Positions 1 through 64,000 of a stretch of DNA of 64,000 bases are shown one piece after another (the first letter of the stretch is position 1; each line of letters opens with the position of its first letter). Both the position numbers and the translations under genes were made by a program. The notes beneath the pieces were generated by a model. That model made no database searches. It was not told the origin of the DNA and saw nothing but the letters and a program-made list of their open reading frames with translations. This stretch comes from Dictyostelium discoideum (Eukaryota): positions 3,616,001 through 3,680,000 of the forward strand of contig CM000153.2 in NCBI GenBank assembly GCA_000004695.1, given 5' to 3'.

Positions 1-3240
<3,240 letters not shown>

Positions 3241-3486
3241 GAAAATAAATAAAAATAAAATAAAAATAAAAATTGATTATTCAAATAAAGAAATTAATCA
3301 CCAAATAAAATATTTTCACATTCTACCAATAATTATTCTACGAATAGGTGTTTGGTGTCGCCAAGATATTTTTTTTTTTTTTTTTTTATAATTTTTTTTT
3401 TTTTTTTGATGAAAAAAACCATCAATTTTTTTTTTTTTTTTTTTATTTATTTTTTTATTTTTACTAATTATTTTATTTTAACCAAA

Positions 3487-6099
3487 ATGGAAAACAATAA
3501 TTATAAACTTTATAAATCAGTTTTTGGTAATAAATATTTATCAAATGTAATATTTAAAAATGTTTATAAATTAAATGATCAATATTATGGTCAAAAAGAA
3601 TCATTCACAAGATGTGTAAATTATGAACAAGCATCACTTGAATGGATTTTAAAAAATCAAAAATATGAATTACTTTATGATAAAATTAAATCAAATTATA
3701 AGTTTAGTGAAAATGATGAAGGATTTTCTTTTGTATGGATAAAAAAATTGGTTCAATTATTAACAAGTGAAACTGAAAAAGAAAATAACAATTTTATATT
3801 ATTACAAAAATTTTATAAAAATAATTTAGATACTTTAAAAAAGGTTAAATTATTTCATAGCTCAACAAATTTTATCTGTATTGGTTTATTGGAATTTTCA
3901 ATTTACACTCAAAGTATTGATTTCTTAAAATTAGTTTATCTAGATTATCAAAATGATAATAAAACTAAATCAACTGAAAATGATAATATTTATAAATTTT
4001 TGGATTTATCATTGAAATTTGGGAATTTAGATATTATAAAATTTGTACATAGGGAAATGGGTATTGGTTTAAATGATAGAATTATGGCATTACATTTTTC
4101 AATGTTATCTGAAAATAGAACAGCTGTGGTATACTATTTACTAGATGAAATTAAATTTAAACTACCAACAGAAAAAAAATATCAAAATGAAATTTTATTT
4201 GATAAATTCTTTTTAAATATTATGAAATTAGAATTTGATTTATTTAAACGTCTTTATGAATTAGGTTCACCATTATTCTTTAATAAAATTTATTTAAAAA
4301 GTTTATCATGTTATTTCAATAATACATTCGACATAATTGAAGAAAATAAGAAAACATTTATTCAATTCTTAAATTTCTTTCAAAATTGTATTTTCTTATC
4401 AGCTATTTTATCAAAATCAAAATCAACCATAAAAAGAAATAGTTTATTATTAAAAAAAATAAAACATTTAATAAATTATAATAATAATAATAACAATAAT
4501 AATGAAAATGATAATAATAATAATAACAATAATAATAATAATGAAAATATAATTTATAATTTAGAACAAGATGAATATATAACTATTAAAGAAAATGAAG
4601 ATGAAAAAGCAAATGAGAAGGAAATTGAAAAAAAAGATTTATTTAAAAATGGAAATTGGTTTTCAAATTTTTTAAAATCAAAATCAAAGTCAACAACAAC
4701 AACAACAAGTACTTTTGGAAAATCAGATAAATTAATGGTTAATCCATCATCTAACTATGATAAATTTACAGAAATAAATTATAATAATTTTAATTTTGAA
4801 AGAGAGATTAAAAGAATTTATTTATTTGATTATTTAAAAGTAGAAAATGAAATTTTCATGACAAAAGATAGCTATATGTTGATGGCTCTAGAATTTAAAA
4901 GAAAATACCAAGAAAGTGAAGTTTTCAATGATGCTTCATTTTTAAATTCAACTGGTTTTTATGAATCATTATTTGTGGTATCAGTTCTTTATGCAGATTA
5001 TAAACTATTGGAATTTGATTCATTTGATATTCTTCAAAGAGATAGTCATCTTGAAAAATTAAAATCCTCCTTTAATACTTTCTTTTATAGGAAAAGAAGG
5101 TCAGATTTCCAAGCTTTCTTTTTAGTTTCAAAAGATATAGAGAAACAAATTGAATACATTGATTTTCTTTGCAAGTTAAATATATGTAAAATAGATTCAC
5201 TTTCAGAATTTGTTAGAGAAATAATTTTATCAAAATATTTTATAATACCACAACATGCAGATCTATTGGCAAATTTATTTAAAAAATATTTTTTTAATTC
5301 TAAGAAATCAAATGCTTTAGTTTTTGTTTATAATAGAGAACTATTCAAATATTTTTATAAAAACTATGTAGGACTTTTTGATTGGACATCAGAAATTATT
5401 GCAAATTTATTTGTTAAAAATGATGATATTGAACTCATTGAATTTTTACATGTCAATGGAATTAGTGATTTAAATTTAGCAATTGATTTTTCTCAAACTT
5501 TAAAGATGGCTGATTTTATGATTAAATTAGGTTATAATTTTTCAAAAAAATCTTTGGAAACTATTTCAAATATAGATAATAGTGACGAAACATTTTCATT
5601 ATTCCAATTAGCATTTAAATCATTACAAATGACTTTTTCTAAAGAGAATGATTATGTTGATGCTGAAGCTGATGCTGATGGTGAACCAGTCAATAGTGTT
5701 CAAAAGACTCAAAACTTAATACCAATTTATTTGGTTAGTAAAAATTATAGATGTTTAAAATTCTTGGAGGATAAGGTATTATTGGGTATTTTACATCCTT
5801 CAAAGGTTAATATTCTTTATTCATCACCAAAGAAAATAAATGTATTGACAATGGAAAAATTACTACCCTTTTTCAATCAATTGTATGTTATTAATAATGT
5901 TTTAGATACTTTTAACTATGATATTATTGATTCTTTCTTAAACGAATATAAAAGTAATGATGATAATAAAAATCAAAGTAAATATAAATTAGAAATCGAG
6001 AAATTAACTTTTGTAAAAATAATGAAACTTCATAAATCATCCAAAATTAGATCTCTCATTGAAGAAAATATAAATAATAATTGTTTATCTGTAAAATAA
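3487..6099 (+). CDS. Hypothetical N/K/F-rich protein of about 870 aa, single exon, with weak ankyrin-like periodicity
   Basis: Long ORF. The likely ATG is at 3487 (MENNNYKLYK...); the upstream in-frame extension is only poly-F from a T-tract. Codon usage is Dictyostelium-like. No confident family assignment from sequence alone. Confidence 0.5.
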   Translation: MENNNYKLYKSVFGNKYLSNVIFKNVYKLNDQYYGQKESFTRCVNYEQASLEWILKNQKYELLYDKIKSNYKFSENDEGFSFVWIKKLVQLLTSETEKENNNFILLQKFYKNNLDTLKKVKLFHSSTNFICIGLLEFSIYTQSIDFLKLVYLDYQNDNKTKSTENDNIYKFLDLSLKFGNLDIIKFVHREMGIGLNDRIMALHFSMLSENRTAVVYYLLDEIKFKLPTEKKYQNEILFDKFFLNIMKLEFDLFKRLYELGSPLFFNKIYLKSLSCYFNNTFDIIEENKKTFIQFLNFFQNCIFLSAILSKSKSTIKRNSLLLKKIKHLINYNNNNNNNNENDNNNNNNNNNNENIIYNLEQDEYITIKENEDEKANEKEIEKKDLFKNGNWFSNFLKSKSKSTTTTTSTFGKSDKLMVNPSSNYDKFTEINYNNFNFEREIKRIYLFDYLKVENEIFMTKDSYMLMALEFKRKYQESEVFNDASFLNSTGFYESLFVVSVLYADYKLLEFDSFDILQRDSHLEKLKSSFNTFFYRKRRSDFQAFFLVSKDIEKQIEYIDFLCKLNICKIDSLSEFVREIILSKYFIIPQHADLLANLFKKYFFNSKKSNALVFVYNRELFKYFYKNYVGLFDWTSEIIANLFVKNDDIELIEFLHVNGISDLNLAIDFSQTLKMADFMIKLGYNFSKKSLETISNIDNSDETFSLFQLAFKSLQMTFSKENDYVDAEADADGEPVNSVQKTQNLIPIYLVSKNYRCLKFLEDKVLLGILHPSKVNILYSSPKKINVLTMEKLLPFFNQLYVINNVLDTFNYDIIDSFLNEYKSNDDNKNQSKYKLEIEKLTFVKIMKLHKSSKIRSLIEENINNNCLSVK

Positions 6100-6144
6100 A
6101 ATAAACAAAATTAAATAAAAAAATAAAATTAAATGTATAATAAA

Positions 6145-6183
<39 letters not shown>

Positions 6184-6847
6184 CCTTGTGTTTTTATTAA
6201 GTACCTCCAAATATATCAAATAATTTGTTTTAAAATAATCAATAAATAAATTTATAAATCTTAATTAAAAACTAAGACACTTTTATTTATCAATTTACTT
6301 ATTTTTTTATTTATTTATTTTTTTATTTTTTTTTTTATTTTTTTTTTTTGACAAAAACAAAAACAAAAATAAACAACACATTTGAAAATAAAAAAAAAAA
6401 AAAAGAACTGTGTTGAGGTTCGCAAATAAATTAAAAAAAAACTCTAAGTAATTTTTTTTTTTAATTTTTTTTTTTTTTATATTATTTCTTTTATTTTTTT
6501 ATTTTTATTTTTTTTATTTTTGGTAATCTTAACCACCTTTATTCAAACACCGCGGTTGGGTATTGTTTTTTTTTTTTTTTTTTTATTTTTTTTTTTTTTT
6601 TTTTTAAGTTTCCTTTTAAAATTAGATTCGTTAAAAAAAAAAAAAAACGATATTTTTTTTTATTTTTTAAAAAAAAAAAAAAATTTTCAAAATTAAATTA
6701 ATCGAAAAACGAAACAAATTTTTTTTTTTTTTTTTTTTTTTTCTTTCGACAAAACCAACCAAAAGGTATACTCCTAAACAAGAACAAATAATATAAATAA
6801 TATATATTAATATATATATATACACACACATATAAATTCATATAAAA

Positions 6848-7276
6848 ATGGCAAATAATAATATTATGGGTATTGACTTTGGTACACATTTCGCATGTGT
6901 TGGTATTTTCAAGAATGAAAGAATTGAAATCTGTCCAAATCAACAAGGTAACAGAACTACTCCATCAGTTGTTTCATTCGTTGGTGACGATAAATTAGTT
7001 GGTGATGAAGCTAAAGCACAAATGGATAGAAATCCATTAAATACAATTTATGATGTTAAAAGATTATTAGGTAGAAAAACTACTGACGAATTATTTGATG
7101 TAAGTTTTACCGGAAAATAAAAAAATAAAAAAATAAAAATAAAAATAAAAAATAATAATAAAATTATCGATTTATAACAACTCACACACCATATAAAAAT
7201 AATTAAATTTAAATATATATTTATATTTTCTAATTATTCATTTTTTTTTTTTTCTCGGTTTTTTTTTTTTTTTTTC

Positions 7277-7309
<33 letters not shown>

Positions 7310-8630
7310 ATTATTATTATTATTATAGCATGAAGTTAAAAAATTATCATTTAAAGTTACAACATATGAAGATAATAATGAAAAGATTGAATTTCAAGTT
7401 AACTATAAATCAAATGTTGTTACATTAACACCAATTGAAATTGCAACCAGTATTTTAGAACAAATTAAACATACTGCAGAGACATTTATTGGTGGTGAAT
7501 CAATTAAGAAGGCCGTTATATCAGTACCAACAGATTTCACAGAGAAACAAAGAAACGATTTGAAAGAGGCAGCCACAGCAGCAGGTATTACAGTTGTTAG
7601 AATGATTCATGAACATTCAGCAGTTGCATTAGCATATGGTTATGATCAAGTTAAGGAATGTTCAGAGACAACTAATGAATCAAAGGAGAGCAATGTTATG
7701 GTATTCGATTTGGGTGGTAGTGGTGTATCAGCATCAATGATTAGAGTTAGATCTAAATTATTCGAAATGATTGGTAATGTCTCTGATCACACTGTAAGTG
7801 GTGAGCATTTCGACCATGTTTTAGTACAACATTTCACCCAAGAATTCAACAGAAAATATAGATGTGACTTGACAGACAATGCACGTTCAAAGGCCAAATT
7901 AAAGAGTGCCTGTGAAAAAGCCAAGAGAAACCTTTCAAATATGACCCAAGCCGCTTTGGAAATCGATTCACTCTATGATGGTCGTGATTTCTTTACAAAC
8001 ATCACCAGAGCTCGTTTCGAAGATATGGCAAGTGGTTTAATTAAAGGTTCAATCAATGCCGTCTCTCAACTCTTAGAGAAATGTAATATGACTAAAGAAC
8101 AAGTTGATAAGGTTTTATTGGTTGGTGGTGCTTCTCGTATTCCTTCCGTTCAAAATCAATTACTCAACTTCTTTGATAATAGACAAGACATCTTGGAGAG
8201 ATCAATGAATCAAGAGGAGGTCGTCGCCCATGGTACCACCATTCAAGCAACTATCCTTGCCGCCGATAAATCTAATCAATCTTTGACCTGTAATTCTTCA
8301 AATATCTCTATGGGTGCTCCATTCAGTGCTAAATTCACCCCTGTCACTATCGGTATCCAAGATTCAAATGGTAATTTAATCCCAATCATTCCTTCATCTT
8401 CCCTCATTCCATGCAAACGTACTTTCACTTTAAATACTTCCTCTGAAAATCAAGATAATCTTAATATGGCAGTCTATCAAGGTAGTGCACCACTCGCCAA
8501 AGATAATCAATTGGTTTCACGTTTCATCTTTAAATCTTCTCCAAATCCAATCGATGTCACTTTTGAAATTGATAATAACAATACTTTATTAATTAAATCC
8601 GAACAAGCAAATTATTCAATTAAATTTTAA
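6848..8630 (+). CDS. Divergent short Hsp70-family protein, most similar to HSPA14/Hsp70L1 (ribosome-associated complex Hsp70). Exons 6848..7099 and 7329..8630, about 518 aa.
   Basis: Exon 1 reads MANNNIMGIDFGTHFACVGIF...NQQGNRTTPSVVSF (Hsp70 phosphate-1 and connect-1 motifs). GTAAGT donor at 7100, TTATAG acceptor at 7327/7328, in-frame junction. Exon 2 reads VISVPTDFTEKQRNDLKEAATAAGITVVRMIHEHSAVALAYGYDQ, which resembles HSPA14 [43 protein letters not shown]. It also has LLVGGASRIP. There is no full substrate-binding domain and no EEVD tail. Confidence 0.7.
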
Positions 8631-9409
8631 AAATTAAACTATTAAATATTATAAAAAAATTCAAATAATAATAATAATAATAATAATTAATAACAAATAA
8701 ATAAAAATAAAAATAAAAAAAAAATAAAAAAAAGTAATACACGGTAAATAATTTGATTTTCAAATTAAAAAATAGTATTAAAAAAAAAAAAAAAAATTAA
8801 AAAAAAAAAAAAAAATCTAAAAATAAACAATCTAAAAATAAACTTATATAATACGAATAGTATATAAGAAGATAAAAATATAATCATAAAAAAAAAAAAA
8901 AAAAAAAATAATAAAAATAATAAAAATAAAAAAAATAATAAAATTAAAAACAAGTATGATTGTGTGTTCACCATTTAAATAAAAAATTATTTCTATTAAT
9001 TTTTTTAAACACTATTTAAAAAATGGGTTTGTGTTTGTTAAAAAAAAAAAAAAAAAAAATGGATAATTATTTTGTTGATACATTATCTTTTTTTTATATA
9101 TTTATTTATTTTTTTTTTTGAAGATTTAGATAATTCCAGGGTTCACCAAAAAGGATATTTTTTTCAATTCCTATTTTTTTTTTTTTTTTTTTTTTATTAA
9201 TATCATTTATTTTATTTTTATTTTATTTTTTTATTTTTATTTTATTTTTATTTTTATTTTCTTTTTTTATTTCAAACCTTTTACACAAATATCTTTTTTT
9301 AAAAAAAAAAATCAAAAAATTTTTTTTTTTTGATCACCAGGTTGAGGTATTATTGGAATCAAAAAAAAAAAAAAAAATAAAAAAAAATAAAAAATTTCCT
9401 TCAATTGAA

Positions 9410-9450
<41 letters not shown>

Positions 9451-9721
9451 TTTTTATTTTATTTTTTTATATTTTTTTCTCTTATTCCCAACAAATATTA
9501 TTTTTATTTTTATTTTTATTTTTATTTTTATTAATCAAATTTAAAAACAAAACAAAAATAATAAAAAAAATAAAAAACAAAAATAAAAAATAAAAACAAA
9601 AAAAAAAAATAAAAAAAAAAAAATAAAAAAAAGCATTTTTGAAATAAAAAAAATAAAAACAAAAAAAAAAAAAAAACCGACATACAATATCTTGGTATCA
9701 AATAAATATATATTTATAAAT

Positions 9722-9901
9722 ATGGATACCACAACAATATCTGATATCAGAAATTCAAAAATATCAATTAATATAGCTGAAAATAGGGAACAATTTGGAA
9801 AGAAATTTACAGAATATATCATTGATATTACAAATTCAAATGGTCATGAATATACAATTGCAAGAAGATTTTCAGAATTTCATTCACTTTATGAATTGGT
9901 A

Positions 9902-9940
<39 letters not shown>

Positions 9941-10918
9941 AATTTAACTAACAATTATTTATTTTTTTACTTTTTATTTGTTGTTTTTTATTTTTAAATT
10001 TAGTTAGTTCATAATTATCAAATTCAATTCCCATTTCCACCTAAAAAATTAAATAAATTAAATGTTAATATTATAGAGATTAGAAAGAAGGCATTACAAG
10101 ACTTTTTAAAATTTTTAGTTATCCATCCATCGGCATCCGTAAGAAAATCTGATGATGTAATTAGATTTTTGGATCAAAATACAGCAAGTTTTAATAATAG
10201 TTTGTATCAAATTTTATTTTTTTATTTATTTATTTTATATTAACATATTTAAAATCTATTTTCACCTTTTTTTTTTTTATTATTTTTTTATTGAAAAAAA
10301 GAATTAATTAAAGAGAAATTAACATTCGAACAAGTTAATCAAAAAAAGAAATCAGTTAAATTAGAAGTATCAATTGTGGAGGGTAAAGAATTTAGATTAC
10401 AAAAGAAATCAATGTGGGATATAGTTTCATATTGTATTTTCGATGTTGGACATGAACCTATTGATGGTCAAAAATCAACTAAAAAAACATCAATCATTGC
10501 AGGTCCATATCCAAGATGGAGTTATAAAACAAAAGTTACAATTAAATCAAGCGAACCACAAAAAACATTATACTTTAAAGTATTTAATCAAGAATCAACT
10601 TTATCAATAACTCCTTCAGGTGGTAGTAGTGGTAGTGGTAGTGGTAGTAGTGGTAGTAATAATATAAATAATAATATAAATAATAATAACAGCAATAATA
10701 ATAATAGTAATATAAATAACGGTGGTAGTGGTATTTTAGATGATAATAATAGTGGTAGTGTTACAATTAACACCAAAGATTGTAAAGTAGATTTAATTGG
10801 ATCTTGTTCTGTTGATATCGATAAATTACAAATTACAAATCAATCTCCAACTTTGCATGTATTACATTTAGAACCTGAAGGTTCTGGTGAAATCTTAATT
10901 TCATTATTATTATTGTAA
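9722..10918 (+). CDS. PX-domain plus C2-like domain protein. Exons 9722..9898, 10004..10187, 10302..10918; about 325 aa.
   Basis: The PX signature (RRFSEFHSLYELV ... FPFPPKKL ... IRKKALQDFLKFLVIHP) is split by an intron (GTAATT donor, AATTTAG acceptor). Exon 3 has a C2-like block (KLEVSIVEGKEFRLQKK...YFKVFNQ), then a Gly/Ser/Asn-rich tail. Splice phases 0/1 are consistent. Confidence 0.6.
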
Positions 10919-11362
10919 AAAAAACAGGAAAAAAAAAAAACAGGAAAAAAAAAAAAAAAAGGAAAAAAAGGGAAAACTTGAATTCAAATTGATAAAAATA
11001 AATCTCTTTAATTTTATTTTTTTCATATTTTTTGGGATTAAAAATAAAATAAAATAAAATAAAATAAAATAAAATGAAATAAATTAAAATAAAATAAAAA
11101 TTAAAAATAAAATTGTATATATTTTTTAAAATTTATTTTGTTTTATTTTATTTTTATAAAAAAAAAAAGGGTTCGATGCTATGATTTAATTTTATTTTTT
11201 ATTAATATGAATTTAGTATTATAAAAATAGAGCACTAAAAAATACACAAAATGATATAAAATATTAAAAAAATGAATGTAACCATTCTGTTTTTTTAAAT
11301 TCAATTTATTTTTTTTAATTTTTTTTTTAATTTATTTTTTTATTTTTTTTTATTTTTGGAAA

Positions 11363-11399
<37 letters not shown>

Positions 11400-11426
11400 C
11401 AAAAACCCACACTCACAGTCATAGCA

Positions 11427-12657
11427 ATGGATAAATATAATATTGAAGCATTAATTGGTGAGGGTACATATGGTGTTGTTTCAAGAGCAACAGTAAAAGC
11501 AACAGGTCAAATTGTTGCAATAAAGAAAATTAGGAAGATATTAATTCAAAATCAAACTGATGATGGTATAAATTTCTCTGCCATTAGGGAAATTAAAATA
11601 TTACAAGAGTTAAAACATGATAATGTAGTTAATGTATGTTTTATTATTTTTATTATTTTTATTATTATTTTTTATTTTTACTAAAAAAAAAAAAAAAATT
11701 TAAAAGTTACTTGATATTTTTGCACATAAAAGTAATGTTTATTTAGTATTTGAATTAATGCAATGGGATTTACAAGAAGTTATTGAAGATAAAAGTATCA
11801 TTTTAAAACCAGCAGATATTAAAAGTTATATGAAAATGTTATTACAAGGTATTGAAGCATGCCATAGGAATTGGGTATTACATCGTGATCTTAAACCAAA
11901 CAATCTTTTGATGTCAATAAATGGTGATTTGAAATTGGCGGATTTTGGTTTAGCAAGACAATATGGTAGTCCTAATAAAGTTTTCTCACCACAAGCCGTA
12001 ACAATGTATGTACATCAAATCGTTATTATTATTATTTCTATTTTTATTATTAACATTAATAATAATATTAATATTAATACCCCTATGAAATAAATAGTTT
12101 TTACAGAGCACCAGAACTTTTATTTGGAGCAAAATCATATGGACCATCAGTTGATATTTGGTCAATTGGTTGTATATTTGCAGAACTTATGTTAAGAACT
12201 CCATATCTACCAGGTACTGGTGAAATTGATCAATTAAGAAAGATTTGTTCTGCTTTGGGCACTCCAAATGAATCAAATTGGCCAGTATGTTATTTTATTT
12301 TTATTATAATATTTAAATAATGGGAAATTAATAATATTAACAAAAACAATAATTAAAATTTTAATTAATTAGGGTGTAACATGTTTACCAAATTATATTA
12401 AATTTACAGATCACCCAGCAACACCATTCAAACAATTATTTACAGCAGCAAGCGATGAAGCAATTGACTTAATTAGTAAAATGTTGTTATTTAATCCTTC
12501 AAATAGAATTTCAGCTGCTGATGCTTTAAATCATCCATATTTCACATCTGGTGTAAAACATACTAATCCTGCTGATTTACCAGTACCATTTGCTAAAAAA
12601 GCATCATTATTACAACAACGTCAAGTTTTAGCTCAAGTTCAACAACAATTATTACAA

Positions 12658-12693
<36 letters not shown>

Positions 12694-12762
12694 ATTCAAT
12701 CACAACCAGAGCCAATTCAAGTTGACAATGTAGAACAAACCCAACAAGCCCAACAAGTTTAA
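11427..12762 (+). CDS. cdk7: Cyclin-dependent kinase 7 (CAK catalytic subunit). Exons 11427..11633, 11707..12005, 12098..12284, 12373..12762; 360 aa.
   Basis: GEGTYGVV...AIKKI (glycine loop, VAIK), [16 protein letters not shown] (CDK7-specific [14 protein letters not shown]), [13 protein letters not shown], and C-terminal poly-Q. Collinear with human CDK7 throughout. GTATGT donors. The exon 2/3 junction was chosen to preserve YRAPE. Confidence 0.85.
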
Positions 12763-13116
12763 AAAAAAAAAAAATAACTCAAAAAAACAACTCAAAAAAA
12801 AAAAAAGAAAAAGAAAAAAAAAACCAACACAAGAAACAATTAATTTTATATTCTTGGATTTTTTTTTTCTTTGTAATTTAAATAATTAATCCGGCTATAA
12901 AAAAAAAAAAAAAAAATAAATAAATTAATTTTTTTTTTCCCAAAAATAAAAATAAAAATAAAAAAAAAAAAAAAAAAAAAAAAAAACCAAAAATAAATTT
13001 GGTGATCAAATTGAAATTTAATTTATATAAATAAAAACGTGAACATATGATTTTACATGAAATTTTATAATTAGTAATAAAAAAAAAAAAAAAAAAAAGT
13101 TATAGATAAATAAATA

Positions 13117-14074
13117 ATGTTTCAACAAAATAAACATCACCAACAACAACAACAGCAACAGCAACAACAAGGTGTAGTTCAATCAGGTGTTGCATCAGCA
13201 ACAGTTAATAATCCATCAGAATCAATAGTTGCAGGTAATATATATGAATGTAGTTTACATGGTATTCTATCAACTCCATCATCAACATTTATACAAAGAG
13301 CAAAGGGTATGATGAGATGTGAACATCCTGTATCCTACAAAGAGATGGTATTCAAATCAACTGTGCAAAGTGCAGGTCCAAGTTGGGCTGAGGGATCAAT
13401 TTTACCATCAGAGATCCATGTAAGATATGAAAAGAATACTGTATACGTTAGATATGTTGGTGTACCTCAAATTAAAGATAATATAAATGCAATGATTAGA
13501 AATGTAGTTGATATAAAATCTTCTGAAACATTTTTTATATATTTAGAGAATTTAGGTTATGTGTAATGTATCTTTTTTTATTTATTTAAAATTCTTTTTT
13601 TTTTTTTCATTATTAACTAATTGAAAATTAAAATTTATTTTAATAATTTTAGAAAGGATTATGAATATTTTGTAGATGGTTATCAATATAGTACGTATAA
13701 TTTATCACTTTTTTTAGTTAATCATAGAAGAGTATTAAATGTATGTAGAATTTTATATAAATAGTGAACTTTAAATAAATAAAAAAAAAAAAACTTTTAT
13801 TAATTGATAATTGTTTATATATATATTAACCATTATAAAAAAAAAAAAAAAGGATGGAACAAAGGGTGAACTATTAAATAAACACAGTATGGTAGAGTTA
13901 CAATGTTTGTCAGGTGAAGAAGGGTTTGTGGCAGCAGCAGAATATTTAAATACATATGCAGAATATTTATATCCATTCGTAGAGTTAATCAAATTTGACC
14001 ATAGGTTATTAACAGCCGAAAATAGTAATACTCCAACCACCAATGTAAATGTAGTTGGTGGATATAATAGGTAG
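13117..14074 (+). CDS. med18: Mediator complex subunit 18 (Med18/Srb5). Exons 13117..13560, 13657..13740, 13853..14074; about 249 aa.
   Basis: YECSLHGIL...KEMVF...VRYVGVPQIKDNINAMIRNVVDIKSSETFFIYLENLGY parallels human MED18 LRYLGQPEMGDKNRHALVRNCVDIATSENLTDFLMEMGF. Exon 3 ELQCLSGEEGFVAAAEYLNTYAEYLYPFVELIKFD parallels ELSVVAPAGQD...NFAEQLKPLVHLEKID. In-frame GT...AG junctions. Confidence 0.7.
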
Positions 14075-14132
14075 AAAACTTTAAACTAAATAAAATAAAT
14101 GTACAAATTAAAAAAAACTTTATTTATCTCAT

Positions 14133-15005
14133 TTATTTTTTTTTTGAAGAGATTTGACCACCACTATACTTTAAATATGAAAATGTAGATAGTTCATTAT
14201 TATCATTTGATGATGTTGAATTCTGATTTCTTAAAATATCCTCTTTTTTTCTTTCATTTTGTTCTCTTTCAATTCTTTCTTTTCTTAATTGTTCTATTGT
14301 TTTTTTGGTTGAAGAGGAAGATGATGCAGAGGTTTTAGATATGGAAGAGGAAGAAGAGGAGGAAGAAGTTAACCTTTTTTCTTTTCCTAGTGCCTTATCA
14401 ACTATATGAATTGGATCCTCTTTTTCTTTTATCCAATTTTCTCTTTTTTGTTTTTTCCATTCTTTTCTATCTTTTCTATAATCTTCTGAACCTTTATTGC
14501 TTTTATCATAATCGTTATTTGTTTCTAATTCCCAAAATGGTTTTTGTCTATTATATTCATATGAACTTTCACCTAATTTAATGTTTGAAATTCTATTGGG
14601 GTCAATAGGTTCTTTATTTAGATTACCATTTTTAAATTTACCACTTATAAAAACCACATCTTGAATACCTTCAAAAATATTCATTAATGAGGCATTATTA
14701 TTATTGTTATTATTATCACTATTATTATTATTATTATTATTATTATTTATAGTTTTATTAATTTCATTTTTTACATCTTTATCGTTGTTATTATTATTAT
14801 TATATTGATTTTCTTCATCATTTTCAATTGATTTTCTTTTCTTTGATTCATCTTTTAAATGTTTATATCTTAATTCACTTTGAATCTCTTGTTGCCTTTT
14901 TCTTTCTTTTTCTAATTTCTCTTGATGTTCTCTTTCATCTCTTTGAACTTTTTCTTTATTTTTTGCATTATAAACATTCCATGATTTTTTAGGTAATAAA
15001 TTCAT
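14133..15005 (-). CDS. LENG1/Cir_N-domain protein (leukocyte receptor cluster member 1 homolog), about 290 aa, single exon
   Basis: Minus-strand ORF. The N-terminus MNLLPKKSWNVYNAKNKEKVQRDE matches the Cir_N motif of LENG1 (MNILPKKSWHVRNKDNV..RRDE). The rest is charged K/E/R-rich with a poly-N insert. The upstream in-frame MKKKK extension is a poly-A tract and is rejected. Confidence 0.65.
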   Translation of the reverse strand: MNLLPKKSWNVYNAKNKEKVQRDEREHQEKLEKERKRQQEIQSELRYKHLKDESKKRKSIENDEENQYNNNNNNDKDVKNEINKTINNNNNNNNNSDNNNNNNNASLMNIFEGIQDVVFISGKFKNGNLNKEPIDPNRISNIKLGESSYEYNRQKPFWELETNNDYDKSNKGSEDYRKDRKEWKKQKRENWIKEKEDPIHIVDKALGKEKRLTSSSSSSSSISKTSASSSSSTKKTIEQLRKERIEREQNERKKEDILRNQNSTSSNDNNELSTFSYLKYSGGQISSKKK

Positions 15006-15210
15006 ATTAATTATATTTAATGTTGTTGTGTGTGTGTTGGGGAAATGAATAAATAATAATTTTTTTTTTTTTTTTTTATTTTTTTTTTTTTTCAATGTGT
15101 TGAAAAAATGTTAAAGTGAAAATTTTTATGTGAGAAAATGTAAAAAATAAACTTGGACTTGATTTGTTTATGTTTTACTTTTTTATTTTTTATTTTTTTT
15201 ATTTTTTGAT

Positions 15211-15876
15211 TTAAAATTTATCTTTCAAAGATCTAATGAAACCTAAAACATCAATTGGAGAAGGTGGATTAATTGAATTTGGATTTTCTTTTAAGTAATG
15301 ATTGTAAATTGATGGTAAATGGCATCTCATGAATGGATTAATTAATTTTTCTTGAGCAATAGAGGAAGGTACAGTGAATTCACCATTTGCAAGTTTCTCT
15401 TTACATTGATCATAGAAATTATATAATTCTTTATTTTCATTTTCAGATTCTAAGGTTTTTGCAAATTCTAAATTCTTTAAAGTATATTCATGACCAACAT
15501 AAACTAAGGTATTGTCAGGTAGTTTACCAATTACATTGTAAAGTGCATTATACATTTGTTCTGGATTACCTTCGAATAAACGACCACATCCACCAATGAA
15601 TAATGTATCACCAGTGAATAAAGACTTTACTTGATTGGGTTCATTCTCATCTTCAATTAAATATAAAACATGAGAGCTTGTATGTGCTGGTGCATCTAAA
15701 GTCTTAATCTTTAATGAACCAATCTTTAAAACTTCATTATTCTCTAACTTTTTTGTTATACCTTCAAATCTTTCATCTCTACCATAAACATTGATATCTT
15801 TAATTATTGTTTTTATTAAATTATTACCACCTGCATGATCCCTATTAATTATTATTATTTTTATTAGTATTTCACA

Positions 15877-15913
<37 letters not shown>

Positions 15914-16172
15914 AGTACCAATGATGATGAGTTGTAAAAACAGAGTTAATTTTAATATCACTTGAGATTGAAGATAATGATGAAATTACTTTATTTGGTT
16001 CACATGGATCAATTGCTATTGCTACTTTATTCTTTTCATCGATTACTAAATAACTATAGTTATCTTTGTTTACTAATACTGGTTGAACTTTCATTTTATT
16101 TATATTATTATTTTTAAAATAAAATCTTTTTAAATTATTGGTGCTTTTAAAGTTTGAAAATATTTTGGACAT
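15211..16172 (-). CDS. gloB: Hydroxyacylglutathione hydrolase (glyoxalase II). Exons 16172..15919 and 15841..15211, minus strand.
   Basis: Exon 1 ends ...VFTTHHHW. Exon 2 starts DHAGGN (the metallo-beta-lactamase THxHxDH motif is split by a 77-nt intron with a GTACTT donor and AATAG acceptor, phase 2). The sequence continues with typical glyoxalase II motifs (FTGDTLFIGGCGRLFEG, HEYT). Confidence 0.8.
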
Positions 16173-16779
16173 GGGAAAAATTTTTTTAATTTTTTTTTTA
16201 TTTTTTATTATTTTTTTTTGTGTTCACATTTTTTAAATTAATCTTTTTAATTTTTTATTTTTTTTTTTTTTTATTTTTTTTTTTTATTTTTTTTTTTTTT
16301 TTAAAGTTAATTGGAATAAAAAAAATCTTTTCTTTTATTTCAAAACACCAATCAGAGCCACATGATTGCTGCACACCAGGTAACCAATGCTTCCCAGAAA
16401 AAAGGAAATTCAAAACAAAGTGTAGACACTCGTCATGCAATAAGTTCCTAATTACCAATCACCTCAGAAGACATGAGGAGTGCTTGTCTCATAAAAATAA
16501 TAAATGTAAAGACCAATTTTGCTAAATCATTATCTAATTTGAAATATTTGCCATGTTGTATGTTTTGTAGAGACTATCCAATAAAACTTTAAATTCTGCT
16601 TCTTGATGTTGTTGTTGTTGTTCTACTTCTTCCATTATTTGTTTAATATAATATTTGTTTACGCTTGTTTAATGTTTAAAAATAATGAATTTTTATTTTT
16701 AAAAAAAAAAACTCTTTTACAACGATTTAAATACATTTTTTTTTTATTTTTTTATTTTCACAATTATATTCAATTAAAA

Positions 16780-16992
16780 ATGGAAAATATGAACATGAAT
16801 AAAGAATTAATACAACAACAAACAGATAAACTCGAATACTACTATAATTTAATGTTGGAGAAACTATGCAATATGGTTATCGCTTCAAATGCATCCGAAG
16901 TTCATGAAATTACTAGATCTTTTTGTGAAGTTTTATCCGATTATAAAAAATATACAGATGGTAAAAACATATTCAATAGTTACACGGAATAG
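16780..16992 (+). CDS. Small hypothetical protein (about 70 aa), possibly a single-exon gene
   Basis: ATG at 16780 (MENMNMNKELIQQQTDKLEYYYNLMLEKLCNMVIASNASEVHEITRSFCEVLSDYKKYTDGKNIFNSYTE). Moderately complex composition. No homology recognised. Confidence 0.25.
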   Translation: MENMNMNKELIQQQTDKLEYYYNLMLEKLCNMVIASNASEVHEITRSFCEVLSDYKKYTDGKNIFNSYTE

Positions 16993-17397
16993 TAGAAAAA
17001 GATAAAAATAAAATTTTTTACACTCTCTATTATAAAAAATCTATAAATAGCACACACATGCCCTGTTTGGCATTTTACAAAATAAAAAATTTTTAAAAAA
17101 TTTTTAAAAAAATTAAAATTAAAAAAAAAAATTAAAATTAAAATTTGGATATAAAATATTTTTTTTTTTTGAAATAATATACTAAATCCATATTAAATAT
17201 AAATAAAATTAAATCATTGTTTTAAAAATAAATGAAAAATGAAAATTAAAATATAATGGATTCAATTTTTTTTTTTTTTTATTTTTTTTATTTTTTTTTT
17301 TTTTTTATTACTATTATTATTTTTCTTTTTTCATTTTTTTTCTTATTTATTATTTTATTATTTTTTCACTATTATTATGGTTTTTAAATAATATTTT

Positions 17398-19701
17398 TTA
17401 ATACATAATTTGATTCTTTTTAATAAATTTTAAAAGTGAGACATTGTTTGAATTCTCCTCGAAATTAATATTTTTGTCAAATGGTAACAATAAATCTTGA
17501 GTAAAGAATAAAAACATATCGATACTACCTGTGTTTATAATAAATTTATACATCTGAGATAATTGCAAATTAGAGGATATAATTGAAGGTTCATTTTTTG
17601 AAGAATCGGTTTCACTAATATTGAATACCCAAGGATAATTTTGTTTTAAATATTTGAATATATGTAATTTACCAGAACAAATTACATTTGTAAATAGTTG
17701 ACTTAAATAGAATTGTTTTTCAACATTTTGAGATTTATCTTTGAAATAATTTGACATTAAATATTCTAATTGATCTACATCATTTAAAACTCTATTCAAA
17801 ATAAAAGAGATTGAAACCGATTCAATTGGCGCACCAATTGGAAGTGCTTCTTGAATTGATTGGTTAAATGTTGAAAATCTCATTCTTTGTTGATTGGTTA
17901 AAATGAATTTCTTCAATTGTGGATCATTGGATTTTTCTACCATTGAGTTATGGTTCATTACAAATTCCAATAAAACATTTTCATCTTCAATTCCCATAGT
18001 TTTATCCCAATGGTTAACATCGATCTTGACTAATGGAGTTTCATTAATTAAGTATTTCAAATCATCAATTCCATAAAGGTCCATGATTCCCCATTGTTTA
18101 TAATTATTGAAAAAACATGATTGAAATTCGGTATAGTTTGAATATAAATATTTAAAACCTTTTAATGTAGTTGTATGATGATAATAATTCATTGGTTTCA
18201 TCTTTTCAATTGTTTGTGAGCCAAATTGATATTCTAAGAATTCTCCATAATAAGTTTCATCATCATTTGTTTTAAATACTAAATGTTTAAAGCATTCATC
18301 ATACAATTCTCTATGATTTGATTTAAAATTTTCAAGTAATTCAATTCTTCCAGTTTTTACCAATCTTTTGATAATATTATGTAAAGGTGTTGTTTTCTTT
18401 AAATATTCAATATCGATGAATTGTAAAATGTATTCAAATATTTCATTTGATTTTACATAATCAATAAAATCGATTGGAATTTGATTTTTACCATTTACAA
18501 ATAATCCTTGATGAACCATTTTAAGATAATCTAAATTATCATAATCGACCATTAAATTGAAAAATGTATCTGGTGATAATGTTTTTCTAAGTTTAATTTC
18601 ATTTGATTTTTTAGATAATTCATCAACTGATAAAGTGGTTAAATTACTTGATGGTTGATTTAATTTTTCAATTAATAAATTAATAAATGAAATTTGTCTA
18701 TCTTTATCAGATTTAATAAAATTAAAAATTTGATTATTTGGTTTTCTATTTTTAACAAGATTAAAATCTAATACACCAAATTCCAATGGATCAATATCTA
18801 AATTTACATGTTCAGATTCTAATTTGATTTTTGAATATTTATATTGATAAGAGGTAAAATTCTCACTATATCCATATTGACCTGAAAATGGTAAAATCAT
18901 TCTAATTAAATTTTCAACTCTTTCATCATTTATACTAAAAGAACCAACCAATTGTTTTAATTCCTGATCGGTAAAGTTCATTTCACTCAACTCTTCTTTT
19001 GATAATAATTTAAATGGTTTCTCTAATGATGTTAAATAATTATAATATTTTAAAAGTGAAACAACATCAAAGTTTAACTCTTGTTTATCTTCAATGGTTT
19101 TATTTGTACCATTTGATAAATCATTCATAAAGTTTATGAAACCATTCAATTGATTTGAAAATTCAACAATTTTACAACAAGTTGTAAATAATGTTGATAA
19201 TGAAATTTTAAATAAATTTCTATGACTGATTAATATTGGTACAATTGAAATTGAATTTAAATCAGTTGTGATGATTTTACTTGCTTTACCATCTTCGTTA
19301 AAGAATTTAACTAAATCAGTGGTAATTGATTTATGATTTTCATTTAAATAATCTGAAATTTTGAATTTTGAATTTTTAATTGAATCAATTAAATAGCTTG
19401 GTGTTGGTTGATAATTAAATTCATTAATTAAAACTTTTAATGCAATTACATTTTCAAATGTTAAAATTTTATTTTCAGCTGTTGAATCTTTGGAAAATAA
19501 AAAATCGTTTGGATAGTTTTTAAATAAATTCTTATAGAATTCATAATCAAACTCGTCTCTTTGATTAAAAATTGAATATATATTTTGAGTTTCTTTAAAA
19601 AATAAATAATCACCATTATTAACTTTATTTTTTAATAATTCAATCTCTCCATTTTTAATCATTGACTCTACTGAAAAGTTTTGGTTGATATTTTTTGTCA
19701 T
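17398..19701 (-). CDS. Hypothetical 767-aa protein, single exon, with weak ankyrin-like repeats
   Basis: Long uninterrupted minus-strand ORF starting MTKNINQNFSVESMIKNGEIELLKNK. Dictyostelium codon bias. No confident family assignment. Confidence 0.5.
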   Translation of the reverse strand: MTKNINQNFSVESMIKNGEIELLKNKVNNGDYLFFKETQNIYSIFNQRDEFDYEFYKNLFKNYPNDFLFSKDSTAENKILTFENVIALKVLINEFNYQPTPSYLIDSIKNSKFKISDYLNENHKSITTDLVKFFNEDGKASKIITTDLNSISIVPILISHRNLFKISLSTLFTTCCKIVEFSNQLNGFINFMNDLSNGTNKTIEDKQELNFDVVSLLKYYNYLTSLEKPFKLLSKEELSEMNFTDQELKQLVGSFSINDERVENLIRMILPFSGQYGYSENFTSYQYKYSKIKLESEHVNLDIDPLEFGVLDFNLVKNRKPNNQIFNFIKSDKDRQISFINLLIEKLNQPSSNLTTLSVDELSKKSNEIKLRKTLSPDTFFNLMVDYDNLDYLKMVHQGLFVNGKNQIPIDFIDYVKSNEIFEYILQFIDIEYLKKTTPLHNIIKRLVKTGRIELLENFKSNHRELYDECFKHLVFKTNDDETYYGEFLEYQFGSQTIEKMKPMNYYHHTTTLKGFKYLYSNYTEFQSCFFNNYKQWGIMDLYGIDDLKYLINETPLVKIDVNHWDKTMGIEDENVLLEFVMNHNSMVEKSNDPQLKKFILTNQQRMRFSTFNQSIQEALPIGAPIESVSISFILNRVLNDVDQLEYLMSNYFKDKSQNVEKQFYLSQLFTNVICSGKLHIFKYLKQNYPWVFNISETDSSKNEPSIISSNLQLSQMYKFIINTGSIDMFLFFTQDLLLPFDKNINFEENSNNVSLLKFIKKNQIMY

Positions 19702-20501
19702 TTTTGTGTTTTTTTGATTTGATCTTTTTTGAAAAAAATAATAATAAAAATGTGTTTTTTTTTTTTAATAAAATATAAAATAAATAATATTGTATTTGTA
19801 AATAATAATTTTTTGATTTTGATTTGGAATGATTAAAAAAAAAAAAAAAAATTCTTTTATAGCTGGATTTGTTCAAATTTTTGGGTTGGAATTTTGTAAT
19901 TTTTATGACGTGCTGAGGTGGGAAAAAAAAAATTTCAAAAAATAAAAAAAATTAAATAAATTTAAAAATGTGGGTCCACATCTTTATGTGAAATCCACGT
20001 GGAGGCTCGGTGAAGTTCATTGAAATTAATCAATACGATATTGATTACGTGGAAAAAAAAAAAATAATAAATAAAACAAAAAAAAAAAAAAGTAAGAGAA
20101 AATAAAGAAAATAAAAATAAATATTGATTTTTAATTTCCACTTTTTTCATAAAAATTAAAAATTTTGGGTGCGTGAGTGTAATGGTGAAAGTGGGGATAT
20201 TTTTATTTTTCAAACACAAATATAAATATCAAAATGATCTAATCATTTAAAATTAAAAATAAAACCACGTTTAAAAAAATAATAACAAAAATAATAATAA
20301 AAATAATAATAAAAACAATAATAAAAAACAAAGATTTAACTGTACTATTTTTTATTATTTTAATTTTCTCAAAAAAAAAAAATAAATAAAAAAAAAAATA
20401 AAAAAAAAAAAAAAAAAATTTTTGGGAACCGTCGGTTTTTTTTTTTTTTTTTTTTTTTTTTCTAATCAATTTCTTTTGGTAAATTTAATAAAAAAAAAAA
20501 A

Positions 20502-21632
20502 ATGAGCACAAATACAACAACAACAAATGCAACACCAGAATTAGCAAAAGAATCAGTATTTTTTCAATCAAATCATGAAGATTTAAAGAATAGACCAAAA
20601 GTTAGAGGTTATGATTTTAATGAAGGAGTTGATTTTAGTAAATTATTTGAAACATATAAGACGATTGGTTATCAAGCATCAGCAGTTGGAGAAGCAATAG
20701 ATGAAATTAATAGAATGATTTCATGGCGTTTAGTTGATGAACCATTAAAAGAAGGTGAAGATGATGACGAAGAAAGAAAAGTAACCAGATGTAAAATCTT
20801 TTTAGGATATACAAGTAATTTAGTATCTTCAGGTGTTAGAGAGATCATTAGATATTTGGTACAACATTCAATGGTTGATGTTATTGTTTCAACAGCAGGT
20901 GGTGTTGAAGAGGATTTCATTAAATGTTTAGCACCAACCTATATGGGTGAATTCCATTTAGAGGGTGAAAAACTTCGTAGAAAAGGGTTGAATAGAATTG
21001 GTAATCTTTTAGTTCCAAATGATAACTATTGCAAATTTGAAGATTGGATTATGCCAATTTTAGACCAAATGGTTGAAGAACAAAAAACCAAAGGTACCGT
21101 TTGGACACCATCTCGTGTTATCAATAGATTGGGTAAAGAAATCAATCATGAAGATTCAATTTATTATTGGGCTTGGAAGAATGATATCCCAGTTTACAGT
21201 CCAGCTCTTACCGATGGTAGCATTGGTGATATGATGTATTTCCATAGTTACAATACTCCAGGTTTAGTATTAGATATCATTAGTGATATTCGTGCAATCA
21301 ATAATCATGCTGTCTATAGTAAAAAAAGTGGTATGATCATTTTAGGTGGTGGTGTAATTAAACATCATATCTGTAATGCTAATCTCTTTAGAAATGGTGC
21401 TGACTATTCCGTTTTTGTAAACACTGGTAATGAATTTGATGGTAGTGACAGTGGTGCTCGTCCTGATGAAGCCGTCTCTTGGGGTAAAATTAAATTAGAT
21501 GCTAAACCAGTAAAAGTTTACTCTGAAGCTTCAATTGTTTTCCCAATTTTAGTTGCTGAAACTTTTGCTAAAACTTTTAAAAAGAAATCACCAGAAGAAT
21601 TAAAATTAAATAAAAGATCAATTTTTGATTAA
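20502..21632 (+). CDS. dhps: Deoxyhypusine synthase, single exon, 376 aa
   Basis: Collinear with DHS: [91 protein letters not shown], and the conserved [18 protein letters not shown]-terminal block. Confidence 0.9.
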
Positions 21633-21933
21633 ATTTAATAGGATTTCAAAAGAAAAAAAAATTAAAAAAAATAAAAAAATAAAAATTAGATATAATTCAT
21701 TTTTTAATAAAATAATTTAAAATTAATAATTATCTCTTATTTTTAGAATTATTTAGTAGATATATTATTTATTTATTTTTTGAACATGCGAATAATTTCT
21801 AGAAATATTTCTTAACAAAATATTTTTTTTTTTTTTTATCTGAAAAATAGATATTTTTTTTGATGGTTATTTTTAGGTTTTTTTTTTTCACAGTGGCACA
21901 AATTTTAGAAACAAAGATATTTAAAAAAAAAAT

Positions 21934-21964
<31 letters not shown>

Positions 21965-22133
21965 TGATGACTTTCGTTTTTGAATTTTTTTTTTTTTTTT
22001 TTTATTTTTTTTATTTTTCAATCATCACCAAAATATAAAAAAATAAAATATAAAAGTATAAAAAAATAAAATAAAAAAAAAAAAAAAAGAAATTGCATAT
22101 TTGCAATTTTATTTGTATAATAAAAAAAAAAAA

Positions 22134-39523
<17,390 letters not shown>

Positions 39524-40016
39524 AAAAAAAAATAAAAAATATAATGAAAATAAAATAAAAATAGAATGACAAAAAAAAAAAAAAAAAAAAAATTATTGAA
39601 ATAAAAAATAATTGTAAATGGTATTTTTCATTTTTTTAATTTTTTTTTTTTAATTTTTTACCACACCAATGATTTAAATCTCACAAACAAGATAAACTGT
39701 TTTTTTTTTTTGGAATTTTTTTTTTTTTTTTTATTATTTTTTGTAAGTGGGGTGTGAGATTTAAATCATTGGGCTATGTTGGGGTTGAAAAAAACGGTTT
39801 TTTTGGATTATTTTCACACAAGCTGTTTTTTTTTGGTGTGGTAAAAAATTAAAAAACTTCTCATTTATGAACGACAAGGGCATGATTAATTGAAAAAAGA
39901 GTATATTTTCATTTCCCAACAGAAAATATCATTATCACACACTTAATCTAGATATTAGAAAATTTATAATTATTTGAATAATAAAAATTATTATATTAAT
40001 TTTATTATTTTAAATT

Positions 40017-40047
<31 letters not shown>

Positions 40048-40148
40048 GTTTTTATCATTAAAAAAAAAACTATAAAAAGAAATTTTTTTTGTTTTCTTTT
40101 CATTAAATAAATTTCAAAAGTAAAAGGTATAGTATTAAAAATTAAAAA

Positions 40149-40978
40149 ATGTCTGTTGATGCAAATAAAGTAAAATTCTTCTTTGGTAAAAACTGCACTG
40201 GTGAATCATTTGAATACAACAAAGGTGAAACTGTAAGATTCAACAATGGTGATAAATGGAATGATAAATTCATGTCATGTTTGGTTGGTTCAAATGTTAG
40301 ATGTAACATTTGGGAGCATAATGAAATTGGTAAGTATTTATAAATATTTTCTATTTTTATAAATTATAAATAATATTAATAGGTTTAATTTATTATTATT
40401 ATTTTAATTTTAAAATATAGATACTCCAACTCCAGGAAAATTCCAAGAATTGGCTCAAGGCAGTACAAACAATGATTTAACCTCAATAAATGGTCTTTCA
40501 AAGTTCCAAGTCTTACCAGGAGCTTTTCAATGGGCAGTTGATGTTAAAATTGTCAACAAAGTTAATTCAACTGCTGGTTCATATGAAATGACCATTACTC
40601 CATACCAAGTTGATAAGGTTGCTTGCAAAGATGGTGATGACTTTGTTCAATTGCCAATTCCAAAACTTACTCCACCAGATTCTGAAATTGTTAGCCATTT
40701 AACAGTTCGTCAAACACATACACCATATGACTATGTAAGTTTATTATTATTATTATTATGATTATTATTAAATATATAATTAATTTCTCTTTTATTAATT
40801 TTTAATTTTTATCTTTCTATAAATAAAAAAGGTTGTAAATGGAAGTGTTTACTTTAAATACTCCCCAACAACTGGCCAAGTTACAGTTATTAAAAAAGAT
40901 GAGACATTCCCAAAGAATATGACTGTTACACAAGATGATAATACATCTTTCATCTTTAACTTAAACTCTGAAAAATAA
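40149..40978 (+). CDS. cadA: Calcium-dependent cell adhesion molecule 1 (DdCAD-1/gp24). Exons 40149..40329, 40421..40734, 40832..40978; 213 aa.
   Basis: [60 protein letters not shown]|[14 protein letters not shown]... matches my recollection of DdCAD-1 (betagamma-crystallin-like N-domain followed by an Ig-like domain; 213 aa). GTAAGT donors at 40330 and 40735. Acceptors TATAG (40419/20) and AAAAAG (40830/31). Phases are consistent. Confidence 0.75.
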
Positions 40979-41052
40979 AACAATATGTTTTTTTTTCTCT
41001 TTAAGAAAACTTTAAATAATAAAATTATGAATTTCAGAAATTATTTAGGTCT

Positions 41053-41297
41053 TATTTTTATTTTATTTTTTTTTTTATTTGTTTCGATATTGGCTTAATT
41101 TGTAAATAACTTCATGTACACCAACGATATGACAAATTAAAATTGGGTCATTGCGATGGTGTTAAGAGATGTTTTATAGGCTCAGGGTTTCTAATTAGAA
41201 AATAAATCAGAAGTCAATAAAATTTCTTCAACTGGATCTTGGTGAAACGAAAGTGGTCTAATTTAATTATTTTTATTTATTTTTATGGAAGCGGGAA

Positions 41298-41331
<34 letters not shown>

Positions 41332-42425
41332 ACCTCAACCAATTAGGCAGTGTCTGAGTTTTATTTAATTTTATTTTGGTAGTATTTAAAAATTCTTAAT
41401 TATTTATGTAATTAGTATTGAATGAACAATAATGAACTAAATGTTCTGGTACATAAGTTCTCATTAATTGTGAATTCCAAGAGTGACTAAATTTTTCTAG
41501 CTTTTTCATTATTTTCCAAGTGTAGTCTAAATGAGGGTCTTTATTTCCAATCTTCTTAAATGATCTATTACTTTTAAAACGAAAGTATGGCGGGTCTTGA
41601 CGGCTTCTGTTGTGCCGTACCGGGGTGTCATGTCGGCCGTTTGTGCCGTCGGATGGTTTTGAAAACTACCTCCCCAGATTCGATTATAGTATTATAATCC
41701 CTCATTTCGGAGTTTTTAATTGCGGTACTTATTGGTCTGGTTATACATGTCTGAGGAGATTTTTGCTTTAACCCATCAATATGAGCAGTGTTTATTACTT
41801 CCTACTCTTGATCTAGGTCCTCTATGTTTATTACAAGCCAACAGGATATCGAACCGTTGTCCTAGGGTGTGCGTCGGTATTTACCTATCAGTGCCCTTCA
41901 AAGCGGGAAATTTTTTTTTTTTTTGAATTGGATAACGCAATTATTGGTTGCTTCTCCTTGAGATGCTAGATCTCATTTATTTTAGTATTTTTACAGGGTC
42001 TCTAAAAGAGGGGTTAGTTTACTTTTTTTTTTTTTTTTTTTTGTTTCTAATTTTGAATTGTATTATTACTTTTGATTAAAACATCTTTTTTGTCCAAACT
42101 TTTTTCAAAAACTTTTTTTATTTTATCGTCTGGCGACAGTTTGGCGGGTCTTGAAGTTGATGGTGTGACGAATACCCAACCTCCACTCATACTATCGGTG
42201 AAACCTTAAGCCACTTTCGTGACCGACACTCGCTCTCATCTCTCGCGCCACTCACTCGCCATTCGTCTTTATATATATTTTTACTTTTATCGACTTACTT
42301 TGTGTGAGCGCGATACCCCCTGTCTCCTTCCCGTTACTTGAAGTGTCTCGCCAGTGTACCACACGTTTACTATTGCAGTGACTGACTAACCAACGGCTTG
42401 CACTATCAGGGCCAATAAGCGGGAA
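41053..42425 (-). mobile_element. Tandem array of at least three short poly(A)-terminated retroelement units in minus orientation (U2 42425..41914, U1 41913..41293, U0 41292..~41053), head-to-head with the tRNA-Tyr gene. Probably TRE5-type (upstream tRNA-targeting) module-only derivatives.
   Basis: On the minus strand each unit begins ATTTCCCGCTT and ends in oligo(A), seen as 14-36-nt T-runs on plus at 41293-41328 and 41914-41927. U1 and U2 share an internal TCAAGACCCGCCA motif, have atypically GC-rich bodies, and carry no long ORF. The array's 5' end lies 33 bp from the tRNA start. The family name is recalled, not tested. Confidence 0.5.
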
Positions 42426-42458
42426 ATATGAAGCCAAAAAATAATTTAATTTCATCAA

Positions 42459-42541
42459 CCGGCTTTGGCGCAATGGTAGCGCGATTGACTGTAGTAATTA
42501 AAGTGATCAATCGGTTGCTAGTTCGAATCTGGCAAGCCGGA
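42459..42541 (+). tRNA. tRNA-Tyr (anticodon GUA) with an 11-nt intron (42495..42505) one base 3' of the anticodon
   Basis: Acceptor stem CCGGCTT/AAGCCGG. D-arm GCGC-AATGGTA-GCGC. Anticodon stem ATTGA/TCAAT with loop CTGTAG[intron]A. T-arm GCTAG-TTCGAAT-CTGGC. Discriminator A. T6 run immediately 3'. Eukaryotic tRNA-Tyr genes canonically carry an intron at 37/38. Confidence 0.85.
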
Positions 42542-42542
42542 C

Positions 42543-42548
42543 TTTTTT
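42543..42548 (+). terminator. RNA polymerase III terminator (T6) for tRNA-Tyr
   Basis: cTTTTTTaaaaaaa directly after discriminator base. Confidence 0.8.
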
Positions 42549-42565
42549 AAAAAAATTTAAAGCCA

Positions 42566-42578
42566 AGGGTTCGATTCC
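42566..42578 (+). promoter_or_regulatory. External B box (ex-B) downstream of the tRNA gene
   Basis: AGGGTTCGATTCC matches the B-box consensus GGTTCGANTCC, about 25 bp 3' of the tRNA. Many D. discoideum tRNA genes carry such an extra TFIIIC site, which is implicated in TRE3 targeting. Confidence 0.6.
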
Positions 42579-42808
42579 TTGTAAAAAATGGTAGAATGAA
42601 AAAAGTCGAAACACACATGATCATGACTGTCACTTGCTGCTAAACCGTACCGCTATCAAGAGGATACAAGATACACGTGAAAAGTAATTCATCCTTTTCT
42701 ATCCTTAATCTCGGTCAATTTTAACCAATCTTTCGAAAAAAATCACCAATCCACCACGATCTACAGATCTAACTTACCAAATCGCCGATTCAAAGGAATC
42801 CCATCGAG

Positions 42809-43882
42809 ATGAATTCCTACGCAGACGCGGCTAAAATGGCCAACCCCTCCACCCATATGGACGAGGCATCGGAGAACTTCATTAAGGAATTCTCCACAAA
42901 AACAGCAGAGATAAAGGAAACTTACCCCAAACTATCAATAGGCCTCAAAGACATCTCCAAATACTGCGAGACCATATTGAACATGACTGCGCTCTCAACC
43001 TACGAGAAGAACAACGGATTCTACCCAATTACACTCGAATTCCCCAAAATGGATCTCAAGGGGTTAGAAGAAATGAGAAAAACACTCTCAAACTACGATA
43101 TCCCAATCGACAAGATATACATAGGCAAAGGAACTAGAAAAATGATCCACCTGATGATTAAAAACGAACAATCTCTCCTAAATATCATTAGAGATAGAAG
43201 CAAATTGGGAACCTTCATCACCTCCAGTAGAGACTTCCACGTCCTCACAGGAAGAGTAAGAATTCCCAGAGAAAAGGCAGGAATAGTGGACGCCCTCATC
43301 AAAACTGCCTTTGCAGAAGAAATACCCTATGCAATATACAATACTATATACTCCACCGACCACCTCATAGTATTCGGTCTAATAGAATGCAAAATAGGCG
43401 ATCAAATGAAATCTGGCCAACACATTACAGAAATCGCAAACTTTACCATCAGAACGGCCACCAAAACCTACTCCTCACAAAAGAAAAACAAGAAAGTAGA
43501 GACAAACAACACGGAGGAACCATTAGAAGATGAGATGACAGATCCTCCTAACACTCAAAACAGGATAGCAATCAAATCCTCTCAACCAAAACCACAACAA
43601 CAAACAAACAACTCAGCAAACAATCAGTCTGATAAACAATCAACACAAGAGAAAAAAGCTCAAGCAAAAAAGTCATCTCAACCTCTTCCCCCCAAAAACC
43701 CAGCAGAATTTCAATCTGTCAAACCCACCACAACCACTACCACAACATCCAACGCCATCCAAAAAGACAATGCCAACAAAACAAGCACTAACATCCATTC
43801 ATCCTCGGAAAACAGAGAGAAGACACTAAACATCCCTCCAACTATACACCGAATTTCAAAAACAAAACGACTACAACAATAA
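42809..43882 (+). CDS. Retrotransposon ORF1 protein (357 aa)
   Basis: ATG-initiated ORF with elevated GC. Basic/Ser/Thr/Gln-rich C-terminus. Position and composition as expected for TRE ORF1. No cellular homolog recognised. Confidence 0.6.
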   Translation: MNSYADAAKMANPSTHMDEASENFIKEFSTKTAEIKETYPKLSIGLKDISKYCETILNMTALSTYEKNNGFYPITLEFPKMDLKGLEEMRKTLSNYDIPIDKIYIGKGTRKMIHLMIKNEQSLLNIIRDRSKLGTFITSSRDFHVLTGRVRIPREKAGIVDALIKTAFAEEIPYAIYNTIYSTDHLIVFGLIECKIGDQMKSGQHITEIANFTIRTATKTYSSQKKNKKVETNNTEEPLEDEMTDPPNTQNRIAIKSSQPKPQQQTNNSANNQSDKQSTQEKKAQAKKSSQPLPPKNPAEFQSVKPTTTTTTTSNAIQKDNANKTSTNIHSSSENREKTLNIPPTIHRISKTKRLQQ

Positions 43883-46800
43883 GGCTAACATCAAAAATCT
43901 AATCTCCCTACTAGAGACAGAATTTAAAGACCAAGCCTTCGCAACCCTTTCAGCAATAAATGAATCTAAAAAAAGAGAAGAACAACTTAAACAAGAATTG
44001 AACAACTATTGCGAAGAAACCTCACTCAAGTACATCTCCGCGAGAATCAAGAAAAGACACAATGATTTCACCATCAACGCAGTAAAAGATGCACAAGGTA
44101 GAACAATTAACAAACAGGAATTGATCGAAGAAGAATACGTAAAATATTACTCAAATCTTTATGACTACAAAGAAGATGACCCACTATCTCATTACGAAAT
44201 GTTGGAAAATTGGACAGTGACCAGGGACTCGACATGGGACAACCTTGAAAATGAATTCACCTCACAAGAAATCCTAGAAGTAATAAAACAACTGAACCCA
44301 CACAAATCTCCAGGTCCAGATGGAATTCCAAACTTATTCTACATAACACACAAAGAAAAACTAGCTCCAATACTGGCCTCAGCATTCAACGACACTCTAA
44401 GAAATCCTCATCTAATTAGCAAAAATTACAAAGAAGGCCTCATTATCACGATACCTAAAAAGGGAGACCCCGAACTAATCAAAAACAGAAGACCAATTAC
44501 ACTGGCTAACTGTATATATAAAATCCACTCAAAGCTAATAAACAATAGAATAATCCCAATACTAACGAAAGTGATCAACAACAATCAAAAAGGTTTCGTA
44601 CCAGGCAGATTCATTATAGATAATATCATATCAATGAACGAATTAATCAACTATTGTAATGATAAAAGAATTAACGGAATAATTACACTATATATTTCGA
44701 AAAAGCTTNNNNNNNNNNNNNNNNNNNNNNNNNNNNNNNNNNNNNNNNNNNNNNNNNNNNNNNNNNNNNNNNNNNNNNNNNNNNNNNNNNNNNNNNNNNN
44801 NNNNNNNNCTCATCTAATTAGCAAAAATACAAAGAAGGCCTCATTATCACGATACCTAAAAAGGGAGACCCCGAACTAATCAAAAACAGAAGACCAATTA
44901 CACTGGCTAACTGTATATATAAAATCCACTCAAAGCTAATAAACAATAGAATAATCCCAATACTAACGAAAGTGATCAACAACAATCAAAAAGGTTTCGT
45001 ACCAGGCAGATTCATTATAGATAATATCATATCAATGAACGAATTAATCAACTATTGTAATGATAAAAGAATTAACGGAATAATTACACTATATGATTTC
45101 GAAAAAGCTTTTGACTCGATCTCACACGGTTCAATACTTAGATCACTACAACACATCAACATTCCAACCAATATAATCAACCTGATAATGAATCTACTCA
45201 CCAAATCTGAAGCAAGAATTGAAATTAATGGTAGAACTACTATACCCTTTGAGATCAAAAGAGGAGTTAAACAAGGAGATCCACTATCACCCACACTGTT
45301 CGTCCTTGTAATAGAGGCTTTAGCTAGAAAAATTTTACAAGATGATCGAATTACTGGCCTTCCTCTAAACAACAGCAACCACAGAGAGAAATTCCAAAGC
45401 TTTGCAGACGACTCGGCTTCAATGGTCCCAGACTCTCAACAACTTGAATTAGTACTACAACACTTCAATTCATTTTGCAAAGCCACTTCCTCAAAACTAA
45501 ACATCGACAAATCTTCATCAATTCTTATAGGCAACCCAGACAATACCAACCAAAGAATTCCAATATCTACAAATCCAGAAAGATACTTGGGATACTTCTT
45601 CACAGGTAAAGGGATAACAAGAAAAATGCCAGAAATATTAAACACAATAAGATCATCCTTAGTACTATGGAAAACCACTGACTCAACAATAAAAACCAAA
45701 ACCAACATCCTCAAAGCATTCGCACTCTCTAAATTAACCTACTATTCATATGTAGAGAACTTTAAGGAAGAGGAATTAAACCAAATCAATAAATTAGTCG
45801 AATGGTTTTTATCGGCACCAAACAACAAAAATGCTAGTGGATTTCAAGTTATTAATTTAATGAGAACCAAAAGAGCAAGATACCCACTAAAAGTAGGGGG
45901 CTGGAACATTTGGAATATAGAATTGAGACAACTGGCGCAGAAACTTTGGATCATAAACCAGTTCATACTAGCACTAGAAACCAAACAAACAAACTCATCT
46001 CATCACAAAAGCTGGGAATATCAGATCCAAAAAAACAAATTCACATCCAGATACCTAAAAGAAAACTTAGACGAATGGAACAAAATAAGAATAAAAAAAG
46101 CAATCTTCAACAATAATCTCACATCCATAAAAAACGAAAATGGACAACCACTTTCACTGGCAGAATGGTATACCACAATTCAAGACCAAAATCCAACCAT
46201 CCCTAAAACTGAATTCCAATCATCTCTAAACTTAAGAGGCTACAGCTATAATCAACTCTTCAACAACATACTGAAGATAAAAGACCCTAAAACAAGAGAC
46301 ACAATGTTTAGATTCCATGCCAGATGTCTTCCAATAAACTACCTTCACAACAAACAATGCCCACTCTGCAAAGAAGATATGAGCAAAGACCCATACGGTC
46401 ACCTGTTCTTCTCATGCAAGAAAACAAAACAATTCATAAAAATAAATAAACTCAAAAATTTCATCTATATTACCACAGGCAAAGGTAAAAACTGGCACCA
46501 TACAAGAATTAGGCAAAATAACAATTTCATTAATAGAATAACTCCAAAATTATCACCGACATCCAAAAAAGATCAAGAAGTGAATGCAGATTACGCCAAC
46601 CACAGATCCCACAAAGAATACTTTGAATGGAACTATAAAGCAATAGACTATGATCTAACCAGATCATTCGCATATAGAAACCTAATGGCCCTTATCCTCC
46701 ACAACATTTGGATTTGGATTTGCAATCAAATATACAGTGAAGATCCTTTAACAGATGAATCACTATCATACAGCTCCCTTCTAAAGAAATGGCACAAATT

Positions 46801-46987
46801 GGCCACTCTAGAATACATCAAAAAAGCAAAAGATCTGAAAAACTTATCAGCAAAAGACCATAATAACTTCAAAGATCCTAAGATCCTTCTCACTTCAACG
46901 ATCAAGCTAAGAAAAACAACAGCTAATTACTATTGTATTCCAGAATCATCTCTCCCAAATATTATATCTTTTGATCAATTCATATGA
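43830..46987 (+). pseudogene. Retrotransposon ORF2 (reverse transcriptase plus C-terminal Cys-His finger), 5'-deleted for the APE domain and interrupted by an assembly gap and duplication
   Basis: RT motifs as listed for the mobile element. The frame is open from 43830 but has no canonical ATG before the RT. It overlaps ORF1 in the +1 frame. The N-run at 44709-44818 with about 300-bp near-identical flanks breaks the frame. Confidence 0.6.
44709..44818. other. Assembly gap (110 N) with near-identical roughly 300-bp sequence on both sides (44401-44708 and 44811-45100)
   Basis: The run of n is flanked by duplicated ORF2 sequence differing by single-base indels (aaaattacaaag vs aaaatacaaag; tatatttcg vs tatgatttcg). 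This is a scaffolding/overlap artefact rather than biology. Confidence 0.9.
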
Positions 46988-47112
46988 TTAAAATAACCCT
47001 TCAGCTTAAATGATAAGCCTTTAAATAAATATTAAATAAAACTCGTATTAACACAGATGGACATATATCAATCTTGTTAATCCAATATTAAAAAAAAAAA
47101 AAAAAAAAAAAA

Positions 47113-47545
47113 CTTGCTGCTCAGGTTTAAAGAGTGATTTTTTCTGGGTAGTCAATCTTGTTAATATTAAAAAAAAAAAAAAAAAAAAAAAAATTCTGGG
47201 TATCAGGTAATGCAAATCCATGTCCATCAGGATGGTCAGTGGAATACCCAGTCAGAACTGCATCAATCACAAATAATCGATTAACTTGGTACTGGTGTGC
47301 AGATATATTCGATGTTGGTGGCATGTTGAGCAAAATACATTCTCATCAGTTCTAAATTGTGGTTATCAAGCCTATATTATTGGTACAATCACACCTTCAC
47401 AACAACCAATAGATATTTGGTTAATTCATTTTGTTCAAATGATGGTTCTATGGTTAGATCAAATACTAAACCAATAACATCTGATGCTACTAAAAATTTA
47501 TGTGCAAAAGGGAAAATAACAATCACCAATTCAAATATTGATACC
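47113..47545 (+). pseudogene. Truncated, frameshifted, inverted duplicate of the N-terminal domain exon of the EGF/TIG gene (intact copy at about 55680-56100, minus strand)
   Basis: Three overlapping frames read SGNANPCPSGWSVEYPVRTASITNNRLTWYWCADIFDVGG / VLNCGYQAYIIGTITPSQQ / RYLVNSFCSNDGSMVRSNTKPITSDATKNLCAKGK. The intact gene reads SGSANPCPSGWSVEYPVRTAPITNNQLTWYWCVDILDVGG...VLNCGGYQAYTIGTIT...NRYLVVSFCSNQGDMVESNSKPITSDATKNLCTKGK. The copy starts right at the TRE3 poly(A), lacks the signal peptide and EGF repeats, and ends in AT-rich DNA. Confidence 0.75.
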
Positions 47546-47996
47546 TCTTGATAAAAAATAAGCCCAAAAACAAAAATAAAAAATAAAAAATAAAAAATAA
47601 AAATAAAAAAGTGAAAAAATAAAAAATAAAAAATTAATTTTATAATTTTATAATTTTATTATTTTATTATTTAATTTTATTATTTAATTTTATTATTTTA
47701 TTATTTATTATTTAATTATTTAATTATTTAATTATTTATAAAATTTTAAAAAATAAATAAACATCTATTGCTTAAGATGTAAATCTAGATCTTACAAATA
47801 GAATGTATTTTGGATCCATTTCACTATTTTATATTTTTTCTATTGTTTTTTAAAAGATTAAAGCAAGGAATTCTTAGTTTTAAAATTAAAAAAAAAAAAA
47901 AAAAAAAACGTATTGACGTTATTTTTTTTTTTTTTTTTCTAATCACTTTTTTTTTTTTTTTTTAATTTTTATTTACTTTTTTAATATTTATCAAAA

Positions 47997-49463
47997 ATGG
48001 AACTCATACTCTATAATAATAATAATAATAATAAAAATAAAAAAAAGAATTATAATGACAAATTATTTTTTAAAATTTGGAAAAATAAAATTATAAGGAA
48101 TGAAATAATTCATCATTTAAAAATTTATAATATCCATTCAATTAAATTAAATCCTTTTAATGGTAAAAAAGAATTTGAAGAATATAAATATAACAGTTAT
48201 CTTTTGTATTTAGATTTAATAGTATTTGAAAATGAAAATTTAGAAATTGGAACGATACCAAAGGATTCATGTATTAAAGAATTAACAATTAGACAATTTT
48301 TTAATTGTAAAAATGAATTAATAATAAAAGAGAATAGTTTACCCAAGTCGATAAAATCACTTGATATTAGTCGTTGTAATTTTAATCAAAACAATTTAAA
48401 TAATAAAATATTTGGTCAATCAATAACTCATCTTTATTTGGGTACTGGATTTAATAAAAGTCTTGGTGGCAATTGGTTACCTAGTAATTTACAACATTTA
48501 GAAATTCATAGCATGATGTTTAATCAAGATATTAAAATTGGACAATTACCAGAGTCACTTACAATTTTAAGGTTAAATCATTATTATGATGGTTTGATTG
48601 AAACTGGTTCAATTCCTCCCAAAGTTATAAATCTTCATTATAAATTTGATTCAAATTATAATAAGAGTTCATTTGATCAACATTGTTTTATTCCAAAGTA
48701 TATGACATCATTAGAATTTGATTATGAATTTAATCAACCAATCATTGTTGGTACCATTCCAAAGAATATAACATCAATTAAATTTGGTAATCAATTTAAT
48801 AGTGAAATTAAAGAGAATTCATTACCAAAATTAGTTTCTTCAATTACATTTGGTCATGGGTATAGTCAACCAATTAATAATATAAATATTTTACCACCAA
48901 ACCTAACAAAATTAGAATTTGGATATCATTTTGATCAACCAATTGATTCAAATAATTTTCCCTCCTCTATTACCTCTTTAAAATTTGGTGAAAATTTCAA
49001 TAGAGATCTAAATGAATCATTTTTTAAAAAACTTTATCATTTAAAGGTTTTAGAGGTTGGTTTGTATTTTAAAAAAATAATATCACCAAATTCATTACCT
49101 AATTCATTAAAACAATTAAGTTTGGGTGATAGATATAATCATAAATTAACAATTAATACCCTACCATCATCTTTAGAAATATTAAAATTGGGTAGATATT
49201 ATAATCATTCTATTGAAGCTGGTGTACTACCTCCAAATTTAAAATCATTATATCTTGATGGTAATAGTCATATTTTAGATCTAACTCCATCTGGTTGTTT
49301 ACCAAATAATCTACAATATATTTATTTTAAACATTCACCTCCAATTCTATGTCCAACTACAACTCCATCATCTTTAAAATCAATTATATTAACTTCAACT
49401 TTAGAATTAAATAAATTTAAAGAATTTATTGATAATCCCTTCTTTTTTAAATATTTAAAATAA
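47997..49463 (+). CDS. FNIP-repeat protein (488 aa)
   Basis: Many tandem roughly 22-aa repeats of the form LP.SL..L.FG..FNQPI (for example ILPPNLTKLEFGYHFDQPI, FPSSITSLKFGENFNRDL), the Dictyostelium-specific FNIP repeat. Poly-N N-terminus. Single ORF. Confidence 0.75.
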   Translation: MELILYNNNNNNKNKKKNYNDKLFFKIWKNKIIRNEIIHHLKIYNIHSIKLNPFNGKKEFEEYKYNSYLLYLDLIVFENENLEIGTIPKDSCIKELTIRQFFNCKNELIIKENSLPKSIKSLDISRCNFNQNNLNNKIFGQSITHLYLGTGFNKSLGGNWLPSNLQHLEIHSMMFNQDIKIGQLPESLTILRLNHYYDGLIETGSIPPKVINLHYKFDSNYNKSSFDQHCFIPKYMTSLEFDYEFNQPIIVGTIPKNITSIKFGNQFNSEIKENSLPKLVSSITFGHGYSQPINNINILPPNLTKLEFGYHFDQPIDSNNFPSSITSLKFGENFNRDLNESFFKKLYHLKVLEVGLYFKKIISPNSLPNSLKQLSLGDRYNHKLTINTLPSSLEILKLGRYYNHSIEAGVLPPNLKSLYLDGNSHILDLTPSGCLPNNLQYIYFKHSPPILCPTTTPSSLKSIILTSTLELNKFKEFIDNPFFFKYLK

Positions 49464-49543
49464 AAAAATAAAAAATAAAAAATAAAAAATTAAAAAAAAA
49501 AAAAAAAAAAAAAGTTTCCTTTTTTCTTGAGAATTAAAAAAAA

Positions 49544-49578
<35 letters not shown>

Positions 49579-49649
49579 CGGAAAATTGAATTGTCCTTAA
49601 AGAAAAAAAAAAAAAAAAAAAAAAAATTTCAATTACAATTTGTCGTGAA

Positions 49650-50684
49650 ATGAAGTTTTTTCAAATTTTATTAGTTTTTTTTATTGTTGTAATTAATTTA
49701 ATTAAAGCACAAATTGCTTCAAAATTTCAAATAACAATTTTAAATGGATGTGATCAAACTTTTACAGCTGAACTAGATAAATGCTCAACAATTGGTGCAT
49801 GTGGTTTTTCGTATGCCAAAGTAACATATGATTCATTCATGGGTGATTTTACTGTAAATATGTATAAAGAAAATATGTTTAGATGTAATGAAGCTATGCC
49901 AGACAATTTTATAATTTTTGATTGTGGATCTGGTAGTTCATTCCCAGGCCAATACTCAATAAAGTGTATTAAACCGTCTGCAACAACAGCAACAACAACA
50001 ACAATATCAACAACTTCACATTCAACAACAACAACAACAATATCAACAAGTTCTACAACTTCATCTACAACAAATGGAAATACAATTAGTAGTGGAGATA
50101 GTGGTAGTGGTGGTGGAACTAAATCATCAACAACTGCACATTTGTTTTCCTCTTTAAGTTCTACATCTTCTTCCTCTACATCACCACCACCAACTACAAC
50201 TTCAACTACAACTTCAACTACATCTTCTTCCTCTACATCACCACCACCAACTACAGCTTCAACTACAGCTTCAACTACAACTTCAACTACATCTTCTTCA
50301 TCAACTACTGGCGGAGTTAGTGGTGCAACTTGTGAAATAACTTCAAACTCAAGTTTAATAGTTAGTTATATAGCAAATACACCATATATTCAGTGCAATG
50401 GTTCCCCAGATTTAAACTGTAATGGTTTATGTTCAAATAATTCAAATTATACTAGAACTTGCTACGCTAATAAATTCATCAATTGTTCAGGTATATCTAT
50501 CAAATGTTCAATTGATAGTGTTGAAGTTTGCAAAGTACATTGGCAATATGACCCATCTTCAACTACCTCAACCTCTGAAGTTGGACCATTACCAAATCAT
50601 TCAATTTCAAATTTCAATTTCATTTCAACATTTTACATTACATTTATATTATTAACTATTTTTCAATATCATTTAATCATTTGA
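49650..50684 (+). CDS. Secreted Ser/Thr/Pro-rich cell-surface glycoprotein, probably GPI-anchored (PsA/mucin-like), 344 aa
   Basis: N-terminal signal peptide (MKFFQILLVFFIVVINLIKAQ). Cys-containing globular domain. About 130 aa of S/T-rich repeats with STSPPPTT motifs. Second Cys-rich domain. C-terminal hydrophobic tail (FISTFYITFILLTIFQYHLII) typical of a GPI-attachment signal. Confidence 0.6.
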   Translation: MKFFQILLVFFIVVINLIKAQIASKFQITILNGCDQTFTAELDKCSTIGACGFSYAKVTYDSFMGDFTVNMYKENMFRCNEAMPDNFIIFDCGSGSSFPGQYSIKCIKPSATTATTTTISTTSHSTTTTTISTSSTTSSTTNGNTISSGDSGSGGGTKSSTTAHLFSSLSSTSSSSTSPPPTTTSTTTSTTSSSSTSPPPTTASTTASTTTSTTSSSSTTGGVSGATCEITSNSSLIVSYIANTPYIQCNGSPDLNCNGLCSNNSNYTRTCYANKFINCSGISIKCSIDSVEVCKVHWQYDPSSTTSTSEVGPLPNHSISNFNFISTFYITFILLTIFQYHLII

Positions 50685-50929
50685 AAATTAAAATAATAAT
50701 AATAATAATAATAATTTAAAAAAAAAAAAAATATTCTTCCGCTGTGTATATAATAATAAATAAAAAATATTTTAAATTTTGAAACATTCCTTTTTTTTTT
50801 TTTTTTTTCTTTATCTATTTAAACTATTGTTTAAAATTATATATTTATCTTTAAAAAAAAAAAAAAATAGATAAAAAGTAGATATAAATTATAGTATATA
50901 TTTTTTATTATTGAAATAATTTGATTTAT

Positions 50930-53900
50930 TTATTTATTTATTTTTTTATTTAGCATAGTATTTAATTGTTTCTTTTTCTTTCTATCTCTAAATACAAAAG
51001 CACCTATACCAGCAATTGCAACAGCAGCAGCACCACCAATTGATACACCAGTTGCTAATTTCCAATCGACAGTTTTATCATCTTCACATATACCAGTTGG
51101 TTTATTATTGACATTTAAGAGCATACCAAAATCTGGATCAATTAATGATTCATTTTTAAAGTATGGTACGGAAATACCAATCACAGAAGTGGTTCTAGAT
51201 GGTGATTCTAAAGATTCAATATGTGCAATAACTGGATGACCATCAACTGATGCATAGGAAATGAATCTTGTGATCATACCAGTTTCAGGATTTTCAGTGG
51301 TTGTCCAAAGATGTTGATTATAAGTTGAAACGGTTGGTCCATCAATTGAACATTGATTGGCATCATCATTCAATAAAAGAGTTTCAGTTTGAACAACGAT
51401 TCTAAGGGAATTTAATTTTCTAAGGAATGGCCATTTTTGAGTTTTGAATGAAAGTTTAATTGATTCTGATGGAATTACAAAAGAGTTTGAAGCAAAGGTA
51501 ATATTACGTGATTGTTTAAAGTATTCAAATGTTGCTTCCAAATAAGATTGATTTTCAAGAGTAATATTGAAAGTCCATTGATTAGTTGATGAATGACGAC
51601 CCCATTTAGATTGTAATAAATCGATTGAAACTTCAACTTGATCATTAATATCTAATTCTTCAATTCTAATGATGGTGATTTTATAACCAAATCCATTTTC
51701 ACTATTATTGCTACCAACATTAATTGATGGAACATCGACTGTTGGTGGGATTGGATCAATTTCTGCACGAGTTTCATTACATGAAAGACCAGTGAAACCA
51801 ATATCACAAACACAACCACTTGGAGTACATTGACCTTTTCCACTACAATCCAATGGGCATCGAGTATCTTCCAATGTTGAGTAAGTGAAATAGTAATCAT
51901 TGGCAACTGGTAAATTATCAACAACCAAATCAATTAATTGAGAGTAAATAACAGATGTTGACTCTAATTCACAAGTTAACTCTGTATGAGATTTAATTTC
52001 AACATTACTACAATGTTTATTACCAACACTAAGAGTAGCAAAAGATTTAGTTACCAAACCAAAGTTTTCACCAAAAACTGTTAAAATACCACCACTTGAA
52101 TAGACGTTTGATGTTGATTTAATAATTGGATTTGCATAGGTTATATAGGTTGTATCTGTGTTTGTTACAGATTCATTATATAATCTAATATAATTGTAAC
52201 TACCTGAACCTTGACCAATTGTACAAGTAATCTGTTCATTTGATATTATTTGGGATACTGGGCAATTAATTGAGTTGATAATTATTTCAACTAAACCTAA
52301 AGTTGGGAGATTTCTACCAGTTATTGTAATTAAATCATTACCAATAGTTGGTGGATTATGTGAATAACTAACAATATATGGTGCACCAATAAAATTGAAA
52401 GGATCTGATAAAATGTTATTTGCTTCAACTATAACATTACCAATAACTTCTTTACCTTCTCTACTTGAACATTCAGTATATGTATCATTACCAGTAACAT
52501 AATCACAAATCATTTCACCAATTGTAACCTTTGTATCAAACTCTACGAAATTGATACCTTGAACAACAAATATATTGGATCTGAATGGTTTTTGATAAAA
52601 ATTTGTAATGATAGGTTTTGGTTCACATGTAAATGGAGATGAATGAGAATAATCTGATGGATTACATTGACAAACATAACTACCATTTCTATTTTCACAA
52701 ATTGTATTTGAACTACATTCATTCAATTCATTTGATAAACATTCATTAATATCTTCACAATAGGTACTATTATTTGAAAATCCATTCGATGGACAAATAC
52801 ATGAATAGGAACCATCGGTATTTTGACAAGAAGTAAATTCACCAACACATTTATTATCACCATTTTCACATTCATCAATATCATCACATGATAATTTATT
52901 TTCATTTAATGTAAAACCTGAATTACATGAACATGAGAAACTACCAACTGAATTTGTACAAACTTGAATACAACCACCATTATCAGTAGAACATTCATCA
53001 ATATCATCACATTTTTTATTGTCTTGATTTAATAAATAACCTGAATTACAAGAACATTGGAAACTACCTTGTAAGTTTTTACAAACGTGTTGACAATCAC
53101 CATTATTAGTTAAACATTCATCAATATCATCACAATTTTTGTTGTTTTGATTTAAAGTGAAACCTAAATTACATGAACATTGGTAACTACCTATTTGGTT
53201 TATACAAATTTGTCCACAATCACCGTTATTAGTTGAACATTCATCAATGTCATCACATGTTTTGTTATTTTTATTTAATGCAAAACCTGAGTTACAATAA
53301 CATCCGAAACTACCTGGAATATTTGCACATTTTTGATCACAACCACCATTATTTGAAATACATTCATCAATATCATCACAAGACTTTTTATTATCAACAT
53401 TTAAAGTATAACCTGAATCACATGAACATGAGAAACTACCAACTGAATTTGTACAAATTTGACTACAACCACCATTATCAGTAGAACATTCATCAATATC
53501 GATACAACCTGAACCTGTAAATGAGTAACCATTTGGACATGAACATTGATAACTTCCTGGAGAGTTTGCACAATTTGCAGTTCCACAAATATTTTGATCA
53601 CATTCATTTATATCATCACATGATAATTTATTTGAATTTAATGTAAAACCTGAATTACATGAACATGAGAAACTACCAACTGAATTTGTACAAATTTGAC
53701 TGCAACCACCATTATCAGCAGAACATTCATCAATATCAATACAACTTGAACCTGTAAATGAGTAACCACTTGGACATGAACATTGGTAACTTCCTGGTGA
53801 ATTTGTACAATTTGCAGTGCCACAAATCTTTTGATCGCATTCATCTATATCAATACAACCTGAACCAGTAAATGAATAACCACTTGGACATGAACATTGA

Positions 53901-55469
53901 TAACTTCCTGGTATATTAGTGCAATTTGCAGTTCCACAAATCTTTTGATCGCATTCATTTATATCATCACATGATAATTTATTTGAATTTAATATAAAAC
54001 CTGAATTACATGAACATGAGAAACTACCAACTGAATTTGTACAAACTTGTGTACAACCACCATTATTAGTTAAACATTCATTTTTATCTGTACAAGTCTT
54101 TTTATCAGTACTCAATAAATAACCTGAATTACATGAACATGAGAAACTACCTGCTGAATTTGTACAAACTTGACTACAGCCGCCATTATTAGTTGAACAT
54201 TCATTTATATCATTACAATTCTTTTTATCAGTACTTAATATATAACCAGAATTACATGAACATGAGAAACCACCTGCTGAATTTGTACAAACTTGTGCAC
54301 AACCCCCATTATTAGTTGAACATTCATCAATATCTACACAACTTGAACCTGTAAATGAGTAACCACTTGGACATGAACATTGATAACTTCCCACTGTATT
54401 TGTACAGTTTGCAGTACCACATATTTTTTGATCGCATTCATTTATATCTGCACAAGTCTTTTGGTCAGTACCTAATAAATAACCTTGATTACATGAACAT
54501 GAGAAACTACCTGCTGAATTTGTACAAACTTGATTACAACCACCATTATTAGTTGAACATTCATTTATATCTGTACAGGTCTTTTTATCAGTACCTAATG
54601 AATAACCTGAATTACATGAACATGAGAAACTACCAACTGAATTTGTACAAATTTGATTACAACCACCATTATTAGTTGAACATTCATTTATATCTGCACA
54701 AGTCTTTTGGTCAGTTCCTAATGAATAACCTGAATTACATGAACATGAGAAACTACCTGCTGAATTTGTACAAACTTGATTACAACCACCATTATTAGTT
54801 GAACATTCATTTATATCTGCACAAGTCTTTTTATCAGTACCTAATGAATAACCTGAATTACATGAACATGCGAAACTACCTGCTGAATTTGTACAAACTT
54901 GATTACAACCACCATTATTAGTTGAACATTCATTTATATCTGTACAGGTCTTTTTATCAGTACCTAATGAATAACCTGCATTACATGAACATGCGAAACT
55001 ACCTGCTGAATTTGTACAAACTTGATTACAACCACCATTATTAGTTGAACATTCATTTATATCTGTACAAGATTTTTTATCACTATTCAATGTGTAACCT
55101 GCTCTACAAGAACATGTGAAACTACCTGCTGTATTTGCACAATTATGAGCACAACCACCATTATTAGTTGAACATTCATTTATATCTACACAAGTCTTTT
55201 TATCAGTACCTAATGTGTAACCTGCTCTACATGAACATGCGAAACTACCTGCTGAATTTGTACAAACTTGATTACAACCACCATTATTAGTTGAACATTC
55301 ATTTATATCTGTACAAGATTTTTTATCACTATTCAATGTGTAACCTGCTCTACAAGAACATGTGAAACTACCTGCTGTATTTGCACAATTATGAGCACAA
55401 CCACCATTTGAAGTTGAACATTCATTTATATCTAAATTAAAGTTTATTTTTTGAAATTGAAAAAAAAAA

Positions 55470-55505
<36 letters not shown>

Positions 55506-56240
55506 GTTAGGAAAAGTGAAAAAAAAGTAGAGGGCAGGAAAAGTTGAAAAAAAAGTTGAGGGAAGGAAGAGTTTAAAAAAAAAAAGTTGAGAGAAGGAAA
55601 AGTTGAAAAATAGAAAAAAAAAAGAATTGAAACAAAATAAAAAATAAAAGAAAATATAATACAAACCTGTGCATGAAGGAGCTGTTCCTGTATAACCGCT
55701 TGGACAAACTGCTGAATAAATTTCTAGGTACCTAACATCTGTGATTGTTCCTTTTCCTTTTGTACATAAATTTTTAGTAGCATCAGATGTTATTGGTTTA
55801 GAATTTGATTCAACCATATCACCTTGATTTGAACAAAATGAAACAACCAAATATCTATTGGTTGTTGAGAAGGTGATTGTACCAATTGTATAGGCTTGAT
55901 AACCACCACAATTTAGCACTGATGAGAAAAGAACTTCTGTAGTGAAGCCTCCAACATCTAAAATGTCTACACACCAATACCAAGTTAATTGATTATTTGT
56001 AATTGGTGCAGTTCTGACTGGGTATTCCACTGACCATCCGGATGGACATGGATTTGCAGAACCTGATAACCAGTAAAAATCACTCTTTGAACCTGATCTA
56101 CAAGTGGCTGTAGTAATTTGAGTTATAACTTGTTTAACACATGCTCCATTAGCTAATGTTGTTCCTGCTGGACATGTTTGACAAAATACTCTCCCCAAAA
56201 AAATTAATAAAAATATAAAATTTAAAAATAATGACTTCAT
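50930..56240 (-). CDS. Large type-I membrane protein: signal peptide plus a roughly 170-aa N-terminal domain, more than 25 tandem calcium-binding EGF repeats, IPT/TIG domains, one TM helix and a short basic tail. Exons 56240..55667 and 55431..50930; about 1,690 aa. ComC/Tgr-like adhesion/signalling architecture.
   Basis: Exon 1: MKSLFLNFIFLLIFLGRVFCQTCPAG...CPSGYTGTAPSCTG, GTTTGT donor, phase 1. Exon 2 starts (D)INECSTSNGGC after a TTAATTTAG acceptor. It has DINEC/DIDEC...NGGC...C.N..GS(F/Y).C.C..G(F/Y) repeats throughout, then PIITNFYQKP...(TIG), CPLDCSGKGQCTPSGCVCDIGFTGLSCN, a TM (GVSIGGAAAVAIAGIGAFVF) and RDRKKKKQ. Confidence 0.75.
51700..55431 (-). repeat. Tandem array of about 129-bp units, each coding one cbEGF module, with long stretches of near-identical nucleotides between units
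   Basis: Strings such as acctgaattacatgaacatgagaaactaccaactgaatttgtacaaa recur at about 52915, 53640, 54000, 54130, 54610 and 54730. Confidence 0.8.
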
Positions 56241-56733
56241 TATTATTTTTATATATACACGAAATAGTATGAAATAAAAAAAGGGAAGCTTTAAAAAAAA
56301 AAATATGTGCACGAAAATAATCAAACAATAAATGTGATTAAACAAAAAAATTAGAAAAAATTCGAAAACACAAAAAACTATCTAGATTCCAACCCAAAAA
56401 AAAAGAAGGGCAATGGAAATTATCTAGATTAATATAAAAAAAAGTAAAAAATCATAATCCAACCTCAAAAAAAAAATATCTGATTTTGATTTTTTTTTTT
56501 TATTCCAAACCAACTCCCAAATTTTTTTTATTTTTTTTATTTTTTTTTTTTTTTTAATTTTCCTAAAACACCATAAAATTCTTTTTTTGGTTGCCGGTAC
56601 ATAGATTAAAATATGTTTTTGATTTTTTTTTTTTTTTTAGATGTGCAATTGTGTTTAATTTCGAGCTCAAATTTTTACCAGTGATCAAAATTAATTAATT
56701 TCATAAATTTATTTCTTTATTTTATTTCTTTTT

Positions 56734-56745
<12 letters not shown>

Positions 56746-56826
<81 letters not shown>
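56746..56826. repeat. (ATA)n intergenic microsatellite
   Basis: Direct reading. Confidence 0.9.
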
Positions 56827-56828
<2 letters not shown>

Positions 56829-56944
56829 CTTTAAAAAAATCATAGATTTGCTGTGATATAACTTATTACCTATAATGATAAAAAAGGTATTGAATTAAAA
56901 AATAGAATTGTGGGATTCAATATACTTCAATTCTTTTTTTTAGT

Positions 56945-56987
<43 letters not shown>

Positions 56988-57055
56988 CACTTTTTTTCAT
57001 TTTTTAATTTTTATTTTATTTTTTTTTTTTTTTTTCCAAAAGGTTATAATTAAAA

Positions 57056-57419
57056 ATGTCGAATACAACAACAACCGCAACAACAACAAATATAAATGAA
57101 AATAAAGTTAGAGAAATATATAAAGCCCCAATGAAAATTGGGGAAATTGAATATATACCCTATCAAGGTGAATCACAAATTCAAGATTTAATGAGTTTAA
57201 TAGAGAAAGAATTACCAGAACCATATTCAATTTTCACATATAGATTTTTTTTAAATCAATGGCCAGAGTTATGTTTTTTAGCATATTGTAATGGTCAATT
57301 GATTGGTGTTATCATTTCAAAGAAACAAACCCATAAATTATTAGAAAGAGGTTATATTGGAATGATTGTTGTAGATAAAACATTTAGAAGACAAAAAATT
57401 GGTATGTTTGCTTATTAAA

Positions 57420-57499
<80 letters not shown>

Positions 57500-57826
57500 T
57501 ATTTGGTTTTTTTTTAAAAAAATAATTTAAATAAAACTTTCATTTATAAATATAAAATGGAAATTTCAAACAAATCCATCAATTGAAACCCCATAATAAT
57601 AATAATAAAATTAGGATCAACTCTTATTAAATTAACAATTGAAAAAATGATTGAAATGAAATGTGATGAAGTTGTTTTAGAAACTATTTTTACAAATATT
57701 CAAGCGATTTCATTATATGAAAATTTAGGTTTCACAAGAATAAAAAGATTATTTAGATATTATACAATGGGAGCAGATGCAGTTAGGTTACTTTTACCTT
57801 TGAATGATAAATTTTTAATAAAATAA
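57056..57826 (+). CDS. N-alpha-acetyltransferase 30 (NatC catalytic subunit, Mak3 homolog). Exons 57056..57401 and 57615..57826; about 185 aa.
   Basis: YRFFLNQWPELCFLAYCNGQLIGVIISK...RGYIGMIVVDKTFRRQKIG | [63 protein letters not shown] is collinear with human NAA30 (YRYFIHNWPQLCFLAM...RGYIAMLAVD..YRR.GIGTNLV...[43 protein letters not shown]). GTATGT donor at 57402. TTAG acceptor at 57613/14. The intron contains (TTA)n. Confidence 0.85.
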
Positions 57827-58058
57827 AAAAACCAAAATAAATCATTTCAAAGCTTTTTTTTGGTTTTTGTAATTATAAAATTATATTTTTTATTATCTTT
57901 TTTTTTTAATATTTATTCTTTCTTTCTTTTGTTAATTTGTTTTTTTTTTTTTATTTAAAAAAAGGTTAACATCATCTTTATGAATAAAAAAAAAAAACAT
58001 TAAAAATGAAATTTATAGGAATGTAATTTGTGATGAGTTTATTTATTTTTTTTTTCTC

Positions 58059-60096
58059 TTAATTAGATTTTGGAGGTCTTCCTCTACCTCTTTTAGATGG
58101 CGTTAAATTAACATTATTATTAATATTGTTATTATTATTATTGTTTTTAAAGCTTGGTCTACCTCTTCCTTTTGGTTTTGATTTTGGTTTTTCTAATAGA
58201 TTTAAAAATTCTTCATCATCAATATCACCACCATTATTTGATTCAGACTCACTTCCATCCTCACCACTATATCCATCCTCACCACCGCTTTCATTATCGC
58301 TATTATTATTACTATTTACATCTGATTGATCTTCGTCTTCTTCTTCTTCACTTTGATCAATCTTTTTTCTTCCTCTCTTTCTTGGTGTTGTTACTTTTGG
58401 TGTTGTTTGTTTTGATCTTGGTTTTGGTTTTGGTTTTTCTTGATAATCTTCTTCGTCCTCTTCTTGATTATTATCATCTTCATCTTCATCTTCAAATATT
58501 AACCTATTCGTTCTTTGTCTCTTTGTTATTGGTTCAGTTTGATTTTTAATTGATTTTCTCTTTTTATTGGTTGAATCTCCATCATTATCGTCATCGTCAT
58601 CATCATCATTATAATCATTATCAGTACCATTTTGGTTTTTATCGTCATTATCTGAATCATCTAAAATCTTTCCGCCATTTTGATGAGATGAATTATTATC
58701 ATCAATGAAACCATCATCATCACTTTCTTCATTTGACTGATTTGAACGAGATCTGGTGAGTCTACCTGTAATTAATCTCTTTGACGGTGTAGATGAAGTT
58801 GTAGTGGTAGTTGTAGTGGTGGTGGTGGTAGCGTTAGCCTTCTTTCTTCCTCTTTTCGATGGAGTTCTATTTACATTGATGCCACCTTCATCCTCTGAAG
58901 GACTTAATAATGATCTTGTGATATTTTTACCAGTTTTTGAATTATCATGTTCAGAATCTGATATACTAATATCACCTTCTAAACCATCACCATTACGACT
59001 TTTATTATTACCATGATTATTATTTGCAAGATTATCATCATCATCATCATCATCATTTGTTACACCACTAACCATACTATCATCCTCATCATCCAATTGA
59101 CTATCATCTTTATCGGCAGCCATCGATTTCAAAGTGAAAGAATCGAAACTACCACCACTTTGTAATAATATATCAGATGGAGTATAATTTGCAGCTTCTT
59201 TTAATATATCAGAGATCCTATGAAAAACCAATTTTGAGTTCTTTGCAACCATTGTATTTGGTTTATTATAAACGTAAGCATCAATCATAATTAACTTTGC
59301 ATCGAAATAGATTGCATCCAAACTTCTATAATAACTTGACTCTAATCTTTTTATAATTGTACTAATATCCATTGGATGTGGAACAAATCTAATATACAAT
59401 GGATATAATTTCAAATCTACAGGTTCACTATAAATATCGGTGATTTCGTCATTCTCTAAAAATTCTTTCATCTCTTTCTTTAAATTTTCAATCTTTTCAT
59501 CTTCAATACTTTCAACATATTGGATTTTAATTCTTAATATATTATCTTTAAAATTATTATTATTATTATTATTATTGTTGTTGTTGTTGTTGTTATTATT
59601 ATTATTAGATGTTTCTGTTGTGGTAGTGGTAGTGGTAGTAGTATTTGAAGTAGTTGCAGTTGGGGGTGAATTAAAATTGTTATTGGTATTATAATTCATA
59701 ATATTTGAAGAGCTATTATTAAAATTACTATAGTTTGTATTGAAATTATTGGTATAATTGTAATTTGTAGGTTGTAACTGTGAATTATAATAGATATTGT
59801 TTAATTGAGGTTGTTGTTGATTTTGCATGGTAGAATTTTGAGGATAGGTTTGCATATACATATTTGAATTGTTTGGGTCAAGATATGAATAATTTGAAGT
59901 ATTGTTGTTCATCATCATACCATTATAATTTCCTTGATACATATTATAATTCATAAAATTATTATTATTATTATTAAAATTTGTATAATCTAAAATTCCA
60001 CTCATTGATAAATTATTATTACTATTATAGTTGAAATTATTATTATTATTATTATTATTATTACCGCTATAATCAACTAAGCCACCATTTAAACTA

Positions 60097-60182
<86 letters not shown>

Positions 60183-60808
60183 TACATTGGTATTGTTAAT
60201 TGATAATTGTTGGTTATTTTGTATTGGTTGTTGTTGTGGTTGTTGTTGTGGTTGTTGTTGTTGTTGTTGTTGATTATTTTCAATAACTTTTTCATTTTCA
60301 TTTTCATCTTTGATTTCTTTAATTTTTTGAGGATTTTGATCATCGTCAAATTTTTCATCAATTTCCCAATAATTAACTCTGTCTTCTTCTTCAGTATCAT
60401 CCCAAAGTACTTTAATATTCTCCCAAGGACTATTTGGAAAGAGAGGATCAGAATCAGAGATTTCAATGATTGTACCATTATACCAACCACTTGCAGGATA
60501 AAACATTCTAAAACGTTTATTTGGAACGGTCCAATCTGTAAGCATAGATTTTCTAACCTTTGATGCCAATACTAAATAATCTGGAATATCAGAGACATGA
60601 TAAATAACCGTATAAAAGTTTGATTCATCATTTTGATTTTGTGGTGGTACTTGTTGATCAAACACAGGTAATAATGTAATTACAACTTTATGAGTACCAT
60701 CTGGTGATATAAAATAATTTAAATTCTTAATAATACATTCTTGATAACTCTTTTTAATAATTTTTTGACTATCATCATCATCACTATTAATTTGTTGATC
60801 ATCAACAC

Positions 60809-60881
<73 letters not shown>

Positions 60882-63800
60882 ATTATTATTATTTAAAATA
60901 TAATTAACTATTGATTTATTATCTAAATTTGATTCAATTCCATTTGGTGGGAATTTCTCTAAATATTTGGTATGACCTTGATAGAAATAGAAAATGAAAT
61001 CACCAACTTGTGGTGAATAGAATGTTTCGGATGTTGTGGAAGTAATAGATAACCATTTTGGACAAACTGGTAAAATTTCTTTCTTTTTTCTAATATCATT
61101 TAATTTCTTTAATGCACTTGCTGTAAGATGATTTTGGTTGTGAGAGGTGGAGGAGGAGGAGGATGTTGATGATTTCTTTCTACCTCTTTTTTGAACTTTC
61201 TTATTTTTAACATTTTTTTTACCTTTTTTATTTCTTTTACTTTTATCACCACGCTTATTTTTGTTTGATTTTGATCCAGAATAATCTGAATCACTACCAT
61301 TAGCGCTACTATCATTTTCGCTACTATTATCACTACTATTGTCGCTATCATCATCACCACCACCACCACCACCATCACTACCATTATAACTTTCGCTACC
61401 ACTAAATTCATCATTATCATATCTATTTCTATGTTCATAATCATTATCATCACTATCTAAAATATTATCATTTAAATATTGATCATCATCATCCATTTCA
61501 ATTTCACCATCGTTTATTAAATTGTAACGTTTCTTTTGTTTATTGGATAAACGTTTATTGGAGACAGCTTTTCTATTATTATTATTACTATTATTATCAT
61601 CATCCTCTGGTAAATCAAAAGTATTCATAATTTCATTAAATTTAGAAGGACTTGTATTCCTTCTAGTGAATTTTTTAGATTGCTTTAATAGACGTTTCTT
61701 TCTTTTATCGGCTTTAATTTTAGATTTCTTTCTTGTTGACATTTTCTTACCATCACTATCATAGTCTTCGTCATCGTCATCATCATCATCATCATCCTGT
61801 TGTTGTTGTTGATGCTGTTGTTGTTGTTCATCTTCTGATGAATTTTCTGAAGCATCAGATGGATTAAAATCTTCATCAGATGGATCACTTGGAAAAATGA
61901 TTTCATCATCAATGATTTCCTCTTCAATTTGATCCCATGGTCTACGTGGTTTTTTTGGTATTTTTTTAGGTTGAGGTTTTGGTTCAGATGCAACGAAAAT
62001 AACAATTGGATGAGATGGGATATTGGAAGGATTACCTTGGTTAAAAGTATAAACTTCACGTCTTTCAAATTCCTTTTGAATTTTTAAATCTCTCTTATAG
62101 TTTGAAGTATTTTTGTAAGGTTCTAAATGATAGATAGCATCTTGATCAGTGAAATTATAATGATCTGGATAAGGTAAACCTTGATAATTGACCAACATTG
62201 CTCTTGGCATGAGATGGGGTGGTGTTTGAGTGAGTTCATCCAAAACATTTCCATTGGCATCACGAATTAATGGATGATAATCTGTTAAAAAGTATTGTTC
62301 GTTTGGTACTAATTTCTTTAGATTATTAATATCGGAACCTAAACCCAACTCAAACATAAACCATTTTCCAGTCGAATTTGTCACAATGAATTTTTGACCA
62401 TCGGGTGAGAAACAACCATCTAAAATCTGACATTGAAAACCTGGTTCTTGTAAAACGAATTTCTTTATAATCTCACCAGTTTCAATTGACCATAGAATCA
62501 CTTGAGAGTCATAACCTGAACTCATTATCAATCTTGAATCGAACGGATGACAACTAGTTACATAGACCTCTGATGTATGTTCAGCCATTTCCAAATGAAA
62601 ACTACCATCCAATGAATTCCAAACCCTAATCATATTGTAATCGGTGGTGATGATAAAACGATCGTCATGTGACCAAATCACATTTTTAAAGGTTGCTTTT
62701 GATCTTGCCACTTTTTTAGGATGACTATTTGCTTGATTTGGACGTTGAGTATTTTTAATATTAAAAATTACATGATCCCATTTTGGTCCACCACTATGTC
62801 TCCAAATGATAACGGTACCATCATAACTACCCGACACAATTGCATCACTACCATGACTATATTGTAATGCTAAAATTGTAGTTGGATGACCCTCTAATGT
62901 ATTTACCAATTTTGGTGGATTAAATAATGTTGACCAAATCTTTAATGAACTATCAACACTAGCTACAATTAATGTACCACCTTTATTCATTGTTGTACCT
63001 GTAATTTCATTAGTTTTACCTGGTGTTGTTGTTGTTGTTGTTGTTGCTATTGTTGCTGTTGCTGTTGTTGCTGTTGTTGTTATTGCCGTTGTTATCGTAG
63101 TTGCAGTCAATATTGGTACTTCAGCATCTGTAATCATCTCTGTATCTATTTGTTCATCATTAATATTACCTGTATTGATTGTACTTTGACTACCATTATC
63201 ATTTAATGATAAAGAAATTACATGATTTGATTTATCTAAATTCCAAAGTTTACATTGACCAAATGAATCACTCGATACTAATAATCTAGTGGTTGGATTT
63301 GATAAAAAAGAGATTGAAGTGATCGTATTATTAACAGATGGATCATGACCAGTCAATGATGCTATTGAATCATATTGATTTGAATTTAAATTCCAAATTC
63401 TAATGACATTATCATTTGAAGCAGTTGCAAGTAAACTATTATCAAAACTTGTACACATATCTGTAATATCACCTAAATGACCTCTTAAAGTTGCAATTAA
63501 TCTACCACTATATGTTGACCAAACTTTAACTAAATGGTCATCTGATCCTGTAAAATATAATCTACCAGATTTGTCAAATTGTAAACAATATGTTGGTGCT
63601 TTATGACCATATACTATTAAACTCTAAATAATAAAAATTATTATTATTAATATAAAAATAAAAATAAATAAAAATTCAAAAAATAATAAATACATACATT
63701 TTTAAAATTTGAATAAAATGAAATTGGTAATTGACTTGTTGATTTCAAAGATTTACTTATAACTTCTTGACCAGAAAGTTTAACTGGTATTGGTATACTA

Positions 63801-64000
63801 AAATCGAATGGATTCTCGGTGAATCTCATCATTGTAAATGATTTATATCTATTTCTTTGAATTGATAATATATTATTATTATTATTTATATCCTCATTCT
63901 TTGATTTTGAAATTGTTTGTTGTTGCTGTTGTTGCTGTTGTTGTTGCTGCTGTTGAATATCTATATCTGGTACAGTTGTTGGTAATATCGGTATTTGTGG
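58059..64000 (-). CDS. BRWD/PHIP-like bromodomain and WD-repeat protein, 3' part of the gene (the start lies beyond the window end). Exons at least 64000..63698 and 63623..58059.
   Basis: N-terminal WD40 repeats (YGHKAPTYCLQFDKSGRLYFTGSDDHLVKVW; GHLGDITDM; SGSYDGTVIIWRH; SSGYDSQVILWS). Long N/Q/S/D-rich low-complexity spacers. A bromodomain (PVDLKLYPLYIRFVPHPMDISTIIKRLESSYYRSLDAIYFDAKLIMIDAYVYNKPNTMVAKNSKL). Basic K/R-rich C-terminus. An upstream exon is joined through a 74-nt intron (GTATGTA donor, TATTTAG acceptor), and its frame stays open to the window edge. Confidence 0.7.
60101..60180 (-). repeat. (AAT)n poly-N codon repeat within the BRWD-like gene; a second tract lies at 60807-60888
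   Basis: Direct reading (tta/att repeats on plus). Confidence 0.9.

Follow-up and report, generated by a model that had tools for sequence, protein, structure and literature searches.

Retrotransposon insertions on both sides of a tRNA-Tyr gene next to cadA in Dictyostelium discoideum

The tRNA-Tyr gene and its Pol III signals

The window, a 64-kb stretch of Dictyostelium discoideum DNA, contains a tRNA-Tyr gene at 42459 with retroelement sequences on either side. The gene adjoins cadA, as an earlier sequence-only reading had stated; the 213-aa product of cadA gave Pfam matches to Crystall_3 and Membrane_bind. The features of the tRNA gene are as follows.

42459-42541, plus strand: tRNA-Tyr(GUA) gene, anticodon 42491-42493, 11-nt intron at 42495-42505 (TAATTAAAGTG)
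42514-42522: internal B box of the tRNA gene, GTTCGAATC
42543-42548, plus strand: T6 run, read from the sequence
42568-42578, plus strand: external B box (ex-B), GGTTCGATTCC, 26 bp past the tRNA end

The gene at 42459-42541 is a real tRNA gene. The Rfam tRNA model matched exactly this interval on the plus strand with 57.8 bits (cut-off 29), ARAGORN found the same gene, and the retrieved sequence L007 contains a paralogue that is 95.6% identical and shares the intron. ARAGORN labeled it Thr or Asn depending on the placement of the 11-nt insert: Thr(tgt) in bacterial mode and, once introns were allowed, Asn(gtt) interrupted by an intron at 34/35. Nuclear tRNA introns of eukaryotes lie between nucleotides 37 and 38, introns are characteristic of eukaryotic tRNA-Tyr genes, and C1-G72 together with discriminator A73 forms the eukaryotic Tyr identity set. 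An intron at this canonical position gives the anticodon loop CUGUAGA, that is, GUA preceded by U33 and followed by a purine at 37, and both the C1-G72 pair and A73 are present. Furthermore, in the Rfam alignment the insertion follows G34 and U35, which stay fixed. A tRNA-Asn(GUU) or tRNA-Thr gene is thus hardly credible, and the single tRNA-Tyr(GUA) gene proposed previously was borne out.

The T6 run behind the gene would act as its Pol III terminator. The pattern GGTTCGANNCC was matched only once in the 64 kb, at the ex-B box, with 0.01 matches expected by chance. A similar box (GGTTCGAAACC) lies 25 bp past the tRNA-Thr gene in L002, and ex-B boxes are found downstream of ~66% of D. discoideum tRNA genes (PMC3159450).

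TRE3-A insertions downstream of the gene

Two insertions, each with its own 9-bp target-site duplication, lie downstream of the tRNA gene.

42633-42641: left target-site duplication of the TRE3-A element, CTTGCTGCT
42642-47112, plus strand: TRE3-A element with an intact 5' end and poly(A)23
42809-43882, plus strand: ORF1 of this element
Ending at 46987, plus strand: reverse transcriptase and zinc-finger part of ORF2
44709-44808: 100-N assembly gap, flanks 44407-44708 and 44809-45110
47113-47121: right target-site duplication of the TRE3-A element
47142-47150: left target-site duplication of the mini insertion, TTCTGGGTA
47151-47193, plus strand: extremely 5'-truncated TRE3-A mini insertion of 43 bp, with 17-18 nt of the 3' end and poly(A)25
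47194-47202: right target-site duplication of the mini insertion
47203-47526, plus strand: rest of the pre-existing target DNA

The larger element starts exactly 100 bp downstream of the tRNA-Tyr gene in the same orientation, within the 60 to 270 bp anticipated for an L1-like TRE3 element. It contains an RVT_1 domain and is 98-99% identical to a full-length TRE3-A copy in L002, which is located 73 bp behind the tRNA-Thr gene. The intact copy in L007 comprises 5226 nt without poly(A) and has ORF2 in the -1 frame; this length and frameshift are consistent with TRE3-A (formerly Tdd-3), whose consensus is 5229 (PMC5006619, PMC5911963). TRE3 elements insert 40-150 bp downstream of a tRNA gene and share its orientation (PMC5911963, PMC5006619), and the element studied here resembles the full-length family members with ORF1 and a -1-frame ORF2 in its position, orientation, poly(A) tail and 9-bp duplication. 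It differs from them by an internal deletion of 1175 bp with its junction at 43839/43840. The deletion spans residues 307-635 of P0004, including a weak Exo_endo_phos match at 377-569, and takes out the endonuclease region, so this copy cannot be autonomous.

The 303 bp flanking the 100-N gap are one sequence recorded twice. An independent assembly (L001) runs through the region with a 303-bp overlap; the gap and the duplication are an assembly artefact. The same assembly also shows the same locus structure.

The mini insertion matches the TRE3-A 3' end at 47068-47109 with 86% identity. Taken together, 42631-42641, 47113-47150 and 47203-47526 correspond, in inverted orientation and with 86% identity, to part of the exon at 56106-55741. 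The reconstructed site aligns with this paralogue end to end across both insertion points, and in the paralogue both duplications are single-copy and the mini insertion is absent. By this comparison, the paralogue within the window can serve as an uninterrupted empty-site proxy for both downstream insertions. Of the interval 41053-47545 given in the sequence-only reading, the leftmost 240 bp and rightmost 350 bp are not retroelement. The right end (47194-47526) belongs to the inverted, 86% identical copy of the exon (56073-55741), and 41053-41288 has no target-site duplication and resembled nothing in 136 kb of Dictyostelium loci rich in TEs.

Two upstream insertions at one target site

Upstream of the gene, the minus strand carries two non-LTR insertions with poly(A) tails, head-to-head with tRNA-Tyr; these tails are seen as T-runs on the plus strand.

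41289-41299: target-site duplication AAGCGGGAAAT, copy 1, distal flank of the older insertion
41301-41900, minus strand: older upstream insertion (poly(A)28, TRE5-B-like 3' end, X3)
41301-41328, minus strand: poly(A)28 of the older insertion
41331-41568, minus strand: TRE5-B-like 3' end, comprising the last ~60 ORF2 codons and the 3'UTR
41569-41900, minus strand: 5' module X3 of the older insertion, ~332 nt
41901-41911: target-site duplication, copy 2, common to both upstream insertions
41912-42416, minus strand: younger upstream insertion (poly(A)13, C-module, A20, B-module end, X1)
41925-42022, minus strand: TRE5-A C-module of the younger insertion
42023-42042, minus strand: internal A20 run between the B and C modules
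42043-42133, minus strand: last 90 nt of the TRE5-A B-module
42134-42416, minus strand: 5' module X1 of the younger insertion, ~283 nt
42417-42427: target-site duplication, copy 3, 31 bp upstream of the tRNA gene

The array of poly(A)-terminated elements described in the sequence-only reading is therefore real, but it consists of two elements rather than four. The 11-bp AAGCGGGAAAT occurs in three exact copies that bracket the two poly(T)-led units, with 0.00 expected, and chance is excluded for its occurrences as it is for those of GGTTCGANNCC. Both upstream insertions used one target site, and the duplication is therefore present three times. Successive insertions likewise reiterated the target-site duplication in L005. 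Together with the 9-bp pair of each downstream insertion, these duplications document four integration events (two upstream and two downstream) instead of the at least five that had been counted.

The 5' end of the nearest upstream element is at 42416, 42 bp and not 33 bp from tRNA-Tyr, and the duplication ends at 42427. TRE5 elements insert 40-54 bp upstream of tRNA genes in the opposite orientation (PMC5911963, PMC5006619). With 42 bp, the spacing found here is among the shortest in this published range. The head-to-head layout, at 44-47 bp and with 10-16-bp duplications, was also observed in L002, L005 and L009. The position- and orientation-specific targeting proposed earlier accordingly holds under the published rules, with TRE5-type insertion head-to-head at about -42 and TRE3-type insertion in the same orientation at +100.

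The younger unit ends in the B and C modules of TRE5-A (formerly DRE). Over these modules it shares 78-96% identity with the B-C ends and 5' B-modules found in copies of TRE5-A (L002, L004, L005, L006), and an A-run is arranged alike between the two modules in L002, L005 and L006. The T20 at 42023-42042, once taken for a separate poly(A) end, is this internal A-run of the TRE5-A tail. The C-module, with its essential hairpin, carries all of the published positions C38, A35, C26 and T15 in predicted stems (PMC3159450), and the hairpin folds with a z of -2.56. The unit further resembles TRE5-A in its head-to-head insertion 42 bp off, its 11-13-bp duplication and its oligo(A) tail. However, it has neither ORF1 nor ORF2, and its 5' 283 nt (X1) differ from the sequence preceding the B-module in L004 and L005, which we took as the A-module. 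Its structure is thus X1-B(90 nt)-C, as opposed to AB-ORF1/ORF2-BC or the known derivative AB-ORF1-BC.

The tail of the older unit is 83% identical to L009 5987-6146, with an alignable 3' terminus, and such D. discoideum copies lie 45 bp upstream of tRNA genes. Both blastx and phmmer matched it to TRE5-clade ORF2 C-termini (P0028, P0127, P0128 and P0136-P0138; KFSHSWNSQ...CSFNTN). No C-module was found in the older insertion, as in TRE5-B, the closest relative of TRE5-A. By elimination the distal tail is probably TRE5-B, the subfamily names resting on length, structure and elimination rather than on a TRE5-B, TRE5-C or DGLT-A LTR consensus. It differs from TRE5-B in that only ~240 nt of the tail are present, fused to X3.

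Origin of the upstream 5' modules and proposed history of the locus

The flanks had been expected to match TRE sequences; this was so for TRE3-A and the TRE5-related upstream 3' parts, but the upstream 5' halves remained unmatched. X1 and X3 had no match in the retrieved TRE5-A, TRE5-B-like, TRE5-C-like or TRE3 copies, except for 92 nt of X3 in L005. Hence neither upstream element is a canonical full TRE5 copy or one with a simple 5' truncation. X1 and X3 are the one feature of the locus for which the retrieved TRE sequences do not account.

We lean slightly toward X1 and X3 being 5' untranslated modules of TRE5 subfamilies absent from the retrieved copies, the units being internally deleted, non-autonomous TRE5 derivatives that, like TRE5-A.2, would have been mobilised in trans. 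For TRE5-A, non-autonomous derivatives with such deletions have been described, and they move in trans (PMC3159450). The shared 5' terminus of both units abuts the target-site duplication, as full-length 5' ends would, and TRE 5' regions diverge strongly among subfamilies. However, in D. cf. discoideum (L008) the 5'UTR of the TRE5-B-like element is AT-rich, consists of tandem repeats and does not resemble X. In addition, one unit at least would still be chimeric, as X1 is attached to a TRE5-A tail, and an extra assumption is needed for two deletions that arose independently but stop at one and the same 21-mer.

A rather unlikely alternative is that the units are chimeric retrocopies and that neither X1 nor X3 belongs to a TRE: the reverse transcriptase copying a TRE5-A or TRE5-B tail would have switched template to another RNA and copied it to the 5' end. 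Human L1 generates U6-L1 chimeras by such template switching, and in these and other L1 chimeras a complete-looking 5' RNA module is likewise fused to a LINE 3' fragment, the whole within one target-site duplication and with a poly(A) tail, although the likeness is structural only. In favour of template switching, X1 and X3 end in an identical 21-mer precisely where they meet their two different TRE5 tails; their 5' ends share ~16/21 nt, and the remainder is unrelated. The 92-nt X3 piece in L005 is likewise placed where a TRE5-A B-module meets a TRE5-C-like tail, and there are other TRE5 chimeras, such as P0145, which joins the start of a B-module to the end of a TRE5-B-like ORF2. On the other hand, X1 and X3 have no Rfam match even at E<=5, fold no better than shuffles (z of -0.05 and -0.89, respectively) and gave no source gene, and the 5'UTR of an unsampled TRE5 subfamily accounts for the same facts more simply.

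Solo LTRs (once H3R) of the tRNA-targeting Ty3/gypsy element DGLT-A are a very improbable source of these GC-rich blocks: although DGLT-A also inserts upstream of D. discoideum tRNA genes with a 265-bp LTR (PMC5006619) and a TG...CA pair read from X1 is spaced by 266 bp (42142-42407), such spacing has an estimated chance of ~0.2 in a 283-nt block, the matching span in X3 is 305 bp, X1/X3 similarity extends beyond both TG and CA, no 4-6-bp duplication was found around either block, and each forms part of a unit that is delimited by an 11-bp duplication and a poly(A) tail and lies at -42, as opposed to the -13 to -33 and lack of poly(A) of DGLT-A.

By analogy with the TRE5-A literature, TFIIIC and TFIIIB presumably bind the tRNA-Tyr gene through its internal A and B boxes and the ex-B box 26 bp downstream. 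TRE5-type elements would read the Pol III complex from the upstream side and insert by target-primed reverse transcription ~42-48 bp before the gene, with the 5' end facing it. The first such insertion would have duplicated the 11-13-bp site AAGCGGGAAAT(AT), and the second may then have cut the tRNA-proximal copy, displacing the first element outward. Approaching from downstream, TRE3-A elements would recognise the B box or ex-B box and insert in the tRNA orientation. The nearly tail-only copy probably came first, ~128 bp from the tRNA end in the pre-insertion sequence, and the copy with the complete 5' end would have inserted afterwards at 100 bp. The latter, which lacks the endonuclease, may have been mobilised in trans or deleted after insertion.

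The tRNA-Tyr locus is thus very probably a Pol III-directed hot spot, hit repeatedly by TRE5-type elements upstream and TRE3-A downstream. For yeast Ty3 and Ty1, too, the Pol III transcription complex serves as a safe landing pad, and they can insert repeatedly at one tRNA gene, but they are LTR elements with integrase that insert upstream only, and yeast has no downstream class (PMC5911963). It is a clear-cut but ordinary case of a well-documented habit of TRE elements, the biology of which is already known.

The tRNA-Tyr gene and its neighbourhood

Only one tRNA gene was found by Rfam in the 64 kb; it scored 57.8 bits, where the gathering threshold is 29. ARAGORN labelled this gene Thr(tgt) in bacterial mode and, with introns allowed, Asn(gtt), in which case the intron sits at the non-canonical 34/35 position; the 11 extra bases of the gene can be excised in either register. 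When the intron is placed between nucleotides 37 and 38, the canonical eukaryotic position, it reads TAATTAAAGTG (42495-42505), and the remaining loop CUGUAGA carries the anticodon GUA. As read from the sequence, C1-G72 opens the acceptor stem and A is the discriminator base, and together they make up the tyrosine identity set of eukaryotes; introns are characteristic of eukaryotic tRNA-Tyr genes. The gene, with its cloverleaf, GUA with a 37/38 intron and C1-G72, would thus be a eukaryotic tRNA-Tyr(GUA). The sequence-only reading had named it so, and the 37/38 intron, which leaves GUA, and the C1-G72 and A identity set show that this was correct. Bacterial-mode tRNA finders give this intron-containing gene a wrong label, and automated anticodon calls on eukaryotic intron-containing tRNAs need checking.

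Pol III features of the locus
42459-42541, plus strand: tRNA-Tyr(GUA) gene
42543-42548, plus strand: T6 terminator after the tRNA gene
42568-42578, plus strand: ex-B box GGTTCGATTCC, the sole match in the window to the B-box core GGTTCGANNCC

The B-box core matched once in the window with 0.01 matches expected, and in D. discoideum an external B box lies behind roughly two in three tRNA genes (PMC3159450). A paralogous tRNA-Tyr(GUA) gene in comparison locus L007 was 95.6% identical, flanks included, and had the same intron. Two full-length TRE3-A copies lie in tandem 67 bp downstream of this paralogue (L007 2613-13300), and the Tyr gene family is therefore a repeated target.

The window is AT-rich (~20-25% GC) except for a GC-richer block at 41-47 kb; raised GC (0.30-0.33) was also seen at 51000-55000, which corresponds to a large minus-strand gene, and at 58000-63000. 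The left neighbour (40149-40978) has three exons encoding 213 aa with two domains of the cadA cell-adhesion protein, Crystall_3 and Membrane_bind, and the right neighbour is an FNIP-repeat gene (47997-49463). Gene order and insertions were identical in an independent long D. discoideum assembly (GCA_054883475.1, locus L001) at 99.8-99.97% identity, and look-ups with the FNIP-repeat protein and a neighbouring 344-aa protein gave one other assembly, with an identical structure.

TRE3-A insertions downstream of the tRNA gene

Downstream features
42642-47112, plus strand: non-LTR element with ORF1 (42809-43882), an RVT_1 domain and poly(A)23
42633-42641 and 47113-47121: its target-site duplication CTTGCTGCT
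47151-47193, plus strand: 43-bp mini insertion, the terminal 17-18 nt of TRE3-A followed by A25
47142-47150 and 47194-47202: target-site duplication TTCTGGGTA of the mini insertion
42631-42641, 47113-47150 and 47194-47526: inverted exon copy, 365 bp, directly downstream of the tRNA gene
50930-56345, minus strand: large gene (ORFs 50930-55336 and 55437-56345)

The large element starts 100 bp past the tRNA gene and 63 bp past the ex-B box and is oriented like the tRNA gene (plus strand), which lies within the published TRE3 insertion window, 40-150 bp behind a tRNA gene or the ex-B box that follows it (PMC5006619, PMC5911963). Its reverse transcriptase ORF was 100% identical to the D. discoideum AX4 protein DDB_G0285835. 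The intact sister copy in L007 is 5226 nt long, poly(A) excluded, with ORF2 in the -1 frame and an 82-nt overlap between the two ORFs; TRE3-A, with a -1 frameshift, has a published consensus of 5229 bp, TRE3-B one of 5279 bp and TRE3-C one of 4734 bp (PMC5006619, PMC5911963). The intact sister copies thus appear to have the two-ORF, -1-frame organization of the 5229-bp TRE3-A. Because the L007 copy fits this consensus and the protein cluster of the element has 79 members, the element can be called TRE3-A from length, frame structure and copy number.

Deletion apart, the window copy was 98-99% identical to the full-length copy in L002, which starts 73 bp behind a tRNA-Thr gene. Relative to the latter, 1175 bp are absent (L002 5033-6207), and the junction at 43839/43840 joins CATCCCTCC to AACTATACACC. 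The deletion corresponds to residues 307-635 of the retrieved protein P0004 and spans its only Exo_endo_phos match, a weak one (residues 377-569, E = 0.0055); the window copy is thus without the endonuclease region. The RT domain and the CX2C...H...C region of its ORF2 are present, and the APE region is deleted. A full ORF2 with APE, RT and zinc finger is lacking in the window copy only, which is a defective member of the family rather than a member of another one.

Within this element, a run of 100 N (44709-44808) has one and the same 303-bp sequence on either side (44407-44708 and 44809-45110, 99.3% identical). The flanks differ by single-base indels, typical of read ends, and both L001 and L002 are continuous across the position. 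The gap with its 303-bp duplication is an assembly artefact, and the true length of the element is 4069 bp. The gap must not be taken for a tandem repeat, which would fake a duplication and frameshifts in the reverse transcriptase.

The mini insertion lies ~30 bases past the TRE3-A duplication. Both insertions hit DNA that duplicates part of an exon of the large minus-strand gene in inverted orientation, at 86% identity; the 1691-aa product of this gene (in L001) showed no Pfam domain. With the two inserts taken out, along with one repeat of each target-site duplication, 42631...47526 aligned unbroken to 56106-55741, and each 9-mer (CTTGCTGCT, TTCTGGGTA) was single-copy in the reconstructed empty site. 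The paralogue alignment independently confirms both downstream insertions and their boundaries. On the reconstructed sequence the mini insertion is ~128 bp from the tRNA end, and it is probably older than the large TRE3-A insertion, because it falls within the TRE3 window solely if it came before the latter.

TRE5-type units upstream of the tRNA gene

Upstream features
41289-41299: 11-mer AAGCGGGAAAT, copy 1, followed on the tRNA strand by T28 and 570 nt
41301-41900, minus strand: distal (older) unit
41569-41900, minus strand: X3, 5' module of the distal unit, GC-rich, no long ORF
41901-41911: 11-mer, copy 2, followed on the tRNA strand by T13, 98 nt, T20 and 374 nt
41912-42416, minus strand: proximal (younger) unit
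41925-42022, minus strand: C-module, 98 nt, with the published hairpin nucleotides
42043-42133, minus strand: end of the B-module, 90 nt, also matching the ORF1 start of the L006 element
42134-42416, minus strand: X1, 5' module of the proximal unit, GC-rich, no long ORF
42417-42427: 11-mer, copy 3, followed on the tRNA strand by 31 nt up to the tRNA gene

The 11-mer occurs three times with 0.00 occurrences expected, and the target-site duplications which the sequence-only reading had proposed to look for were found at the upstream junctions; the duplicated site may also be read as AAGCGGGAAAT(AT). Both units show the non-LTR hallmarks of an oligo(A) tail (A28 distal, A13 proximal) and a variable target-site duplication. 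On the tRNA strand the tails read as T-runs, each at the distal end of its unit, and transcription runs opposite to the tRNA gene with the element 5' end facing the tRNA 5' end, as in TRE5. Between the proximal unit (5' end 42416) and the tRNA start (42459) the gap is 42 bp, within the 40-54 bp, opposite orientation, published for TRE5 (PMC5911963); the gaps in comparison loci were 44 bp (L002), 47 bp (L005) and 45 bp (L009). The three copies of the 11-mer are the trace of two target-primed insertions, one after the other, at a single site; both elements are on the minus strand and have poly(A) tails. The first insertion would have duplicated the site, and the second would have cut the tRNA-proximal copy. 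Successive TRE5 insertions likewise reiterate a duplication, there AGCTGTCATCGATGAC, at the tRNA-Ser(GCU) gene of L005.

The tail of the proximal unit (41912-42133) was 78-96% identical to element 3' ends in L002, L004, L005 and L006, and its B-C match includes the 5' B-modules of TRE5-A copies with ORF1 and ORF2. The matching 3' end in L006 is part of a complete element with two ORFs, which begins ~50 bp upstream of a tRNA-Asp gene; its ORF2 (P0128) clusters with AX4 proteins. For TRE5-A, a duplicated B-module has been published, as has a 3' end made of a B-module and then a 134-137-bp C-module with a hairpin, in which C38, A35, C26 and T15, counted from the 3' end, were mutated (PMC3159450). 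All four nucleotides are present here within two predicted stems (fold z = -2.56), and the proximal unit carries this TRE5-A 3' end. Since T20 is flanked by the B- and C-modules, it is an internal A-run rather than a separate tail. ORFs in 41912-42416 did not exceed 73 aa, protein searches gave no match there, and both ORF1/ORF2 (APE, RT, zinc finger) and an AB-ORF1-BC derivative are lacking. P0015, tried as a TRE5-A ORF2 reference, was rejected with just 28% identity to TRE5-A ORF2.

The tail of the distal unit (41331-41568) encodes ...HLRRLEIK...DYTWKIMKKLEKFSHSWNSQLMRTYVPEHLVHYCSFNTNYINN followed by a stop. This peptide matched the extreme C-terminus of the TRE5-clade ORF2 proteins P0028, P0127 and P0128 (blastx) and that of P0136-P0138 (exhaustive phmmer, best E = 3.8e-19). 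Full-length P0138 was 44% identical to TRE5-A ORF2 compared with 32-36% to TRE3 ORF2s, suggesting a TRE5-clade ORF2 closest to TRE5-A, as in TRE5-B. The tail DNA was 83% identical to the D. discoideum copy in L009, 45 bp upstream of a tRNA-Lys gene, and its 3' terminus aligned with the ends in L009 and L008; the 3' end of the unit did not align to the C-module. Because the C-module is absent and TRE5-B is known as a TRE5-A relative without one (PMC3159450, PMC4559204), the distal tail would be TRE5-B-like by elimination.

Several related copies had composite structures. The TRE5-B-like 5'UTR in L008 (4345-4930, D. cf. discoideum) consists of three tandem ~190-bp repeats, each with a (GT)n run, which resemble the repeated A-module-like units of the TRE5-A copies in L004 and L005. 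In the predicted protein P0145, from a D. discoideum strain whose locus tags begin with ACTFIR, the TRE5-A B-module/ORF1 start (MKIKNNTTNSKQYKC...) is fused to a TRE5-B-like ORF2 C-terminus. One of the units inserted at the L005 tRNA-Ser(GCU) gene (region 5653-8830) is a mosaic: two A-module-like repeats and a 5' B-module part are joined to an X3-like stretch of 92 nt and to a TRE5-C-like ORF2 end, which has a C-like module ~77% identical to the TRE5-A C-module of the window. Chimeras among TRE5 subfamilies seem common.

In the window, the upstream units and TRE3 had no further copies. The segment 40979-41288, at the left edge of the interval given in the sequence-only reading, contains T11 (41066-41076), has no copy of the 11-mer and, in a comparison with 136 kb of Dictyostelium loci rich in TEs, showed no similarity; nothing marks it as an element. 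Four integrations are thus documented, two TRE5-type upstream and two TRE3-A downstream, each with poly(A) and a duplication. The earlier count of at least five had taken T11 and the internal A-run for tails.

Origin of the 5' modules and meaning of the locus

X1 and X3 had no blastn or tblastx match to TRE5-A, TRE5-C-like, TRE5-B-like (L008) or TRE3 copies except for a 92-nt piece of X3, which recurs in L005 at 90% identity, flanked by a TRE5-A B-module on one side and a TRE5-C-like tail on the other. They showed no resemblance to the ~200-bp unit between duplication and B-module in L004 and L005, which we infer to be the A-module, and X1 was dissimilar to what precedes the B-module in L004, L005 and L006. 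The proximal unit thus seems to lack the 200-bp A-module promoter at the 5' end of TRE5-A. The likeness of X1 and X3 to each other is confined to ~16/21 nt at the 5' ends and a common 21-mer, TCAAGACCCGCCAWACTKTCG, at the 3' ends, directly at the junction with two different tails; the 21-mer had no match in a metagenome scan.

Most likely, X1 and X3 derive from an unsampled TRE5 5' module with an internal deletion. The main alternative is that the reverse transcriptase switched template onto another RNA. It is improbable, at roughly one chance in eight, that both are non-TRE copies of an undescribed RNA family with conserved ends, repeatedly acquired by such switching of the TRE5 reverse transcriptase, a reading that the third X3 fragment at the TRE5 junction in L005 fits. 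A structured cellular RNA was rejected for either module: at E<=5 Rfam gave the tRNA and a chance miRNA match and nothing else, and folding was indistinct from shuffles (z = -0.05 for X1 and -0.89 for X3). A DGLT-A solo LTR (H3R) is unlikely, given that the modules have no short flanking repeats, that they lie at -42 rather than 13-33 bp upstream of the tRNA gene, that X3 spans 305 bp rather than the 265 bp of an LTR bounded by TG...CA, that each unit has a poly(A) tail and that the X1-X3 similarity runs past TG and CA. X3 was also tried as a decayed ORF2 upstream of the zinc finger, from its spacing to the 'RD' motif, and rejected, because against the TRE5-B-like ORF2 sequence ahead of the tail it scored no better than shuffles (score 19, shuffles 20 +/- 2.7); the sequence at the equivalent position of the L005 TRE5-C-like copy is unrelated.

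The reading of the tRNA gene as a Pol III-directed landing pad holds and is in line with published behaviour. Part of the TRE5-A literature, via PMC5911963, PMC5006619 and PMC3159450, describes contact of the TRE5 ORF1 protein with TFIIIB, a need of targeting for an intact B box and TFIIIC, and placement of TRE3 relative to the B or ex-B box; by analogy, the same mechanism may operate here. The locus is ordinary, because in D. discoideum one or more TREs accompany 61% of the tRNA genes, and 13% have both TRE5 and TRE3 (PMC5006619). Nothing new about the biology comes from it. It is a textbook case, with an 11-bp target cut twice by TRE5-type elements, an ex-B box in place and two TRE3-A insertions for which the window itself offers an empty-site paralogue as a check. 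X1 and X3 are of importance solely if they prove not to be TRE-derived; as copies of such an RNA family they would be the first Dictyostelium evidence for LINE-mediated chimeric retrocopies or, alternatively, for a SINE-like passenger carried by TRE5 to tRNA genes.

Follow-up and report, generated by a model that had tools for sequence, protein, structure and literature searches.

The sequence between cadA and a tRNA gene on chromosome 4 of Dictyostelium discoideum AX4 is very probably a TRE-TRE tandem, produced by target-primed reverse transcription on two separate occasions, each time at the same nucleotide 42 nt upstream of the target gene, a putative tRNA-Tyr. It contains two independent elements, each with its own 5' end and its own poly(A) tail. 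In each, a G + C-rich 5' module derived from a common sequence, here called X-Y, is joined to a different TRE5 3' end. Three independent lines of evidence identify the short motif that recurs at the borders of the elements, ATTTCCCGCTT, as a host target-site duplication of 10-13 nt and not as an element terminus. The array is an already described kind of structure, namely a TRE-TRE tandem with a reused target site; its only feature that might be new is X-Y.

Locus and target tRNA gene

The window (the whole stretch of 64,000 nt that was analysed) has a G + C content of 0.245. At 44972-46987 there is an ORF for a reverse transcriptase, with 100% identity to DDB_G0285835 of D. discoideum AX4. 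A TRE3 element is located downstream of the same tRNA gene, and its 5' UTR seemed, by eye and without a G + C computation, to be richer in G + C than the host DNA.

ARAGORN in bacterial mode called the target tRNA Thr(tgt); from our own reading of the sequence it is a putative tRNA-Tyr(GUA) with an 11-nt intron after position 37. The gene lies on the plus strand, and the array reads on the minus strand, away from the tRNA, so that units 1 and 2 run 5' to 3' in the orientation of TRE5 elements. Position +1 of the tRNA (42459) and the start of unit 1 (42416) are separated by 42 nt, in line with the ~40-50 nt upstream expected of a TRE5-type insertion; the distance is 43 nt in the related locus L004. 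In the preliminary description of this DNA the spacing had been given as 33 bp and considered too short. The spacer to the motif is in fact 31 nt, the start used previously (42425) lying 2 nt inside the motif. The apparent shortness is an artefact of counting the duplication as part of the element: the bodies start at 42 nt, within the 37-211 bp upstream of tRNA genes at which TRE5-A copies are found in the reference genome (PMC5391098). The coordinates of all features are given in Table 1.

This locus was reached in other assemblies by means of the cadA protein cluster, and TRE5-type loci were reached through ORF2 homologues of the TRE3 in the window. The same array is present in L005 with 99.8% identity, so that this locus adds no information. 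Orthologs of the target tRNA gene are found in two assemblies labelled D. discoideum (L006 and L007), and in L008 (D. cf. discoideum) and L009 (D. citrinum).

Table 1. Features of the array and its surroundings, in window coordinates.
Feature	Position	Strand	Remarks
cadA (calcium-dependent cell adhesion molecule 1)	40149-40978	+	two introns
Host DNA, cadA 3' flank, including the former 'unit 3' (41053-41288)	40979-41288	-	orthology, G + C content
Target-site duplication copy 3, TATTTCCCGCTT	41289-41300	-	13 nt with A 41301 included
Unit 2 (distal), 600 nt, internally deleted non-coding TRE5-type retrocopy	41301-41900	-	own 5' end, own A28 tail, flanking duplications
Unit 2, A28 tail	41301-41328	-	
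Unit 2 tail, TRE5 ORF2 C-terminus and 3' UTR	41329-41575	-	72% nucleotide identity to L004 7261-7440
Unit 2, last 25 nt of Y, TCAAGACCCGCCATACTTTCGTTTT	41576-41600	-	from alignment; L004 2178-2202; remainder of Y missing
Unit 2 head, 5' terminus TGAAGGGCACTGATAGG and X module, G + C 0.44	41601-41900	-	91.7% identity to L004 1668-1942
Unit 2, B-box-like GGTTCGATATCC	41855-41844	-	in X
Target-site duplication copy 2, TTTCCCGCTT	41901-41910	-	A at 41911: duplication or tail
Unit 1 (tRNA-proximal), 506 nt, chimeric non-coding TRE5-type retrocopy	41911-42416	-	own 5' end aligned with L004 element start, own A14 tail, flanking duplications
Unit 1, A14 tail	41911-41924	-	
Unit 1 C-module, 3' 98 nt, TRE5-A-type, ending CCAATTC	41925-42022	-	also matches L002 7670-7769
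Unit 1, internal A20 run	42023-42042	-	between B-module remnant and C-module
Unit 1, last ~90 nt of TRE5-A-type B-module	42043-42132	-	94% identity to L002 2511-2594; matches 3' B-C region L002 7512-7781
Unit 1 head, 5' terminus ATTGGCCCTGATAGTGCA and Y module, G + C 0.48	42133-42416	-	87% identity to L004 1936-2202
Target-site duplication copy 1, (T)ATTTCCCGCTT	42417-42427	-	T 42428, possibly A 42429, also part of the older 12-13 nt duplication
Host spacer, tRNA 5' end to first target-site copy, 31 nt	42428-42458	-	orthologous spacer in L006 and L007
Target tRNA gene	42459-42542	+	ARAGORN; Rfam tRNA 57.8 bits; sole tRNA gene in the window

The repeated motif as target-site duplication

Exactly three copies of ATTTCCCGCTT are present in the 64 kb, all on the minus strand (42427-42417, 41911-41901 and 41299-41289). 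The second copy directly follows the A14 run and the third directly follows A28 and a T, confirming the earlier observation that the next unit begins immediately after the preceding poly(A), without a spacer. The duplications are 10-11 nt and 12-13 nt long and are combined with tails of A14 and A28, respectively. A search for short duplications between the units had been proposed, and a copy of 10-11 nt was indeed found between units 1 and 2. The motif had, however, been regarded as a 5' terminus shared by the elements themselves, and this was contradicted by comparison with other loci.

Firstly, a relative in D. cf. discoideum (L004) has a homologous 5' end that is preceded by AATAATTAGAAAG instead of ATTTCCCGCTT. 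This 13-mer is located at positions 1618, 8172, 8735 and 8780 of L004, the last three directly after the poly(A) of three successive elements. The pattern is that of the window, made from another, locus-specific sequence, which argues that ATTTCCCGCTT is the host target. Secondly, the cadA-tRNA locus in L006 and L007 lacks unit 1, unit 2 and the downstream TRE3, and holds other insertions, mostly 5'-truncated. The repeat at the junctions of these insertions is TTTCCATAAAA, (A)TTTCC[A/T]TAAAA, an allelic host sequence with two copies in L006 and five in L007. Thirdly, the sequence past the third copy of ATTTCCCGCTT is orthologous host DNA in L006 and L007.

The canonical TRE5-A in L002 follows the same grammar, with a 13-nt duplication, CAAATGATTTTCA, and a 5' end 47 nt from a tRNA-Asp gene. 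None of the TRE5 5' ends sampled (L001, L002, L010 and L011) starts with ATTTCCCGCTT. An empty AX4 allele, ATTTCCCGCTTCCAT.., was absent from the sampled strains, the other strains reading ATTTCC[A/T]TAAAA at this position; the host sequence of AX4 before insertion would have been ..CATATTTCCCGCTTCCATAAAAAT... At the cadA locus, L008 (D. cf. discoideum) and L009 (D. citrinum) are too diverged and offered no empty AX4-type site; other elements are present there, namely an LTR element and TRE5-A-like fragments.

Of the three units in the preliminary description two are real elements. The third can be assigned to host DNA and not to a retroelement, because its counterpart in L006 and L007, the sequence 3' of cadA, is 81-82% identical over ~265 nt. 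The G + C content of 41288-40979 is 0.232, which is at host level. An oligo(A) end had been reported for every unit and this holds for units 1 and 2, but the A-rich end of 'unit 3' is also found at the orthologous position in strains without the elements. A possible X-Y end shared by 'unit 3' (AGACC..ACTTTCGTTT) was considered and dropped, the match being short and the host DNA of other strains reading ACTTTAGTTA.

Composition of the two elements

The bodies of the units had been described as G + C-rich and devoid of ORFs. The former applies to the 5' parts of units 1 and 2 (0.48 and 0.44, against 0.245 for the window) and not to 'unit 3'; the latter was confirmed, as no ORF of more than 73 aa is present in units 1 and 2. 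Both elements are non-autonomous and must have been mobilised in trans. The internal motif that had been noticed in the two longer units, TCAAGACCCGCCA, is present twice, at 42154-42142 and 41600-41588.

In unit 1 the X module is missing and the 5' terminus of 17 nt is the only remnant of the tRNA-related head. The Y module contains an ATG at 42190, terminates in TCAAGACCCGCCAAACTGTCGC and is followed by the end of a TRE5-A-type B-module. The A20 run behind it is in the same place as an A-run in the canonical TRE5-A (L002) and is not an element end. From the A20 run through the C-module, unit 1 is 94% identical to L001 8629-8759. A C-module at the 3' end is present in unit 1 only (42022-41925), the 3' UTR of unit 2 being different.

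The tail of unit 2 consists of ~55 C-terminal codons of TRE5 ORF2 (..KIMKKLEKFSHSWNSQLMRTYVPEHLVHYCSFNTNYINN*, frameshifted) and a 67-nt 3' UTR ending in TTGGTTGAGGTCAT. The closest relatives of the C-terminal peptide are P0020 and P0135, of the L004/L010 family. By reading, the 3' end appears to align with fragments of the form '..GTGAGGTTATT-An' in L001, L002, L004, L006 and L007.

Both units share 3' homology with TRE5 elements that encode reverse transcriptase, unit 1 through its B- and C-modules and unit 2 through the 3' end of ORF2. A comparison with the modules of TRE5-A, as suggested earlier, was positive for the B-module end and the C-module of unit 1. Neither unit is similar to the A-module of L002 (1993-2310), and the 5' end typical of TRE5-A and TRE5-A.2 is lacking in both. 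The lineages distinguished by comparison of ORF2 were TRE5-A (P0025), P0023/24, P0027 (77% to P0023) and P0020 (50% to P0023). In a protein search the P0020 lineage was intact only in D. cf. discoideum.

The X-Y module

A full-length element in L004 contains X and Y contiguously at 1631-2202 (~570 nt), where X-Y takes the place of the canonical 5' end. This element starts at 1631 with GGTGGGCCCCGATAGTGCA, which can be aligned with the opening bases of unit 1 (ATTGGCCCTGATAGTGCA) and unit 2 (TGAAGGGCACTGATAGG). Its sister copy, L010, matches L004 with 99.8% identity only in the sequence that follows L004 position 2202; ahead of that point L010 has 95 additional codons of ORF1 as well as A-like repeats, a poly(A) run and a B-like segment. 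The ORF1 protein of L004 is mostly poly-N, and a homology search with it gave no scoring match, which is uninformative for a protein of this composition. X-Y was absent from the four canonical TRE5 5' ends sampled, i.e. those of L002 (TRE5-A), L001/L003 (P0023/24), L011 (P0027) and L010 (canonical P0020).

In an alignment of the three copies X-Y passes into a different tail in each, and the three joins fall within ~1 nt of a common X-Y position. With the join marked by a slash, the sequences are ..ACTGTCGC/AATATT in L004 (ORF1 codon 96), ..ACTGTCGC/CAGACG in unit 1 (B-module end) and ..ACTTTCGT/TTTAAAAG in unit 2 (ORF2 C-terminus).

Positions 11-67 of X in L004 are colinear with positions 7-64 of tRNA-Ala(AGC) (z = 6; none of 200 shuffles was as good). 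This stretch has an A box one mismatch off the consensus and a full B box. For unit 2 of AX4 the comparison with tRNA-Ala gave z = 1.5, and only the B-box-like GGTTCGATATCC is retained. The Rfam tRNA model did not match the X-Y head. An Rfam scan of the array yielded the target tRNA only, and a scan of X-Y from L004 yielded no family, including rRNA, SRP RNA and RNase P RNA. Zero matches were obtained with an exact 29-mer from Y in metagenome contigs and with an exact 23-mer from X in bacterial and archaeal genome contigs, and four X-Y strings in the full-text literature gave chance primer matches only. X-Y contains no ORF of more than 82 aa. It folds marginally better than shuffled sequences (z = -2.2), which is no evidence of a structured RNA. 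X contains a T4 run (GTTTTC), and a T5 run (GTTTTTG) is located in the part of unit 1 that derives from the B-module, which means that the units are not free of terminators for RNA polymerase III if the T-threshold assumed here for Dictyostelium is correct. Splicing was considered as the source of the X and Y deletions and rejected, neither deleted segment being GT...AG by reading of the junctions.

The joins between X-Y and TRE5 may have been formed by template switching of the reverse transcriptase onto a discrete X-Y RNA. We give this an even chance. It is favoured because three different tails join within ~1 nt of the same X-Y position, in a comparison of three X-Y copies; counting against it, both copies in AX4 are internally deleted, which the simple model does not predict. 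The full form of this idea is that X-Y is a discrete G + C-rich RNA of ~570 nt, with a tRNA-derived head carrying A and B boxes, and that TRE5 reverse transcriptases switch onto it repeatedly. Interchangeable tails would be the result, including a near-full-length element with ORF1 starting inside X-Y. As a whole this scenario seems rather unlikely.

Alternatively, with the tandem itself unaffected, X-Y could be native to a TRE5 lineage that is extinct or was not sampled (possibly TRE5-C), serving there as 5' UTR or promoter module, units 1 and 2 and L004 being recombinants or internal-deletion derivatives. TRE5 elements have a modular make-up, and one deletion derivative, TRE5-A.2, is already known (PMC3159450). 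Furthermore, Y in L004 supplies an ATG in frame with ORF1, the lineage of the ORF2 tail of unit 2 had no intact copy from D. discoideum in the protein search, and the 5' UTR of the TRE3 in the window also seems, by eye, to be richer in G + C than the host. Against this, none of the four sampled TRE5 lineages has X-Y at its 5' end, and X begins with a tRNA-related stretch, which sets it apart from the A-module repeats of canonical TRE5. Nor would random recombination within a longer native element predict three downstream partners joined within ~1 nt. We consider this origin possible, although somewhat doubtful.

Should X-Y prove to be an RNA in its own right or a SINE-like head, a very well annotated genome would gain a new class of non-autonomous element, and template switching by the TRE5 reverse transcriptase would have a natural read-out.

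Origin of the tandem

According to the literature, the distance of TRE5 from the tRNA is set through the TFIIIB/TFIIIC complex. Under two successive insertions, unit 2 would have integrated first, with its 5' end toward the tRNA, duplicating (A)TATTTCCCGCTT. Since integration is measured from the tRNA, the tRNA-proximal copy of the duplication would again lie at the preferred distance. Unit 1 would later have inserted at that copy, duplicating (A)TTTCCCGCTT and displacing unit 2 outward. Three motif copies would result: one ahead of unit 1, one that separates the units and directly adjoins the poly(A) of unit 1, and one behind the poly(A) of unit 2, with unchanged host DNA beyond it. By this distance rule unit 2 would be the older and unit 1 the younger insertion. 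The 5' end of TRE5-A always faces the 5' end of the tRNA gene, target-site duplications and extra 5' nucleotides are usual, and a TRE that reaches an occupied tRNA gene produces a TRE-TRE tandem and does not enter the resident element (PMC5391098). The preliminary description had likewise proposed that short non-autonomous elements were repeatedly targeted to one upstream slot, and in this it was right. With a separate 5' end and poly(A) tail each, units 1 and 2 are not internal parts of one element.

Two observations count against two insertions at one nucleotide. Both events share the element-side boundary of the duplication (..CGCTT/), requiring identical second-strand cleavage twice, and the distance of 42 nt is just outside the window of 47 ± 3 nt quoted for TRE5-A. 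Three to five repeats of the same stutter are seen at the L004 and L007 loci, indicating that second-strand cleavage can recur at exactly the same nucleotide. Identical cleavage on two occasions is plausible in view of this stutter. The array is a clean natural example of such reuse, which is informative about endonuclease positioning by the TFIIIB-bound complex. What looked like a shared terminus is then the expected outcome of precise TRE5 targeting measured from the tRNA.

A single event was also considered, in which the reverse transcriptase copied one RNA and switched to a second, both units being laid down together. Template switching is known for LINE reverse transcriptases (PMC2104539) and the units are directly adjacent. 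However, the poly(A) of unit 1 and the start of unit 2 are separated by a full host target copy of 10-11 nt, which a single event would not place there, and an internal partner in a chimera normally lacks a full poly(A) and a target-site copy, which makes a single event very improbable. Three non-coding units arranged head-to-tail without target-site duplications, each with ATTTCCCGCTT as a conserved 5' terminus, would agree with the exact threefold motif, directly after poly(A) in two of three cases, and with the A-rich end of 'unit 3', but this has next to no probability given the motif-free 5' end and locus-specific repeat of the homologous L004 element, the different, allelic host repeat at the L006 and L007 junctions, the orthology and host-level G + C content of 'unit 3', and the sampled TRE5 5' ends (L001, L002, L010 and L011), which never begin with the motif. 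Two separate insertions remain the preferred explanation.

Comparison with known systems

The array resembles the TRE-TRE tandems described by the Winckler laboratory (PMC5391098) in its site upstream of a tRNA gene, its orientation, its poly(A) tails and its target-site duplications. The new element was likewise placed beside the old one and not inside it, and a TRE3 is located downstream of the same tRNA. There is no essential difference between the two, the 42 nt being slightly below the TRE5-A mode of 47 ± 3; in the array, the exact reuse of a nucleotide makes the duplication resemble a shared terminus.

Unit 1 is similar to TRE5-A.2 (AB-ORF1-BC; PMC3159450) in the TRE5-A-type end of its B-module, the A-run and the 3' ~98 nt of the C-module, a portion that was shown to be essential for retrotransposition. 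Like TRE5-A.2 it contains no ORF2 and so must be mobilised in trans. In contrast to TRE5-A.2 it lacks the A-module, the 5' B-module and ORF1, and its 5' 284 nt consist of the unrelated G + C-rich Y module.

A 5' partner with fixed ends, fused to variable 5'-truncated 3' parts of a LINE, is the hallmark of template-switch chimeras such as U6/L1 of mammals and MINE-WEIRD of Magnaporthe (PMC2104539), where, as in the single units of the array, the product has one flanking target-site duplication and one poly(A). Unlike the partners in those systems, X-Y is no known RNA (no Rfam match) and has internal deletions in two of its three copies, and the element joined to it in L004 is nearly complete and possibly still functional.

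Unit 2 shares with tRNA-derived SINEs its short length, lack of coding capacity, B-box-like head, tRNA-unrelated body, 3' end of a partner LINE and poly(A). The term SINE-like, used in the preliminary description, is thus fair for the architecture of unit 2, with the tRNA-related head in the L004 copy and the LINE-derived tail; the relationship of the head to tRNA was demonstrated for the L004 copy only. The X-Y copies differ from tRNA-derived SINEs in that each of the three has a different tail and in that unit 1 has no tRNA-related part, and internal T4-T5 runs in the units would stop RNA polymerase III at the assumed T-threshold. To our knowledge, no SINE has been reported in the D. discoideum genome. 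If the reading of X-Y as a captured RNA were true, the array would contain either a SINE in the making or a chimera system comparable to U6/L1.

The TRE3-type element and its surroundings

The tRNA gene that has units 1 and 2 on one side is flanked on its 3' side by a TRE3-type non-LTR element (see table), which starts 58 nt beyond the 3' end of the tRNA, immediately past the external B box. The element is followed by a short second fragment and then by about 380 bp of other sequence; the entire 5-kb block is absent from the strain represented by L007. Over the region compared, the window and assembly GCA_054883475.1 (locus L005) differ structurally only within this element (window 44708-44809 versus L005 6812-7114), where the two BLAST segments share about 300 bp of L005 sequence. 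The distance from cadA to the FNIP gene is 404 bp shorter in L005, and a single 1221-aa ORF was called there, instead of the split ORFs of the window.

Further downstream, two arms of an inverted repeat (about 330 nt, 90% identity) lie about 8 kb apart and enclose three ORFs. The longest, on the minus strand, contains 123-bp repeats of 41 codons each, arranged in tandem, and the L006 orthologue of this gene has Pfam matches to EGF_CA/cEGF. On the other side, a single open reading frame of 5047 codons ends just upstream of cadA; the proteins called for its orthologues, about 5,400-5,540 aa long, had no Pfam match.

Features of the tRNA locus and its surroundings
Feature	Location	Remark
ORF, 5047 codons	window 24380-39523	plus strand
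tRNA 5'-end copy	window 41241-41201	within 'unit 3'
Counterpart of this copy	L006 about 6205-6165	
External B box GGTTCGATTCC	window 42568-42578	between tRNA and TRE3-type element
TRE3-type block	window 42601-47574	
TRE3-type ORFs	window 42809-43882, 43998-44879, 44972-46987 (RVT_1)	
TRE3-type poly(A)	window near 47090-47112	
Inverted repeat	window 47196-47526, 55741-56073	
ORFs between arms	window 47997-49463, 49650-50684	first: FNIP-repeat protein
ORF between arms	window 50930-55336	minus strand, 1468 aa
123-bp repeats	window 52746-55472	
LTR-type candidate	L008 5140-7440	D. cf. discoideum (ACTFIY)
11-17-nt insertions	L007 6590-6500; L004 8748-8779	
Insertion of about 190 nt	L007 6745-6560	
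3' end GTGAGGTTATT-An	window 41350-41329; L001 about 8360-8410; L002 about 8370-8425; L004 8120-8146; L006 about 6320-6276; L007 about 6215-6170	window copy: unit 2

Other occupants and traces upstream of the tRNA gene

At the D. cf. discoideum cadA locus L008, the occupant of the same tRNA-upstream slot, with direct repeats of about 250 bp at either end and a 528-aa ORF, looks like an LTR-type element instead of TRE5 elements. Within the host cadA flank, described preliminarily as a third unit, lies an old copy, since diverged, of the 5' end of the tRNA together with the sequence upstream of it. The L006 and L007 versions of this copy read GCCGGTTGATGAAATT..TGGCCTCTGATTT, the proximal sequence being GCCGGTTGATGAATTTCAAAATTTTTTTGGCCTCTCATTT. 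An ancient, very long target-site duplication may have left this copy as its distal half.

Short TRE5-type insertions and the shared 3' end

TRE5 insertions in L007 and L004 are so extremely 5'-truncated that only 11-17 nt and a poly(A) remain (GTACCCAATTC-A9 and ACCAAACTTTCCAATTC-A16), each with a regenerated target site on both flanks. Another short non-autonomous element of TRE5 type is the insertion of about 190 nt in L007: it starts with GGGGGAAGCCGTTG, ends in ..CGCAACCAATTC-A12 and includes a long, perfect hairpin (AAACGGGCCCGGTG...ACGGGCCCGTTT).

Unit 2 and many 5'-truncated fragments have in common the 3' end ..GTGAGGTTATT-An, which contains a 6-bp hairpin. Its arms covary among the copies (CACCCA-AAT-TGGGTG, CACTCA-AAT-TGAGTG, CACTTG-TAT-CAAGTG, CACTCT-TA-TGAGTG); the copy in unit 2 is degenerate. 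That the arms change in concert suggests a 3' stem that would be recognised by the reverse transcriptase. This putative stem would resemble the stem described for the C-module of TRE5-A.

Follow-up and report, generated by a model that had tools for sequence, protein, structure and literature searches.

The window analysed here is a stretch of 64,000 nucleotides of chromosome 4 of Dictyostelium discoideum AX4 (GCA_000004695.1 CM000153.2:3616001-3680000), in which a tRNA gene, a TRE3-type non-LTR retrotransposon, a much smaller retroelement insertion and a decayed fragment of a receptor gene lie side by side on the plus strand, with the related receptor gene on the minus strand. The tRNA gene (42459-42542, plus strand) was detected with ARAGORN and is present at the orthologous site in three further genomes, L006 (a divergent genome labelled D. 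discoideum), L007 (D. cf. discoideum) and L008 (D. citrinum). The default mode of ARAGORN returned Thr(UGU) with a long extra arm, and its intron mode Asn(GUU), for which an 11-nt intron would occupy a non-canonical position; given an intron at the canonical position (37/38), the gene reads as Tyr(GUA), with C1-G72 and A73. An intron-containing Tyr-GUA gene appears more likely than Thr-UGU, and the isotype needs checking for annotation. An external B-box-like motif, GGTTCGATTCC, can be read 3' of the tRNA gene at 42569-42579 (plus strand), and is kept intact in L006 and L007 and almost intact in L008. The external B box has a role in TRE3 targeting (PMC5911963), and TRE3 elements target an interval 40-150 bp (about 100 bp) 3' of a tRNA gene, with matching orientation (PMC5911963, PMC5006619).

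The receptor gene begins on the minus strand with exon 1 (55668-56240), recognised by its translation, which comprises 191 codons from the ATG at 56240 and encodes a signal peptide followed by a cysteine-containing domain of ~170 aa. The part of this exon homologous to the plus-strand fragment is 56117-55726. Exon 2 matched the Pfam families cEGF (1e-178), EGF_CA (1e-155), TIG (4e-13) and ComC_SSD (2e-13), and in the encoded protein TIG domains, a ComC supersandwich domain and a transmembrane helix come after a cbEGF array; the label 'EGF/TIG gene', given to it in a preliminary description of this DNA, is a fair one. All four of these features are shared with the ComC-type EGF/IPT-TIG proteins (ComC_SSD, PF22933), but the N-terminal ~170 aa of the receptor lie outside any Pfam family. 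A search with exon 1 against 1.84 billion cluster representatives retrieved three proteins only: an orthologue from D. firmibasis at 64% identity, a partial protein of D. purpureum at 43%, and P0001, a 149-aa D. discoideum protein whose cluster includes DDB_G0285819 of strain AX4 and for which a Pfam search likewise found no family. A separate ORF at 49650-50684 was 100% identical to DDB_G0285801 of AX4, as was the reverse transcriptase ORF of the retroelement to DDB_G0285835; a literature search found no paper naming either of these loci or DDB_G0285819.

Exon 2 (50930-55336) carries a long array of near-identical cbEGF units, which in an assembly comparison gave off-diagonal matches of 77-87% at shifts in multiples of about 123 bp, so that the array is prone to mis-assembly and to unequal crossing-over. 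Receptor orthologues ranged from 1647 to 1893 aa in length among the loci of the D. discoideum complex and D. citrinum, and the D. firmibasis orthologue was 1092 aa long.

DNA related to exon 1 was found on the plus strand in three pieces. A 5' stub (42620-42641) lies immediately before the large TRE3 and holds, at 42633-42641, the left copy of the 9-bp sequence CTTGCTGCT; a short segment between the two retroelement pieces (47113-47150) aligns to 56104-56067 of the gene and ends with the left copy of another 9-bp sequence, TTCTGGGTA; and the main body (47194-47546), identified by its alignment to exon 1, bears four disablements. With the retroelements set aside, 42620-42641, 47122-47150 and 47203-47546 are collinear with the reverse complement of 56117-55726. 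A BLAST comparison of 47196-47526 with 56073-55741 gave E=4e-109, and 309 of the 354 sites in the ungapped core (87.3%) were identical to the gene. The similarity of 85-90% to exon 1 that had been proposed was thus upheld, but not its extent, given as codons of about 50-190; the homology spans codons ~42/49 to 168/172. The alignment also bears out that the fragment is inverted relative to the gene and decayed at the DNA level, with frameshifts and an early stop as previously suggested. Relative to the gene there is a 1-nt deletion after 47339, a TAA at 47353-47355 that constitutes the first in-frame stop, a 3-nt deletion after 47358 and a 2-nt insertion at 47390-47391. The objection that the similarity might be confined to low-complexity sequence fails, since the BLAST match covers unique, moderately GC-rich coding DNA.

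The 22 nt at 42620-42641 matched 56117-56096 of the gene at 14 of 22 ungapped positions (p about 0.001), and when the 90-100 nt preceding the TRE3 were aligned locally, without an anchor, to the first 144 nt of the gene, the score was no higher than for shuffled sequences. This anchored stub appears to be the sole credible homology upstream of the TRE3, and the 5' end of the fragment is only approximate, as no significant homology was found upstream of 42620. At the other end, the fragment stops before the exon 1/intron junction and is followed on the sense strand by an A-rich tract (47547-47640); A-rich simple sequence is the usual intergenic background at this locus, and no duplication was seen around the fragment itself. 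All pairwise comparisons of the gene, this fragment and a second fragment described below gave dN/dS values of 0.68-0.80, which is close to neutral. We consider that 47113-47546 represents an unprocessed pseudogene fragment of exon 1 of the ComC-like cbEGF/TIG gene, presumably without function, and that it should be labelled as a pseudogene fragment in annotation.

A search for other copies of the N-domain turned up a second fragment on the same chromosome (L001 10081-10504), about 36 kb beyond the window fragment and in the same orientation. It sits between unrelated genes, covers the same part of exon 1 and, within the region 10001-10670, corresponds to the hypothetical protein DDB_G0285819 / ACTFIT_005692, with a frame that is open for 149-176 aa. 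The second fragment runs through the exon 1/intron junction (ACAG/GTTTGTATT) into the start of the intron, which indicates that the fragments were derived from genomic DNA and not from spliced mRNA. Beyond it, at about 10508-10668, lies a further partial tandem copy in a badly degraded state. Rather than being a gene, DDB_G0285819 is probably the relic of one.

Across the 354 ungapped core sites, the window fragment was 92.1% identical to the L001 fragment, which in turn was 89.7% identical to the gene; the window fragment had 16 unique substitutions, the gene 25 and the L001 fragment eight. Over the matched part of 47113-47150, the window fragment was identical to L001 10082-10109 at 28 of 28 positions. 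A neighbour-joining tree that included gene orthologues from three other genomes clustered the two fragments with 85% bootstrap support and placed all copies within the D. discoideum complex relative to D. citrinum; when the tree was rooted with the orthologues, support was weak everywhere save for this pairing. The closest relative of the window fragment in the genome would therefore seem to be the L001 fragment and not the neighbouring gene. The preliminary description, in which the fragment was a duplicate of the gene 8 kb away, was correct in relating it to that gene, but the L001 fragment is closer (92.1% versus 87.3%). The window fragment and L001, the latter ~150 bp further along, also share AACAATC...ACCAATTCAAATA, which is suggestive of an L001-like ancestor in which short direct repeats had mediated a deletion of the DNA between them.

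Like other unprocessed pseudogene fragments, the window fragment is a partial exon copy with frameshifts and stops that evolves near-neutrally and has suffered deletion in relatives. What distinguishes this case is that the parent gene is flanked by two orphan copies, which lie within about 37 kb and are inverted relative to it, and that one of them (DDB_G0285819) is still open in frame and annotated as a gene. Co-duplication of the tRNA gene with the fragment was rejected, since the tRNA gene in L001 (20243-20333) lies 10 kb from the second fragment and is unrelated to that of the window.

Two other gene pairs were noted in the neighbourhoods of the fragments. Crystall_3/Membrane_bind paralogues occur at 39989-40969 of the window and at L001 5543-6559 (72% DNA identity, inverted), and GNAT acetyltransferase paralogues at ~57037-57807 of the window and L001 19282-19803. 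These paralogous neighbours hint at an older, since rearranged, segmental duplication of the whole neighbourhood.

The large TRE3 (42642-47112, plus strand) was recognised by its reverse transcriptase domain (RVT_1), its complete 5' and 3' ends and its A24 tail. It contains an assembly gap of 100 N (44709-44808), whose flanks (44407-44708 and 44809-45110, 303 bp) represent the same sequence at 99.3% identity, and the gap is thus an unmerged, redundant overlap. In an independent assembly (L002, GCA_054883475.1), probably of the same strain lineage, the copy is gap-free and has a true length of 4070 bp, so the gap can be closed. Relative to an intact 5247-bp copy (L003 1059-6305) the element is 99.6-99.9% identical with like termini, and lacks 1175 bp corresponding to L003 2258-3432, that is, the 3' end of ORF1 and the endonuclease region. 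What remains is an ORF1 at 42809-43882 followed by ORF2 fragments. The Pfam match to RVT_1 was E=2e-24 in the window copy and 7.5e-34 in the intact copy; in the latter, Exo_endo_phos was matched over its full length but weakly (22.7 bits against a cut-off of 24.5), and there was a faint zf-RVT zinc finger match (E=0.36).

The best matches of the reverse transcriptase were to D. discoideum reverse transcriptase proteins, and its 90%-identity protein cluster contained 79 member sequences. Another copy of the family in L003 is flanked by a 10-bp target-site duplication, and a separate family in L004 was 43% identical and had a different 3' end. The window element appears to be young and non-autonomous, having arisen by deletion within a multi-copy family that is probably TRE3-A, going by the 5.2-kb length of the intact copies. 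It resembles TRE3 elements in general in having two ORFs, a reverse transcriptase, a poly(A) tail, a short target-site duplication and 99% identity among copies, and in lying 99 bp 3' of a tRNA gene in the same orientation; it differs from them by the 1175-bp internal deletion, through which the endonuclease region is lost.

A perfect 9-bp duplication of CTTGCTGCT flanks the large TRE3 exactly (42633-42641 and 47113-47121, the latter being the right target-site duplication, identified by sequence match), and one further occurrence, on the minus strand, was found in the 64 kb, against 0.01 expected by chance. When the element and one copy of CTTGCTGCT are excised, ...GTCACTTGCTGCT is joined to CAGGTTTAAAG..., collinear with ...GCCACTTGTAGATCAGGTTCAAAG... 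in the gene, and the rebuilt empty site matches the gene across the junction without a gap. As the element has its own 9-bp duplication, it entered an intact, continuous stretch of DNA, and it inserted inside the fragment, about 20 nt or more from the fragment's 5' end. The preliminary description had placed the retroelement at the broken end of a duplicated and inverted segment; this is contradicted by the CTTGCTGCT duplication, the collinear empty site and the 14 of 22 matches upstream.

The smaller insertion (47151-47193, plus strand) consists of GTCAATCTTGTTAATATT followed by 25 A, or G plus TCAATCTTGTTAATATT plus A25, a total of 43 bp (18 nt + A25), and is absent from both the gene and the L001 paralogue. 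A perfect 9-bp duplication of TTCTGGGTA abuts it on both sides (47142-47150 and, as the right target-site duplication recognised by sequence match, 47194-47202), and these are the only two occurrences in the 64 kb. The counterparts of this site are TTACTGGTTA in the gene and TTCTGGGCA in the L001 fragment, and both can serve as empty sites because each holds a single, uninterrupted copy. That the paralogous copies provide an internal empty-site control, as they do for both TRE3 insertions, is a rare circumstance. The last 23 nt of the canonical TRE3 tail, determined from four copies, are ATCAATCTTGTTAATCCAATATT followed by (A)n; aligned as GTCAATCTTGTTAAT-----ATT, the micro-insertion matched this tail at 17 of 18 nt, with one 5' mismatch and a 5-nt gap at CCAAT. 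By comparison with the canonical tail, the micro-insertion therefore carries a 5' mismatch (or an untemplated G) and has no CCAAT. The 14-mer TCAATCTTGTTAAT occurs exactly, within the window, only in the micro-insertion and in the tail of the neighbouring element. No source tail devoid of CCAAT was found among four 3' ends of the family (one in the window, one in L002 and two in L003), and the tail of the L004 family was unrelated; the gap may stem from a source copy with a variant tail, or from slippage between AAT repeats while the RNA was being reverse-transcribed.

Sequencing error can be ruled out for the A-runs and the duplications, since the independent assembly GCA_054883475.1 was identical to window positions 46900-47700 at 801 of 801 sites, both A-runs included. 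Strain comparison for the insertions drew on two genomes, L002, which was identical, and L006, which is without the target region. The data support the view that the micro-insertion is a TRE3 copy that was dead on arrival, with extreme 5' truncation and a 9-bp target-site duplication. Its interpretation as an abortive product of target-primed reverse transcription, made previously, accordingly holds in its main points, namely the TRE3 tail, the poly(A) and the flanking duplication, which occurs once each in the gene and L001 and withstands the objection of sequencing error. The piece itself had been described as 42 bp, ending in ATT(A)24 and comprising the last 18 nt of the element; it is indeed TRE3 tail plus poly(A), but is 43 bp long, has A25 and is gapped at CCAAT.

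Dead-on-arrival LINEs such as mammalian L1 copies similarly comprise a 5'-truncated 3' end with poly(A) and a target-site duplication, and the possible untemplated or mismatched base at the 5' junction is a further likeness. The micro-insertion differs from them in its extreme shortness (17-18 templated nt) and in having its site set by a tRNA gene, not by an AT-rich nick consensus. It differs from TRE3 elements at large in being cut to 18 nt plus poly(A) and in being without the CCAAT of the canonical tail. The 5'-truncated integrations of TRE5-A (PMC3159450) offer a case for comparison. The micro-insertion indicates that target-primed reverse transcription can abort at <20 nt and yet leave a textbook target-site duplication.

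The age of the fragment was assessed by comparing the orthologous interval, from the tRNA gene to an FNIP-repeat gene, in L006, L007 and L008. The L006 interval has the tRNA gene, the B-box motif, the fragment and the same 3' junction, with neither the TRE3 nor the micro-insertion. It cannot be used as an empty site, because about 105 bp are absent at L006 7636-7650 (relative to window positions 42603-42641 plus 47122-47237), including both target sites. Between AX4 and L006 the fragments were 86% identical and the gene N-domains 93%, a divergence greater than expected, and the two fragments had five derived sites in common. In L007, a remnant of ~55 bp (8024-8081) scored above all shuffles and bears GAGCAAATACATT, which is typical of the fragments rather than the gene; no fragment was detectable in the tRNA-FNIP interval of D. 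citrinum (L008). Given the L006 orthologue and the L007 remnant, the fragment predates the divergence of D. discoideum from D. cf. discoideum, and it is undergoing loss by deletion. Both TRE3 insertions are taken to be recent, in view of their pure A-tails and an identity of at least 99.6% to the intact copy. The relationships of the gene and the fragments seem to be near star-like, and gene conversion or unequal rates are likely to complicate their history.

At four positions (56060, 56059, 55887 and 55763), the L006 gene matched the fragments, although the genes of AX4, L007 and L008 have a common state there. These sites, the sole sign of any process other than decay, could reflect gene conversion or ancestral polymorphism.

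The tRNA gene organises the locus, and was absent from the earlier account. The large TRE3 starts 99 bp from the end of the tRNA gene at 42542, on the same strand and inside the targeting interval; with this element removed, the point of the micro-insertion lies 128 bp from the tRNA gene, also inside the interval. The occurrence of two TRE3 events only 29 bp apart is explained by the tRNA gene targeting both, and the locus provides a compact case of tRNA targeting steering repeated TRE3 integrations into a zone of roughly 30 bp. In the reading that we regard as very probable, an old, decaying fragment situated near a tRNA gene was struck by two independent, tRNA-targeted TRE3 insertions, of which the micro-insertion came first. 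An unprocessed, DNA-level fragment of the receptor N-domain, roughly 450 bp in length, would have come to sit 60-80 bp 3' of the tRNA gene and would have decayed neutrally through point changes, small indels and deletions. One TRE3 event would then have aborted after 17-18 nt plus poly(A), 128 bp from the tRNA gene, creating the TTCTGGGTA duplication; the other would have delivered an internally deleted 4.07-kb element with complete ends, 99 bp from the tRNA gene, creating the CTTGCTGCT duplication. New TRE3 copies landing nearer to the tRNA gene would push older ones away. Both duplications, the collinearity of the fragment once its inserts are subtracted, the distances and orientation relative to the tRNA gene, and the orthology are matters of observation, from which the order of events is an extrapolation: we infer that the micro-insertion preceded the 4-kb TRE3, since after the latter had arrived the site would have been 4.2 kb from the tRNA gene, outside the targeting interval.

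The order is the part of this reading with the most credible competitor. The 4-kb TRE3 could have inserted before the micro-insertion, the latter then being untargeted or guided by the resident element. The sequence dates neither event, and since both tails are pure A-runs, neither insertion looks older than the other; the distance of 4.2 kb, far beyond 40-150 bp (PMC5911963), speaks against this order, albeit inferentially, and we consider it unlikely. The 43-bp piece could instead be a local copy of the tail of the large TRE3, arising through slippage in replication, through gene conversion or through a template switch while the large element was integrating. The two tails are 81 bp apart in the same orientation with A-runs of 24 and 25, and the CCAAT gap between AAT direct repeats could be a slippage product. 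However, slippage or conversion would not make a target-site duplication, whereas the piece is flanked by a perfect one that the paralogues hold as a single copy, and its position falls within the TRE3 interval (128 bp) when the large element is disregarded, which leaves a local copy improbable. For the large TRE3, an origin at a break would require that a duplication or inversion broke at this point, with the TRE3 inserting at or healing the end, so that the fragment starts at the poly(A). Strong homology to the gene (>85%) does begin within a few bases of that poly(A), and beyond about 22 nt upstream of the element homology is not significant. The perfect CTTGCTGCT duplication is nevertheless what an insertion into unbroken DNA leaves behind, the gene and the rebuilt empty site are collinear, the upstream matches included, and the position 99 bp 3' of the tRNA gene is canonical for TRE3 (PMC5911963); an origin at a break is thus extremely improbable.

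The nature of the fragment admits other explanations as well. That the TRE machinery mobilised the receptor mRNA and left a processed retrocopy might be suspected from the A-rich tract that follows the fragment on the sense strand and from the evident TRE activity at the locus. Such an origin is contradicted by the L001 sister fragment, in which the exon 1/intron 1 junction and the first part of the intron survive, by the window fragment's ending within exon 1, a long way from the 3' end of the mRNA, by the want of a duplication flanking the fragment itself and by the A-richness that is normal for intergenic DNA here, and we judge it to be extremely improbable. A functional fragment, whether as an exon, a small secreted protein or a gene-conversion donor for the receptor N-domain, would be in keeping with the intact 149/176-aa ORF of its sister DDB_G0285819 and with the four sites that the L006 gene shares with the orphan copies against the other gene orthologues. 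Yet the window copy is disrupted by a frameshift, by stops and by two retroelement insertions, has largely been deleted in D. cf. discoideum, is absent in D. citrinum and shows a dN/dS of 0.7-0.8, and four shared sites are too few to tell conversion from ancestral polymorphism; function is accordingly very improbable. More speculatively, both orphan fragments might act as gene-conversion donors that diversify the fast-evolving N-domain of the receptor, a notion prompted by the same four states of the L006 gene, or the fragment might be filler DNA from the repair of a break made by the TRE3 endonuclease. We give this pair of ideas little credence.

The suggestion that the locus is a natural experiment in domain shuffling finds no support: the fragment is not part of any chimeric gene, its frame is broken and dN/dS, at 0.7-0.8, is close to neutral. 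The locus is a fresh instance of well-known processes that leaves the understanding of TRE3 and of the receptor family unchanged, and its use lies in annotation and as a teaching example.

Upstream of the tRNA gene, the sequence AGCGGGAAAT(AT) was observed three times within 41290-42430, at about 41292, 41903 and 42419, the first two occurrences being followed by poly(T). These repeats resemble truncated TRE5-type insertions in reverse orientation, 30-40 bp upstream of the tRNA gene, where a target site may have been reused. The L006 interval that matches 41290-42430 of the window measures only 383 bp.
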